Shown: positions 1 through 64,000 of the stretch, piece by piece | Layout of the letters: each line of letters begins with the position of its first letter | Position numbering within the stretch: position 1 is the first letter of the stretch | Source of the DNA: Bispira polyomma | Taxonomy: Eukaryota | Reading direction: 5' to 3' | Length of the DNA: 64,000 bases | NCBI GenBank assembly: GCA_965649765.1 | Contig: OZ287749.1 | Span: forward strand, 38,192,001 to 38,256,000 | Notes under the pieces: generated by a model | The model's database searches: none | Seen by the model: the letters and a program-made list of their open reading frames with translations, nothing else | What the model was told of the DNA's origin: nothing | Program-made: the position numbers and the translations under genes

Positions 1-336
1 AAAATTTATTAAACCAAATTTATTAAACTATTTTATTTTTGTTTTAAAACAATAACTACTTAAACTAAAACATGAACATAAATGTTAAAAAATAAACACT
101 ATTTTTTTTGTATTATTATTTTTTTGTATCATTAAATAAATTTGTTTTTTTAAAATGCTACAACACAAAAACTTTTAATGTCTTAAATAATAATCACTTA
201 ACTATTATGAACATCAATGGTTTTTTTTTTTTACTATCAATAAATTGACTCGGAAAAACTAAATGCTAAAATACTGAACAAAAATATTTAGTCCCGACAA
301 ACAATTTTTTTTAAATTTTCTTTTAATTGTCCAATA

Positions 337-771
337 TTAATTCATAAGTAGTTCTATAAAGTTCTGGATTTGTCCATCATTGTAGTTTTCTAATCTGTTG
401 ATAATCTCTTCCCTGGTATATTCAACAAAGGTGTACAGAGCAAAAAATGTACAATAGTGTCCACAAGCCATGGAAAATGGACTTTGCAACTGAACATCGT
501 TGTAAGTACAATTTCTGGCAAAATGCTGGAAAAACTGCATGAACTCTTTGAAGAGAGGTGGTAATCCATAGGAGTCGAAGTACAGCCCATCTCCTCGCTA
601 GTTCATACTAAGCACTACCCAGTAGGTTCCCTTTTTGTGAGAACAATCTGTGTTGTAGATAAATACACGTCTCGATTTTGGACGTCTCAGTTGGTCTCTG
701 GCAAACACACCAACATCCCATTTTTGAGGCTTGAAATTTTGCAGTAGATTTTGGAGTTATGCTGTATTCAT
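337..771 (-). pseudogene. Adenain-type (adenovirus C5-like) maturation cysteine protease, disrupted
   Basis: Motifs across frames: IYNTD..KKGTYWV (catalytic His position is Tyr), FDSYG, QLQS..SMACGHYC. Stop codon and frameshifts present. Confidence 0.85.
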
Positions 772-772
772 C

Positions 773-2117
773 TTACAGAGTAAAATCGGTCACAACGTCT
801 CTGTGACGGTCAATTTCAATGGTGTTTTTAAATTCTCCAAACACAACAATATTTAAAGTTTCTGTTAAAGCTTTCTTAAAATGGAGCTCTAGAGCAACTG
901 TGCCAGTTTTTCTCAAGTTGACATAACCTCCCCCTTCTTCTAAATCGGGTGACAAATCAAAGCATATCAATGTGTAACCCTTTTTATATTCTTCTCTGTC
1001 AATGTGATTCCCCTCGTCTTTATAGATGGTCCCCATGCCAGAAAATAGAGTCATGTAGCAATTCATGTAGTTCTCTGTGTTAAAATCTGGTTGCAGTGCC
1101 TTGCCAGGAAATGGTGTTCAGCCTACATTGAGCGCATTATGTTCCACATCAAAATGTTCAAACTGGAATGGATTCGTCTTGTAGGTTCCATTGATGGCAC
1201 TGTTCTTTAGAAATCCCAACACAATGCGTTTTGCAATTTGACCAGAATACAGGTTTTCTTCAGTGTGACTTTTGGTTTCTATTCCCACGGTAAAGGTCTT
1301 GCATTCTCCTCTGGTGATTGGATATTTAGCAGTTCCCAGTTCTAGAGCCTTTGCATGAACAGCCTGGATCACAGAGCTGATCTGTACTTTTCTGATTATC
1401 ATTTTGACACTTTCTAATTACACCTTGAAGTTGGCATCATCGGTTGGGCTGACGAGACAGAACTTGTCCTTACTTCTGGTTAAACATAACTTCATTGGGG
1501 TGTGATTCAGCAGGTAACGGTCTTAAAACATCAGGTCCAAGTCCAATTTTCCCATCATGTCAATCAGGCGACTCCCTTTAGCTAGGTCCTTTATTTTTTT
1601 GTATCCCTTGTTGGTGTCATCCAGGGAAAAGTTGTTGAAGTCTTTGTACCACATTGATGCAGTCAGTTGACTTTTTTCGCTCTCTTGTACCAAAACTTAG
1701 CAGAGATTCTATATATGCCTTGTAAGGGTAGATGTTGTTGGAGGTGGTCACTAAAGTGTCTTTCAATGTGATATCTATCTGACTGAATAAGGCATGCAGC
1801 CAAAAATTCACTGGAGCTACATCGTCAGCTGCTACAGCTGGTACGCCGGCTGCTGCGGTGACAGCGGTAGCTAAAGACTCGCCGTTTGCTTTTACAATTT
1901 TGGCTTTGACGTGAATAAAACTGTTTTTTAGATTGATGTACTCAAAATCTGATTCAGCTATTTTAAATTCAATGGTATCACTGCTGTCTTTCACCGCTGT
2001 CACAGGACCATATTCGACCCATTTTCCTTCTGCAATGCTGGTCTGAGTGAGGGGTATAGCAAACAGATCTAACTCCGTTTTGACACACTCGCAAGACAGG
2101 GGTCGAATCAGAGGCAT
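773..2117 (-). pseudogene. Major capsid protein (hexon/PY, double jelly-roll), frameshifted
   Basis: ORFs 1617-2117 (CECVKTELDLF..P.TQTSI..WVEY.PV, LFSQIDITL, YPYKAYIESLL), 1118-1402 (AKYPITR, NPFQFEHF) and 773-1066 (GYTLICFDLSPD, IEIDRHRDV) match the Polinton MCP. Confidence 0.9.
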
Positions 2118-2119
2118 GG

Positions 2120-2481
2120 TTTAGGAATATATATCTCTCCTTCTCTTTTTTTCTGGGAGGTCCTCTCTGTTTGAACCCTTTAGATTGAATGACGGGTCTT
2201 GCCCGAGGGGCATCTCTTTTATCCCTTTCCAGGTAATCCTGTGTCAAACCTACTCCTGCTGTCAAAGCCTTCTTGCCCAATGATTTTTCCAATGCAATGG
2301 CTCCTTTTTTCAACAGAGGTGCAGCTACTCGAACTAACCCTTTAAACAAGCTACCCAACCCATGTCCTCTCTGATATCTTGAACCTTGAAATCCTGGAAG
2401 GCCGCTTCCAGTTTGACTTATATAATATTCATTGTATGCCTACCGTGTGGAATTATCGCAGCAGTAGTCTTTGTGCTTCAT
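2120..2481 (-). pseudogene. Basic amphipathic virion core / membrane-active protein (adintovirus 'cupiennin-like' type)
   Basis: Manual translation MKHKDYCCDNSTR*AYNEYYISQTGSGLPGFQGSRYQRGHGLGSLFKGLVRVAAPLLKKG. QxGxG protease-cleavage-like motifs precede an amphipathic helix. Located between penton and hexon; one internal stop. Confidence 0.7.
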
Positions 2482-3223
2482 TTTTGACAAAAGTGAAGTG
2501 TCACCAATGACTTCCCACCCACAAATGGGATGATTTCACCTATGTTGTTCTTTATATTGATTTCCACTGAACCAAGACTTTCCTCATCAATGGATAATTG
2601 AATACTTGATTGTACGATGTAGTGATAATATGGCCTTTCTGGATAGGAACTATTCTAAGAAGAGGAACTTTTGCATCTCCCACTGCCACAGGTTCGATCA
2701 AATCACAATAGATGTATAGATTGTGTGTCCCATCTTGAATGTCGGATGGGTACTTAGATTTTCTATCCCCGGGTAAAAAGGGACCGGTTTTAGCAAAACC
2801 TAGAATTTCACTTAATCTTTTGGAAAGGGTTATTTTGGGCCCTGCCTGTGCTATATTAGCCGCATTATTATGTTCAGTTTTTGTAATCTGAAGACTTGTC
2901 TTTTGCGTGAATTCAATGGTACTGAACTGCACGGTAAATGGTGGCTCTGCTCCTAACCTCCATTTCACCTTTTTGTTTAAGATTCTGATCAAGTCTTCCA
3001 TGTTGTTGTAAATGCCTTCTGGAATAGGAATTTGCACATCACCCACTTGGACAAATTGATCTGAGGGGACGTTATGCCATGTTTTTGTATACTGAATTTC
3101 CATAAGTCCCACTTCCCATTCACCAACCAGTTCGTAGGGTTGAGCCAGGGGAACGATATACTCTCCTGGAGCATTCCCTACATGCTTTGTATTACTTGGT
3201 AAGTATACATAGAAGTCTTTCAT
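2478..3223 (-). pseudogene. Minor capsid protein (penton/PX), C-terminal frameshift
   Basis: FYVYLPSN, L.GEWEVGLMEIQY, LYIYCDLIEP..VGD.KVPLLRIV; the tail IPFVGGKSLVTLHF lies in another frame. Confidence 0.88.
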
Positions 3224-3285
3224 ATTGAAGTGTTCACAACAGTGTTCACATTAAATTGAATGCATCATCAAAAGTGTGAGCCTTT

Positions 3286-4003
3286 TTATACACTCTCCCA
3301 TTTATACTTCTTCAATTTTGGTTCCTTCTCTGTTGGTTCTAGCTTTGGTGGTTCCAGATCTGGTTTCAATTCTGGTTCCATTTCTGGTGACTGAAACTGA
3401 GGTCCAATTCCCAACAATGAGGCTAGAATATTAGCATCTTGTAGCTTTTGAGCAAAATAAGGCCAGCCAGTAGGCATTTTTCTTTTTTTTTCTTTGAGTT
3501 CGAATGGCTGTGTTAATTAAATCTGTAATATGTGATCCAGTAATAGGCTGATTTTCATCTGTCAAAATTTCACCTCTGTCATTCCAACATAAAGTGCCTT
3601 TTAACTTTCGATAGAGACTTCGCCCTTTACTCTATAAATATGTTATTTTCAGGTCATCTTCCAGACCTTCTGTTTTACCTGAGCTTTCAAAAGTAAAGAT
3701 GTAGGCAATGTTATTTTCAGGTCATCTTCCAGATCTTCTGTTTTACCCAGAGCTTTCAAAAGTTTTTCGCCAGGGGGAAATACTGTATCTTTTTGTTGTT
3801 GATCATAGGCCTTGAGCCGAGTCATTGACTGATTGTAAGGTTTTATTTTTTTCTGACTGTTCCATATTGGTATTTTCTAACAAGTCACCCATATCATCTT
3901 GTAATCTCACCATGGCTGTAGCTGCTGTCCCTACTGGATTTACACAGACCTTGCTACTTAACAAAGCTTTGGGAATAACAACCTTTTCAATATATTTGTT
4001 CAT
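3286..4003 (-). pseudogene. Conserved Polinton hypothetical protein, fragmented
   Basis: ORFs 3803-4003 and 3286-3477, plus an intervening frame reading LCWNDRGEILTDENQPITGSHITDLIN, a pattern I associate with Polinton conserved proteins. Confidence 0.55.
3640..3763. repeat. ~55-bp direct duplication
   Basis: atgttattttcaggtcatcttccaga(c/t)cttctgttttacc..gagctttcaaaagt at ~3640-3694 and ~3708-3763. Confidence 0.85.
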
Positions 4004-4019
4004 CGTTTGAATAATCCAA

Positions 4020-4350
4020 TCAATTTTTCAGTAATGGGGGGAATTGCTTTTGAGTCCCTAAAATAGGAGCTAGCAAGGCTGGCAAGAATCCCCCTGTTTG
4101 TAAGATATCCTTTTTTATCTTATTAGAGGTTTGTTTCTTCCTCAGCTCTCTCAGTTCTTCTTTGTGCTTTCCTAGTTTTTTTCTTTTCTATTAATCCCAG
4201 TTGAATATTTCCTTCAAGTAGATTGTGAGCACACTCAATGAAACAGTGTAAGAGAGCTTTGTCCGCACGACGTACAATATATTTTGTTGCTTTGGAATCA
4301 CCCTGGGCCAAAATCTGTAAAATATATTTATTCTTTATTACATCAGACAT
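4020..4350 (-). pseudogene. Small Polinton core protein ending in a QTGG/FLPALLAPIL motif, frameshifted
   Basis: ORF 4123-4350 (IECAHNLLEGNIQL) continues in another frame as KKDILQTGGFLPALLAPILG, a cleavage-like xxGG motif followed by a hydrophobic helix. Confidence 0.65.
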
Positions 4351-4403
4351 GTTGACTGCATGAAATTTGTCAGTAAAATGAACAACAATACTGATGTTCC
4401 CTT

Positions 4404-5463
4404 CTATTTATACTGATATCTTGTGACATCTTTAGCAGGTATCCACGAGTCGTACTTTGGTGGCCGGTGTAACCATCGTACCAAAACTTCTTTAAGGCGC
4501 CCTTTCAATTTTCGGCTCTTTAGAATTTTTTCCACTTTATAATACTTGCTGACAACAGCTTTCTGTAACTCTTTTTCGTAGAAAGTTCCTTCAATGGATT
4601 CGCCTGCATAATCATTCACTTTGTAGGTAGGATTGCGTTGAGACCAGTCTCTATTCACTATTTTAAAAAGTTCACCACTCCATCTCTGATCGTATTCCCT
4701 ACTAAATGTTTTTCTACCATGTGATATTCTGACAAGATCCCCAACATTAAATTTAAACTTCTTTTTTCTTGAAATTTTTCCTTGATGGCTCAAGTTGTTT
4801 GCCGTCACTTTGGCTGGGGCCATTTTTATAGAACGATGCACACTCCAGTTGTAAGCATTGGTAATATCTTGCAACACATCTATGTGCCTACAGGTTTGTT
4901 TGTAAGTGAAGTATTTGTAAATCTTGCCTTTGATGGTTTTAATAGGTCTCTCTGCGTAATTTGCCTTGACTTCATTTTGCGTCACAAAATGTCGAACAGA
5001 ATGCATTTTGAATAACTGCTGCACTTTATATACTGTAAATTCGTTCCTTTACCAGAGCGCATTGTTTCTGGTGTCCTTTCTTTGAAAACCAATGAGAAGG
5101 GAACAAACAACTTCATCTCCAGATTTGTTCTTCAAAGGTACTGTCCACACATACCGTGAAAATATATCTATGGCTAACAAAACAAAATGGTGACCGTCAT
5201 TGTATCGGGAAATTTTAGTCATATCCATCAGGTCAACATCCCACTGCTGATCTATACTCCCTGCAATGACTTTGTTTCTTTTAAAAGTCCTTCTTGCAGG
5301 TTTGTGCAATGTATAAGTCTCTTCTCCACTTAACCAGGATTTCACATCTGTTAGGGTCATGGACGGGTCTTCTTTTATTGCAGCCTCATAAAGCTTTTGC
5401 GGCCCAGAAAAATTAGCAGGATGGGCAGGATTAAAGTAAATTGAAGTCAAAAGTTTGTTCATT
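4404..5463 (-). pseudogene. Retroviral-type (rve/c-INT) integrase with C-terminal chromodomain, frameshifted
   Basis: IYFNPAHPANFSG, YTLHKPARR, QWDVDLMDM, AIDIFSRY, KANYAERPIKTIK, YN.SVHRSIKMAP, WSGELFKI, and a chromo-like YKVEKILK..VLVRW..YDSWIP. Confidence 0.92.
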
Positions 5464-5645
5464 CTTTCTTTTTTTATAGTGGGACTTGGCAGAGCATAAC
5501 CCAGAGATGAACACAATAATGTCAACCAAATATCTCTACCTTGATTGTTCAGAGACAAGTTGACAATGCAGGCCAAGACCACAATAATAACCAAGAATAT
5601 TTGAGCCACATATTTGATCAAAGATTTTTGACAGACATTATCCAT
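5464..5645 (-). CDS. Small two-helix membrane protein preceding (here in frame with) the integrase
   Basis: VAQIFLVIIVVLACIVNLSL...IWLTLLCSSLGYALPSP at the start of ORF 5049-5645. Confidence 0.55.
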
Positions 5646-6404
5646 CTTGCTCCTTTAAAGTTTGGTAAGTAAATGAATCATGGTGGTTGTGGTGGGAACT
5701 TATATAGGGAAGGAAAAAAATGCCAGGAGCATAGACAGCGATACTGCTCTCGTACAATTTAAAATCGCTAAAATGTAACAAAGCTCTTTCTTAATGGCTC
5801 AAGAAGACTCCACCCTGGTGAAAAAGGCGTAACACTGTGTCAGGCACACACATGGCACTGTTTTGGCCACGCTAACCCCCCCCCTTCCCATTTGAGTTTT
5901 TTTGGGGGTTAGGTACAAATCAGTTATATATATCACCTGAAAACCAAGAACTTCTAGTTACTAAAACTTTTTACAGAATGAAAATCGATGCATGCTTGGC
6001 CATGATATCTCTGTTTTAAGATAGGCATATTATGGACATATCCCTTTTTGGGGACTCCAGGAAAATCCAAGATGGTGGCTGAGTGTTAATAGAGTTAGTT
6101 GAGAAATTTGGACCCATTTAAGGGTCCTAACTTTTGGAGTTTGTAGAGGGCACACTTTTTATCAAAGTAAATGGCAATTTCATACACGGAAATCATATTC
6201 TCAGTAACATTTTACCCTATGCACACGCCATTTACTAATACTTATTAAAAACTGTGAAACTTCCAAGAAAGCTTCCATCTTTCTTCCCCCTTAGCAACCA
6301 GGAACAAACTAAACTTCAAACTGACCCAAATCCAGTTTTACAAACTCTCTCCAAATATTCCCGAAAATGACTGATGGTTGGGGTGGTTTGACATGTTTCG
6401 GACA

Positions 6405-6776
6405 AGCAGCCCCACCTGTCTGATAATAGACAACCCCACCTGTCTGGTAATAGGATACCTGGTTGGCGTTTAGTGTGCACCTACCCAATAATATGGTTCC
6501 ACCTGACTGATAATAGGGTACCTTAATAGGCTGCCCCTGGCTGGCCTTTTGTGTACACCTACCCAGTCTGGTAATAGGATACCCCTGACTGGCGTTTAGT
6601 GTGCAACCCCCGGAAATCCGGTAATAGGATACCCCTAAGTAGCGTTTAGTATGCACCTACCGGAAGTGCGCAAAAAAAGCGCATGACGTCAGTTCCGGTG
6701 CGCCAAAAATGCGCATGACGTCACTTCTGGCTCCTATTTGTGGCGTCTGGGGGAGTTCTCACTGCCCTATACTACT
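6405..6776. repeat. Polinton-1 terminal region (probable TIR) with subterminal degenerate repeats
   Basis: Recurring cccacctgtctg(a/g)taatag and ggtaataggatacc...gcgtttagt(g/a)tgca units at 6410-6660, ending in actact at 6776. The partner TIR is outside the window. Confidence 0.75.
6660..6730. promoter_or_regulatory. Cluster of CRE/ATF (TGACGTCA x2) and ETS-like (CCGGAAGT) sites near the terminus
   Basis: TGACGTCA at 6684-6691 and 6716-6723, each within a gcgcatgacgtca(g/c)ttc(c/t)gg unit; ccggaagt at 6660-6667. Confidence 0.5.
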
Positions 6777-8490
6777 TATATAGATATACAGTTTGGTCAC
6801 TTTAAATACTAGAATGTTGTTAATTTTTGGCCAGCCACATCTCAATGAAAATTTGTACAAAGACTTTTGTTTTGCTATTAGTCTAACTGATTCTTAAACA
6901 CAGGTTCCCACCTTTTCTAAATCTTCTTAAATTTTCCTCCTGAGTTGTGAATTTTTGAGAGAAGATTTTTATTAATGTATACCTGGTGGAATTTATATTT
7001 AAGAGCAAAAAAAATTAGTCTAGTGTTGAATTTAGATGAATCGAATATATACTTCTTGGTTATCATAATAAGTCTAATTATTGGGATTCTATGTTGATTT
7101 TTTAAGTGGTAATCCGTCTTTTTATTCTTAGAATTCTTGGCACAACAGGGTTATAAAGCAACTACACTAACAGGATACACCACTGTCATGAAACACTGCT
7201 TCCAAATATATGATCTAACTGCAACTGGGCTACATTATAAGTAGGTAGCTTTACTTATTAAATCAGTCTCACACAACGCCCCCTGCAGTACAAGATAAAA
7301 GGTGTTTTCTCACCAGCTACACTTCAGCAACTAATTAGACTTGTCAAAGGATTAAAGGATTCTCTGGGGCCAGGGAATATAAAGCCATCATTTTACTGGG
7401 GTTTTTCAGATTTTATAGGCTGGCAACCTTAGTACCAAACACATTATCCTAATTCCAGCCTGCTAGGTTTTCCACTGAAAACGACATAATCTGGGGTGCA
7501 CCTGAGTCACATATTCTTACCAAATGCGCCAAAAATATGCAAAAATCTGTCCAAGTACAGAGAGTACAGATAGTACAAATACCTTCCTGGTTCAATCCTT
7601 TGCATTGCATTCTAATGTTCCAGCAAATCAATCAAATAAACAACCATTGTTCAAATACACACACAAAGGTACTACAGTCAACATCACCTCCTACCAGGTG
7701 CAAGATACTAGCTACCTTGGTAACCAAGGTTAATCTCCCTGCTGCTGAATTTAGATTCCATGTTCTCCGGAAGTCTGGACCGGGGGCGTCAAGGGCATTT
7801 GACTGTAACGTCGACTAAAAACATATTAAAGTCTAGAAGGGGTTGAGGTCAGACACCATTTGGTGTAGACCGAATAATCTGTCCCTATTTAGCTAGATAT
7901 CTAGCTGGGTTTTTTGCTGACGGCCTCACAAAAAAGGAAAAAAAAACAGCCTCCATAAGGTGAACGTTGTAAATTTAAACTGATGTAACATGGCCGACAC
8001 TGTTAAACCTATGCTTGGGGTTACCTCATAAAAACACCCACAGCAGGGCCGTAGCAAAACATTTACAACACATCTAGCTAAACATAAACCAATCTAAATG
8101 TCACTACACTTTTGGTTTGGCAAATTAACTACATACATATACATCTAGACTGTAAATAATAGGGTGTAGAGTAGGGCAGTTGACTAACAATGTAGTACGA
8201 AACGCTTAGGGTTCACAAAATTGTGGTGAGCCCAACTTGAGTTGAGGTAGTCCTAACTTTAAATATATAAGGTCACCTTAAACCCACAGACCAGTGGCTT
8301 GTCACAGGTGCAGATCCATAAGTGAGCCCAAATACTAAAATTGGACAATTTTTAAGAGAGATAAGAGCATTTAAATAGTCTTTACTATGGGATACTTGTA
8401 GTATTCATATACTACACCTATTGCTGTCTACTCCATTTAGTGGAAGTGCTAATAATTGTTGACTACAATGCCTGCTTGTGATAATCTCCT

Positions 8491-9920
8491 GTGATAGCAA
8501 GTTGCCCTTTTAAGAGAAATGGAGATGCTGTTGAGGCGTGTAATGGTGAACTCTGGCTATGTAAGGACTCTAAACCCTTAACTTTCCCACTCAATAACTT
8601 ACAAGTCGCTAAACCAAGATTCCAGCCTAAAAGCAATGCTCCTCAACGTAGATGCACTGGTGTGTTCATCTCCAGACTCGCTCCTGGTACCAACTGTAAC
8701 TCCATTGAAGATCATGTACGACAAGTGGCAGGGTGTAGTGTCAAACCAGAAAAGATAAATACAAAGTTCGAATCATACTCCTCCTTTGTTATAAAGTGTC
8801 ACTATGAGACTAGAAAGCAGCTATTGAACCATATGTGTGGGATAATGGGATCCTAATTCGTGGTTACTATGATATTTAATAAACCTATGACCTAATAATG
8901 GATTCCGTAACAAACCTCCCCTGTAAAAATATTTGCATTGTATCATACAACTGTAAGTCCATAAATACCTAAATTAATCTGATTCAAGATTTATGCAGTA
9001 ATGATATAGTTCTACTTCAAGAGACATAGCTGACAAAACAGGTTATCTCCTAAAGTCCCTATCACCAGAATTTAATGGTGAAGGAAACTACTGTGTTGAG
9101 CTTAGTACTGGACCCATCAAGGGAAGACCGTATGGTGGCCTTGCAGTGCTCTGGAAGATTAGAGATTGATTACAGTGGTGGTGGGAAACGGTTGCTTCTA
9201 AACTGCTATTTATCCTATGAATCAAATTCTAACTATGAATCATTTTGCGAGTACATTGGAAAATTGTGTTCTAGGATTAGTACATTTAAATTTCATCATG
9301 TGGTAGCAGTAGGTGACTTTAATGCTGACCTTTCATATTTATTGGAGCATAATACAGAGTTAAAGAAAACTAAATTTGGTGAATTTTTGTGAACATGAGA
9401 ATCTTGTTATAAATGATTATATTCATCTTAAAGACGAAGTAAGTGTACATACTTTTGTTAGTGATATTCATGATATTGTGAGTTGGTTAAGCCATTGTAT
9501 ATCAATTCCCAGTGCAGCTCATTAAATCAAGAATATTACAATATTTGATTGATATGTGTGTTCTGATCATCTCCCTATGTGTATTTCCATGAAATATAAA
9601 CATGTAAAATTATGGAGCGAACAAAATCCTATGTTAAAACCCAGTCTGAATTGGAAAAGGCTGACTAGACATGATGTAGATAGCTACAAAAATAATACTG
9701 ACTATCTATTAAAAACTGTAAAAATACCACATTCTGTTTATTGTCATAATCCTAAATGTATGGATGAGAACCACAGTACTGACATTACTAGAGTGCCAGT
9801 GCTCCATTTGTTAATTCCAGGTTGAAACTCTGTGTGCAAAATGCTCATAACTATAGGGAAGCTTTTGTTATGGGTAAGCCTAAGTTTGGTTCAATATATG
9901 AACTATACAAAAAAGCTTGT
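8491..9920 (+). mobile_element. CR1/L2-group LINE relic (ORF1 C-terminus and APE endonuclease, no RT)
   Basis: ORF1-like VFISRLAPGT...FESYSSFVI. Broken APE motifs SYNCKS, IVLLQET*L, GRPYGGLAVLW, VGDFNAD, SDHLP. Confidence 0.75.
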
Positions 9921-11921
9921 TGTAGAAGTTACGCAGCACTTTGTGATAGCTAGAGGAGTCCACACCTTAAAACCAATAGACCATCACCGCTCATTTTCCC
10001 AATAATGGAATGTTCCATTTAAAGCGCTGTGGTATGAAATGAAAACCCGATGTTTCAGGGTCAGCTGTGTCATTCAAGTGTTGCTAAAGAGAGTGCTGCT
10101 TCATTGGAATCTGATATTTATGCTTAATATGGCTTTATAACCGTATATTAGGGGGATGTACTCTATTTTTATCCACACATCACATGCATCTTTCTTTACT
10201 ATATTGTGAAATTTGTTTAAATATTTAAAGTATGTACCTCTTCCTTACAAGCATAAAGTGCAGAATCCTCTTTCATTTTCAGAAAATCAGACAATTATTT
10301 AAGACTATTGTAGAATTGGACTAAAACATAGCCATAAAGACTGGATATTGTAAGCGATGCAACGCTGTGCACACAAGACCCGTGGGACGGCAGTGCAAGT
10401 TGAATATCACTGTTTCCACCACGCCTGTAACCAGAAGAAGAAGAAGAACTCAACCAGGAGCCTGGGAAGTGACTAAGAAAGTCCTGTAACAGAGCGACAG
10501 AACAGAAACCCCGACCGGGGAGCACCTGTAGGTGACAAAAAAAAAAAATAAAAAAATAATCCTTGACAAGTTGCAGCAACTGGAGAGTGACGTTAAGAAG
10601 GAGCAGGGTGTGAGAAAAAGATATGTCCTCTCATAACTCTTCAGTGTGTCAAGGTTATCGAGCTGACACAGGAGTTGTGAATGAATTTTATGTGTCTGAA
10701 ACTGAAACCCTACACAGGAGGAAGTGAAATCCCCACTATGATCTGGATTGTGCAACAAAGTATGATCACATGGTGGTGGACGATGTCACTCTGCCGAGCC
10801 AGCATTTTCTGAAGTCTAACAACATGATCCAGGCACAGGTGAACTGCAGGCTGCAACAGAATATATCGCAGTACCTTACGTCGCCTGAAAGCAGTAAAAA
10901 ACTAAAATCAGGGTTACAAAGGACAAATGAACATTCAGTTAATTATATAATAAATTGGTCCTATGAACTCTGTTTTAATGCCACTGGTAAAAAGCAACCA
11001 TCCCATCAGAATCTCACTCCTTTTAATGTTTTTTCAAGGGTAGTTGGGTTGTGTTTTTTAAGGGTAGGACACCAAGGTGCGTGACAATATGCTGCAATAT
11101 GGGATGCAGTTAATAGGGGATGGGCTTGAAACTTCATGGTTCACAGTAAAAAGCGCACATTGTGAGGTGTTGCTTGAAACTGAAAAGGGTAAGGCCAGTT
11201 TGAGTAACCTCAGTAAAATTCACGACCCAAGGGCCCGTTTAACACAACGTAATGTTAAAGATGCCTCTGGTAGTGAAATACCCCAGGGTAGCAATGGTGC
11301 CCAAAAATTAAAACCTAAATGTTCTGTGCTCATGTGTATTGCGTACAATAAAGGCACATACAGTCAATATGATGACCATGTATTTGGCAGTATGAATTTA
11401 AAGAATGCCTGCTCCAGTTCTGGTCAAAATTGGGATAAAAGTCTAAATGCATATGAGAGCAGAAATTTTATAAATATTACATTCTACCGAAGGTAACCAT
11501 AAATCTGCTATAGAATTCGATAAAGATGTAACTCTGTATGTGGAGGAAGAAGTACAACATGGGGCCATTATGGGCCCCTTTGATGAACCGCATACCAGTA
11601 CAAATATCACTCTTTATGACTCGTGATCAACCTAATTCAACACTAGAAAAACAATCATAGATTTAAGCTGGCCAAAAGGGCATTTGGTAAATGATGGAGT
11701 CGATAAGACCTTGTATCTGGGAACAACCTTCAGTGGACGATATAGTAAACAGATTAAAACTCTAAGGTCAAGGAGCGTTACTGTATAAGGTGGCGTAAGC
11801 CAAGCTTTCAGGCACGTCCTCATAAACTGGTATATATTAACTTATTGGGCCTAAAACAACAAGATAAATACTATATAGGCATCTTCCCTTCGGCGACAGG
11901 CATGGGAGCCAAATATTTCAT

Positions 11922-14900
11922 ACAGTAATATGTGGGGATTTTAATCTTGTGTTAGATCCTGTCAAAGACATCCAAAGTTATAAGCATATAAATAATCCTA
12001 AAGCACAAAAAAACAGTATTAAATATGATAAATCAAACTGACCTTCTCAATATCTACAGGCATCAACATCCAGAAAGCCTACGTTTTACCTGGAGAAAGA
12101 AAAACCCCTGAAACAAGCAAGACTCAATTTCTTTTTAATATCAAATAACATGAATGACATTGTAAAAAAATGTGACATAAAACCTGGATACCGGTCAGAT
12201 CATTCAATGATAGAACTTGAATTTGTACTTCACAATTTTGAAAAGGGCAAGGTATTTGGAAATTCAATAATAGTCTCCTCTTAAATAAAGAATACTTGGA
12301 AATCATTAATAAAACTATTCAAGATGAGGTAATTAAATATGCAATACCTTTTTATGATATGAACCATTTGCAGAATTGCTGTAACTACGAAAATATAGAT
12401 TACACAATCGATAGTGATTTATTTCTTGAGGTATTATTTCTACGAATACGGGGTGAAACAATAAAATTCTCAAGCTACTTAAAACGACAAACAAACATAA
12501 AAGAAAACGACTTAATCAAAGATATAGAATACCTGGAGCAACAAAGCTATGACTTAAACAATACCAACCTTGAACTTTTGTCAGACAAAAACGCCGAACT
12601 TGAACAAATAAGGAAAACCAAAATTCAAGGAGAACGAGTTCAAACTCACCTGCAATGGTTAAGTGAAGGTGAAAAGCCTTTCAAATATTTCTGTAATTTG
12701 GAGAATAAAAATTATTTGGAAAAAACCATAAAAAACATTAAATTAAGTAATGGTCAAAACATCTTAGAGCAAAATGAAATACTCTAAAAAAATACTACGA
12801 AAACCTATTTGAAAGTAAAGATCACCTTACCGAAAAATACTACGAAAACCTATTTGAAAGTAAAGATCACCTTACCGAAAATGAAGATCTTATTGAAGTT
12901 TTCAAAGATATCAAAATTAACAAGGTCAGGGACACAGACTTAGGCCAGGAAATAACTACTGAAGAGCTGGGGAATATTTTGAAGAAAATGAAACATAATA
13001 AATCACCTGGAATGGATGGAATAAGTACCAAATTTTTGAAAGTATTTTGGGGAAAATTAAAAAATATCATATTATATGCAATAAACAATTGTTTTAAAAA
13101 GGGAATATTGTCCACCACCATGTGACAATGTGTAATAGTCTGTCTTCCTAAGGGGAGTAAGGATAGGAGATTTTTAAAAAATTGGAGGCCAATCTCCTTG
13201 CTTTGTGTTGTATATAAGCTTACTTCTGGAGTAATTGCAAATAGATTAAAGAACACACTTAACTTAATCATATCAAAAAACCAAACCGGCTTTCTAGCAG
13301 ATAGGCAAATAAATGATAGTATTAGGTTGATCTAAGATATAATGCAAGTGACTGAAAATAAAAATATTTCAGGATTATTGGTGCTTATAGACTTTGAGAA
13401 GGCATTTGATTCCATATCCTGGAATTTTATTTATATAACTTTAACCCTCTTTGGTTATAGTGAAAGCTTTATAAACTGGGTAAAATATCAAGATATTGGT
13501 GCATATGTTTTGCAATGCGGCAAATTATCAGAAAAAATAGCGATTGGCAGAGGGCGTAGACAGGGAGATCCCATTTCACCATATCTCTTTCTGATTGCAG
13601 CCGAAATTATGTCGCTTTTAATTAAAATGAACAAAAATATAAGTGGAATCAAGATAAATAATCATGAATTTAAACTAACACAATTTGCAGACGATACCAC
13701 ACTTATTCTGGACGGTTCAAAAGTTGCTCTACAGGCAGCTCTCAATACTTTAGAAATTTATGGAAGTTACTCTGGATTAAAAATGAATATGGAAAAAACA
13801 AAAATAATATGGATTGGGAAAAAGGGTTATTCAAAAGAAAAGTTATCAGTTACTGTCAAGCTGGATTGGGGAAATTTGGTGTTTTGTGTGTTGGGTGTAG
13901 AATTTTCAGTCAATTTAAACAATATCCCTGACATAAACTATACTAAAGCTTTTAATAAAATGTGTAAAGAGGTTAAAAAATGGGAACATAGAAATCTCAC
14001 AATTCTGGGCAAAATTACTCTGATCAAAATAGATATTGTCTCTAAGTTATTCACCTCTTAACATCGCTTCCAACATCTCAAGAATTTTTAAAAAAGGTAA
14101 ATAATTTGCTATATAGTTTTTTATGGAATAATAAGCCAGACAAAGTGAAAAGACAAACAACTTGTCAAGATTACCTCAAAGGAGGAATTAAAATGATCAA
14201 TATTTTTCACTTTGAGAGGGCACTGAAATTAAATTGGCTGAAAAGTGTTTTATATCAAAGTGATGCCCTATGGAACATTCTGCTGTTTGTAAGCTGCAAA
14301 AATTTACACAATTTGTTCACAATGGGGGGCAATGGGTTTAAAAATAAACTTAAAGATGTAAAAAATGTGTTTTGGTGTAACATTTTTGACTACTGGTCTG
14401 AGCTATGTAAAAATCAGACCGTTTTTTCAAAACTAGATGTAATGAAATCCTGTATCTGATTTAATGTTGAAATTGAAAAGGACTTGTACTATCCAATATG
14501 GTATAAGAAAGGCATAGTCTTTGTTGATGACATAGTAAACACAGAGGGTGAAGTAATGACCATGGAAAACATTAAAATTAAATTTTGTTTAAATGTCAAC
14601 ATATTGGACTATTACAGAATTAGGTTTCTTGTGAAAAAATTTTGTAATAAATATATGCAGGACAAATCATTAGAAATTACAAGACCTTTTATCCCTTTTC
14701 ATTTGAAATGTTTGTCAAAACCAACAAAAGGATGTAAAGATTTGTATCGCATATTGAATGAAGGGTATAACTTAAAACAAAATAAGACACCGATTAGTGT
14801 GATGAAATGGGGTATGATGTTAGAAGAAAATAATACTGAGGGTATATGGAAAAACATTTATCAGGCATGTTTTAAATCTATAAAAGACAACTTCATCATT

Positions 14901-15537
14901 TGTTTTCAATATAAAATTTTGTTCAATTTTCTGGCAACAAAAGAATACCTACATTAAAGTTAATCTCAGTGATAATAATCTTTGTATGATTTGTCATCAA
15001 TATCCAGAAACAATTCATCATCTTTTCTGTGAGTGTACCAAAGTAATACAGTTTTAGGAAGATATACAAAGATGGATCTGTATTAAATCTGGTCTTAAGA
15101 TTAATTTAACAAATGTAGAGAAATTATTAGGGTATTATCTAATTGACAACAAGTTTTGGCCACTCAATTTTATAATACTTTTGGCAAAGAGATACATATA
15201 TTGCTGTTCAAGGCAAGGTTTTGAGTTAAACTTTTATTTTTTTCAAAAAAATGTCAGTGTACATATTCAGAACAAAAGAACTTGTCAAAAATAAATTCAA
15301 CTGAAAGTATTTTCAATAAAAGGTGGGAAATATGGTGTATCTTATTTCACAACACCCAGTATTAACTAGAAATCAAATAGTGACTGATTACAACTACATT
15401 TATATGCAAAAGGTCTTTCTCCCTTTACAGTTTGTTGTGGGAATATTATTTTTGTTATGTGTATCACCCAGTATATGTCTGTGTATTAAATAAATCTGTA
15501 TATATAAAAAGAAATAAAAATATATAAAAAAAAAAAA
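11922..15537 (+). mobile_element. 5'-truncated L1/Tx1-clade LINE (ORF2 pseudogene) with poly(A) tail
   Basis: Starts inside APE (ICGDFN, SDHS). RT motifs KSPGMDG, NWRPISLL, DFEKAFD, RQGDPISP, FADDTT; C-terminal C..C...ETIHHLFCEC; A-tail to 15537. TSD ATTTCAT at 11915-11921 and 15538-15544. Confidence 0.93.
12789..12881. repeat. 45-bp perfect tandem duplication inside the LINE ORF2
   Basis: aaatactacgaaaacctatttgaaagtaaagatcaccttaccgaa occurs twice. Confidence 0.9.
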
Positions 15538-17049
15538 ATTTCATCGCCTAAGCGATGCAATACGGTAAAAAAATGCATGCACTCCTGAGTTTTATGGACG
15601 ATTTGGTTAACCTTTATTTACGTATTAATGAATGCAAAAATATGTAGAAAACCCACAATGGGTAGTTACCCACATAGACTTGTTATTGTTAAATTAGGAC
15701 ATTTAAATCTGGTATTAATATGCTATTGTATTTTTAGACTAACATGGTTAGTCTATTAGCTAATGATTAGCTATTGCTACAAGTAAGTCAAAATGTGATA
15801 CAGAATAAGTCAGGTAAATACAAAGTGAGCAGTTGATACAAAATGATGCAGCACAAGGGTTACTATTATGTATATAAATAGCTGGCTCAAATTATATATT
15901 TGATTCTAAATTCACTGTATACTAAAACTGTTTTCATATAGGTATTATTGGACGTAATTGTGCATCCTAAACAATATTCTTGTGCAAGTGTTAATGCCTG
16001 TAACTGTGTAATTGTAACTAGCACACATATTTGTCTATCAATATTTGTGTACATAAACAATCTTCTCATACAAGTATTAATGGTTGTAACTGTATAATCG
16101 TTACTAGCACTTCTTAGGGGCTGTTATTACATATAAACATTCTTACTATTGTATCATATTGTGGTTATATATGAATTGGTGTACACGTAATATTTAACAT
16201 TGCACTAGCTAATGCATTTTTATCCAAGATTATTCCCATGTTAGCAGCAAGCCATGCCAATTGTACATCAACCACGAATATTGTTTAGCATATACATTCA
16301 TTTAACTGTAACTGTACCATGTTTCAACAGCTGTGTCTACAAACTTGCTCAGATTTTATGTCATATTAACCACCACATGGGGCTTTTTATTCTGTTGTTA
16401 TTGTATATTAGTAGTAGTCTGGTTTTAAATGTATGTTACTAATCATACTAAAAATTGTCATGTCAAGTAGCATACAAGTCGGCAGTGACCGTTGCAAATA
16501 GACAAAAATAAAAATATAACCTCCTATCTGCAATTATTCTAACAAGGAAGCAAGCTACTGTGGATAAGGTAAAGTCTTTTATTATTGCTCAGTAAAATAT
16601 AATATTTTGATGAATTTCCAAACAATGTTTTCAAAAGCTATCGCAGAATTGTTGATTGGATAAATCTATGTAATTGACAACAGTTGGACTAACAGAGATT
16701 CTTTCATGTATTATTTAGGCTATCATCTTCCCCTACATACATAAACATCCAAATGTAATCAAATTTTCTTTACACTCTTTTTATATAAGAGATTCTTTCA
16801 AGTATTATTTATGCATAATAATAAATATTGTTATTTTTTATGCTCTTACTTCATAGATATATACACAACATTTGTTTGCCATTTTTAAAAAAAGGCTTTC
16901 TGCCTATCTATTCCCAAAACAAATTGCACTATGACATCAAATGACACTACATTCAGGGCCGTTTCGGCACTCTCGCCATTTGGAATCTAAAAAAGACATA
17001 TTGCCCACCCCCTCTGACAATTGATTTCTGATTCATTTAATGGAAGAAG

Positions 17050-17308
17050 AAGGTTGTTATTCACAAACATTTGATCTGGGTTTTTCTAAATAATGGATTA
17101 ACTTTGAACAGCCAACTCAGTGGGTTAAATATGGATCAGCATGGATCAAATAAGACTGACAGGAGATGTTTGAGGGAAGAAATAGAATAGACGAAAACAG
17201 ATCAATATTTTTAATTTTTATATCAAGTGAGTCTTTGCTTTGTAAATATCGATTTATTCAAAGGATAACTTGATCTAATCTTGATCCTTGTTTGTGAATA
17301 CCGCCCCA
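17050..17308. mobile_element. Probable decayed MITE
   Basis: Inverted repeat tattcacaaaca (17058-17069) / tgtttgtgaata (17289-17300). Confidence 0.45.
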
Positions 17309-18254
17309 AGATTCTTCTGAGGGCTGTATATCATTACCCAGTATGTACAGCACGATCACGTTAGGGACTGCTGACTCAGTTCACACAGCCCTATTCACAT
17401 TTTTAACACCTATGCTTGTTGCACCTTCTGTCTATCCCCCACGACTGGCTAGACCAATCATTAATTAGTCCTCTCTTAATTAGACATTTTAGCCCCAGAA
17501 TCAATGACTATATTGAATCTGATACACCAAAGGTAAACATTGGAAAATTTCAAGGTGTCAATAAAGGTTATTTTTAGTGCATTTGTTGTTTTAGTCTTGG
17601 TTTGTTTTTATATTAACACTACTAGTGACTTTTAAATGGGAAGAACTAAGAAAACTCCCGGTAATATGCCACAATTAAAGAAAAGATCAGCAAAGAAAAC
17701 TACACTTCAAGCTTCAGGTCTAGTATCTCCGTCTGATCTGATAGTACAAAATCTGCAGGGTCCCCTCTCTGAATCAGACAATATACATCCCCCGAATCCA
17801 GATTTGATACACAGATCAATAGACGGCTCGATCAAGTGAAGTCGAGAAGCCCACTTCTTTGAACTCACTCCAAGGAGATGTTGCGGGTCAGATAACAAAA
17901 ATGTCTTCTCACCCTGTTCCTGGCTTTTTAGTCGCTTACCCTCTTACTGGTAGGACAAACACTTATCTATTATTGTAGCCAGCTACTCTCGACACTTGCA
18001 GATAATGAAGACACCCTCGCTACCTACTTCCGGCTTTGCAGCTGCTCACTATCTTACTAGTCAGATGAACCCAGATCCGGTTTTGCAGCCGTCTACATTA
18101 CCTACTGCAGGGATCACAACCACTCATCATCTTGCTGGGGGGGGGGGGGGGTAATGGTCGGATATTTAAGTCTCACACCATATCAAATGCCGACATTGCA
18201 GCTAGCTACCAGCTTATGGCACTGCCCTCTGTAAACCGCTTCAAGTAGAGCTCT

Positions 18255-19070
18255 TTTAAGGGGACATTGTCTTAAAAAGGGCTTTATATTACAAAGGGGA
18301 TTTCATTTACAAGGGGGGCTTCATATAATATAGCCCAGTCGCACCTACACGTGAAGACGTCCCTCAACGTAGCACAGCATTATAAACTGAAAACGTGGTA
18401 GTTACATGTCAAAGTGATGTCATATTCAAGAAGGTGCAGTCAATTGTGATGTTTTGTGACATTTCATGACAATGTTGGTACTTATACACACAAAGCGGGG
18501 GCAAATATATAACACTTTACTGGTAGAATATCACTACCTTCTACTGCGTAGATCTGCTATACTGCTACTTACTGATGCATTCTTCTGCTACTCAGTGAAA
18601 CGTTTTTGATTAAAGAAGATGAGTGGAGACAATCTCATTACCTACTGGGACTTCCTCGCTACCTACTACTACGTAGAGCTACTTACTGATACGTCTATGC
18701 TACTTTTGGAAACGTTCTGGGACAAACAGAGAAATATGGAGAAACGGGAGCTGTGAGACGATTGTTTCAAACAGTTTGAAATAATCGTGGTAGCAGACAA
18801 AATGGAGATGTTTCCGGAATGATATCATCCGTTAGGCAATGTTCGGAAATGAACGCCCCAGGGATCGTCACTTTTGCATTACCTTCTACTACATCTGTAC
18901 TAGGTTGCTAAACAATTGAAAATGTCACACACAGTTTGCTTCAACACGTGTAGGTGTGACTGGGCTAATAAAGGAGATTATATTTGGAAGGGCTTCATAT
19001 GATAAAGGCCATTATATTTGGAAGGGCTTTATATTATAAAGAGAATTTTATTTAGAAAGGCTTTTGTATG
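18255..19070. repeat. Degenerate ~17-bp tandem repeat (aagggctt(t/c)atat..a) split by a MITE
   Basis: Units at 18255-18330 and 18968-19070. Confidence 0.7.
18331..18967. mobile_element. Non-autonomous TIR DNA transposon (637 bp) with probable 3-bp TSD ATA
   Basis: TIRs tagcccagtcgcacctacacgtg (18331-18353) and cacgtgtaggtgtgactgggcta (18945-18967), 22/23 match; ATA on both sides. Confidence 0.8.
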
Positions 19071-19333
19071 TTTGATGGTTTAGATATTATTTTCTTTTTT
19101 TGTGTGTGGGGGCAAGTGTATTATGTTTTGTGTGTGAGATAAGTTATTGGTAGTAGTATATAGTGTCTCTGCAGAATCTGACAATCCCGCTCTTTCCCGC
19201 TCCCGCTCTTTCCCGCTCTTTATATTAAAAAAATTTTAAATTTAATTTTTTTAAATTAATTTTTTTATTTTTATAAATAAATATTTTTTTTTTGTTTGTT
19301 TATTTTCTCTGGTATATACAAAAATTTACAACA

Positions 19334-19600
19334 CTAACATTTGAAGCTGGGGTACAACATTTTCAAGAATTGACAATTGCCTTTTGAATGATGTAGGTGT
19401 TGGTGCATAGGACAATCAGTGGGTGTCCATTGCTGTAATATTAGTTTACACCAGACACACTGCACCTTATCACTACTTTCTAAGTAATGAAAACCAGCTG
19501 CTGCTAATCTCTCTGCACACACGGGATAATCGCTGGACCAAAGCCTGAAGCTCCTTAGTCTATCATCATATACTGTGTAAGTACAAACCCACCCACAAAT
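19334..19600 (-). CDS. Single-BIR inhibitor-of-apoptosis-like protein (start uncertain)
   Basis: YDDRLRSFRLW...ERLAAAGFHY....DKVQC-x2-C-x16-H-x7-C. Confidence 0.85.
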   Translation of the reverse strand: MCGWVCTYTVYDDRLRSFRLWSSDYPVCAERLAAAGFHYLESSDKVQCVWCKLILQQWTPTDCPMHQHLHHSKGNCQFLKMLYPSFKC

Positions 19601-19750
19601 GGCTTATTACTCTCTTTAGTTGTTAAATTATCTTTTAAACTTGAAGCTCTCAATCCCCAGATACCATCTCCACTTGACATTCTCGACATTCTATAAGATA
19701 AGACTTTACCAACCACTGGTAAAAAATGAAATGATTTTTACTTTTAAATC

Positions 19751-19787
<37 letters not shown>

Positions 19788-19844
19788 CAAACCAATCACA
19801 TTTACAATAATTAGCAATCAATCTATATTTTTGTCCTGATCTCT

Positions 19845-20224
19845 TTAATCTAAACTCATAACTACTCTTTTCATTTGATAGATCTCTGAAAATCTTGTAC
19901 AAAAAAAAGTGTCATAGTTGAAGACGAATACACAATGACAATTTGAACCCCTATTACAAAGTAACCAAAGATCATCAGTGTTTCTCAGCAATGTTTTCAG
20001 GAACTTTTGATTTTTAATGAATATACTTAAATCACCTAAATCATAATCTGCAATATTTGAACATTCTCTACTCCATTCAACCACACTTTGACAATCAAAT
20101 CAGGATTATATAAAATTAAAGCCAAAACCATCATCAAACATATGGAAGTGTGCATAAAATATAATATCAGGAAAAAATGAAACAAGATATATGGGTATAA
20201 AATTTTATTATTATCAAACCACAC
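19845..20224 (-). pseudogene. Unknown small accessory gene, probably frameshifted
   Basis: Two overlapping ORFs co-oriented with their neighbours and flanked by (TA)n tracts. Confidence 0.3.
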
Positions 20225-20227
20225 ATA

Positions 20228-20261
<34 letters not shown>

Positions 20262-20301
20262 CATATCCATATTTACATGAACAAACACTAATTACCATGA
20301 A

Positions 20302-21006
20302 TCATTTCAAGAAAACTACAATGTCCAGTCCAATCATTTCAAGAAAACTACAATGTCCAGTCCACGGCTCATCCAGATAGTCCCAGGAGTGCATTGTTAC
20401 AGAACACCACACGCAGTGACAACAATCCCCAAGTCCAGTGTACATAAATCCAGCTCTAGCCAGCTGCTCCGGACATACTATATGACTCTTCTTCCACCCG
20501 CTGTTGAAACTATCTAACCGATTTTGGTATAGTTTGAAATTTCCCTTTTCTAGATACTTTTCTGCAACAGGAAGTACCATCTGCACGTATTCGCATTCAA
20601 GATTTGACTTGGTGTGTAATTGCAGCAGCTCATCAAAGTAACTCCAGCTGTGCAATACTAAACAACATTTGTCACAAACACACCTATCACCCTTTCCAGT
20701 ATATCTGAATCCGGCTCTTGCCAAATCTCTTGGTAGAACTAAAAGATTTTTAGGCCAACCCACAAAACTTTTTTTTCTGTTTTCATAAAGTTCGTAGTCT
20801 AACCAGTCACGATACATATCCATTGAATTATCTGCATCCATTAGATCTGCAAATTTTTTCCTCAATTCATCTGTACGACTAACCACAGGTTTTCTTTTTC
20901 TAAAACTCGTAGCTGAAGCACCCACCAGACAATCATTCGTATCTTCAAAGTCACTGTTGCTTACAATATTTTCAGACATGCAGTCAGAAACCTCTACCTC
21001 AGCCAT
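20302..21006 (-). CDS. Two-BIR IAP-like protein without RING; second BIR damaged
   Basis: BIR1: R.KSF..W...LARAGF.Y.G..D.C.C-x2-C-x16-H-x6-C. BIR2 has the same pattern but His is followed directly by Cys. 32-bp duplication at 20300-20364. Confidence 0.9.
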   Translation of the reverse strand: MAEVEVSDCMSENIVSNSDFEDTNDCLVGASATSFRKRKPVVSRTDELRKKFADLMDADNSMDMYRDWLDYELYENRKKSFVGWPKNLLVLPRDLARAGFRYTGKGDRCVCDKCCLVLHSWSYFDELLQLHTKSNLECEYVQMVLPVAEKYLEKGNFKLYQNRLDSFNSGWKKSHIVCPEQLARAGFMYTGLGDCCHCVWCSVTMHSWDYLDEPWTGHCSFLEMIGLDIVVFLK

Positions 21007-21048
21007 GTTTGAAAGTTTAACTGATCTACCACTCTATGAAAGTCTCTC

Positions 21049-21462
21049 TTATATAATATTTACCTCACTAAAATTGCTATCATAAAATTTTTTAACCATC
21101 AAATCATTACGTAGCAAACTATTATCAAAATCTTTTAAAATATTTTGATAAGTTCTACCTCTACTCCGATGGTAGGCAAAATATAAACAGTATTGACCAC
21201 ATAATAAGCTGACAGAACTTTGCAAACCCACTGTATTTCTTACATATTTTTTTCCATGGTTGAATAAAAAAGTTTCAAAATTTTGTTTAGGTAAACCACC
21301 TAAAGAATCAAAATATTCGCCTACACTGTTTACCCACATAGCAATCCAATGTTCACCCTCATGTGGATAAGGTTTTGTATTTACAATTACGATATGTGGT
21401 AAAGAAGATAGTATGTCGGGTAATTCATTAGACGCATAACCCCTACCGAAATATTTTTTCAT
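21049..21462 (-). CDS. Adenain-type cysteine protease (catalytic residues intact, 5' end probably damaged)
   Basis: IVNT....GEHWIA, EYFDSLG, LQS..S.LCGQYC. Confidence 0.9.
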   Translation of the reverse strand: MKKYFGRGYASNELPDILSSLPHIVIVNTKPYPHEGEHWIAMWVNSVGEYFDSLGGLPKQNFETFLFNHGKKYVRNTVGLQSSVSLLCGQYCLYFAYHRSRGRTYQNILKDFDNSLLRNDLMVKKFYDSNFSEVNII

Positions 21463-21495
21463 CTTTTGTCATTGCTTGGCGAAGTTGATGAGTAT

Positions 21496-22751
21496 TCATA
21501 TTTCTATAGCTCTGGATTCATCAATGCTTAACATCGCAGGAAAACGTGCGTATAGTATAACAGTAACACTTGTCGCCAAACCTTTGGTAAAGTTTGCTGT
21601 GATCCTTGTATGTCCTTTTTTTTTAGTTGACTTTAAAGCACCCGTCACATTGCTGTCGATATTGAAGACGATAACCATTTGGATAATCTGTATACTCAAT
21701 GTCCCCTCCTCTTTTCCATATTTTGCGTAAAAGAGACTATTATAACTTTCAGCATATTGTCCACTCGTATAGCTTGGTTGTGTTGATATATATGCATCTT
21801 TATAGACAGGTCGAAAAGGTCGAGAGAGTACTGGTACCCCATCTACACTAAATTCAAGATAATTTAAATAGTAATGATGAAACTTAAATGGATTTTTTGT
21901 ATAACTACCGCTATAGGCCTCACCACGAAAGAACTCGACTATTAGTTTGCTAGGTACATTTCCATGAAATATTCCATCATCTGACCAGTTGAAACTCCCC
22001 GCTGCTATAGTGAATGTCTTAAATTCACTTTGCCAGTATGGGTACAAAGCAGGTGTAGATTTTAAAGCCGTTGCATGAGCCAGTGCAAGTTCAGGATTTA
22101 ACTTAACCTGACATATCATACTCATATCACACTCATTAGTCTAAATACATTAGAACTTGGGTAAAGCTTGAAATTGATTTGCACACCATTTAAAATTAAT
22201 CTCTCCTGTTGGGTTAGGTCCACGTGGAGTGGAGAGATCAAATCAACCTCATTACTTAATGCACACCTATCTTTTCTAATTCCGAAACCTGTGTTACCAT
22301 CTCCTATCTCATCGTGTCTATCAGCGGTATCATTAGAAAACAATTCATTTTTCAATTGTGAAACTTCCCCTTTAAATGTGTTATGTAACCAAACATCTAA
22401 AATGCTTTTGTAGGGATAGTTGATTCCTATAGTTGATTTTGAAATGTTAATCTGTTGCAATGAAACGTCTAACTGTCTAAACAAACAATGCAGTGCTAAA
22501 TTAACAGGTCCTACTTTTGCATCAGCAGCAATATTAGTTCCATCTAGCTTAACTATTTTAAATCTTACACGCAATCTCGATTTTTTTAAATCTATATAAT
22601 CTGTTCCGTCTCCTGGTATATTTATCTCAATAACATTACCATCTTTAACCTGTCCTGTTGATCTGTATTCTACCCAATCGATATGATGTATAGAAGGATC
22701 AATTAGTGGTTTCTGAAACAGAGCCACCTTTTCTTGAATTACATTCATCTT
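21496..22751 (-). pseudogene. Major capsid protein (hexon/PY), frameshifted near 22125
   Basis: LF.KP.ID.SI...WVEYR, LFRQLDVSL, YPYKSIL, LH.DL.QQERLILNGV, ALYPY, NPFKFHHY. Confidence 0.9.
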
Positions 22752-22932
22752 GTAAATGTTCCTTATCCTTATCTCCATGATAAAAGACTTAGGGAATGGA
22801 TGTCTTAACAGATTATTTATATAAGTATCCTTATTTTTCTTTTTATTCTTTCCTTTTGTGTTTTTTTAATGTTGATTTTTTTCTTCAGTCTTTTAATCAC
22901 TTTCTTTTTTTTCCCCTTTATCACTTTTTTAC

Positions 22933-23532
22933 CTACAGGACTTTTTGTTTCTTTTTTAATTCAGAACGTGCCACATCTACCTGCTGCTCTGTAGGTGAAA
23001 CAACGGTTACAAGTCCCTTTGCTTTCTCCTCTCTACCGCCACCACTTTTTCCTCCTAATATATATAAGTTGTTATCTGTAATCAATTTCCCCGCACGCAT
23101 ATCCTCACATACCTTCACCCAATTTACCATTTTTATTTTTTTTAAAACCTCCAGGATCAAAACTGCTCTTGTAGTTGATGTGCTGACGGGTAAAGAACCT
23201 AAATTTTTACCCCTTATATACACTTTGATTCGAGAAATATCCCTTCTGGTGATATCTTTGTAATAAATATTCTGAAACTCTCCCATCTTTCTAGCTATTC
23301 TTAGTAAAGGTCTACAATGATCTTCTACCACACTTTCACCAATGATATCATAAAAGACATAAATGTTATCTGTAGCCTTGACTGTGTCATAAGTAATTTC
23401 ACCTAGTCCACATTTCCATAGTCCAACCAGGTTTAAAATTTCAGGTAATTCTACAGTAAAACCCCAGGAGTTGTTTTTGGGATGATACTCTACAGAATCT
23501 GTAGATTGCAGATATAAGTATAAACGTCTCAT
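22933..23532 (-). CDS. Compact penton, read through into a downstream basic core protein
   Basis: LYLYLQS.DS...HP.N....FTVELP..L.L.G.WKCGL.EI and IYVFYDII.ES.V....RPLLRI. Second part MVNW...KSGGG...VVSPTEQQV..ARSELKK, followed by K-rich sequence. Confidence 0.75.
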   Translation of the reverse strand: MRRLYLYLQSTDSVEYHPKNNSWGFTVELPEILNLVGLWKCGLGEITYDTVKATDNIYVFYDIIGESVVEDHCRPLLRIARKMGEFQNIYYKDITRRDISRIKVYIRGKNLGSLPVSTSTTRAVLILEVLKKIKMVNWVKVCEDMRAGKLITDNNLYILGGKSGGGREEKAKGLVTVVSPTEQQVDVARSELKKKQKVL

Positions 23533-23555
23533 AGCTGTTTTTTAAACTCTGTATG

Positions 23556-24687
23556 CTATATATCTTTTACGTCCTCCTCAGCTACCCAACTGTTAAATTT
23601 GGATGAGTAATTTTCCCATTTGACTAAGTATTCTGTATTTCCTCCCCTGGTTCTAGTCTTAAGAATTTTTTCAATTCGGTATGTTGTATTGTTGTCAGAG
23701 TAAACCTTTTGCGGTTCTGGATTATAAAAAAACCTCCTATGAGCTCATTGTTTAAATCTTTTAATTTATACTGTGCCTTACCCTGGTTCACCTTCCTTTG
23801 TGCAACCACAAAATTTTCACCTGAATACCTCTCGTCGTATTCTCTTTGAAAAGACTTTGATAGGTAAGCAACCTTTGCAAGATCTTTAACCTTTAATTTA
23901 AAGGGTGATTTAGATTTTGGTGCTTTTTTCTTATTTTTATCACTTATATCTTCTTGCTTTATATATTCTTTTGGGAGATACTGTTCCCTCCACAAATCGT
24001 AGTCTTTCTTATCACGAGCTTCTGTGGGAGTACTTTGCAACATTCTGTGGAAACTATTATTGTAAGACTCTGTAATATCTTGTAAGTCCTCAACCCACTT
24101 GAAATTATTTTTACCTGTCATCATTCTGATTAGTTTTAATTTAACAGTTTTTATAACTCTTTCAGCCATAGCAACCTTGGTTTCATTGTTACTCATAAAA
24201 TGTATTGTACCTTCAATCTGTAGATACCTTTGCACTGTTTTATTTTTTGTATTCACTTCCTCTGTTTGTAAATAGAAATGTAAGCCTTTGTTTCTTGAAG
24301 ATGTTCTCTAGTTCTTTTTTCATTTCCTCACCGGTCAGTCTATGCAGTGGAAAGGTCCATAAAAACTGGGTTAAGGTATCTATAAGAACACAAAAGTAAC
24401 CATAACCCTTATTATATTTTTTAAATTTTGTCATGTTAGCGGTGTCCGAGTTCCATTTTTGGTCTTTTTTTACAGCAATCGTAACCGGTCTTTTAAATTT
24501 TTTTTAACCGGTCGGTGCAAAACAAAGGAATTTTGTTTGCCTAACCATTCTCTAACCTCTCGTTTGAAAAAGGAATATTTATTTTCACCTTTCACGAATA
24601 TATAAATTTATTAAATCCTCCATAGGAAAACAGATTTTTACTGTTATAATAAATATTATGTAGATAGTTTTCCTTTTCTTTATCCAT
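23556..24687 (-). pseudogene. rve integrase with chromodomain, frameshifted
   Basis: YLHNIYYN, LIDTLTQFLW, KVAMAERVIKTVK, YNNSFHR, ERYSGENF, LVKWENYSSKFNSWV. Confidence 0.9.
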
Positions 24688-24705
24688 ATATATACAATAT
24701 TAATA

Positions 24706-25101
24706 TCATTGCCAATTTTCTGCCCAGATCTCATATGCTTTAGCCAATTTTCTCTTTTTGGGTTTAACTTTTTTTTCTGGAATTCCAGGTGGTGGTATTG
24801 TCAGTTCGCCAATTTTTGACTCTCTAACCTGATTACTGTCTAATACCTTGTTTGATGAGGGAGCTGGTGTATTAACAAGGTTCCTTTTACCACCAACCTG
24901 ATCACTGTCCAACTGGTGATTTGTCACCTCAACCTCTTTAGTATCAGCTGTAGTAGTAAAGCTGTCATCTAAATTATTTATACACACTGTCATTTTCTGG
25001 TTGCTTCTCTTTTGTAATTTCAGGCTTTGTTGTAGAAATAATTTTGCTGCTAGAAGGATTGTTTGTAAGTTCCTTGTAGCATTCATATGGTAACAAGACA
25101 A
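24706..25101 (-). CDS. Polinton hypothetical protein containing QVGG and PPGIP motifs
   Basis: Co-oriented ORF between ATPase and integrase. Confidence 0.45.
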   Translation of the reverse strand: MSCYHMNATRNLQTILLAAKLFLQQSLKLQKRSNQKMTVCINNLDDSFTTTADTKEVEVTNHQLDSDQVGGKRNLVNTPAPSSNKVLDSNQVRESKIGELTIPPPGIPEKKVKPKKRKLAKAYEIWAENWQ

Positions 25102-25107
25102 ACTTAT

Positions 25108-25425
25108 TCATGACAAAAATTTTAGCAGGTCATCTCCAGCCAGCTTTAAAAGATTCAAAATTTTTCTTTTATTGTTTTTAAAAATTTTAGAAATTTCATT
25201 CCATTTTAGATTTCGGTTATTCAGTCTTTTAATCAATCGTACATAATTCTTTATATTTTTTCTATATTTGTTCAAATGAGCTACTTTCAATATATTGATA
25301 AAAATTTCTATTAAAACCTTTGCTTGCTTTTCATTCAAGGTATCTATTAACAATTGTCCTTGTTTTTCATGACTTTGAATCAATAGTTTGATCAAACTTG
25401 AATGTTTTTTTACAATTGGACTCAT
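25108..25425 (-). CDS. Small basic Polinton conserved protein (probable homolog of 4123-4350)
   Basis: QAKVLIEIFINIL pattern resembles LLHCFIECAHNLL; K-rich. Confidence 0.5.
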   Translation of the reverse strand: MSPIVKKHSSLIKLLIQSHEKQGQLLIDTLNEKQAKVLIEIFINILKVAHLNKYRKNIKNYVRLIKRLNNRNLKWNEISKIFKNNKRKILNLLKLAGDDLLKFLS

Positions 25426-25445
25426 ATTTATATGTATTTTCTAGA

Positions 25446-25985
25446 TGATTTTTTTTACTTGCTCATGTATACCACAGTGTCCTCACTAGGTAATATATGG
25501 GTTCTAAATTTATACTCTGTTGTAGAGTGTGGTGAGAGATCAATCAGTTGATAATTGTAGTTTTCATCTGTTGCATCTCGATAAGCCTCTTCTAGTGTTT
25601 TTTCCAGCCAACTTGCTGACCAAGATATTTTATCTGATTAATATCTCGTGGGTTTTTAAACAATAACAGGTAATGACTGTTAAGGTTTATTGTTCGTAGG
25701 GTTTTTCCACGATAATATAAATTTTGAAGAATAGTAATCACACTTAAGTGATAGTGGTGACAGTAAGCTGTATATAACCTCTCTACAAATTTACTGTCAG
25801 CTACCTCTTCCTGCAGATCATCTAAAACACACCAATTGTGTGCTCCATTATTTAAAGATTCTATCTGTTTGAGATCGGGTAACCCTTTGTTAAATACTAT
25901 ATCTCCCTTTTCTTGCAGTTTCTCATAGATGGGTTGCTACACAGAATAACAATATAATGTTTTCTCTGGTGGTTTTATAAACATT
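25446..25985 (-). pseudogene. FtsK/A32-type packaging ATPase, N-terminus (Walker A) missing
   Basis: Manual translation MFIKPPEKTLYCYSV*QPIY...KGLP...CVLDDLQ (Walker B)...YCHHYHLSVITILQNLY...RTINLNSHYLLLFKNPRD. Not in the ORF track. Confidence 0.85.
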
Positions 25986-28900
25986 TAATTCTTACATTGC
26001 TAGCAGACAGACTGCATTTGGTCTTTAATACATTTTCAAATATGTCTATTGGATTTTTTAATCCTCTCTTTGAAATACCTTTGCAGGATATCTTATCTGT
26101 ACCATCCTCTTGTCTCATGATATATGTTTTTGATGACAAACAAATTGCTTTAGTAGCTCTACATTCCACCTTAAATAATGATAAAGTACGACGGTCAAAT
26201 GCAGCGTGTTTTTGACAGCACAATCTTGGAAACCAAGGTGGGATGAAATGGTCATTACAAGAGTGGTATACATGCCTTTCAAATTTATCAATAAGAGTAG
26301 GTTTAATACTGTTTTTAAGACTTGCCTGACTCAAAGCATAATAAGCACTGTCGGTATCAGTCTCTAGCATTTCAAAATCTGATCTGTCTACGTATTTATC
26401 TAAGCAGTCATAATAAAAGGACAGCAGTTTTCACTTTGCATACTGGGAGATAAAGTAACCAATCTGTATTGGTATATCTAAAGTGATTTTGTTTTTAAAT
26501 CTCTCTACCTCATACATTGTATTATTCAATTCTGTAATGTTTTTAAAGATTGGGGTATTAACCATAAGTCTTGCTTGATGATCTCCCTTGACATATTTCA
26601 CCTCTAGGTGGCGCTCTTTAGACATTATTGTTGATCCAAAGCTCGAATTATCAATGAGTTTCGACAACTCAGCCAGCATGGCCTTGGAAGCTTTATCCCC
26701 CTCTCGTCTCTTGTCACAAATTTCAAGAGAAAAGTCCTCAAAATAACGTTTTAGAACATATTCAATCACTTGATAAATATAGGACTCATTTCACCAAAAT
26801 ATTCTTGTGGAGAGAGTTTGGTAAAGGACTGGAGCTGTTTCCCATCTGTCTGGTACCTCTAAATCAACCTGCATAGCACCAAAGATTTCATCATCTTTAA
26901 CAGCTTTGATGAGTTGCTCAGTTGACAACTCTCCTTTCTGTTTGGTGTAATATCTTGGAAGGTAATGCAACCTGATATTTTCAGTGTCCTTTTTAATATA
27001 TTTTTGTTAATAACATTCTGTCATAACAATTATTTCATAACCGAGTGACTGGATAAAGTAATTTCTGACTTTTTCACGTTTTAAACAAGCCTCTGTTGCT
27101 TCATGCCATTTTTGCGATTTAATATGTTTAATCAGCCTACAGGTATGGTGGTGTGCCCAACAGCCATTGTACTCGTACACTTTATTGTGTTCCGAGTCGT
27201 ATCCATCTACTCTGTAGGGTCCTATACGATACTCCTTTCCACTGTTCAGTCCGTGCCTAATCTGTAAATTTTCTTTTTTAGCAACAAAATCGAGCTAAAT
27301 ATATTGTTCTAAGTATCTCACTGGTACCTCTCCTTTAAAATTTGACTCCTTTCTTCTTCTTACATATAGCCCAGTAGGTTGGTTTTGTCCAATAGCCCAC
27401 AAGTACAAAGCGTTTGAGTCTCTCCCGTCTATATTTTGTACTATCTTTTTTGGATTCTCTCTGATACATGTTTTGTCTACCTCGTGGTACCTTCTAAATA
27501 CGATAGATGGACCACCTACTATTCCATTTTTCATGATGTGATACATATCTCTGTTGGCCTCATCAAATAAAGAAAATCTAGATTTTGTTGAATCAAATAG
27601 AATTTTTTGTGCAATACCTGGTACTGATATAAAATTTTTAAATATATCAATTTCTCTCTCAAAGTAAAATTTTTGCATCTTTGCTATAGCAGTGCAAAAC
27701 GGTTTCACATCTAGATTATTGTACCAGACAAGAAAATCCCTGAATGAGTGCATGTCATTTTTAAGTCATATCCATTGCAATGTCTGGTAATTTTCATGAT
27801 TCTTTAAAAGATTGCATTTCTTCAGGTTTGAATAGAAAGCATCAAATGGGGGAAGTTCTGTATATTCTAATTTTTCAATACTGTCAAACCATTTGTATGG
27901 AAAATATCCTTTACACTCTGTAACCTCATAACTTCTTAGGAAATTGGAATAACTAACTCCAGGAGCTATGTAATTACTAATGTCTAAAAAGTTGAAAGAA
28001 GGTAAATTTACTGACAGGTAATTATTATTTCTTTTGATAGTGTAACTGCTCTTGTCTTCTGATTGAATCAGATGGGTTATCAGAGAACCCTTAATCAAAT
28101 TCAGATCGTATTTTCCACTATTGAAACCAAGTACGGGTAGTTGTGTAGTGTACTTGTTAAAGTCTTTCTCTAACTGATCAAATTGTATATTTACAGCTTC
28201 CTCAAAATTTTCTTTAAGTGTTTGAATTTTTTCATAACCATCACACCATCTTACTTTGGCTATTTCACTGCATTTTATTGCAATCATTTTTAGATACTCA
28301 ACCATAGATTCGAGTAGTTTATCTATGTCAACATTAATAAAACACTTTGCATTTTCAAATCCCTCCACATTTGAACAAATTGATACACTAATGGGAACGT
28401 GTTCTGATGTGAACTAAAGTCTTGAGTTTTCCCTGTCTATTGACTGTTTTACTATCATTGCTTCAAAATCATACACGGCAAAATATGGAGAATTTCTTCT
28501 TTCTGTTTCTACAATGATTTTAAAGGCATCTAGTTTTTGAAATATACTGATAGGTGGTTGGTAGTAAGTATCTTGTACGATTGCAACACATGTTCAAATG
28601 TCTCTTTAGAAGTGTTACAGTTTTAAAAAACTTTTCACATTGACTGCATTGGTATTTTTTTTACTGTACCTAGCTATATCATGAATATAGCTGAGATGGT
28701 TTTCAAACAAATAAAGATATAGTGTGTCATCATAAGTTTCCATAGATTTATACACAGTAATGACTGTTCCACTACTTTGTTTAGAGAAAATGTTTACATT
28801 AAGGTTAAAACAAGTTTCAAAATCAGGCACATTTTCAAGCTCTATTCCAGGGAAGTCACTATGGTGCTTTTGATATTTCATATGCTCACACCAGACATGG

Positions 28901-30133
28901 TAATATTCTAGGCAGCTTGTTTGAGACCGATTCTTGTGTAAAGCAAGAGCTCTAAAAGCACACAGGTTGTCTTTGTGTAGTTCACCTTTTGAGTTTTTAT
29001 CTAAAGCTATTATAGCTTTTGATTTACAAATATAATCCGGCACAGTTTGAATGCTATTGCCTAGTGGATACACTGTCTGCATTATGTTGTAATGTATATT
29101 AGTAATCATCGCTGGCACCCATTTACTACTAGGTTTTAAATTTCGAATAAATTCAGGAATATCTATCTGTTTGATTCTATGATATAAATGACTCAAATGA
29201 CTTCTCCTAGATAAATTTATCCAGAACTGGAAATAATTGTTCATTATAAAAAGGCACAAAATATCTGTAAGAGTCATCTCCCATGTTTCGTAGTATAAGA
29301 CCGAATGAGAGATTCAACTTAAATGCATTGTTTTGAGTTTCGTAAATTGCATCTAGGTGTTCAGATATTTCCACCATCCCTCCTTCTAAATTTACAGTGG
29401 GAAAATTATAAGTTGATCTTATTCTCCCCCTGATGTCACATGCTAATATGTGATTTTTATTCTGTTCATATGTATCAGCCATTTCTTCACTCTCAAATTG
29501 ATAATTATGAGGTAACACATGTCGCTGCAGACCTCTTTGACCACCAGTTTGTGAATGTTTGAATATTGTGTAAATATAGTTCCTATTTTAAAGAAAAAGT
29601 TTGATTACATTTGTTACATTTATTTCTATTTGGAGTAGAATCAATCACGATGGCTTTAAATTATCACAACTGTGACCATTTAGATCTGATACAGTTGAAA
29701 AAACAATTGAGCATTTTTTACAGCAGTATTTAGTCTTTTTGGTCATGGGTTCTGACTGCGCATCGGAGTTTTGTTGAAGTAAAGGTTTGCTGTTGTGCTT
29801 TTGACAAGATTTTAGATGAATTTTTTTAGAACAACCATCCTTAAAAATCTTTCCACACTTGTAACATTTTAGGCAAAATCTTTTATGATCTTCTTTATAT
29901 TCATGAAAATTAAACTGCATTTGACAATTTTTGCAGTCTTTAGGCCGACCACTACAACTACTTTTCTTATAACATAATCTCAGATCTCTGTAGAGTGACT
30001 GTATGTCTTGGAAAACTTTTCTGCATATATTACATTGCAAAACTTGTAATTTTAATTCTTTACAAGTGTGCAAATGTCTCAATAAATTCCTTTCTCTTTT
30101 AATGTTGGTTTGACAGTAAGGACATTTCATCAT
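25975..30133 (-). pseudogene. polB: Protein-primed family B DNA polymerase with N-terminal C2H2 zinc fingers, many lesions
   Basis: Zn fingers 29645-30133; DNLCAFRALA; ExoI VYDFEA; ExoII GFNSGKYDL; KGYFPY; ExoIII YNNLDV; GGPSIVF; motif A DSNALY; motif B KLIDNSSFG; motif C TDTDS. Confidence 0.93.
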
Positions 30134-30420
30134 TCTGTTTTGCTCTAACTAAGCTGGTGGCTAGATTGACAAAGAAGTCTACTTATATATATTAACATTG
30201 TTTAGATAATGACAGAGACAATGGTGTAAGGGTTTTATTTATAGCATGATGTAACATAAAAATGACCTCATGTATAGTTAATCATTAAAAACAAACAATA
30301 GTCATAGTATATACATGATTCATTCTGTGTTACACTCATTATCTTGTAGGGATGACATATATTTGGTTTCTTAGTCATCCGGTTTATCCGATGTGTATAA
30401 CCTTTGAGGTTATTTGAGGA

Positions 30421-30567
30421 GTTGGTCATTGTTTGTTCTGGTATGAATCAATGCTGTTTGCTAGTTGACTCTGGTTAAACAACTAGCATATGTTTTACAA
30501 GTTGGTCTTGTTTGTTCTGACATGAATCAATAATATGTGCAAGTTGACTCTACATAAATATCTAGCA
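30421..30567. repeat. Two diverged ~67-bp direct repeats with an 80-bp period
   Basis: gttggtc.ttgtttgttctg..atgaatcaat...tgc.agttgactct at 30421 and 30501. Confidence 0.75.
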
Positions 30568-30595
30568 GGTTTCCACATCCAGTATTTGACACGAC

Positions 30596-30677
30596 ACAGT
30601 CATGGCCTAGTGGTTAAAGTGTAGAGCTTTGAAGGGTACAACGTGGTTTCGAATCTGGGCCCGGTAATATTTTTTTT
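30596..30677 (+). ncRNA. tRNA-derived Pol III unit, copy A
   Basis: A box TGGCCTAGTGG (30603-30613), CTTTGAA loop, B-box-like GGTTTCGAATC, T8 terminator at 30670-30677. Confidence 0.6.
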
Positions 30678-30956
30678 ATTATTATTTTCTAGTAGTTTTG
30701 TATTCAGAATAAAAGGTCCTTTCATATTTTTACCTCTTTGCAATGCACATTAATTTACTATAGCAAATCCTTGTAAATGTGTGATGGTACCTATACCAGA
30801 AAAAACAATCATCTTTCCTATTAGTCTGTGGTTGTATATTGAATAATGAAATAGGTGTATACAATATTATAAGAATGAATGAAATATTATTATTTAAAAA
30901 TATTGCCGAATATTTCCCAACATAATATAATACCTACAAATTTACATAATAATAAT

Positions 30957-31040
30957 AAAAAAAAAAAATTACCTGACCAGGATTCAAAACCACATTGTAC
31001 ACTTCAAAGTTCCACACCTTAACCACTAGGCCATGACTGT
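30957..31040 (-). ncRNA. tRNA-derived Pol III unit, copy B (convergent with A)
   Basis: Minus strand ACAGTCATGGCCTAGTGGTTAAGGTGTGGAACTTTGAAGTGTACAATGTGGTTTTGAATCCTGGTCAGGTAA followed by T12. Confidence 0.6.
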
Positions 31041-31603
31041 TTCATGGTAATCATTGGCGCAGATATATTATTAAAATAAGATATACATTGAAATGCCACC
31101 ATATAAAGTCACTACAAACACATTACATGAGACCATTGTAATGCTGTTAAATATATGTTATTAAATTGCCAAATATATTATAATATATAGATTTTTTAAT
31201 ATGGCCAGATGAATTTTATTACCTCTTAGAATAGTAAAATCTGTACAGCAATGTAAATAGATCATTCTCTTTGGCAGCAGTAAATGAAAGCTACACTTGA
31301 AATAAATCTGCATATGTTAGAGATCCAGATTTTGTGTGCACGGTCCAATGTAAATATAATTAATCTTCTTAATGTGACATTTATAGTGACTGGTGCGATG
31401 TGTGTGAGGAGGATTGATACTGGAGTCTTAGTTGTATAGTCTGATATACAGCAGATTTTTTATAAAGCTAGCAGTTGTATAAAGGACTTACAGTTGAATA
31501 GTGCTTAGTTTAAAAACTTTTCACCAGAAAAACTAAAACTTTGATTTTTACAATTTCTTTTTTGTTATTTCATTATATTTGTTTTCTCAACAGCGATACA
31601 GTT

Positions 31604-32808
31604 ATGGGTGCATTGCTCTTGTGTGCATTACTCATAGCTTTGGGTATTACATATGGAGAAATATGTGACAAAAGGTGTTACTGTGGTACACGCTTTGTAA
31701 CCTGCATTAGTGTTATAAATCCGTCATTTAAAGGAGTAGATTCTTTAATATCAAGAGTCTACTTTGAAGATGTCTTACTACTAGATGTGTCAATTATATT
31801 TACAAACTTTCCAAGTGTAACTGAACTAAGTTTAGTAAATTTGAGAAAATTTGATTGTCGGGAGATGATGGAGATCCCAGTTAGAGTGACAGTGCACACA
31901 AATATGTGAAAACCTCAAAGCACCCCTTCAGCTGTTGGTGAGCCTACGTTAGGTTACACAATTTATGACACCACAGAAATAAAAAGAGATCAGGATACTG
32001 CAGGTACAACAAAGGGAAATCAGGATAGCACATCGCCTACAAAGGAAATTCAAGATAATTTGTTTACCACAAAGACAGATCAAGATACTACACGGAGCTC
32101 TAGGATATATGCTGATACTGTTAGTGTCAATTCTGATCCATCCATGGATGGCACTACCTCTATGCAAAATGTAACATTGGTTGATTATACAGTTCTCAAT
32201 TCAGATCTGATTAGGTTAACCACCATTAATTCTGTCTAACAAATTAGACTGAACCGTGATTTAATTATAGCCATTGTGATTGGTGTTACGTGTGTCGCAG
32301 GACTTTTGGTAGTGTTTGTGCTGGTATGGTGTAAATTAAGACAGCGACGAGCTTTGCCAAATGAAGTCACCTCTATTGAGATGATGCCAAGCTCTATTTA
32401 CACTGGACCCACATCAATAGATTTATATGAGCAAGACAGTGAAGAAGAGTAAGTTTAAAACCATATTTAGCTGTTGATTTATTTTTGATAAATCCATGAT
32501 TTAGATAAACTTAACTCAACATTAGACTGTTTGTTTAATTTGTTTGGGTTCTCTGCTTGGAGTTGATATATATCTGAGTGTAATAGTGGTGTGCATGTAT
32601 TATACAAATTTTGTTTTTGTATTTGTTTCATAGATTTTATGAAAAACCGTGTTGTCAGCATTTAGGTTGTGAGAATACCAGAGGATCTAGCAGATCATTT
32701 GATTGTATTTATGAAAGTGTTGCAAATTTAGATAACAACACTGACATTGAAGTTGATTTAGATTCAACTTTTGGGTCATTTGTTAGTACATCAGATGAAG
32801 TTTCTTAG
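31604..32808 (+). pseudogene. Spliced type I membrane protein 1 (signal peptide, Cys-capped LRR-like ectodomain, S/T/D stalk, TM, Tyr-motif tail); two in-frame stops
   Basis: One frame from 31604 to 32448 with stops at 31907 and 32237. TM LIIAIVIGVTCVAGLLVVFVLVWC followed by KLRQRR. GT-AG intron 32449-32633 joins in phase to FYEKPCC...IYESV...EVS*. AATAAA at ~32846. Confidence 0.75.
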
Positions 32809-33709
32809 GTATGTTTCTCATAATTTATTATTGATTCGTTTAAATAATAAAACAAATATAATATGCCCTACTATAGTGGTTTTCTATACTGGTAACCTCA
32901 ATGGAAACTAATCAAGGAGTCCTCATATAGTAGAGATTGAGAACCAGCCTAATCTGTCAATACACATAATACATGTGTACTAGGAAATCAATAATTGAGT
33001 GGGTCGTGTCTTTGTCTGTGTGAAAACATTGATTGCTAGAGAATGTATTTTTCTGTAACACCTAAAGTGTACATAGTTTGAAGAAATAAGCATTCAATTT
33101 TTACAATTTAATTAGAATTGTGTATTACACACAGGTCGCTGACAAAACTACTTGCAGAGAACAATTAACTGATTAAGTGTAGACCTTGTTTTTACTAAGT
33201 ATACCACAGAAGTGAAGGGTTTACATGTGACTCGTGACCACGGTAAATAATAGATGATTTAACGGTTATATCTGCAGACCTTGTTTTTATTAAGTCTGTG
33301 GTTAATATATATATACCTCAGAAGTGAAGCACATATATGGGAGCGATAATGACCTTATTGAACTTTGCCCCTTGACTCGGCAAGAACCGTCAACAAAAAG
33401 TACAATATCCAAATAAAACATGTGTGTGCGAGTGATAAAGTAGAAAATTCCATATAAGGATGTCTATCTTGTCATTGTGTTTTAGTCTGAACCTAAATTC
33501 GGTATTTTGCTCTGTTCTGGTATCTAGTACTGATTTCTAAGGTGTGGTGACAATGTGTTGTTGATAATACGTAAAAGTATTTTGAATTCGTGGATAATAG
33601 ACCAAGTTGTTTGTCTATACAACAGCATGGTTGTTGATAATCAGTAAAAAAAGTAGGATATTTGCAGATTTTTGTGTTTCAGTTAAAACCTTATAGGCTA
33701 GTATCAGTC

Positions 33710-35228
33710 ATGCATGTGTTAGTGTTTCTGTTTACCGTGTGTTTTGCTGCATGTAGCACTGCTGATTACACCTGTCGACTGATGAAAGGGGGGAAATTAT
33801 ACTGCACTGGCATGAATGATGGTGACATTGCTGTTTTCAAAAGTGCCAGTGCCCAACATATAGTGGTGTATAACAGTGACATAACTTTGGTTAATGTTTT
33901 TGAACTAGTACTAAGAATACCTTTGTTGCAAAGTATACGAGTAGATAGTCATGTGCATTGTGGTTATATCCCATTTAAAGGAGTAGAGGTAAAGGGTTGC
34001 GACTTAATTCAAGCTGGTACATAGCATAGTTAAAATATAGTTAGGTTGTTATTCATGTTTATTGTGTTTTTTCTTTTCGTTTTGACTGCAAACCTGTTAC
34101 GTTCGTGATTGTTTTATTTAGTGTTATAGTTATTTCCCTTGTTACGTAGAAACAGCTAATGCTGATAACCTTATAAATAACTTTGCTCTGTCAGGATGAA
34201 GATTAAATAAACCTAGTGATGATATTTTTGAACAACATAAACTTCTCGCATCATACCTATAGTTGGTGTCATATAGTTCACAAATCTCCAATTTGCTCTG
34301 ATAGAACTAGAACCTGCTTAAGTAGAAGTGATTGTGCTGACCCCAATTTAATTAAAGTTATTTAGGTATAGACCAGTGATAGTTAGTGACATATAGAACA
34401 CAAATCTCTATTAAACCAAAGGACTTTATTGGAATTTAAAATAACAGTTCATTGGGGCATGTTACTCACCGTATGATGTAAATGCAAGATTTTTATCTCT
34501 AGCAGCTGTTGTTAAAGAGTGTTGTGACTTATTGTGCACATTATTAAAAAGTTTATTAATACAAAATCTCTTCATCAGAGCTGAGTTCCTGGTCCTCCCT
34601 TCTGTGATGTATATGCAATACTTATATCACTGTTGTTATCACTGTTGTTGCTGTCAGCTGTTATTGAAGAGCATTGTGGTTTATTGGAGGATCCACAGCT
34701 TGCTGTTTCTTTTGACGATGACAGGTCCCAGTCAACCTGCTAAAAAAATTAATTTTAAAAAAGTTTACATATATATTTTTTTTTTGTTTTACAGTTGATG
34801 TGTCACCTAAGGAGGACACAGTTGCAGAGAGAAAGTTGGTTGATGATGAGCAAGCTTTTCGAAAGATCAGGATTTTAAAAACAGACGATGTGTCTGCTAA
34901 TACCAGGATAAATACCGATATAATAGACAAGATAGATTTGATTGAAATAAGCATACCATCTAGTTTGCTGGCGAGTTGTTTACCAATGATTGCTTTCTTA
35001 ATTTATAAATTTGGAGGGAAGTATTGTGTGAGATTTGCTAGAGCAAATCATAGGGGACGTAGAGACATGTATAATAGACTGTTAACGGATAATGAGGATG
35101 TTGAGGAAATTGAGATTACAGATTTATCTCAAACAAACAAAAAAGCTAGTGGTGATGGATTTACAACAGTTGAAATTTCACCAGTTGCAGATAAAATGGT
35201 TACCAGGTCACAGGTAATGAAAATGTAG
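33710..35228 (+). CDS. Spliced type I membrane protein 2, probable paralog of protein 1
   Basis: Signal peptide MHVLVFLFTVCFAACSTA and a Cys-containing ectodomain. Phase-1 donor at 34017 and phase-1 acceptor ttttgttttacag at 34794 join in frame to ORF 34800-35228, which has a hydrophobic stretch and acidic tail. Extra internal exons are possible. Confidence 0.6.
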
Positions 35229-35893
35229 TTCTACAGATTTGGATTTAGTGATTTAACTGCATGGGATCAGCTATGTGCTGCAAGTGTGTTCTATTTTACT
35301 AACATCTGTCAGAGGGAGAGACATGGTTTTGTTTCTCAGTCTAAAAAGTTAAAGTTTTAAGGTGTTAACAGGCATATAAGAGACATGAATTTTATATAAT
35401 ATGGAAGATTAAATGACATAAATGGATAGTTGAATATGTCTTAGAATAATAAGGAAAAAATAAATATTTTGAAAGATAGAAAGTTTAATACTGGTGAAAA
35501 AGGATATACACAAGTAGTAAATAAAGCCTTATAAGGAATAATAATAGATTAATTAAATCAAGTGTGTAAAGATACATAGGGCTAACCAAAGTGTGGAGAC
35601 TGGACAAGCTATTTAATGACATGTTGTGAATAATATAAACTGCAGAAGAAACATTCAGCACAGAGAACTGTCAAAGTATTAGGTCATTGGAGTGCACTGC
35701 AGAGAAACAAGTTATAATGTTTTGGGAAGGCAGGGTAATGAATGACATGTTGTGATTTCTATGAATAATAGCGGAAGACCCAGTACAGCCAAATAATCTT
35801 TTTTAGAACTGTCAAAGAATTAGGTCATTGAAGTGTAGTGCAGAAAAAAAAGCAAAATATAGTGTTTGGTTATTAAAATGATTGGTTATTAAA

Positions 35894-37114
35894 ATGGCTA
35901 CACATTGTACCCCAAAACGCCTACACACAGATATGTTATTTTCACCTGAAGGATTATTAAATGAAAATGAAAATGTCAAGGATATTTTAAGAGAAGTATT
36001 GGATGAGAAGTTAAATGAGCATATAAAACCTATTCAGAGCAATCTTGAAACCTTAAAAAAAGACTTTTGTCAGACAAAAACAAAGAACATAGAAGAAATT
36101 ACACAGTTGAAAGAGGAAAATAAGAAGCTTCACGATCAAGTTAATAAGTTAGAACTGTTTCAAAGGAAAAATAATATCAGATTTCTGGGTGTAGCTGAAG
36201 AGAGAGATGAAAATTTAGAGCAGCAAATGTTGGATATTTGCAACAAGTTTCTCAAGGGGCCTCAAAGACTGGACTGGCGATAATTTGAAAGAATTCACAG
36301 ATTAGGAGGTAGACCAGACCAGAAGAATCGGGCTGTTATAGCAAGATTAGCAAATTTTAAGGACAAACTGAGCATCCTGAGGATAAAAAGGGAGATAAGT
36401 AATCAACACGGCATAACAACTGTGGAAGATTTACCATTGGAAATTGAACAGGCAAGAAGGAAGTTGTTCCCGGTGATGGAGGCAGTAAAAGCTGGTTTTG
36501 AACAGGAAAATAAAGATACAGGGGGAATATATCTCAAAGATGACAAGTTAATTGTGAAATCGGAGGTATCTGAAGTTGGGGACTTGGAGAAACAACACTG
36601 TAAGCTGGATTTGAACAAGCTGTTCACACCAACTAGAGGAGATGTAACAGGATTTTACTCAAAGTACAGTATGCTGTTTAATCATTATCAGTGTAAATTT
36701 ACTGTGAATGGAGAATCATATAGCAGCATGGAAGAATTTCTGTTTATAAGGATAGCAGAGCTTTTTGGAGACCAACATCTAATCCACAAACTATCATCTG
36801 AGCATGATCCAGTAGTTATTAAAAAGCTTGGCAGGACTGTGAAACACTTTGGCAAGAACATTTGGAAGAGAGAAATCGAAAAAATACTGCATGATGGACT
36901 TTTTGAAAAATTCAGACAGAATTCAGAGTTAAGTGCCTTCCTGATTGCAACTGAGGACACTGTGATTGCGGAAGCCAGCAAATCAGACAAAGAGTATGGA
37001 ATAGGGCTTTCACTTGGAGATAAAAAGTTATGGGATAAAAGACAATGGAAAGGAAACAACCTGATGGGACGAGCACTGATGAAAGTAAGAACTGAACTAA
37101 AACCTTCCTTATAA
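35894..37114 (+). pseudogene. LINE ORF1p (coiled coil, RRM, CTD) fused to a C-terminal NADAR/YbiA-like domain; one premature stop
   Basis: RKNNIRFLGVAE, [TAA 36281-36283] FERIHRLG, VIARLANFKDK, EDLP.EI...RRKL. Then FYSKYSMLFNHY..KFTVNG..YSSMEEF, KKLGR.V, EKFRQN.EL..FLIAT....IAEAS..D..YGIG, WKGNNLMGRALMKVR. All in one frame. Confidence 0.88.
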
Positions 37115-37809
37115 CTGTTTATAATACAGACATATAAAATAGATTTACAAGTGAAAATGTATGGTGAGAAATAACTTACTAATATGTGTGTATACTTAAA
37201 GAATTATAATTAGTAGATTATGCATATACATGTACATAGTACATACTATATAAAGTATCATTGACAGAAATGTCCATAATTACAAAATAGTGGTGGCAGA
37301 TAACAAAGTACTAGTATATTTAAACAGTTAAAACTTCTGGCCCTTGACTTGCTTATAATATGTTACTGTTTAACTAGTACTTCTATGTTTTTTTAACTTT
37401 GTACTCATGATAAAAAGTATTTGCATGTTGAAATGTATCGTGAAAGTGCATGGTAGATTTATGGTAATGAAACTGCATGAGTTTATTCATGTAATGAAAG
37501 GTTAATTAAATATAAAATTGGAAAACTATTATATGTATTTAGCTTTCTATCTAGAATTATTTTTGTGAGAGAAAGGCCTAAACACCTGTAACTTTTATTG
37601 ATATTTGGTTGTCACATGTTCTATTACATGTATTATGTTCTTTGTATCTGTTATTTGAGGTGTGTTATGTGTATTTTGTGTGTCGTGTCCTATGTTCGTG
37701 GTATGACTCTAAATAGAGATCAATATATTGCAAAAAAATCAGTGTATCTAGCATGTTTTAAAACTCTTACTGTATCAAATGATTTTGAAAATAAAATGGA
37801 TATCCTTTA

Positions 37810-40800
37810 ATGAAGATGTATTCAGATAAAGATGAGATAGCGGTCAACTCTTTTAATTGCAGAGGGTTAAGGGATGTTAAGAAAAGAATCGCAGTTTTTA
37901 AGTGGTTACTGTCCAAAAATCGAGGCCTGATAATGTTACAGGAGATTCATTCTGTTATACTAGATGAAAAAAAGTGGCAAGACGAATGGAAAGGAGACAT
38001 ATATTTCTCACATGGTAGCAATCAAAGTAGGGGGGTAGCAATTTTAATACCAAATGATATCAAATTGACAATTTTGAATGTGCAAAAAGATGATGAAGGT
38101 AGGATAATTATTCTAGATTGTGAAATAGATGAAAACCCATTTCTACTAGTAAATTTATACGCACCTACAAAAGATAAGGTGGATTTACAGTTAGAATTTT
38201 TGGAAAGCTTTAAAAATATATTGGAACAATTTGCTGATAAGAGTGTAATTAATGGTGGAGATTTCAATACCTACCTGAATCCTAAACTTGACAAGAAGGG
38301 AGGAAGTAATGAAAGTTTGAGAAAATATGCATCAGGAATCAGTATTATGGAAGAGTATAATTTAGGTGATATATGGAGATTGAGACATCCAACAGAGTTC
38401 AAATTCACAAGAAGAGAAAACTCAAGGGCAGGTTTGATTCAAGGTTAGACTACTTCTTAATTTCAAATAATGTTGGAGCCCAGGTATCAAACTGTTCTAT
38501 TAAACCAGGGTTTAAATCAGATCATAGTGTAATTAAGTTAACGGTGCAGCTTATTAATATTCAGCGCACAGGAAGAGGTTATTGAAAATTTAATAACAAA
38601 TTACTACATGATGAAACTTATGTTGGTCTAGTAAAAGAAGAACTACACAAAATAACCCTAGATAACTACTTACAAAATAAAAATATATTATGGGATTTTG
38701 TTAAGTGCCAAATAAGAACAATAACTATAACATATTCAAAATCAAAAGCAATGAAAAAAATAGAAAAGGAAAAGTGTTTACAGCAAAAACTAGAAAATTT
38801 AGAAGGGGCAATCCTCAGGTCAAAGGTGCAATGGGTTGAAATGGGAGAAAAGAATACTGGGTATTTCCTTAACTTAGAGAAAAGAAACTATAATTCCAAA
38901 TATATCAAGAAATTAATATGTACTGACGCAGCTGAAATAACAAATCATAAAGACATTTTAGAAGAAGAAAGAAAGTACTACTATAACCTATACTCTTCTA
39001 AGGTCACTGAGGAGGATGAAAGAATTGAAGATTTCATAAAACAGCAACAACATATACCTCACTTAAATGATATTGAAAAACAAATGTGTGATAGTCCCCT
39101 AAAATTACCAGAAATTGCAGCAGCACTGAAACATTTAAAAAATGATAAAACACCAGGAAACGATGGCTTTACAACAAATTTTTATAAATTTTTTTGGCCA
39201 GATATCCAAAACTTATTGTTTGACAGTTTTAAGTACTCTTTTCAAAAAATAGATATATAGGGGAAAATATTAGATTGATAGAAGACATTATGTCATACAC
39301 AGATTTGAGAAATTTGCCTTGCTATATTGTATTATTAGATTTTGAAAAAGCTTTTGATAGTGTGGAATGGTCTTTTCTTTTTAAAACATTAAAAGCTTTC
39401 AATTTTGGACCGAATTTTCAAAAGTGGATCAAAATACTATATAGAAGTATAGCGTCTTGTGTAAGTAATAATGGATACTTTTCTGAATATTTCCAGTTGT
39501 TTAGAGGAATAAGACAAGGGTGTCCAATATCTGCCCTTTTGTTTTTACTAGTTGTAGAAATAATGGCCATTGCAATAAGAAATAATAAATTGATAAAAGG
39601 AATAAATATAGAAAAGAAGGAATATAAGATCTGTCAATTAGCAGATGATACAACTGTATTCACAAGTAATATTGACTCTGTTGTTCTTTTAATCTCGTAT
39701 CTCAAGGGATTTCACAACTGTTCAGGATTAAAAATTAACATTGAAAAAAGCAAAGTAATTCCAATTGGTACATCGAGGTTTCAAAAGGTAACATTACCTA
39801 GGTCAATACACAAAATTATGATCAATCAAGCAAACTTTAAAACTTTAGGCGTATGGTTTTCATATAACTTAAATGAATCAATTTCACTGAATTTTGAAGA
39901 TAAGCTAAAAGCAATGGGGACTACAATAAGTATGTGGAAAGGCAGGAAATTGTCTTTGAAAGGCAAGATCTTAATATTAAAATCACTAGTTCTACCTAAG
40001 ATAACCTATTTACTGTCAGTATGTTTTTGTCCAACAAACATATTGAAAAGAATAGACCGAATTTTATTTGAATTTCTTTGGGAAAATAAACCTGCAAAAA
40101 TTAAAAGGAGTACAATAACTGCCCCCTATGCCATGGGTGATCTTAAAATGCCTGATATATTTGCTATTAATATAGTATCCAAAATAAAATGGATAAAAAA
40201 CTTGCTTGTTCAAAATCATGGAAAGTGGCAACTTTTAACCTGGTATCTATTAAATATAGGAAAAAGTAAAATAAAGAAAAAATTGCCACCAACGCAGAGG
40301 TTTAAATGCCTAACACTTTTTCACAGGCAGATGTTTGAATGTTGGGAGAAATTTCATGGTGTAGCTCCAAAATCAGGCGATGAAATCATGAATGAATTTA
40401 TCTTTGATAATAAATTTATATGTTCTGGAAATAAACCTTTACAGTCACAAGATTTTAAATTACAGGAAGCCGACACCCAGGATTTAGTAATAAGTGATAT
40501 ACTATCAAGTAATGGCAGTTTTCTATCTTTTGAACAGTTTGCCACGAAGTTTAGATTAAATACAGATTTTTTAACTTACAATATCATATTTAGTTCCATA
40601 CCACAGGCTTGGAAAGATGTTTTAAAAACCATGTTAATGTCAAATACGACAAGAAGCGCAATGCCAAGAATTCTAGTAAAGGGTAAATTATCAGATTTCT
40701 CAAAATTAAATAATAAGGTATTATACTGGGTAGCCATAAATGATAAGTTACAACAGCCATCTTCTATAGAAAAATGAATTGAAGCCTATCCGTTTCTTGA

Positions 40801-41338
40801 GGTTGCTCCTTGGCAGAAAATATTTAACTTGGTCCACTTCATGGTAAAAGAACCGTACCTTCAATCCTTCCAATATAAAATTATAAACCGAGTGATCAAC
40901 TGCAATTTAAATCTGCATAAATGGAAAATTAAGACTTCACCAAAATGTAATTATTGTGACTCAATAGATACAATTGATCATCATTTTTTCTTTTGTGCTA
41001 CTAGCAGAAAATTTTGGGGGCAACTGAAATAGTGGGTAAATGTAGCTTTTAATATTAATAATACAGAATATACTATTTGTGAGATATTATTTGGCTCTGG
41101 ATCTAAGGAACAAAAGTTCACTTCATCTAATATGATTCAAAACTTGTTAATTTTGTTAGGTAAATGGTATATAAATTTTTCAAAGTCAAATGGAAAGCCC
41201 TTGATGTTTGGTGAATATTTGCATTTGATAAAGTTAAAGATTGAATTATATTTACAACTCCCCGACTACTCTGATAATTTTAAAAGAGTTAACATTGAAA
41301 TCAAAGACGGCCTGAAAACTATCCTGAGAAATGTATAG
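37810..41338 (+). pseudogene. LINE ORF2 (APE, RT, Cys/His C-terminus) with frameshifts, stops and an internal deletion near 39250
   Basis: SFNCRGL, LQEIH, NLYAP, GGDFN, RLDYFL, SDHS, KTPGNDG, DFEKAFD, RQGCPIS, LADDTT, CNYC...DTIDHHFFFC. The WRPISLL region is absent. Confidence 0.93.
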
Positions 41339-41998
41339 AATCAAAGATATGGTAGGAGTTTTTCAAAGTTTAGTAAATAATGAATTAACTGATTTGTAAA
41401 TTTTAATACTTTTGTCACTATGTATAATAATAGTAATAATACCACTGTATACGTCTCTGTGTAACTGTTCTTATTTGTATTGTCATTGTGAATTGTATTA
41501 TAATATATTAATGTAGAAATAAAAAAAAAATTAAAAACAAAAAAAAAAGATTTAACTGCAAATTTATTTGTGTTTACCCAACAGTAAATATCAGTCATGT
41601 AAATAACCATACATTTACAAACTGTTCTCCTGTGATTAAGTGATAATGCCAGATTCTCAATTATAATTTTCTGAGTTAGTATATTACATTTCTTTGTAGT
41701 GATTTGTTAAAATGTCAATTTGGTGAAATTTCTCCTGTGGTAATTCAGATTCTCAAATATGATTTTTTGTAAAGCATATCATGTTTATTTGTAGTGATTT
41801 GTTGACACTATTTAAAGATCCATTTAAAAAATTTCTGTTTCATGATATATGTGTTTGAAAGCTAATGGTAATTTTACTACTGATATATGTTTTCCAAACT
41901 TATAGTAGTGGTTTGTCTAAATGATTTCAAGTTCCACTTTTTAGGTTATAGTTATAGGTTATATATTTAAAATTTTACCCATGTTATATCTATATATA

Positions 41999-42182
41999 CA
42001 GTGAAACCTCTATTATCCAAAAAATTTCCATCCAATTATTAGATTTTATTAAGACATATTCCTCTAACAAATGTTTTTTTTTTATTTTTCTACGGTTTTG
42101 CCTAGAAATTTTGTGATGCTACCATTATCTAAACAAAATCCTGGTTACCCTGCCTGTTCAGATAACAAGAGGTTATACTACA
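41999..42182. mobile_element. Probable decayed Tc1/mariner-pogo-type MITE
   Basis: ta|cagtgaaacctctattatc ... gataacaagaggttatacta, an imperfect inverted repeat. Confidence 0.45.
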
Positions 42183-43336
42183 CATACATATAAAAACTGT
42201 AGATATATTCACAGATATGACAAGTTTATTTAGTTTATTAACATACTCAATGTGCATAGATTTTTATACAGTTCTCATATTGCCAAATAGTTTATAATAT
42301 ATTATATATCCAAGTGACATTTGCTGATTATTTTATACAGTTTGGTTAAAGTTATCAGACAGTTTATTATAGTGTTTAGATAGGTTACAGAAACAATTTT
42401 CCCATTCATTGATTAATAAACAAATATTAGAAAAACTATGACTTTTATTAAATTTTGAAAAATAAATTATAAATAAAATGTTTCAACTTACTTGGTAAAT
42501 TAAGGTACCATATGCTGGTGTGACCCCACATAATAAACAATTTTCATAATTAACAAAACAAACATAACACAGTTGATGCCTACATTGCATTTGCACATAT
42601 GATGTGTACAGCCCATTGCATCCTACACAATATATTTTCTGTAGTTATTAATATATATAAAACAGAAGAAAAAAATTACAGGTTCACTAGTGAGTAAAGT
42701 GATTTTTTTCAGTTTGTCCTTATATAGCGGACTGCTTTGCACTCAGACTTACCAAATCTGAGTTTAGACTAGTCTTTACCAAATTTAGTCTTATGTAACT
42801 GTGTCCTAAGGATTAGATTTACTTCAGAGTATATGCACCAGTTTAAGTTTATTTGATAATTGATAAAGTGTATATGCATTACAAATCATTAATTGCTGAT
42901 GTTATTTTAATTATTAAGCTTTGTAAAATAATTGAGGTACATAATATTTCCTTACAACTATTGTAAATATATATATGTAAAAATTAAAACAAAAAAAATA
43001 ATGATACATTAGGTTTTACCTATACCTATATAAATTGAGGTAATTCAGATGCTGACTCTGAGATGTTTGCTCAGCTCCCTCACTAGTCCCTAGATAAAAC
43101 ATGTCTGAGCTAATGTTAAACATTTCTATTTACAACTCCCCCCCCCCCATAAGTTATTTCTAAATTTTTACATTATATACAATTGTATACCTATAATAAT
43201 AATGACTTTAAAAATGGCTATATTTAGTGTAAACTATTCTGTTCTATTTATTTACATATATATATATATATATATATACAAATTAACACCTAGCACTGGC
43301 AAAATATAATAGAATACATTATTTAGGCAAACATAT

Positions 43337-43927
43337 TTAAATAATTGTCTGACTCAGCCTGTGTCTGAACTCCTTTGTTCTTTTTGACTTGAACTTGAAC
43401 ATCGGTGGTCTCTGACTCCTCTTTTTGACAGCAAATGTAGCACCACTTGCTGCCCTCTTAACCTCCTCTCTCTTCAACTGGAGAAGTCCTTCTGGGTGGT
43501 TTTGCTGTTTCTCAGCATCAAGTGGATGTTTCTTCTTCAGCAAGTCTCTCCAGGCAGCTACATCCTTTGTAGATATTATCCACAAAGGATCCTCTGAGGG
43601 CAGCTGGTGTAAAATACACTGCTGTTGACACTGACATGCCGCTCTCATGTAGTCGCCAATGGTTAAAACAGGGGTCTTCTCACACAAGATCATATGTTTG
43701 CTGACCAGTTCAGCATTGTAGTTATAAAAATTGTTGCACCAAATACAGCAAAACATTTCATTCTTTGCTGTGTAGCTGGCTGTGATTGGTTGCAGTCCAT
43801 AGCATTTTTCACAGTGATGTTCCGGATCAGAGATTACTCCGGCTTGACATGAGTGTGAATCTATCAGTCCACAAAATTTACAAGTTGAGCTAGGTATAAC
43901 AAATATTGGTCTAAATGCCATTTTCAA
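43337..43927 (-). CDS. Cys/His-rich hypothetical protein with basic C-terminus (putative Polinton accessory gene)
   Basis: Intact 196-aa ORF with CKFC, HHCEKC, CCIWC, HMILC and a KKRSQR..KSKR tail; GC higher than flanks. Confidence 0.5.
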   Translation of the reverse strand: MKMAFRPIFVIPSSTCKFCGLIDSHSCQAGVISDPEHHCEKCYGLQPITASYTAKNEMFCCIWCNNFYNYNAELVSKHMILCEKTPVLTIGDYMRAACQCQQQCILHQLPSEDPLWIISTKDVAAWRDLLKKKHPLDAEKQQNHPEGLLQLKREEVKRAASGATFAVKKRSQRPPMFKFKSKRTKEFRHRLSQTII

Positions 43928-45136
43928 ATAGATTTGAGCTTTACTGTTGCTGATTCTTCAATGGATTTGTGGGGATCAGTTATGAGTAGAGCTTTAAATA
44001 TGGAAGCAAGGGACACAAATGCAGAAGACTGATTGGTAGATCAAAATAAGGATTTGACGAATCCCTATTTAGTGTAATTGAGTTATATCAGGGAGGGGAT
44101 TTCCTATGGATCAGAGCTGTCATTGGGATTGGTTAAAAATGTGTCATATCTCCGTGTGTGGTAAGAGCTTTCTTTCGAAACGTTCATGCGTCGCATAATA
44201 GCATGATCAGACTGGAAAATTTACTTTTGTTTGTATTGTCATTAGGTTACCACAAATGTTCAGACTTGTATAGAGGAATAAATTCTAAATCCTATACCAT
44301 ATTCCTGCTTTTTACAGCTACTATCGCCAATATTTGTTGCATAAAAGAAACAAAATTTTCATTACATAAAGAATTAGTCAACAGTATATTTAATTGTCAG
44401 TTAAATTTGGTTATTGAGTAAATATATATGATTGAGTCACAATTAATTATATGTGTGTCTACACCTATTAGATTTACTCATACTAAGAGAAATTTTGAAA
44501 AATTTGATTTGATATTTGCTATTTCCATTATCATAACAGTGGTAAATTAACTTTTCAAATGTATGACTTTATAATTACAATTACACTGTTTCAATATAAC
44601 AGAGGTGATTGTATTGGTATTAAAGGTGTGGGTTTATAATGTGTAATACAGTAAAAGAGGCATTATGAGTTTCGTGTAGAGATTTATCCTTGGTTCTGTT
44701 TACAGTGGTGAGTGATTGTCTGGTGTAATGTTTGCCTTTGCCTAGTGTTGCATTACAAGCAATGCGTATAGATATAGGTTGAATCAGACAGACGGAGATT
44801 CTAGGCTTGTCATGCATTATAGACATTTCACATGGATTGTAAATAGACGTTCATGGATTGCATATAGACAGTACAGTCTCCGGGGTGTACTTTTTGTATT
44901 TGATAATGCTTGGTTGGGACATGTTTCTCTGACTTGGGATTTATTATGAATAAATTGGTTAAAAAATAATGTGTCCTTGTCTGTAAGCTTGCAATACAAT
45001 ATAGTATTAAAGTTGCAAAAGAATTGATAAGTTATATACTCTTTAATTCCTAGAACAATGTTGTTTTTTTTTGTTCATTACAATTATAATCGATATTAGT
45101 ACACACAATACCTGATTATGTAAGATTATGTACCTC

Positions 45137-45996
45137 TGTTACATTTATGTTACATTTTAACACTAAAATGTTGGGTCAAAGATCGTATAGTAGTTCCCAA
45201 ACCAAGTTTATTCTAAATACATGAAAACAACAACAATATACTATAACAAAAATAATATTTAAACACCCTAAATATCTGACGCCAGAACTATTAACGGTAA
45301 TAATATTCCACAAGATGTAAACAAAACAAATGGTAAGTCAATTCAAAGTTCACAGTTGAACAACAGTTAATTTGCTGTAACTCTACACCAGCAAATAAGG
45401 TACGTATCCAGCCTGTATAGCAGTATGGTAATTCTCCTTGAATGTAATGTACATATAATAGTTCACCAGCATGTAGGAAATCAGAGTAGTCAAAGGTAAC
45501 CAGTAGCGACCTCATTATACTAGGATCACATCAGTAAGACTTGGGTAGGTATAACCTCATGTAGCCCAGTTCACTACCAGCTATAGGGTGATGCTCACTA
45601 TAGTCTACAAATAAAGGACTAAACTACTGAACATTGGGCTTGGAAATAAACTAAAGTAGTTCTCAACTGAGTATACATTAAAGCATGATAATAACAACCT
45701 ACATCTATACAATAAGAAATAAACTACACATTAAACTAAAGAATCCTAATGCACAAATTATATAAAGTAATATTTACTCACATTATACACCCCAGTACAA
45801 AATAACCCAACTTGCTCCACCTTGTCCTTTTAACATGTGAGAAAGATTATACAAAGACAGAAGCCTAAATACCATAACAGGCAATATTCACATATTGAAA
45901 ATCACACACACACAATCTGTGTTCTAACCATAGTATTTTCGTATTTAATTTACACTCAAATAACCTAACCATAATATTTACACTCAATACACAACA
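45137..45996 (-). repeat. LTR 1 (terminal 3' LTR); inner boundary estimated
   Basis: Minus strand TGTT...AACA; PPT-like AGGGTGGAAG at 45999-46009. Alternative boundary 46032 (TGTAACA). Confidence 0.7.
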
Positions 45997-46089
45997 TACT
46001 TCCACCCTAAGACCATACTTGCTATTGTTACAAAAATAACCGCCAACAACCTCACCCACAAACTACTGTTCAGCAATCTTAAAAATAAA

Positions 46090-49000
46090 TTACGCTCTGC
46101 TCAGATAGTCAGCAGCAACATTTTCTGAACTCCTTATAGCTCTAATCTTGAAACTAAATGATTGTAAGAACAATGCCCAACGCATAATGCGGCTATTATC
46201 CATTTTTGACCTCTTAATGTAAATGAGGGGCTGATGATCAGTCTCAACTAAGAATTCTTTCCCATACAAATATGGAGCAAATTTCTTGATTGCCCAAACT
46301 AGTGATAAGCATTCTTTCTCTATTACAGCATAGTGCTTTTGAGTATCAGACAGCTTTTTACTAGCATATTCTACAGGAAACTTGCCATCATCACCTTCCT
46401 GCATCAATACCGCTCCTATACCATATTCAGAGGCATCACTCTGCACAATAAATGGTTTCGCAAAATCTGGTAATCTTAGAATTGGTCTCTTTGCTAGAAG
46501 TTCTTTCAAAGCCTGAAAAGCTTTATCTTGAGGTTCCTGCCACAGTACTTTGTTAGGTTGACCTTTCTTAGTGAGATCCGATAATGGTGCAGAGATAGCA
46601 CTGAAGTTGGGAATATACTTCGAGTAGTAACCAATAAAACCAAGGAAACTTCGCACCTGCTTCTTGGTCACAGGTATAGGCACTGACAAAATATTCAAAA
46701 CCTTTTCTTCGTCCGGTTTCATAGAACCATCACCAACATGATTCCCTAAAAAATTGAGGTTTTTGAAACCTATTTGACACTTTGACGGCTTTACGGTTAA
46801 GTGCGCATTTCTGAGTCGCTGGAAGAGTTTCCTCAATTCACTCAAATGCTGGTCCCACAAAGGCGTGTGACATAGAATATCATCTACAAAACTGTCACAG
46901 AAATACAGATCTTTCAATAACTTCCGCACCATCTTGTTGAAGGTTGCCGTAGCATTTACCAAGCCAAAAGGCATCTTGAGAAAGCGAAAGCTTCCCTGAG
47001 GAGTGAGAAAGCACGTCTTATCTTGACTACCTTCTTCCATTGGTATTTGCCAGTATCCCTTTGTCATGTCAAACTTACTGAAGAATACATCCCCTGACAA
47101 TTTTGAATATATGTCATTAGCCGTCATCATTGGCTCTGTTGAAAATACAGTTTGTAGGTTAAGATTCCGATAATCTGCACAGAAGCGAATTTTCCCGTCC
47201 TTTTTCTTCACCAGCACAATAGGTGATGCGTAAGGTGAGTCACAACTACCGATCACACCCAACTTCAGCATAGTCTCAACTTCTTCATCAACGACCTTCC
47301 GGAGATGATAAGGTATGGGATATGGCCTCTTCCTGACAGGCTCATCAGTATTCAACACAATTTTGTGCTCTACTAAATCCGTAGTGCCTGGCAAATCAGA
47401 AAATATATCTTGGTACTCTTTGAGTAACTGTTGGACTTCTTGCTTTTGATTTTCTGTTAGTGTAGGACTAATGGTCACATCTTTGTAAGATTCATTCTGA
47501 AGATACGGAAATAAATCAATTAAGTTTTCTTGCGTCTCTTCTTGTTCCTCCTCAATCAAAGATACAGCCACCATGTCCAATGGTGCACCACCAACAGGCA
47601 AGTCACTTCTCACATCACTTTCACGTCGTTCGAGGTAATGCTTCAACATGTTAGCGTGAATAACTTTCACCTTCCCTTTCATGCTGACAGAGTAGTCATT
47701 CACACCCTTAACATCCATGACCTCATACGGACCTTTCCAAGACATCAACAGTTTATTGGCTACAGTAGGCAGTAATACCAGAACCTTATCACCAACTTGG
47801 AATTTCCTCGGTTTGGTCTTCTTATCATACCATATCTTCGATTTTGCTTGATTCTTTCTCAACTCTTCTTGGGCCAACTTACAAGTATCTTCCAATTTAT
47901 TTCTCAAATCAATAACATACTCATAGGTTGTCTTGACTTCATCTGGGGTTCCTTCCTTTGTCCACAACTCATGAAGTATCTGCATAGGTCCACGGACAGT
48001 TCTTCCATAGAGCAACTCAAATGGTGAAAATCCTAGGCTAGCTTGAGGAGTCTCTCTATAGGCAAATAAAACTGCCGGAATGTACCGGTCCCAGTCTTTA
48101 GGTTTCTCCTGACATAACCTTCTCAGCATTGACTTCAGTACAAGGTGGAATTTCTCAACAAGCCCATTGCACATGGGGTGGTACGGTGTAGTAACCAGCC
48201 GGTTGATACTCAGCAACCGTGAGACCTCAGACATCACACTGCTCAGGAACTGAGAACCTTGGTCACTCAAAACTTCTGATGGCACACCTACTCTTGTAAA
48301 TATGTTGACCAATGCCTCGGCAACAGCTTCAGAATCTATGCGTTTCAATGGAACAACCTCTGGATACCTGGTGGCATAGTCCATCAAAGTTAACATATAA
48401 CGGTAGCCCCTATCTGAAACTGGATTAATGGGTCCAACCAAGTCAATCGCTACCCTTTTGAAGGGCGTGTCAATTATGGGCATGTTTTGCAATGGAACTT
48501 TTGGCAGTCTTCCCTTCTGTGAAGTCCTCTGGCATATGTCACACGAATTACTGAATCTGCTGACATCATTTTGAAGGCCTGGCCAGTAAAAATTCTGCAA
48601 AATCTTGTCCGTTGTCTTTCGTATGCCCAAATGTCCTCCAAGTAAAGCTTCATGCGCAAGCTTTAGTACTTTTGTTCTAAGTATCTTTGGAACCATCAAT
48701 TGCTTCACCACGGAGCTGTTGACATCAGACAAAAACCTTCGGTAAAGTAGTCGAGACTTCACTTCAAACCAGGTCACATTGTTGCCTCTAACACATGACT
48801 TCTGCCCACTCTTGGCTAACTCCCAATAACGCTCAAGGCTGCTATCAGACATCTGGGCCTCAATCAGGTAGTCAACTGTGATGCTTGCATCCAATGGGGT
48901 CATGGTATGTAATCTCTTTTTATCTGAAACTGGATTAATGGGTCCAACCAAGTCAATCGCTACCCTTTTGAAGGGCGTGTCAATTATGGGCATGTTTTGC

Positions 49001-51012
49001 AATGGAACTTTTGGCAGTCTTCCCTTCTGTGAAGTCCTCTGGCATATGTCACACGAATTACTGAATCTGCTGACATCATTTTGAAGGCCTGGCCAGTAAA
49101 AATTCTGCAAAATCTTGTCCGTTGTCTTTCGTATGCCCAAATGTCCTCCAAGTAAAGCTTCATGCGCAAGCTTTAGTACTTTTGTTCTAAGTATCTTTGG
49201 AACCATCAATTGCTTCACCACGGAGCTGTTGACATCAGACAAAAACCTTCGGTAAAGTAGTCGAGACTTCACTTCAAACCAGGTCACATTGTTGCCTCTA
49301 ACACATGACTTCTGCCCACTCTTGGCTAACTCCCAATAACGCTCAAGGCTGCTATCAGACATCTGGGCCTCAATCAGGTAGTCAACTGTGATGCTTGCAT
49401 CCAATGGGGTCATGGTATGTAATCTCTTTTCAGGTCTGTCCCTTTTAGCTGCCTGACTTCGTGTTTGCACTGCATTCACACTTTGGGAATTCTGTTGCGG
49501 ATCACTTGAAATAACCAGTTGAATATCTTTTCCAGAAGACATCTTCCAGTCTGGATCAGGACTCCCTGGTGACCTCACTCCAGTAATATTTCCCAGCACA
49601 AGTGGACAGACAGGATTGTTCATGCACATCGCTTCGACAGTCCCAACAAAATATGGAGTATCAATTTCAATGGTAGCAGAGGACACTCTCTTACCTGTCC
49701 CATCCACTAATATACACAGGTGCTTCTTGCCCGTCAGCTGTTCAGGCTCCACCAAGCTTTGCTTTACCACCACACCAGTACAGCCTGTATCTCTTAAGAC
49801 ATCAACAACATGGGATCCTACTTTTCCTTTTACCACAGGCATGTTCTTCAGAATACCCTTCTGTTTCTCATGTTGATCACATGCCCCACTCACAATAGGA
49901 ATCTTCTTTCCACATGCCAACTTGATGTTGTCCTGACTGACACAAGCATGCTCACAAGTATGTACAGCACAAGCAGAAGAACCTTCTACACCTTTATCTT
50001 TGACCTGAGTCTTTACCGTTTCCTTCATATCTTCAGTAATCGCAGAGGCAATGGTCTTTACCCATGCTTTAGCTTTCAAATGGCAGTCTTTAGCGATATG
50101 TCCCATTTTTCCACATTTAAAGCACTTCTTGCCAAAACTACTACCTTGCCTTTTGTTGTCCACTGAAACAGATTTACTAACAGGTGGTTTGGATGTCTGT
50201 AAATCAGGATGGGCCGCTAGGTACATCTCTGCCAGTTCCGCCATCTCTGATGCAGTTGTTGGGTTCCTTTCCTTAAGAAAAATAGCAAGACTTTTGCTAC
50301 TGGCATTAAGAAACTGTTCCCTCACTAATAAGTCTTCAATTCCGTCAAAAGACTTCTCAGTATTGCTCAGTTCCACCCAACGTTTTAAATAATTACGGAG
50401 TCTCTCCATGAACTGACCTGAGCTCTCACCAGGTGTAATTGTACCAGAACGAAACTTGACCCTGAAGCCCTCATCGTTCAGTTGGTATCTCTTGAGCAAA
50501 GCCGTCTTCAGTTTGTCATAATCATTTGCCTCCTCGTTACTGAGTCTTGAATACACTTCCAAGGCCTTACCAGTTAACAACGCACTAAGATTGATGGACC
50601 AACTTTCCTCAGGCCACTTCTGACTTGCAGCGAAACGTTCAAAACGAAGCAAGTAAGCGTCCATATCAGACTTCCCATCTTCAAAAACAGGCAACTTTGG
50701 AGTATGCGACTTCGTATAATTCACGCTTGAAAAGGTACTTTGCTCAGCCCTGATTGAAACATCTGCAGCTCTAATCTCCAGTTCTTTCACATCTCTTTCC
50801 ATCTGTAACCTCTCTCTATCACTTTGCTGTTGCAACTCGACCATATCTCTGTCATGTGCTCTTTTAAGTCGTCTCTCCTCTCTTTCTCTGTCTTGCACCT
50901 CCCTTTCTCTTGCCTGCTCTCCAGCCTGCTCCTCTCTGACAAACTCTCTCAGTTCCAACCCTTCATAACCCAACTCCTTCCCGAGTTTAATTAAGCGCTC
51001 TAGCTGATCCAT
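46090..51012 (-). CDS. Gag-Pol polyprotein, order Gag(CCHC)-PR-INT-RT-RNaseH, copy 1
   Basis: CFKCGKMGHIAKDC; LRDTGC; HHCC and D(IDLVGP), D(SDQGSQF), E(GLVEKF); GPY; RT YASPIVLVKK, MPFGL, FVDD; RNase H QSDAS, EKECL, TDH. Confidence 0.97.
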   Translation of the reverse strand: MDQLERLIKLGKELGYEGLELREFVREEQAGEQAREREVQDREREERRLKRAHDRDMVELQQQSDRERLQMERDVKELEIRAADVSIRAEQSTFSSVNYTKSHTPKLPVFEDGKSDMDAYLLRFERFAASQKWPEESWSINLSALLTGKALEVYSRLSNEEANDYDKLKTALLKRYQLNDEGFRVKFRSGTITPGESSGQFMERLRNYLKRWVELSNTEKSFDGIEDLLVREQFLNASSKSLAIFLKERNPTTASEMAELAEMYLAAHPDLQTSKPPVSKSVSVDNKRQGSSFGKKCFKCGKMGHIAKDCHLKAKAWVKTIASAITEDMKETVKTQVKDKGVEGSSACAVHTCEHACVSQDNIKLACGKKIPIVSGACDQHEKQKGILKNMPVVKGKVGSHVVDVLRDTGCTGVVVKQSLVEPEQLTGKKHLCILVDGTGKRVSSATIEIDTPYFVGTVEAMCMNNPVCPLVLGNITGVRSPGSPDPDWKMSSGKDIQLVISSDPQQNSQSVNAVQTRSQAAKRDRPEKRLHTMTPLDASITVDYLIEAQMSDSSLERYWELAKSGQKSCVRGNNVTWFEVKSRLLYRRFLSDVNSSVVKQLMVPKILRTKVLKLAHEALLGGHLGIRKTTDKILQNFYWPGLQNDVSRFSNSCDICQRTSQKGRLPKVPLQNMPIIDTPFKRVAIDLVGPINPVSDKKRLHTMTPLDASITVDYLIEAQMSDSSLERYWELAKSGQKSCVRGNNVTWFEVKSRLLYRRFLSDVNSSVVKQLMVPKILRTKVLKLAHEALLGGHLGIRKTTDKILQNFYWPGLQNDVSRFSNSCDICQRTSQKGRLPKVPLQNMPIIDTPFKRVAIDLVGPINPVSDRGYRYMLTLMDYATRYPEVVPLKRIDSEAVAEALVNIFTRVGVPSEVLSDQGSQFLSSVMSEVSRLLSINRLVTTPYHPMCNGLVEKFHLVLKSMLRRLCQEKPKDWDRYIPAVLFAYRETPQASLGFSPFELLYGRTVRGPMQILHELWTKEGTPDEVKTTYEYVIDLRNKLEDTCKLAQEELRKNQAKSKIWYDKKTKPRKFQVGDKVLVLLPTVANKLLMSWKGPYEVMDVKGVNDYSVSMKGKVKVIHANMLKHYLERRESDVRSDLPVGGAPLDMVAVSLIEEEQEETQENLIDLFPYLQNESYKDVTISPTLTENQKQEVQQLLKEYQDIFSDLPGTTDLVEHKIVLNTDEPVRKRPYPIPYHLRKVVDEEVETMLKLGVIGSCDSPYASPIVLVKKKDGKIRFCADYRNLNLQTVFSTEPMMTANDIYSKLSGDVFFSKFDMTKGYWQIPMEEGSQDKTCFLTPQGSFRFLKMPFGLVNATATFNKMVRKLLKDLYFCDSFVDDILCHTPLWDQHLSELRKLFQRLRNAHLTVKPSKCQIGFKNLNFLGNHVGDGSMKPDEEKVLNILSVPIPVTKKQVRSFLGFIGYYSKYIPNFSAISAPLSDLTKKGQPNKVLWQEPQDKAFQALKELLAKRPILRLPDFAKPFIVQSDASEYGIGAVLMQEGDDGKFPVEYASKKLSDTQKHYAVIEKECLSLVWAIKKFAPYLYGKEFLVETDHQPLIYIKRSKMDNSRIMRWALFLQSFSFKIRAIRSSENVAADYLSRA
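48411..49430. repeat. Exact 510-bp in-frame tandem duplication of the integrase N-terminal region (also at +6317 and +12634)
   Basis: 48411-48920 equals 48921-49430; protein KRLHTMTP...GPINPVSD occurs twice. Confidence 0.95.
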
Positions 51013-51138
51013 GTCACTATGGTTACCTTACACACTACTACTACTGGGGTACAACTTCTGGACAAGGCACACAAGGCCAACCGTAACACTTTTGATCACT
51101 TACACACACTGTATGACTACAGCCACAGAACACTTGAC

Positions 51139-51232
51139 TTGGGAATCCACCCAAAATAATGAGAATCCACTCAAATATGTGTGATGAGAATCCACTCTAT
51201 CACAATCCTAATACTGAGAATCCACTCAGTTA
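51139..51232 (-). promoter_or_regulatory. Four leader stem-loops with an identical UGGAUU loop (candidate packaging signal)
   Basis: Plus strand: ttggg-aatcca-cccaa, tgag-aatcca-ctca, tgtgatgag-aatcca-ctctatcaca, actgag-aatcca-ctcagt. Confidence 0.65.
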
Positions 51233-51434
51233 TTTACCTGAACACTTGTTCACAACGTAATAACCTTAAGTTGAGTATCCACGCACCCACCCAAATAGTA
51301 TGAAATCCAACACAACTGTTCCCGGAAATAATACTATGTACCCCCCTAAGCTGATATACATATAATACATGCAACTACCTTACCCTGCCACACCTAGTAT
51401 ATACTTCTATGTTACATGTCACTAAATTTGGGAT

Positions 51435-51452
51435 ATCCTGGTCATGGCACCA
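51435..51452 (-). promoter_or_regulatory. Primer-binding site, tRNA-His (also 57752-57769)
   Basis: TGGTGCCATGACCAGGAT 1 nt after the LTR; 17/18 complementary to the metazoan tRNA-His 3' end ATCCTGGTCACGGCACCA (recalled from memory). Confidence 0.85.
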
Positions 51453-51453
51453 A

Positions 51454-52313
51454 TGTTACATTTATGTTACATTTTAACACTAAAATGTTGGGTCAAAGAT
51501 CGTATAGTAGTTCCCAAACCAAGTTTATTCTAAATACATGAAAACAACAACAATATACTATAACAAAAATAATATTTAAACACCCTAAATATCTGACGCC
51601 AGAACTATTAACGGTAATAATATTCCACAAGATGTAAACAAAACAAATGGTAAGTCAATTCAAAGTTCACAGTTGAACAACAGTTAATTTGCTGTAACTC
51701 TACACCAGCAAATAAGGTACGTATCCAGCCTGTATAGCAGTATGGTAATTCTCCTTGAATGTAATGTACATATAATAGTTCACCAGCATGTAGGAAATCA
51801 GAGTAGTCAAAGGTAACCAGTAGCGACCTCATTATACTAGGATCACATCAGTAAGACTTGGGTAGGTATAACCTCATGTAGCCCAGTTCACTACCAGCTA
51901 TAGGGTGATGCTCACTATAGTCTACAAATAAAGGACTAAACTACTGAACATTGGGCTTGGAAATAAACTAAAGTAGTTCTCAACTGAGTATACATTAAAG
52001 CATGATAATAACAACCTACATCTATACAATAAGAAATAAACTACACATTAAACTAAAGAATCCTAATGCACAAATTATATAAAGTAATATTTACTCACAT
52101 TATACACCCCAGTACAAAATAACCCAACTTGCTCCACCTTGTCCTTTTAACATGTGAGAAAGATTATACAAAGACAGAAGCCTAAATACCATAACAGGCA
52201 ATATTCACATATTGAAAATCACACACACACAATCTGTGTTCTAACCATAGTATTTTCGTATTTAATTTACACTCAAATAACCTAACCATAATATTTACAC
52301 TCAATACACAACA
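51454..52313 (-). repeat. LTR 2 (shared by adjacent units)
   Basis: Identical to LTR 1 at +6317; PBS on one side and PPT on the other. Confidence 0.75.
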
Positions 52314-52406
52314 TACTTCCACCCTAAGACCATACTTGCTATTGTTACAAAAATAACCGCCAACAACCTCACCCACAAACTACTGTTCAGCAATCTTAAA
52401 AATAAA

Positions 52407-55400
52407 TTACGCTCTGCTCAGATAGTCAGCAGCAACATTTTCTGAACTCCTTATAGCTCTAATCTTGAAACTAAATGATTGTAAGAACAATGCCCAACGC
52501 ATAATGCGGCTATTATCCATTTTTGACCTCTTAATGTAAATGAGGGGCTGATGATCAGTCTCAACTAAGAATTCTTTCCCATACAAATATGGAGCAAATT
52601 TCTTGATTGCCCAAACTAGTGATAAGCATTCTTTCTCTATTACAGCATAGTGCTTTTGAGTATCAGACAGCTTTTTACTAGCATATTCTACAGGAAACTT
52701 GCCATCATCACCTTCCTGCATCAATACCGCTCCTATACCATATTCAGAGGCATCACTCTGCACAATAAATGGTTTCGCAAAATCTGGTAATCTTAGAATT
52801 GGTCTCTTTGCTAGAAGTTCTTTCAAAGCCTGAAAAGCTTTATCTTGAGGTTCCTGCCACAGTACTTTGTTAGGTTGACCTTTCTTAGTGAGATCCGATA
52901 ATGGTGCAGAGATAGCACTGAAGTTGGGAATATACTTCGAGTAGTAACCAATAAAACCAAGGAAACTTCGCACCTGCTTCTTGGTCACAGGTATAGGCAC
53001 TGACAAAATATTCAAAACCTTTTCTTCGTCCGGTTTCATAGAACCATCACCAACATGATTCCCTAAAAAATTGAGGTTTTTGAAACCTATTTGACACTTT
53101 GACGGCTTTACGGTTAAGTGCGCATTTCTGAGTCGCTGGAAGAGTTTCCTCAATTCACTCAAATGCTGGTCCCACAAAGGCGTGTGACATAGAATATCAT
53201 CTACAAAACTGTCACAGAAATACAGATCTTTCAATAACTTCCGCACCATCTTGTTGAAGGTTGCCGTAGCATTTACCAAGCCAAAAGGCATCTTGAGAAA
53301 GCGAAAGCTTCCCTGAGGAGTGAGAAAGCACGTCTTATCTTGACTACCTTCTTCCATTGGTATTTGCCAGTATCCCTTTGTCATGTCAAACTTACTGAAG
53401 AATACATCCCCTGACAATTTTGAATATATGTCATTAGCCGTCATCATTGGCTCTGTTGAAAATACAGTTTGTAGGTTAAGATTCCGATAATCTGCACAGA
53501 AGCGAATTTTCCCGTCCTTTTTCTTCACCAGCACAATAGGTGATGCGTAAGGTGAGTCACAACTACCGATCACACCCAACTTCAGCATAGTCTCAACTTC
53601 TTCATCAACGACCTTCCGGAGATGATAAGGTATGGGATATGGCCTCTTCCTGACAGGCTCATCAGTATTCAACACAATTTTGTGCTCTACTAAATCCGTA
53701 GTGCCTGGCAAATCAGAAAATATATCTTGGTACTCTTTGAGTAACTGTTGGACTTCTTGCTTTTGATTTTCTGTTAGTGTAGGACTAATGGTCACATCTT
53801 TGTAAGATTCATTCTGAAGATACGGAAATAAATCAATTAAGTTTTCTTGCGTCTCTTCTTGTTCCTCCTCAATCAAAGATACAGCCACCATGTCCAATGG
53901 TGCACCACCAACAGGCAAGTCACTTCTCACATCACTTTCACGTCGTTCGAGGTAATGCTTCAACATGTTAGCGTGAATAACTTTCACCTTCCCTTTCATG
54001 CTGACAGAGTAGTCATTCACACCCTTAACATCCATGACCTCATACGGACCTTTCCAAGACATCAACAGTTTATTGGCTACAGTAGGCAGTAATACCAGAA
54101 CCTTATCACCAACTTGGAATTTCCTCGGTTTGGTCTTCTTATCATACCATATCTTCGATTTTGCTTGATTCTTTCTCAACTCTTCTTGGGCCAACTTACA
54201 AGTATCTTCCAATTTATTTCTCAAATCAATAACATACTCATAGGTTGTCTTGACTTCATCTGGGGTTCCTTCCTTTGTCCACAACTCATGAAGTATCTGC
54301 ATAGGTCCACGGACAGTTCTTCCATAGAGCAACTCAAATGGTGAAAATCCTAGGCTAGCTTGAGGAGTCTCTCTATAGGCAAATAAAACTGCCGGAATGT
54401 ACCGGTCCCAGTCTTTAGGTTTCTCCTGACATAACCTTCTCAGCATTGACTTCAGTACAAGGTGGAATTTCTCAACAAGCCCATTGCACATGGGGTGGTA
54501 CGGTGTAGTAACCAGCCGGTTGATACTCAGCAACCGTGAGACCTCAGACATCACACTGCTCAGGAACTGAGAACCTTGGTCACTCAAAACTTCTGATGGC
54601 ACACCTACTCTTGTAAATATGTTGACCAATGCCTCGGCAACAGCTTCAGAATCTATGCGTTTCAATGGAACAACCTCTGGATACCTGGTGGCATAGTCCA
54701 TCAAAGTTAACATATAACGGTAGCCCCTATCTGAAACTGGATTAATGGGTCCAACCAAGTCAATCGCTACCCTTTTGAAGGGCGTGTCAATTATGGGCAT
54801 GTTTTGCAATGGAACTTTTGGCAGTCTTCCCTTCTGTGAAGTCCTCTGGCATATGTCACACGAATTACTGAATCTGCTGACATCATTTTGAAGGCCTGGC
54901 CAGTAAAAATTCTGCAAAATCTTGTCCGTTGTCTTTCGTATGCCCAAATGTCCTCCAAGTAAAGCTTCATGCGCAAGCTTTAGTACTTTTGTTCTAAGTA
55001 TCTTTGGAACCATCAATTGCTTCACCACGGAGCTGTTGACATCAGACAAAAACCTTCGGTAAAGTAGTCGAGACTTCACTTCAAACCAGGTCACATTGTT
55101 GCCTCTAACACATGACTTCTGCCCACTCTTGGCTAACTCCCAATAACGCTCAAGGCTGCTATCAGACATCTGGGCCTCAATCAGGTAGTCAACTGTGATG
55201 CTTGCATCCAATGGGGTCATGGTATGTAATCTCTTTTTATCTGAAACTGGATTAATGGGTCCAACCAAGTCAATCGCTACCCTTTTGAAGGGCGTGTCAA
55301 TTATGGGCATGTTTTGCAATGGAACTTTTGGCAGTCTTCCCTTCTGTGAAGTCCTCTGGCATATGTCACACGAATTACTGAATCTGCTGACATCATTTTG

Positions 55401-57329
55401 AAGGCCTGGCCAGTAAAAATTCTGCAAAATCTTGTCCGTTGTCTTTCGTATGCCCAAATGTCCTCCAAGTAAAGCTTCATGCGCAAGCTTTAGTACTTTT
55501 GTTCTAAGTATCTTTGGAACCATCAATTGCTTCACCACGGAGCTGTTGACATCAGACAAAAACCTTCGGTAAAGTAGTCGAGACTTCACTTCAAACCAGG
55601 TCACATTGTTGCCTCTAACACATGACTTCTGCCCACTCTTGGCTAACTCCCAATAACGCTCAAGGCTGCTATCAGACATCTGGGCCTCAATCAGGTAGTC
55701 AACTGTGATGCTTGCATCCAATGGGGTCATGGTATGTAATCTCTTTTGAGGTCTGTCCCTTTTAGCTGCCTGACTTCGTGTTTGCACTGCATTCACACTT
55801 TGGGAATTCTGTTGCGGATCACTTGAAATAACCAGTTGAATATCTTTTCCAGAAGACATCTTCCAGTCTGGATCAGGACTCCCTGGTGACCTCACTCCAG
55901 TAATATTTCCCAGCACAAGTGGACAGACAGGATTGTTCATGCACATCGCTTCGACAGTCCCAACAAAATATGGAGTATCAATTTCAATGGTAGCAGAGGA
56001 CACTCTCTTACCTGTCCCATCCACTAATATACACAGGTGCTTCTTGCCCGTCAGCTGTTCAGGCTCCACCAAGCTTTGCTTTACCACCACACCAGTACAG
56101 CCTGTATCTCTTAAGACATCAACAACATGGGATCCTACTTTTCCTTTTACCACAGGCATGTTCTTCAGAATACCCTTCTGTTTCTCATGTTGATCACATG
56201 CCCCACTCACAATAGGAATCTTCTTTCCACATGCCAACTTGATGTTGTCCTGACTGACACAAGCATGCTCACAAGTATGTACAGCACAAGCAGAAGAACC
56301 TTCTACACCTTTATCTTTGACCTGAGTCTTTACCGTTTCCTTCATATCTTCAGTAATCGCAGAGGCAATGGTCTTTACCCATGCTTTAGCTTTCAAATGG
56401 CAGTCTTTAGCGATATGTCCCATTTTTCCACATTTAAAGCACTTCTTGCCAAAACTACTACCTTGCCTTTTGTTGTCCACTGAAACAGATTTACTAACAG
56501 GTGGTTTGGATGTCTGTAAATCAGGATGGGCCGCTAGGTACATCTCTGCCAGTTCCGCCATCTCTGATGCAGTTGTTGGGTTCCTTTCCTTAAGAAAAAT
56601 AGCAAGACTTTTGCTACTGGCATTAAGAAACTGTTCCCTCACTAATAAGTCTTCAATTCCGTCAAAAGACTTCTCAGTATTGCTCAGTTCCACCCAACGT
56701 TTTAAATAATTACGGAGTCTCTCCATGAACTGACCTGAGCTCTCACCAGGTGTAATTGTACCAGAACGAAACTTGACCCTGAAGCCCTCATCGTTCAGTT
56801 GGTATCTCTTGAGCAAAGCCGTCTTCAGTTTGTCATAATCATTTGCCTCCTCGTTACTGAGTCTTGAATACACTTCCAAGGCCTTACCAGTTAACAACGC
56901 ACTAAGATTGATGGACCAACTTTCCTCAGGCCACTTCTGACTTGCAGCGAAACGTTCAAAACGAAGCAAGTAAGCGTCCATATCAGACTTCCCATCTTCA
57001 AAAACAGGCAACTTTGGAGTATGCGACTTCGTATAATTCACGCTTGAAAAGGTACTTTGCTCAGCCCTGATTGAAACATCTGCAGCTCTAATCTCCAGTT
57101 CTTTCACATCTCTTTCCATCTGTAACCTCTCTCTATCACTTTGCTGTTGCAACTCGACCATATCTCTGTCATGTGCTCTTTTAAGTCGTCTCTCCTCTCT
57201 TTCTCTGTCTTGCACCTCCCTTTCTCTTGCCTGCTCTCCAGCCTGCTCCTCTCTGACAAACTCTCTCAGTTCCAACCCTTCATAACCCAACTCCTTCCCG
57301 AGTTTAATTAAGCGCTCTAGCTGATCCAT
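52407..57329 (-). CDS. Gag-Pol polyprotein, copy 2
   Basis: Same as copy 1 except RPQKR versus RPEKR (g at 55748). Confidence 0.97.
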   Translation of the reverse strand: MDQLERLIKLGKELGYEGLELREFVREEQAGEQAREREVQDREREERRLKRAHDRDMVELQQQSDRERLQMERDVKELEIRAADVSIRAEQSTFSSVNYTKSHTPKLPVFEDGKSDMDAYLLRFERFAASQKWPEESWSINLSALLTGKALEVYSRLSNEEANDYDKLKTALLKRYQLNDEGFRVKFRSGTITPGESSGQFMERLRNYLKRWVELSNTEKSFDGIEDLLVREQFLNASSKSLAIFLKERNPTTASEMAELAEMYLAAHPDLQTSKPPVSKSVSVDNKRQGSSFGKKCFKCGKMGHIAKDCHLKAKAWVKTIASAITEDMKETVKTQVKDKGVEGSSACAVHTCEHACVSQDNIKLACGKKIPIVSGACDQHEKQKGILKNMPVVKGKVGSHVVDVLRDTGCTGVVVKQSLVEPEQLTGKKHLCILVDGTGKRVSSATIEIDTPYFVGTVEAMCMNNPVCPLVLGNITGVRSPGSPDPDWKMSSGKDIQLVISSDPQQNSQSVNAVQTRSQAAKRDRPQKRLHTMTPLDASITVDYLIEAQMSDSSLERYWELAKSGQKSCVRGNNVTWFEVKSRLLYRRFLSDVNSSVVKQLMVPKILRTKVLKLAHEALLGGHLGIRKTTDKILQNFYWPGLQNDVSRFSNSCDICQRTSQKGRLPKVPLQNMPIIDTPFKRVAIDLVGPINPVSDKKRLHTMTPLDASITVDYLIEAQMSDSSLERYWELAKSGQKSCVRGNNVTWFEVKSRLLYRRFLSDVNSSVVKQLMVPKILRTKVLKLAHEALLGGHLGIRKTTDKILQNFYWPGLQNDVSRFSNSCDICQRTSQKGRLPKVPLQNMPIIDTPFKRVAIDLVGPINPVSDRGYRYMLTLMDYATRYPEVVPLKRIDSEAVAEALVNIFTRVGVPSEVLSDQGSQFLSSVMSEVSRLLSINRLVTTPYHPMCNGLVEKFHLVLKSMLRRLCQEKPKDWDRYIPAVLFAYRETPQASLGFSPFELLYGRTVRGPMQILHELWTKEGTPDEVKTTYEYVIDLRNKLEDTCKLAQEELRKNQAKSKIWYDKKTKPRKFQVGDKVLVLLPTVANKLLMSWKGPYEVMDVKGVNDYSVSMKGKVKVIHANMLKHYLERRESDVRSDLPVGGAPLDMVAVSLIEEEQEETQENLIDLFPYLQNESYKDVTISPTLTENQKQEVQQLLKEYQDIFSDLPGTTDLVEHKIVLNTDEPVRKRPYPIPYHLRKVVDEEVETMLKLGVIGSCDSPYASPIVLVKKKDGKIRFCADYRNLNLQTVFSTEPMMTANDIYSKLSGDVFFSKFDMTKGYWQIPMEEGSQDKTCFLTPQGSFRFLKMPFGLVNATATFNKMVRKLLKDLYFCDSFVDDILCHTPLWDQHLSELRKLFQRLRNAHLTVKPSKCQIGFKNLNFLGNHVGDGSMKPDEEKVLNILSVPIPVTKKQVRSFLGFIGYYSKYIPNFSAISAPLSDLTKKGQPNKVLWQEPQDKAFQALKELLAKRPILRLPDFAKPFIVQSDASEYGIGAVLMQEGDDGKFPVEYASKKLSDTQKHYAVIEKECLSLVWAIKKFAPYLYGKEFLVETDHQPLIYIKRSKMDNSRIMRWALFLQSFSFKIRAIRSSENVAADYLSRA

Positions 57330-57770
57330 GTCACTATGGTTACCTTACACACTACTACTACTGGGGTACAACTTCTGGACAAGGCACACAAGGCCAACCG
57401 TAACACTTTTGATCACTTACACACACTGTATGACTACAGCCACAGAACACTTGACTTGGGAATCCACCCAAAATAATGAGAATCCACTCAAATATGTGTG
57501 ATGAGAATCCACTCTATCACAATCCTAATACTGAGAATCCACTCAGTTATTTACCTGAACACTTGTTCACAACGTAATAACCTTAAGTTGAGTATCCACG
57601 CACCCACCCAAATAGTATGAAATCCAACACAACTGTTCCCGGAAATAATACTATGTACCCCCCTAAGCTGATATACATATAATACATGCAACTACCTTAC
57701 CCTGCCACACCTAGTATATACTTCTATGTTACATGTCACTAAATTTGGGATATCCTGGTCATGGCACCAA

Positions 57771-58630
57771 TGTTACATTTATGTTACATTTTAACACTAA
57801 AATGTTGGGTCAAAGATCGTATAGTAGTTCCCAAACCAAGTTTATTCTAAATACATGAAAACAACAACAATATACTATAACAAAAATAATATTTAAACAC
57901 CCTAAATATCTGACGCCAGAACTATTAACGGTAATAATATTCCACAAGATGTAAACAAAACAAATGGTAAGTCAATTCAAAGTTCACAGTTGAACAACAG
58001 TTAATTTGCTGTAACTCTACACCAGCAAATAAGGTACGTATCCAGCCTGTATAGCAGTATGGTAATTCTCCTTGAATGTAATGTACATATAATAGTTCAC
58101 CAGCATGTAGGAAATCAGAGTAGTCAAAGGTAACCAGTAGCGACCTCATTATACTAGGATCACATCAGTAAGACTTGGGTAGGTATAACCTCATGTAGCC
58201 CAGTTCACTACCAGCTATAGGGTGATGCTCACTATAGTCTACAAATAAAGGACTAAACTACTGAACATTGGGCTTGGAAATAAACTAAAGTAGTTCTCAA
58301 CTGAGTATACATTAAAGCATGATAATAACAACCTACATCTATACAATAAGAAATAAACTACACATTAAACTAAAGAATCCTAATGCACAAATTATATAAA
58401 GTAATATTTACTCACATTATACACCCCAGTACAAAATAACCCAACTTGCTCCACCTTGTCCTTTTAACATGTGAGAAAGATTATACAAAGACAGAAGCCT
58501 AAATACCATAACAGGCAATATTCACATATTGAAAATCACACACACACAATCTGTGTTCTAACCATAGTATTTTCGTATTTAATTTACACTCAAATAACCT
58601 AACCATAATATTTACACTCAATACACAACA
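57771..58630 (-). repeat. LTR 3 (shared)
   Basis: Identical to LTR 1 at +12634. Confidence 0.75.
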
Positions 58631-58723
58631 TACTTCCACCCTAAGACCATACTTGCTATTGTTACAAAAATAACCGCCAACAACCTCACCCACAAACTAC
58701 TGTTCAGCAATCTTAAAAATAAA

Positions 58724-61700
58724 TTACGCTCTGCTCAGATAGTCAGCAGCAACATTTTCTGAACTCCTTATAGCTCTAATCTTGAAACTAAATGATTGTA
58801 AGAACAATGCCCAACGCATAATGCGGCTATTATCCATTTTTGACCTCTTAATGTAAATGAGGGGCTGATGATCAGTCTCAACTAAGAATTCTTTCCCATA
58901 CAAATATGGAGCAAATTTCTTGATTGCCCAAACTAGTGATAAGCATTCTTTCTCTATTACAGCATAGTGCTTTTGAGTATCAGACAGCTTTTTACTAGCA
59001 TATTCTACAGGAAACTTGCCATCATCACCTTCCTGCATCAATACCGCTCCTATACCATATTCAGAGGCATCACTCTGCACAATAAATGGTTTCGCAAAAT
59101 CTGGTAATCTTAGAATTGGTCTCTTTGCTAGAAGTTCTTTCAAAGCCTGAAAAGCTTTATCTTGAGGTTCCTGCCACAGTACTTTGTTAGGTTGACCTTT
59201 CTTAGTGAGATCCGATAATGGTGCAGAGATAGCACTGAAGTTGGGAATATACTTCGAGTAGTAACCAATAAAACCAAGGAAACTTCGCACCTGCTTCTTG
59301 GTCACAGGTATAGGCACTGACAAAATATTCAAAACCTTTTCTTCGTCCGGTTTCATAGAACCATCACCAACATGATTCCCTAAAAAATTGAGGTTTTTGA
59401 AACCTATTTGACACTTTGACGGCTTTACGGTTAAGTGCGCATTTCTGAGTCGCTGGAAGAGTTTCCTCAATTCACTCAAATGCTGGTCCCACAAAGGCGT
59501 GTGACATAGAATATCATCTACAAAACTGTCACAGAAATACAGATCTTTCAATAACTTCCGCACCATCTTGTTGAAGGTTGCCGTAGCATTTACCAAGCCA
59601 AAAGGCATCTTGAGAAAGCGAAAGCTTCCCTGAGGAGTGAGAAAGCACGTCTTATCTTGACTACCTTCTTCCATTGGTATTTGCCAGTATCCCTTTGTCA
59701 TGTCAAACTTACTGAAGAATACATCCCCTGACAATTTTGAATATATGTCATTAGCCGTCATCATTGGCTCTGTTGAAAATACAGTTTGTAGGTTAAGATT
59801 CCGATAATCTGCACAGAAGCGAATTTTCCCGTCCTTTTTCTTCACCAGCACAATAGGTGATGCGTAAGGTGAGTCACAACTACCGATCACACCCAACTTC
59901 AGCATAGTCTCAACTTCTTCATCAACGACCTTCCGGAGATGATAAGGTATGGGATATGGCCTCTTCCTGACAGGCTCATCAGTATTCAACACAATTTTGT
60001 GCTCTACTAAATCCGTAGTGCCTGGCAAATCAGAAAATATATCTTGGTACTCTTTGAGTAACTGTTGGACTTCTTGCTTTTGATTTTCTGTTAGTGTAGG
60101 ACTAATGGTCACATCTTTGTAAGATTCATTCTGAAGATACGGAAATAAATCAATTAAGTTTTCTTGCGTCTCTTCTTGTTCCTCCTCAATCAAAGATACA
60201 GCCACCATGTCCAATGGTGCACCACCAACAGGCAAGTCACTTCTCACATCACTTTCACGTCGTTCGAGGTAATGCTTCAACATGTTAGCGTGAATAACTT
60301 TCACCTTCCCTTTCATGCTGACAGAGTAGTCATTCACACCCTTAACATCCATGACCTCATACGGACCTTTCCAAGACATCAACAGTTTATTGGCTACAGT
60401 AGGCAGTAATACCAGAACCTTATCACCAACTTGGAATTTCCTCGGTTTGGTCTTCTTATCATACCATATCTTCGATTTTGCTTGATTCTTTCTCAACTCT
60501 TCTTGGGCCAACTTACAAGTATCTTCCAATTTATTTCTCAAATCAATAACATACTCATAGGTTGTCTTGACTTCATCTGGGGTTCCTTCCTTTGTCCACA
60601 ACTCATGAAGTATCTGCATAGGTCCACGGACAGTTCTTCCATAGAGCAACTCAAATGGTGAAAATCCTAGGCTAGCTTGAGGAGTCTCTCTATAGGCAAA
60701 TAAAACTGCCGGAATGTACCGGTCCCAGTCTTTAGGTTTCTCCTGACATAACCTTCTCAGCATTGACTTCAGTACAAGGTGGAATTTCTCAACAAGCCCA
60801 TTGCACATGGGGTGGTACGGTGTAGTAACCAGCCGGTTGATACTCAGCAACCGTGAGACCTCAGACATCACACTGCTCAGGAACTGAGAACCTTGGTCAC
60901 TCAAAACTTCTGATGGCACACCTACTCTTGTAAATATGTTGACCAATGCCTCGGCAACAGCTTCAGAATCTATGCGTTTCAATGGAACAACCTCTGGATA
61001 CCTGGTGGCATAGTCCATCAAAGTTAACATATAACGGTAGCCCCTATCTGAAACTGGATTAATGGGTCCAACCAAGTCAATCGCTACCCTTTTGAAGGGC
61101 GTGTCAATTATGGGCATGTTTTGCAATGGAACTTTTGGCAGTCTTCCCTTCTGTGAAGTCCTCTGGCATATGTCACACGAATTACTGAATCTGCTGACAT
61201 CATTTTGAAGGCCTGGCCAGTAAAAATTCTGCAAAATCTTGTCCGTTGTCTTTCGTATGCCCAAATGTCCTCCAAGTAAAGCTTCATGCGCAAGCTTTAG
61301 TACTTTTGTTCTAAGTATCTTTGGAACCATCAATTGCTTCACCACGGAGCTGTTGACATCAGACAAAAACCTTCGGTAAAGTAGTCGAGACTTCACTTCA
61401 AACCAGGTCACATTGTTGCCTCTAACACATGACTTCTGCCCACTCTTGGCTAACTCCCAATAACGCTCAAGGCTGCTATCAGACATCTGGGCCTCAATCA
61501 GGTAGTCAACTGTGATGCTTGCATCCAATGGGGTCATGGTATGTAATCTCTTTTTATCTGAAACTGGATTAATGGGTCCAACCAAGTCAATCGCTACCCT
61601 TTTGAAGGGCGTGTCAATTATGGGCATGTTTTGCAATGGAACTTTTGGCAGTCTTCCCTTCTGTGAAGTCCTCTGGCATATGTCACACGAATTACTGAAT

Positions 61701-63646
61701 CTGCTGACATCATTTTGAAGGCCTGGCCAGTAAAAATTCTGCAAAATCTTGTCCGTTGTCTTTCGTATGCCCAAATGTCCTCCAAGTAAAGCTTCATGCG
61801 CAAGCTTTAGTACTTTTGTTCTAAGTATCTTTGGAACCATCAATTGCTTCACCACGGAGCTGTTGACATCAGACAAAAACCTTCGGTAAAGTAGTCGAGA
61901 CTTCACTTCAAACCAGGTCACATTGTTGCCTCTAACACATGACTTCTGCCCACTCTTGGCTAACTCCCAATAACGCTCAAGGCTGCTATCAGACATCTGG
62001 GCCTCAATCAGGTAGTCAACTGTGATGCTTGCATCCAATGGGGTCATGGTATGTAATCTCTTTTCAGGTCTGTCCCTTTTAGCTGCCTGACTTCGTGTTT
62101 GCACTGCATTCACACTTTGGGAATTCTGTTGCGGATCACTTGAAATAACCAGTTGAATATCTTTTCCAGAAGACATCTTCCAGTCTGGATCAGGACTCCC
62201 TGGTGACCTCACTCCAGTAATATTTCCCAGCACAAGTGGACAGACAGGATTGTTCATGCACATCGCTTCGACAGTCCCAACAAAATATGGAGTATCAATT
62301 TCAATGGTAGCAGAGGACACTCTCTTACCTGTCCCATCCACTAATATACACAGGTGCTTCTTGCCCGTCAGCTGTTCAGGCTCCACCAAGCTTTGCTTTA
62401 CCACCACACCAGTACAGCCTGTATCTCTTAAGACATCAACAACATGGGATCCTACTTTTCCTTTTACCACAGGCATGTTCTTCAGAATACCCTTCTGTTT
62501 CTCATGTTGATCACATGCCCCACTCACAATAGGAATCTTCTTTCCACATGCCAACTTGATGTTGTCCTGACTGACACAAGCATGCTCACAAGTATGTACA
62601 GCACAAGCAGAAGAACCTTCTACACCTTTATCTTTGACCTGAGTCTTTACCGTTTCCTTCATATCTTCAGTAATCGCAGAGGCAATGGTCTTTACCCATG
62701 CTTTAGCTTTCAAATGGCAGTCTTTAGCGATATGTCCCATTTTTCCACATTTAAAGCACTTCTTGCCAAAACTACTACCTTGCCTTTTGTTGTCCACTGA
62801 AACAGATTTACTAACAGGTGGTTTGGATGTCTGTAAATCAGGATGGGCCGCTAGGTACATCTCTGCCAGTTCCGCCATCTCTGATGCAGTTGTTGGGTTC
62901 CTTTCCTTAAGAAAAATAGCAAGACTTTTGCTACTGGCATTAAGAAACTGTTCCCTCACTAATAAGTCTTCAATTCCGTCAAAAGACTTCTCAGTATTGC
63001 TCAGTTCCACCCAACGTTTTAAATAATTACGGAGTCTCTCCATGAACTGACCTGAGCTCTCACCAGGTGTAATTGTACCAGAACGAAACTTGACCCTGAA
63101 GCCCTCATCGTTCAGTTGGTATCTCTTGAGCAAAGCCGTCTTCAGTTTGTCATAATCATTTGCCTCCTCGTTACTGAGTCTTGAATACACTTCCAAGGCC
63201 TTACCAGTTAACAACGCACTAAGATTGATGGACCAACTTTCCTCAGGCCACTTCTGACTTGCAGCGAAACGTTCAAAACGAAGCAAGTAAGCGTCCATAT
63301 CAGACTTCCCATCTTCAAAAACAGGCAACTTTGGAGTATGCGACTTCGTATAATTCACGCTTGAAAAGGTACTTTGCTCAGCCCTGATTGAAACATCTGC
63401 AGCTCTAATCTCCAGTTCTTTCACATCTCTTTCCATCTGTAACCTCTCTCTATCACTTTGCTGTTGCAACTCGACCATATCTCTGTCATGTGCTCTTTTA
63501 AGTCGTCTCTCCTCTCTTTCTCTGTCTTGCACCTCCCTTTCTCTTGCCTGCTCTCCAGCCTGCTCCTCTCTGACAAACTCTCTCAGTTCCAACCCTTCAT
63601 AACCCAACTCCTTCCCGAGTTTAATTAAGCGCTCTAGCTGATCCAT
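58724..63646 (-). CDS. Gag-Pol polyprotein, copy 3
   Basis: Translation appears identical to copy 1. Confidence 0.97.
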   Translation of the reverse strand: MDQLERLIKLGKELGYEGLELREFVREEQAGEQAREREVQDREREERRLKRAHDRDMVELQQQSDRERLQMERDVKELEIRAADVSIRAEQSTFSSVNYTKSHTPKLPVFEDGKSDMDAYLLRFERFAASQKWPEESWSINLSALLTGKALEVYSRLSNEEANDYDKLKTALLKRYQLNDEGFRVKFRSGTITPGESSGQFMERLRNYLKRWVELSNTEKSFDGIEDLLVREQFLNASSKSLAIFLKERNPTTASEMAELAEMYLAAHPDLQTSKPPVSKSVSVDNKRQGSSFGKKCFKCGKMGHIAKDCHLKAKAWVKTIASAITEDMKETVKTQVKDKGVEGSSACAVHTCEHACVSQDNIKLACGKKIPIVSGACDQHEKQKGILKNMPVVKGKVGSHVVDVLRDTGCTGVVVKQSLVEPEQLTGKKHLCILVDGTGKRVSSATIEIDTPYFVGTVEAMCMNNPVCPLVLGNITGVRSPGSPDPDWKMSSGKDIQLVISSDPQQNSQSVNAVQTRSQAAKRDRPEKRLHTMTPLDASITVDYLIEAQMSDSSLERYWELAKSGQKSCVRGNNVTWFEVKSRLLYRRFLSDVNSSVVKQLMVPKILRTKVLKLAHEALLGGHLGIRKTTDKILQNFYWPGLQNDVSRFSNSCDICQRTSQKGRLPKVPLQNMPIIDTPFKRVAIDLVGPINPVSDKKRLHTMTPLDASITVDYLIEAQMSDSSLERYWELAKSGQKSCVRGNNVTWFEVKSRLLYRRFLSDVNSSVVKQLMVPKILRTKVLKLAHEALLGGHLGIRKTTDKILQNFYWPGLQNDVSRFSNSCDICQRTSQKGRLPKVPLQNMPIIDTPFKRVAIDLVGPINPVSDRGYRYMLTLMDYATRYPEVVPLKRIDSEAVAEALVNIFTRVGVPSEVLSDQGSQFLSSVMSEVSRLLSINRLVTTPYHPMCNGLVEKFHLVLKSMLRRLCQEKPKDWDRYIPAVLFAYRETPQASLGFSPFELLYGRTVRGPMQILHELWTKEGTPDEVKTTYEYVIDLRNKLEDTCKLAQEELRKNQAKSKIWYDKKTKPRKFQVGDKVLVLLPTVANKLLMSWKGPYEVMDVKGVNDYSVSMKGKVKVIHANMLKHYLERRESDVRSDLPVGGAPLDMVAVSLIEEEQEETQENLIDLFPYLQNESYKDVTISPTLTENQKQEVQQLLKEYQDIFSDLPGTTDLVEHKIVLNTDEPVRKRPYPIPYHLRKVVDEEVETMLKLGVIGSCDSPYASPIVLVKKKDGKIRFCADYRNLNLQTVFSTEPMMTANDIYSKLSGDVFFSKFDMTKGYWQIPMEEGSQDKTCFLTPQGSFRFLKMPFGLVNATATFNKMVRKLLKDLYFCDSFVDDILCHTPLWDQHLSELRKLFQRLRNAHLTVKPSKCQIGFKNLNFLGNHVGDGSMKPDEEKVLNILSVPIPVTKKQVRSFLGFIGYYSKYIPNFSAISAPLSDLTKKGQPNKVLWQEPQDKAFQALKELLAKRPILRLPDFAKPFIVQSDASEYGIGAVLMQEGDDGKFPVEYASKKLSDTQKHYAVIEKECLSLVWAIKKFAPYLYGKEFLVETDHQPLIYIKRSKMDNSRIMRWALFLQSFSFKIRAIRSSENVAADYLSRA

Positions 63647-64000
63647 GTCACTATGGTTACCTTACACACTACTACTACTGGGGTACAACTTCTGGACAAG
63701 GCACACAAGGCCAACCGTAACACTTTTGATCACTTACACACACTGTATGACTACAGCCACAGAACACTTGACTTGGGAATCCACCCAAAATAATGAGAAT
63801 CCACTCAAATATGTGTGATGAGAATCCACTCTATCACAATCCTAATACTGAGAATCCACTCAGTTATTTACCTGAACACTTGTTCACAACGTAATAACCT
63901 TAAGTTGAGTATCCACGCACCCACCCAAATAGTATGAAATCCAACACAACTGTTCCCGGAAATAATACTATGTACCCCCCTAAGCTGATATACATATAAT

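Follow-up and report, generated by a model that had tools for sequence, protein, structure and literature searches.

Two 72-nt units with the geometry of a tRNA gene face each other (convergent) within a decayed Polinton of Bispira polyomma, at the middle of the 64,000-nt stretch that was analysed as a whole and is called the window below. With about even confidence, we explain them as tRNA-derived Pol III-type mini-genes of one Polinton lineage that were carried through two insertions; the gene was likely captured from tRNA-Ser, its inverted duplication likely preceded these insertions by a short time, and the pair is likely a passenger that decays without selection. To judge from the sequences compared, the units are element-borne, lineage-specific and derived from tRNA-Ser and not Gln-like, and they give no sign of a structured or conserved RNA. 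The features of the window are as follows.

19151..32456, no strand: part of the Polinton common to an independent insertion on C9 (C9:51841963-51854925); left end TAGTAGT, flanks differ
29645..30133, minus strand: N-terminal piece, with C2H2 zinc fingers, of the broken gene for a protein-primed polB; further fragments of this gene extend leftward to ~25975
30579..30702, plus strand: left arm of the inverted duplication; comprises the unit with ~20 nt of flank on its 5' side and the T-rich tail
30596..30667, plus strand: unit 1, tRNA-derived, with the geometry of class I; A box at 30603-30613 and imperfect B box at 30647-30655
30670..30677, plus strand: Pol III terminator-like T8 run after unit 1
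30754..30932, no strand: fragment from the inside of a high-copy host MITE; both terminal inverted repeats are mostly missing; also in the C9 copy
30935..31057, minus strand: right arm of the inverted duplication
30957..30968, minus strand: Pol III terminator-like T12 run after unit 2, in minus-strand reading from 30968
30969..31040, minus strand: unit 2, inverted copy of unit 1; A box 31033-31023, imperfect B box 30989-30981 with internal T4
31604..32452, plus strand: interrupted gene for a predicted membrane protein, rightward; common to the C9 copy and a sister family

Each of the two units contains TGGCCTAGTGG and, besides a CTTTGAA loop and a T-run, a B-box-like motif. Counted from the sequence, the spacing in each corresponds to a class I tRNA whose variable loop has 4 nt, and T8 or T12 comes next. 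The inverted arms (30579-30677 and 30959-31057) are 99 nt long, 82% complementary and 281 nt apart; they form the longest inverted repeat of the window, and their similarity reaches beyond the units into ~20 nt of 5' flank and into the T-rich tails. A sequence-only reading of this stretch had described two diverged convergent copies ~280 bp apart and ~460 bp upstream of polB, each with a perfect A box, a B-box-like motif and an immediate oligo-T terminator, and without SINE body or A-tail. Most of this agrees with our counts. We counted the 15-letter A-box motif twice in the window, whereas 100 shuffles had 0.12 on average and never as many as 2. In both units the A box, of Pol III type 2, scored 20.6 bits compared with a host-tRNA mean of 20.3. 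From unit 1 to the nearest ATG of the zinc-finger/polB frame (30133) we measured 463 bp. A T-run, and not an A-tail, directly follows position 72 and no SINE body was found; T8 (from 30670) and T12 (from 30968, minus strand) give each unit a T4+ terminator just downstream. The B box calls for a correction: the motif is present in both units but it is imperfect, with 9.3-11.6 bits in the three copies scored against a host-tRNA mean of 18.4 (minimum 8.5). In the usual numbering of tRNA positions it has T where tRNA has G53, in 4/4 copies including the fourth, which was read and not scored, and unit 2 carries its T4 inside this box. The B box is the main determinant of TFIIIC binding. The units were probably Pol III-competent once. 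A sigma-70 promoter scan was at chance level and is irrelevant for an animal genome.

The pair is located in the divergent intergenic region between polB and the membrane-protein gene. The zinc-finger frame is colinear with polB in relatives, and its later part is in frame with polB in the one relative checked. The window's polB fragments themselves gave no Pfam match, and the protein-primed polB that marks the carrier as a Polinton/Maverick was recognised via homologues of a relative's polB frame: searched with a natural piece of that frame, 59% identical to the window piece, we obtained polB homologues which carry PF03175 and C2H2 fingers and which come, where the source was named, from molluscs and other marine invertebrates. 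There is also a weak adenoviral protease match in the Polinton. Beside its protease, the element encodes an inhibitor-of-apoptosis protein with two BIR domains (window 20302-21033, Pfam E 2.8e-28). In its right arm (31604-35228), signal or transmembrane segments are predicted for three frames that run rightward; these frames are partly common to the sister family and gave no notable Pfam match.

Other mobile elements were observed in the same window. A second, different decayed Polinton fragment at 773-6700 has capsid-like and integrase-like frames by eye and short tandem repeats near 6520-6670, and contains no tRNA-like unit. At 45132-64000 an LTR-retrotransposon-like unit is repeated head to tail in three near-identical copies at a spacing of 6317 bp; its frame of 1640 aa includes SCAN, zinc knuckle, RT and RNase H regions and two of integrase type.

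The Polinton copy on C9 has both units and the same spacer at the same place, while its flanks differ from those of the window copy on C2. The left end is common to the two insertions, and a right end was found in neither stretch examined. A shared Polinton end with differing flanks means that there were two integrations and not a segmental duplication. In the genome, the unit body retrieved 3 matches from 3 candidates scored, in a DNA search that skips common words, and a natural 23-letter stretch of the unit with up to 3 mismatches found the four units and one stray match, compared with 3 matches for a control. In run X1, the contig depth of the unit bins was 26-89 and that of the spacer 17,797; the three public runs used belong to one study, possibly of the source sample, and give only a rough guide to copy number. 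As these searches stay below profile level, they may have missed relatives of less than ~75% identity. By itself the A-box part is frequent (1561 genome matches), because the heads of host SINEs share it, and 28 non-window loci of the 30 A-box loci fetched run on into other sequence. The units are thus part of a mobile element and absent elsewhere in the genome. The sequence-only reading had named a BLAST of the unit against the host genome as its check, and had said that a dispersed SINE or MITE end, missing at this position from other copies of the family, would speak against it; we found the unit body confined to two Polinton insertions and in place in the C9 copy.

With no further occurrence of its body in the genome, the unit does not qualify as a dispersed SINE or as a MITE end. 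A dispersed tRNA-derived SINE was rejected on the four units in two elements, the low contig depth and the lack of body or A-tail. A MITE terminal inverted repeat was rejected too: units were absent from the ends of 18/18 dispersed copies of the MITE core that were fetched, where the match covers the core only, and the termini of dispersed copies, where present, are unrelated to the units. The spacer MITE itself is abundant, with 1256 search candidates and a contig depth several hundred times that of its flanks; it has terminal inverted repeats of roughly 95 nt that end in TA in several copies (loci L036-L053).

The units cannot form a cloverleaf. When a cloverleaf layout was imposed, as specified by us and not predicted by a tool, 19% of cells were paired in the acceptor stem, 50% in the anticodon stem, 50% in the T stem and 83% in the D arm, so that only the D arm pairs; poor pairing of the acceptor and anticodon stems had already been noticed from the letters. 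The RNA of the units folds no better than shuffles (z +0.39 to +1.29 for three copies, two of them at two lengths). ARAGORN predicted 0 tRNA genes on the units, and Rfam gave no RF00005 match at E up to 10 and no match to another family. A functional tRNA gene was rejected on these grounds, and a check by tRNA and RNA-family tools, of the type that the sequence-only reading had named, came back empty. The same was true of the suggested check for covariation: among four unit copies from two Polinton copies, that is only four rows, 0 pairs were changed on both sides.

We compared the units with host tRNA genes to find their origin. Among 17 sampled host anticodon classes, Ser(TGA) with 64.0 and Ser(CGA) with 63.0 scored best, followed by Leu(TAA) with 58.5, against Gln(TTG) with 39.7 and shuffles with 22-27; the sampling of host tRNAs is incomplete, as 63 of 154,496 candidates were scored, plus added Ser and Gln genes, and genes for Glu, Asp, His, Gly and Pro are absent from the sample. 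Under the labels Ala(TGC), Cys and Ser|Phe, the best members appear to be variants of the Ser arrays with altered loops. In alignment with a Ser(TGA) gene, 49-52 of 66-67 positions are identical, with a gap at the variable arm. The sequence-only reading had called the units tRNA-Gln-like, which holds for the 7-nt CTTTGAA loop only; in the first 27 nt, 24-25 are identical to host Ser(CGA) and 10-11 to host Gln(TTG). By these scores the closest sampled host gene is tRNA-Ser and not tRNA-Gln. Host tRNA-Ser genes and pseudogenes in arrays (C3:12.4 Mb, C8:47.3 Mb, C1:100.2 Mb) resemble the units in those 24-25/27 first nucleotides, whereas the units lack a variable arm, an acceptor stem and a T stem and deviate in the loop and at the 3' end.

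The 3' part of the unit has no such relative. Its best score was 28.8 among 137 A-box heads (only maxima were used and family labels are crude), against 62-74 unit against unit and 17.7 in shuffles. A likeness of the 3' end to tRNA-Glu was tried and rejected, for a 13-letter motif gave 48 matches against 53 in the control and 0/29 such loci held a tRNA. The T-run in terminator position and the lack of an A-tail argue for capture of gene DNA and not for a retrocopy, and the donor tRNA gene may have come from another host. The host tRNA genes have features of their own. Large tandem tRNA-Ser arrays lie at C3:12.37-12.44 Mb, together with tRNA-Leu, and at C8:47.31-47.38 Mb, and many members of these Ser/Leu arrays are CpG-decayed or anticodon-altered. 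A tRNA-Ser(AGA)-like gene at L229:950-1020 (C6 near 2.665 Mb) has an insert of ~17 nt after the anticodon, apparently an intron.

The four unit copies of the two insertions allow a view of what happened after integration. A 24-nt deletion in C9 unit 1 removed the 5' half of the A box, and the A box is damaged in both C9 units. Pairwise differences among the four units are 6-12 of 60 without grouping by arm; with all four at about the same distance from one another, the arms were nearly identical at the time of the element's last move, which may reflect recent duplication or homogenisation. The units diverge faster than their surroundings. Between C2 and C9, counted on BLAST segments, 18/122 columns of the units differ compared with 410/11,256 elsewhere, about fourfold (Fisher p 6e-7), and 4.8-5.4 differences would be expected after correction for base class; no window of 60 columns in the element diverges more than one in unit 2. 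The excess lies mostly in CpG-prone columns (12/35 versus 5.4%), and outside of them the units have 6/87 differences versus 3.3% (p 0.07). It fits methylation-driven decay of a CpG-rich hairpin or transcription-associated mutation, and our data cannot separate the two; a mutation rate raised 7-10-fold at transcribed tRNA loci is reported in PMC6130373. Purifying selection on the units after insertion is not visible in these comparisons.

Other Polintons of the genome were surveyed for the unit. There are at least 165 polB-related matches in the genome, from several Polinton families, some with open frames of ~1,800 codons. We fetched 10 kb upstream of 40 of the best polB loci, which fall into four families, and neither the unit nor a comparable inverted pair was present at any of the 40. 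Eight of these loci are sister copies, ~65-72% identical in the polB piece where it matched fully; they have no homology to window 30134-31295, and in them the same intergenic region is rearranged, with tandem copies, an inversion and hairpin inserts. ARAGORN found 0 tRNA genes on the 40 upstream stretches and Rfam found 0 matches on 15 stretches around other Polintons. Then 40 further stretches were added, from other parts of some of these elements and from six further loci. A box scan of 800 kb around other Polintons plus the window gave 10 matches, namely 8 SINE-type heads without T-run and the window's 2 units, and 0 matches with T-run in shuffles; the scan was trained on host tRNA boxes and is biased to the sampled isotypes.

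The same region of 3/8 sister copies has an unrelated motif of an A-box-like element and a strict B box, for which the expectation per 2.5 kb is 0.004, but it represents one event and was noticed before the test was set up. Its sites are L120:3030-3150 (plus), L094 near 6349 (plus) and L132 near 3155 (minus). This sister-family unit is tandem, ~100 nt long, with boxes 56 nt apart, an internal T4 and no stable fold (z 0.05), is inverted between copies and is unrelated to the window's unit. No such motif was present in the first 2.5 kb at the other 32 of 40 polB loci, which belong to the three other families. Outside the host, a pattern scan of viral contigs gave 1 match that was not tRNA-like, scans of metagenome contigs gave 0 and 0, no Polinton relative was confirmed in viral contigs, and phage records gave 5 short matches, in the T-rich tail only.

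From these results we propose a course of events. A tRNA-Ser-like gene with its T-run would have been captured at the DNA level into the variable intergenic region, where the variable arm and the stems were lost. Fold-back or template switch, perhaps at the terminal repeats of the MITE, could then have produced the inverted copy. Host TFIIIC and Pol III would probably have been able to bind, giving from each unit an unstructured RNA of 75-80 nt that ends at its own T-run. After the two integrations, the units may have been eroded by CpG decay and possibly by transcription-associated mutation. Some points stand against the passenger reading. The A box, the box spacing and the terminator survive though the 3' part has no close relative, and long selection for a Pol III promoter would leave the same; and both insertions are dead, so that decay after insertion is silent on function in the active element.

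The units might instead be functional small RNA genes that the element encodes and keeps in two copies, with a short Pol III RNA as decoy or regulator in the viral phase, similar to VA RNAs or TMERs in origin and promoter and not in structure. The host-like A box, the tRNA-like spacing and the immediate T-run would be expected of such genes, as would the fact that the window's units are the only matches with A box, B box and T-run (2/10) in the box scan, and the fourfold excess divergence resembles the raised mutation at transcribed tRNA loci (PMC6130373). But the absence from all 40 other polB loci, the sister copies included, the imperfect B box of all four copies, the lack of stable structure and the concentration of the excess in CpG-prone columns make us regard this explanation as rather unlikely. 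It is improbable that the units act as DNA, namely as TFIIIC/Pol III sites which would set up a boundary or an open stretch of chromatin where the polB and membrane-protein promoters diverge, and which would delay provirus silencing. The position in a divergent intergenic region would suit this role, a tDNA barrier in fission yeast needs TFIIIC and Pol III and is orientation-independent (PMC2040200), and the unrelated box motif of the sister copies lies in the same region; however, the B box is the weakest part of the units, and that motif is limited to the one sister family.

A somewhat poorer prospect is that a host tRNA-derived SINE was inserted in the Polinton, lost its body and was then duplicated, with the unit as what is left of its head. 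A host SINE head does match in register through the loop, with 202 genome matches versus 2 in the control, and matches 24.8 of 31 nt on average and 28 at best in 26 loci, a figure inflated by picking the loci with that pattern; in another SINE family, two copies have the same letters after the B box. Ahead of the A box, however, the host SINE heads that match through the loop agree with the unit at 0.7/7 nt, the first 27 nt are closer to tRNA-Ser as given above, the 3' half scores 16.1 compared with 14.4 shuffled and 28 unit against unit, and a T-run stands in terminator position with no body or A-tail. We think it very improbable that the inverted repeat itself is what matters, either as an imperfect hairpin of ~100 bp in a Pol II transcript for Dicer/PIWI or as a DNA hairpin during strand-displacement replication. 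The 479-nt stretch that spans the pair folds at -155.5 kcal/mol (z -15.3) and its arms were near-identical at insertion, but any inverted duplication folds so, the 40 other loci have no comparable pair, and such a transcript is hypothetical. The sequence-only reading had expected that read-through would form a long dsRNA hairpin, and this part did not hold up. The two Pol III products have the same sense, so they cannot pair with each other, and four T4+ runs per strand lie between the units; it means that only a Pol II transcript could form the long hairpin, and Pol III read-through between the units is unlikely.

Our preferred reading, lineage-specific mini-genes carried as passengers, has consequences of its own. 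If the units are passengers, the intergenic region of these elements collects host DNA, here a tRNA remnant and an adjoining MITE piece, and A and B boxes in a Polinton are, taken alone, no evidence of a viral RNA gene. A bolder idea, which we offer tentatively and rather doubt, is that host tRNA genes are taken up time and again by animal Polintons and cut down to mini-genes of promoter and terminator, that this pair is young and still recognisable as Ser, and that the fourfold mutation excess is the footprint of Pol III transcription in the germline. Such recruitment and paring is the step hypothesised for the origin of the adenovirus VA RNAs. In the literature searched (titles and beginnings of abstracts) we found no paper on Pol III RNAs of Polintons.

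Known viral systems share some traits with the pair. The tRNA genes reported in virophages, for which acquisition from the host is discussed as one origin (PMC6905037), and the predicted tRNAs in MELD viruses, mentioned once, in a legend, in the adintovirus paper (PMC8502044), are like the units tRNA-derived sequences in Polinton-related viruses; they are predicted genes with assigned anticodons, whereas the units fail ARAGORN and Rfam. The TMERs of murine gammaherpesvirus 68 resemble the units in being tRNA-like, in having a T-run and a type 2 promoter internal to the gene, and in lying in a DNA virus genome. They join a tRNA-like fold to downstream miRNA hairpins and have a triplicated A box (PMC8223928), in contrast to the units, which have a T-run right after position 72, no cloverleaf and no hairpins after the tRNA part, so membership among the TMERs was rejected. 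VA RNAs are antagonists of PKR, Dicer or Exportin-5. Membership among them was rejected as well, on the length of 72 nt, the z values and the missing Rfam match. [quoted passage not shown] The earlier proposal of VA-RNA/TMER analogues is not supported. What the pair does have in common with VA RNA I/II is two A/B-box units in an element with a protein-primed polymerase and an adenovirus-type protease, and the VA genes are themselves hypothesised to derive from a tRNA gene (PMC7589676). Should the units prove to be transcribed and to have been selected, a Polinton would have Pol III small RNAs of its own, and the path from a tRNA gene to a viral RNA of the VA type would have a traceable intermediate.
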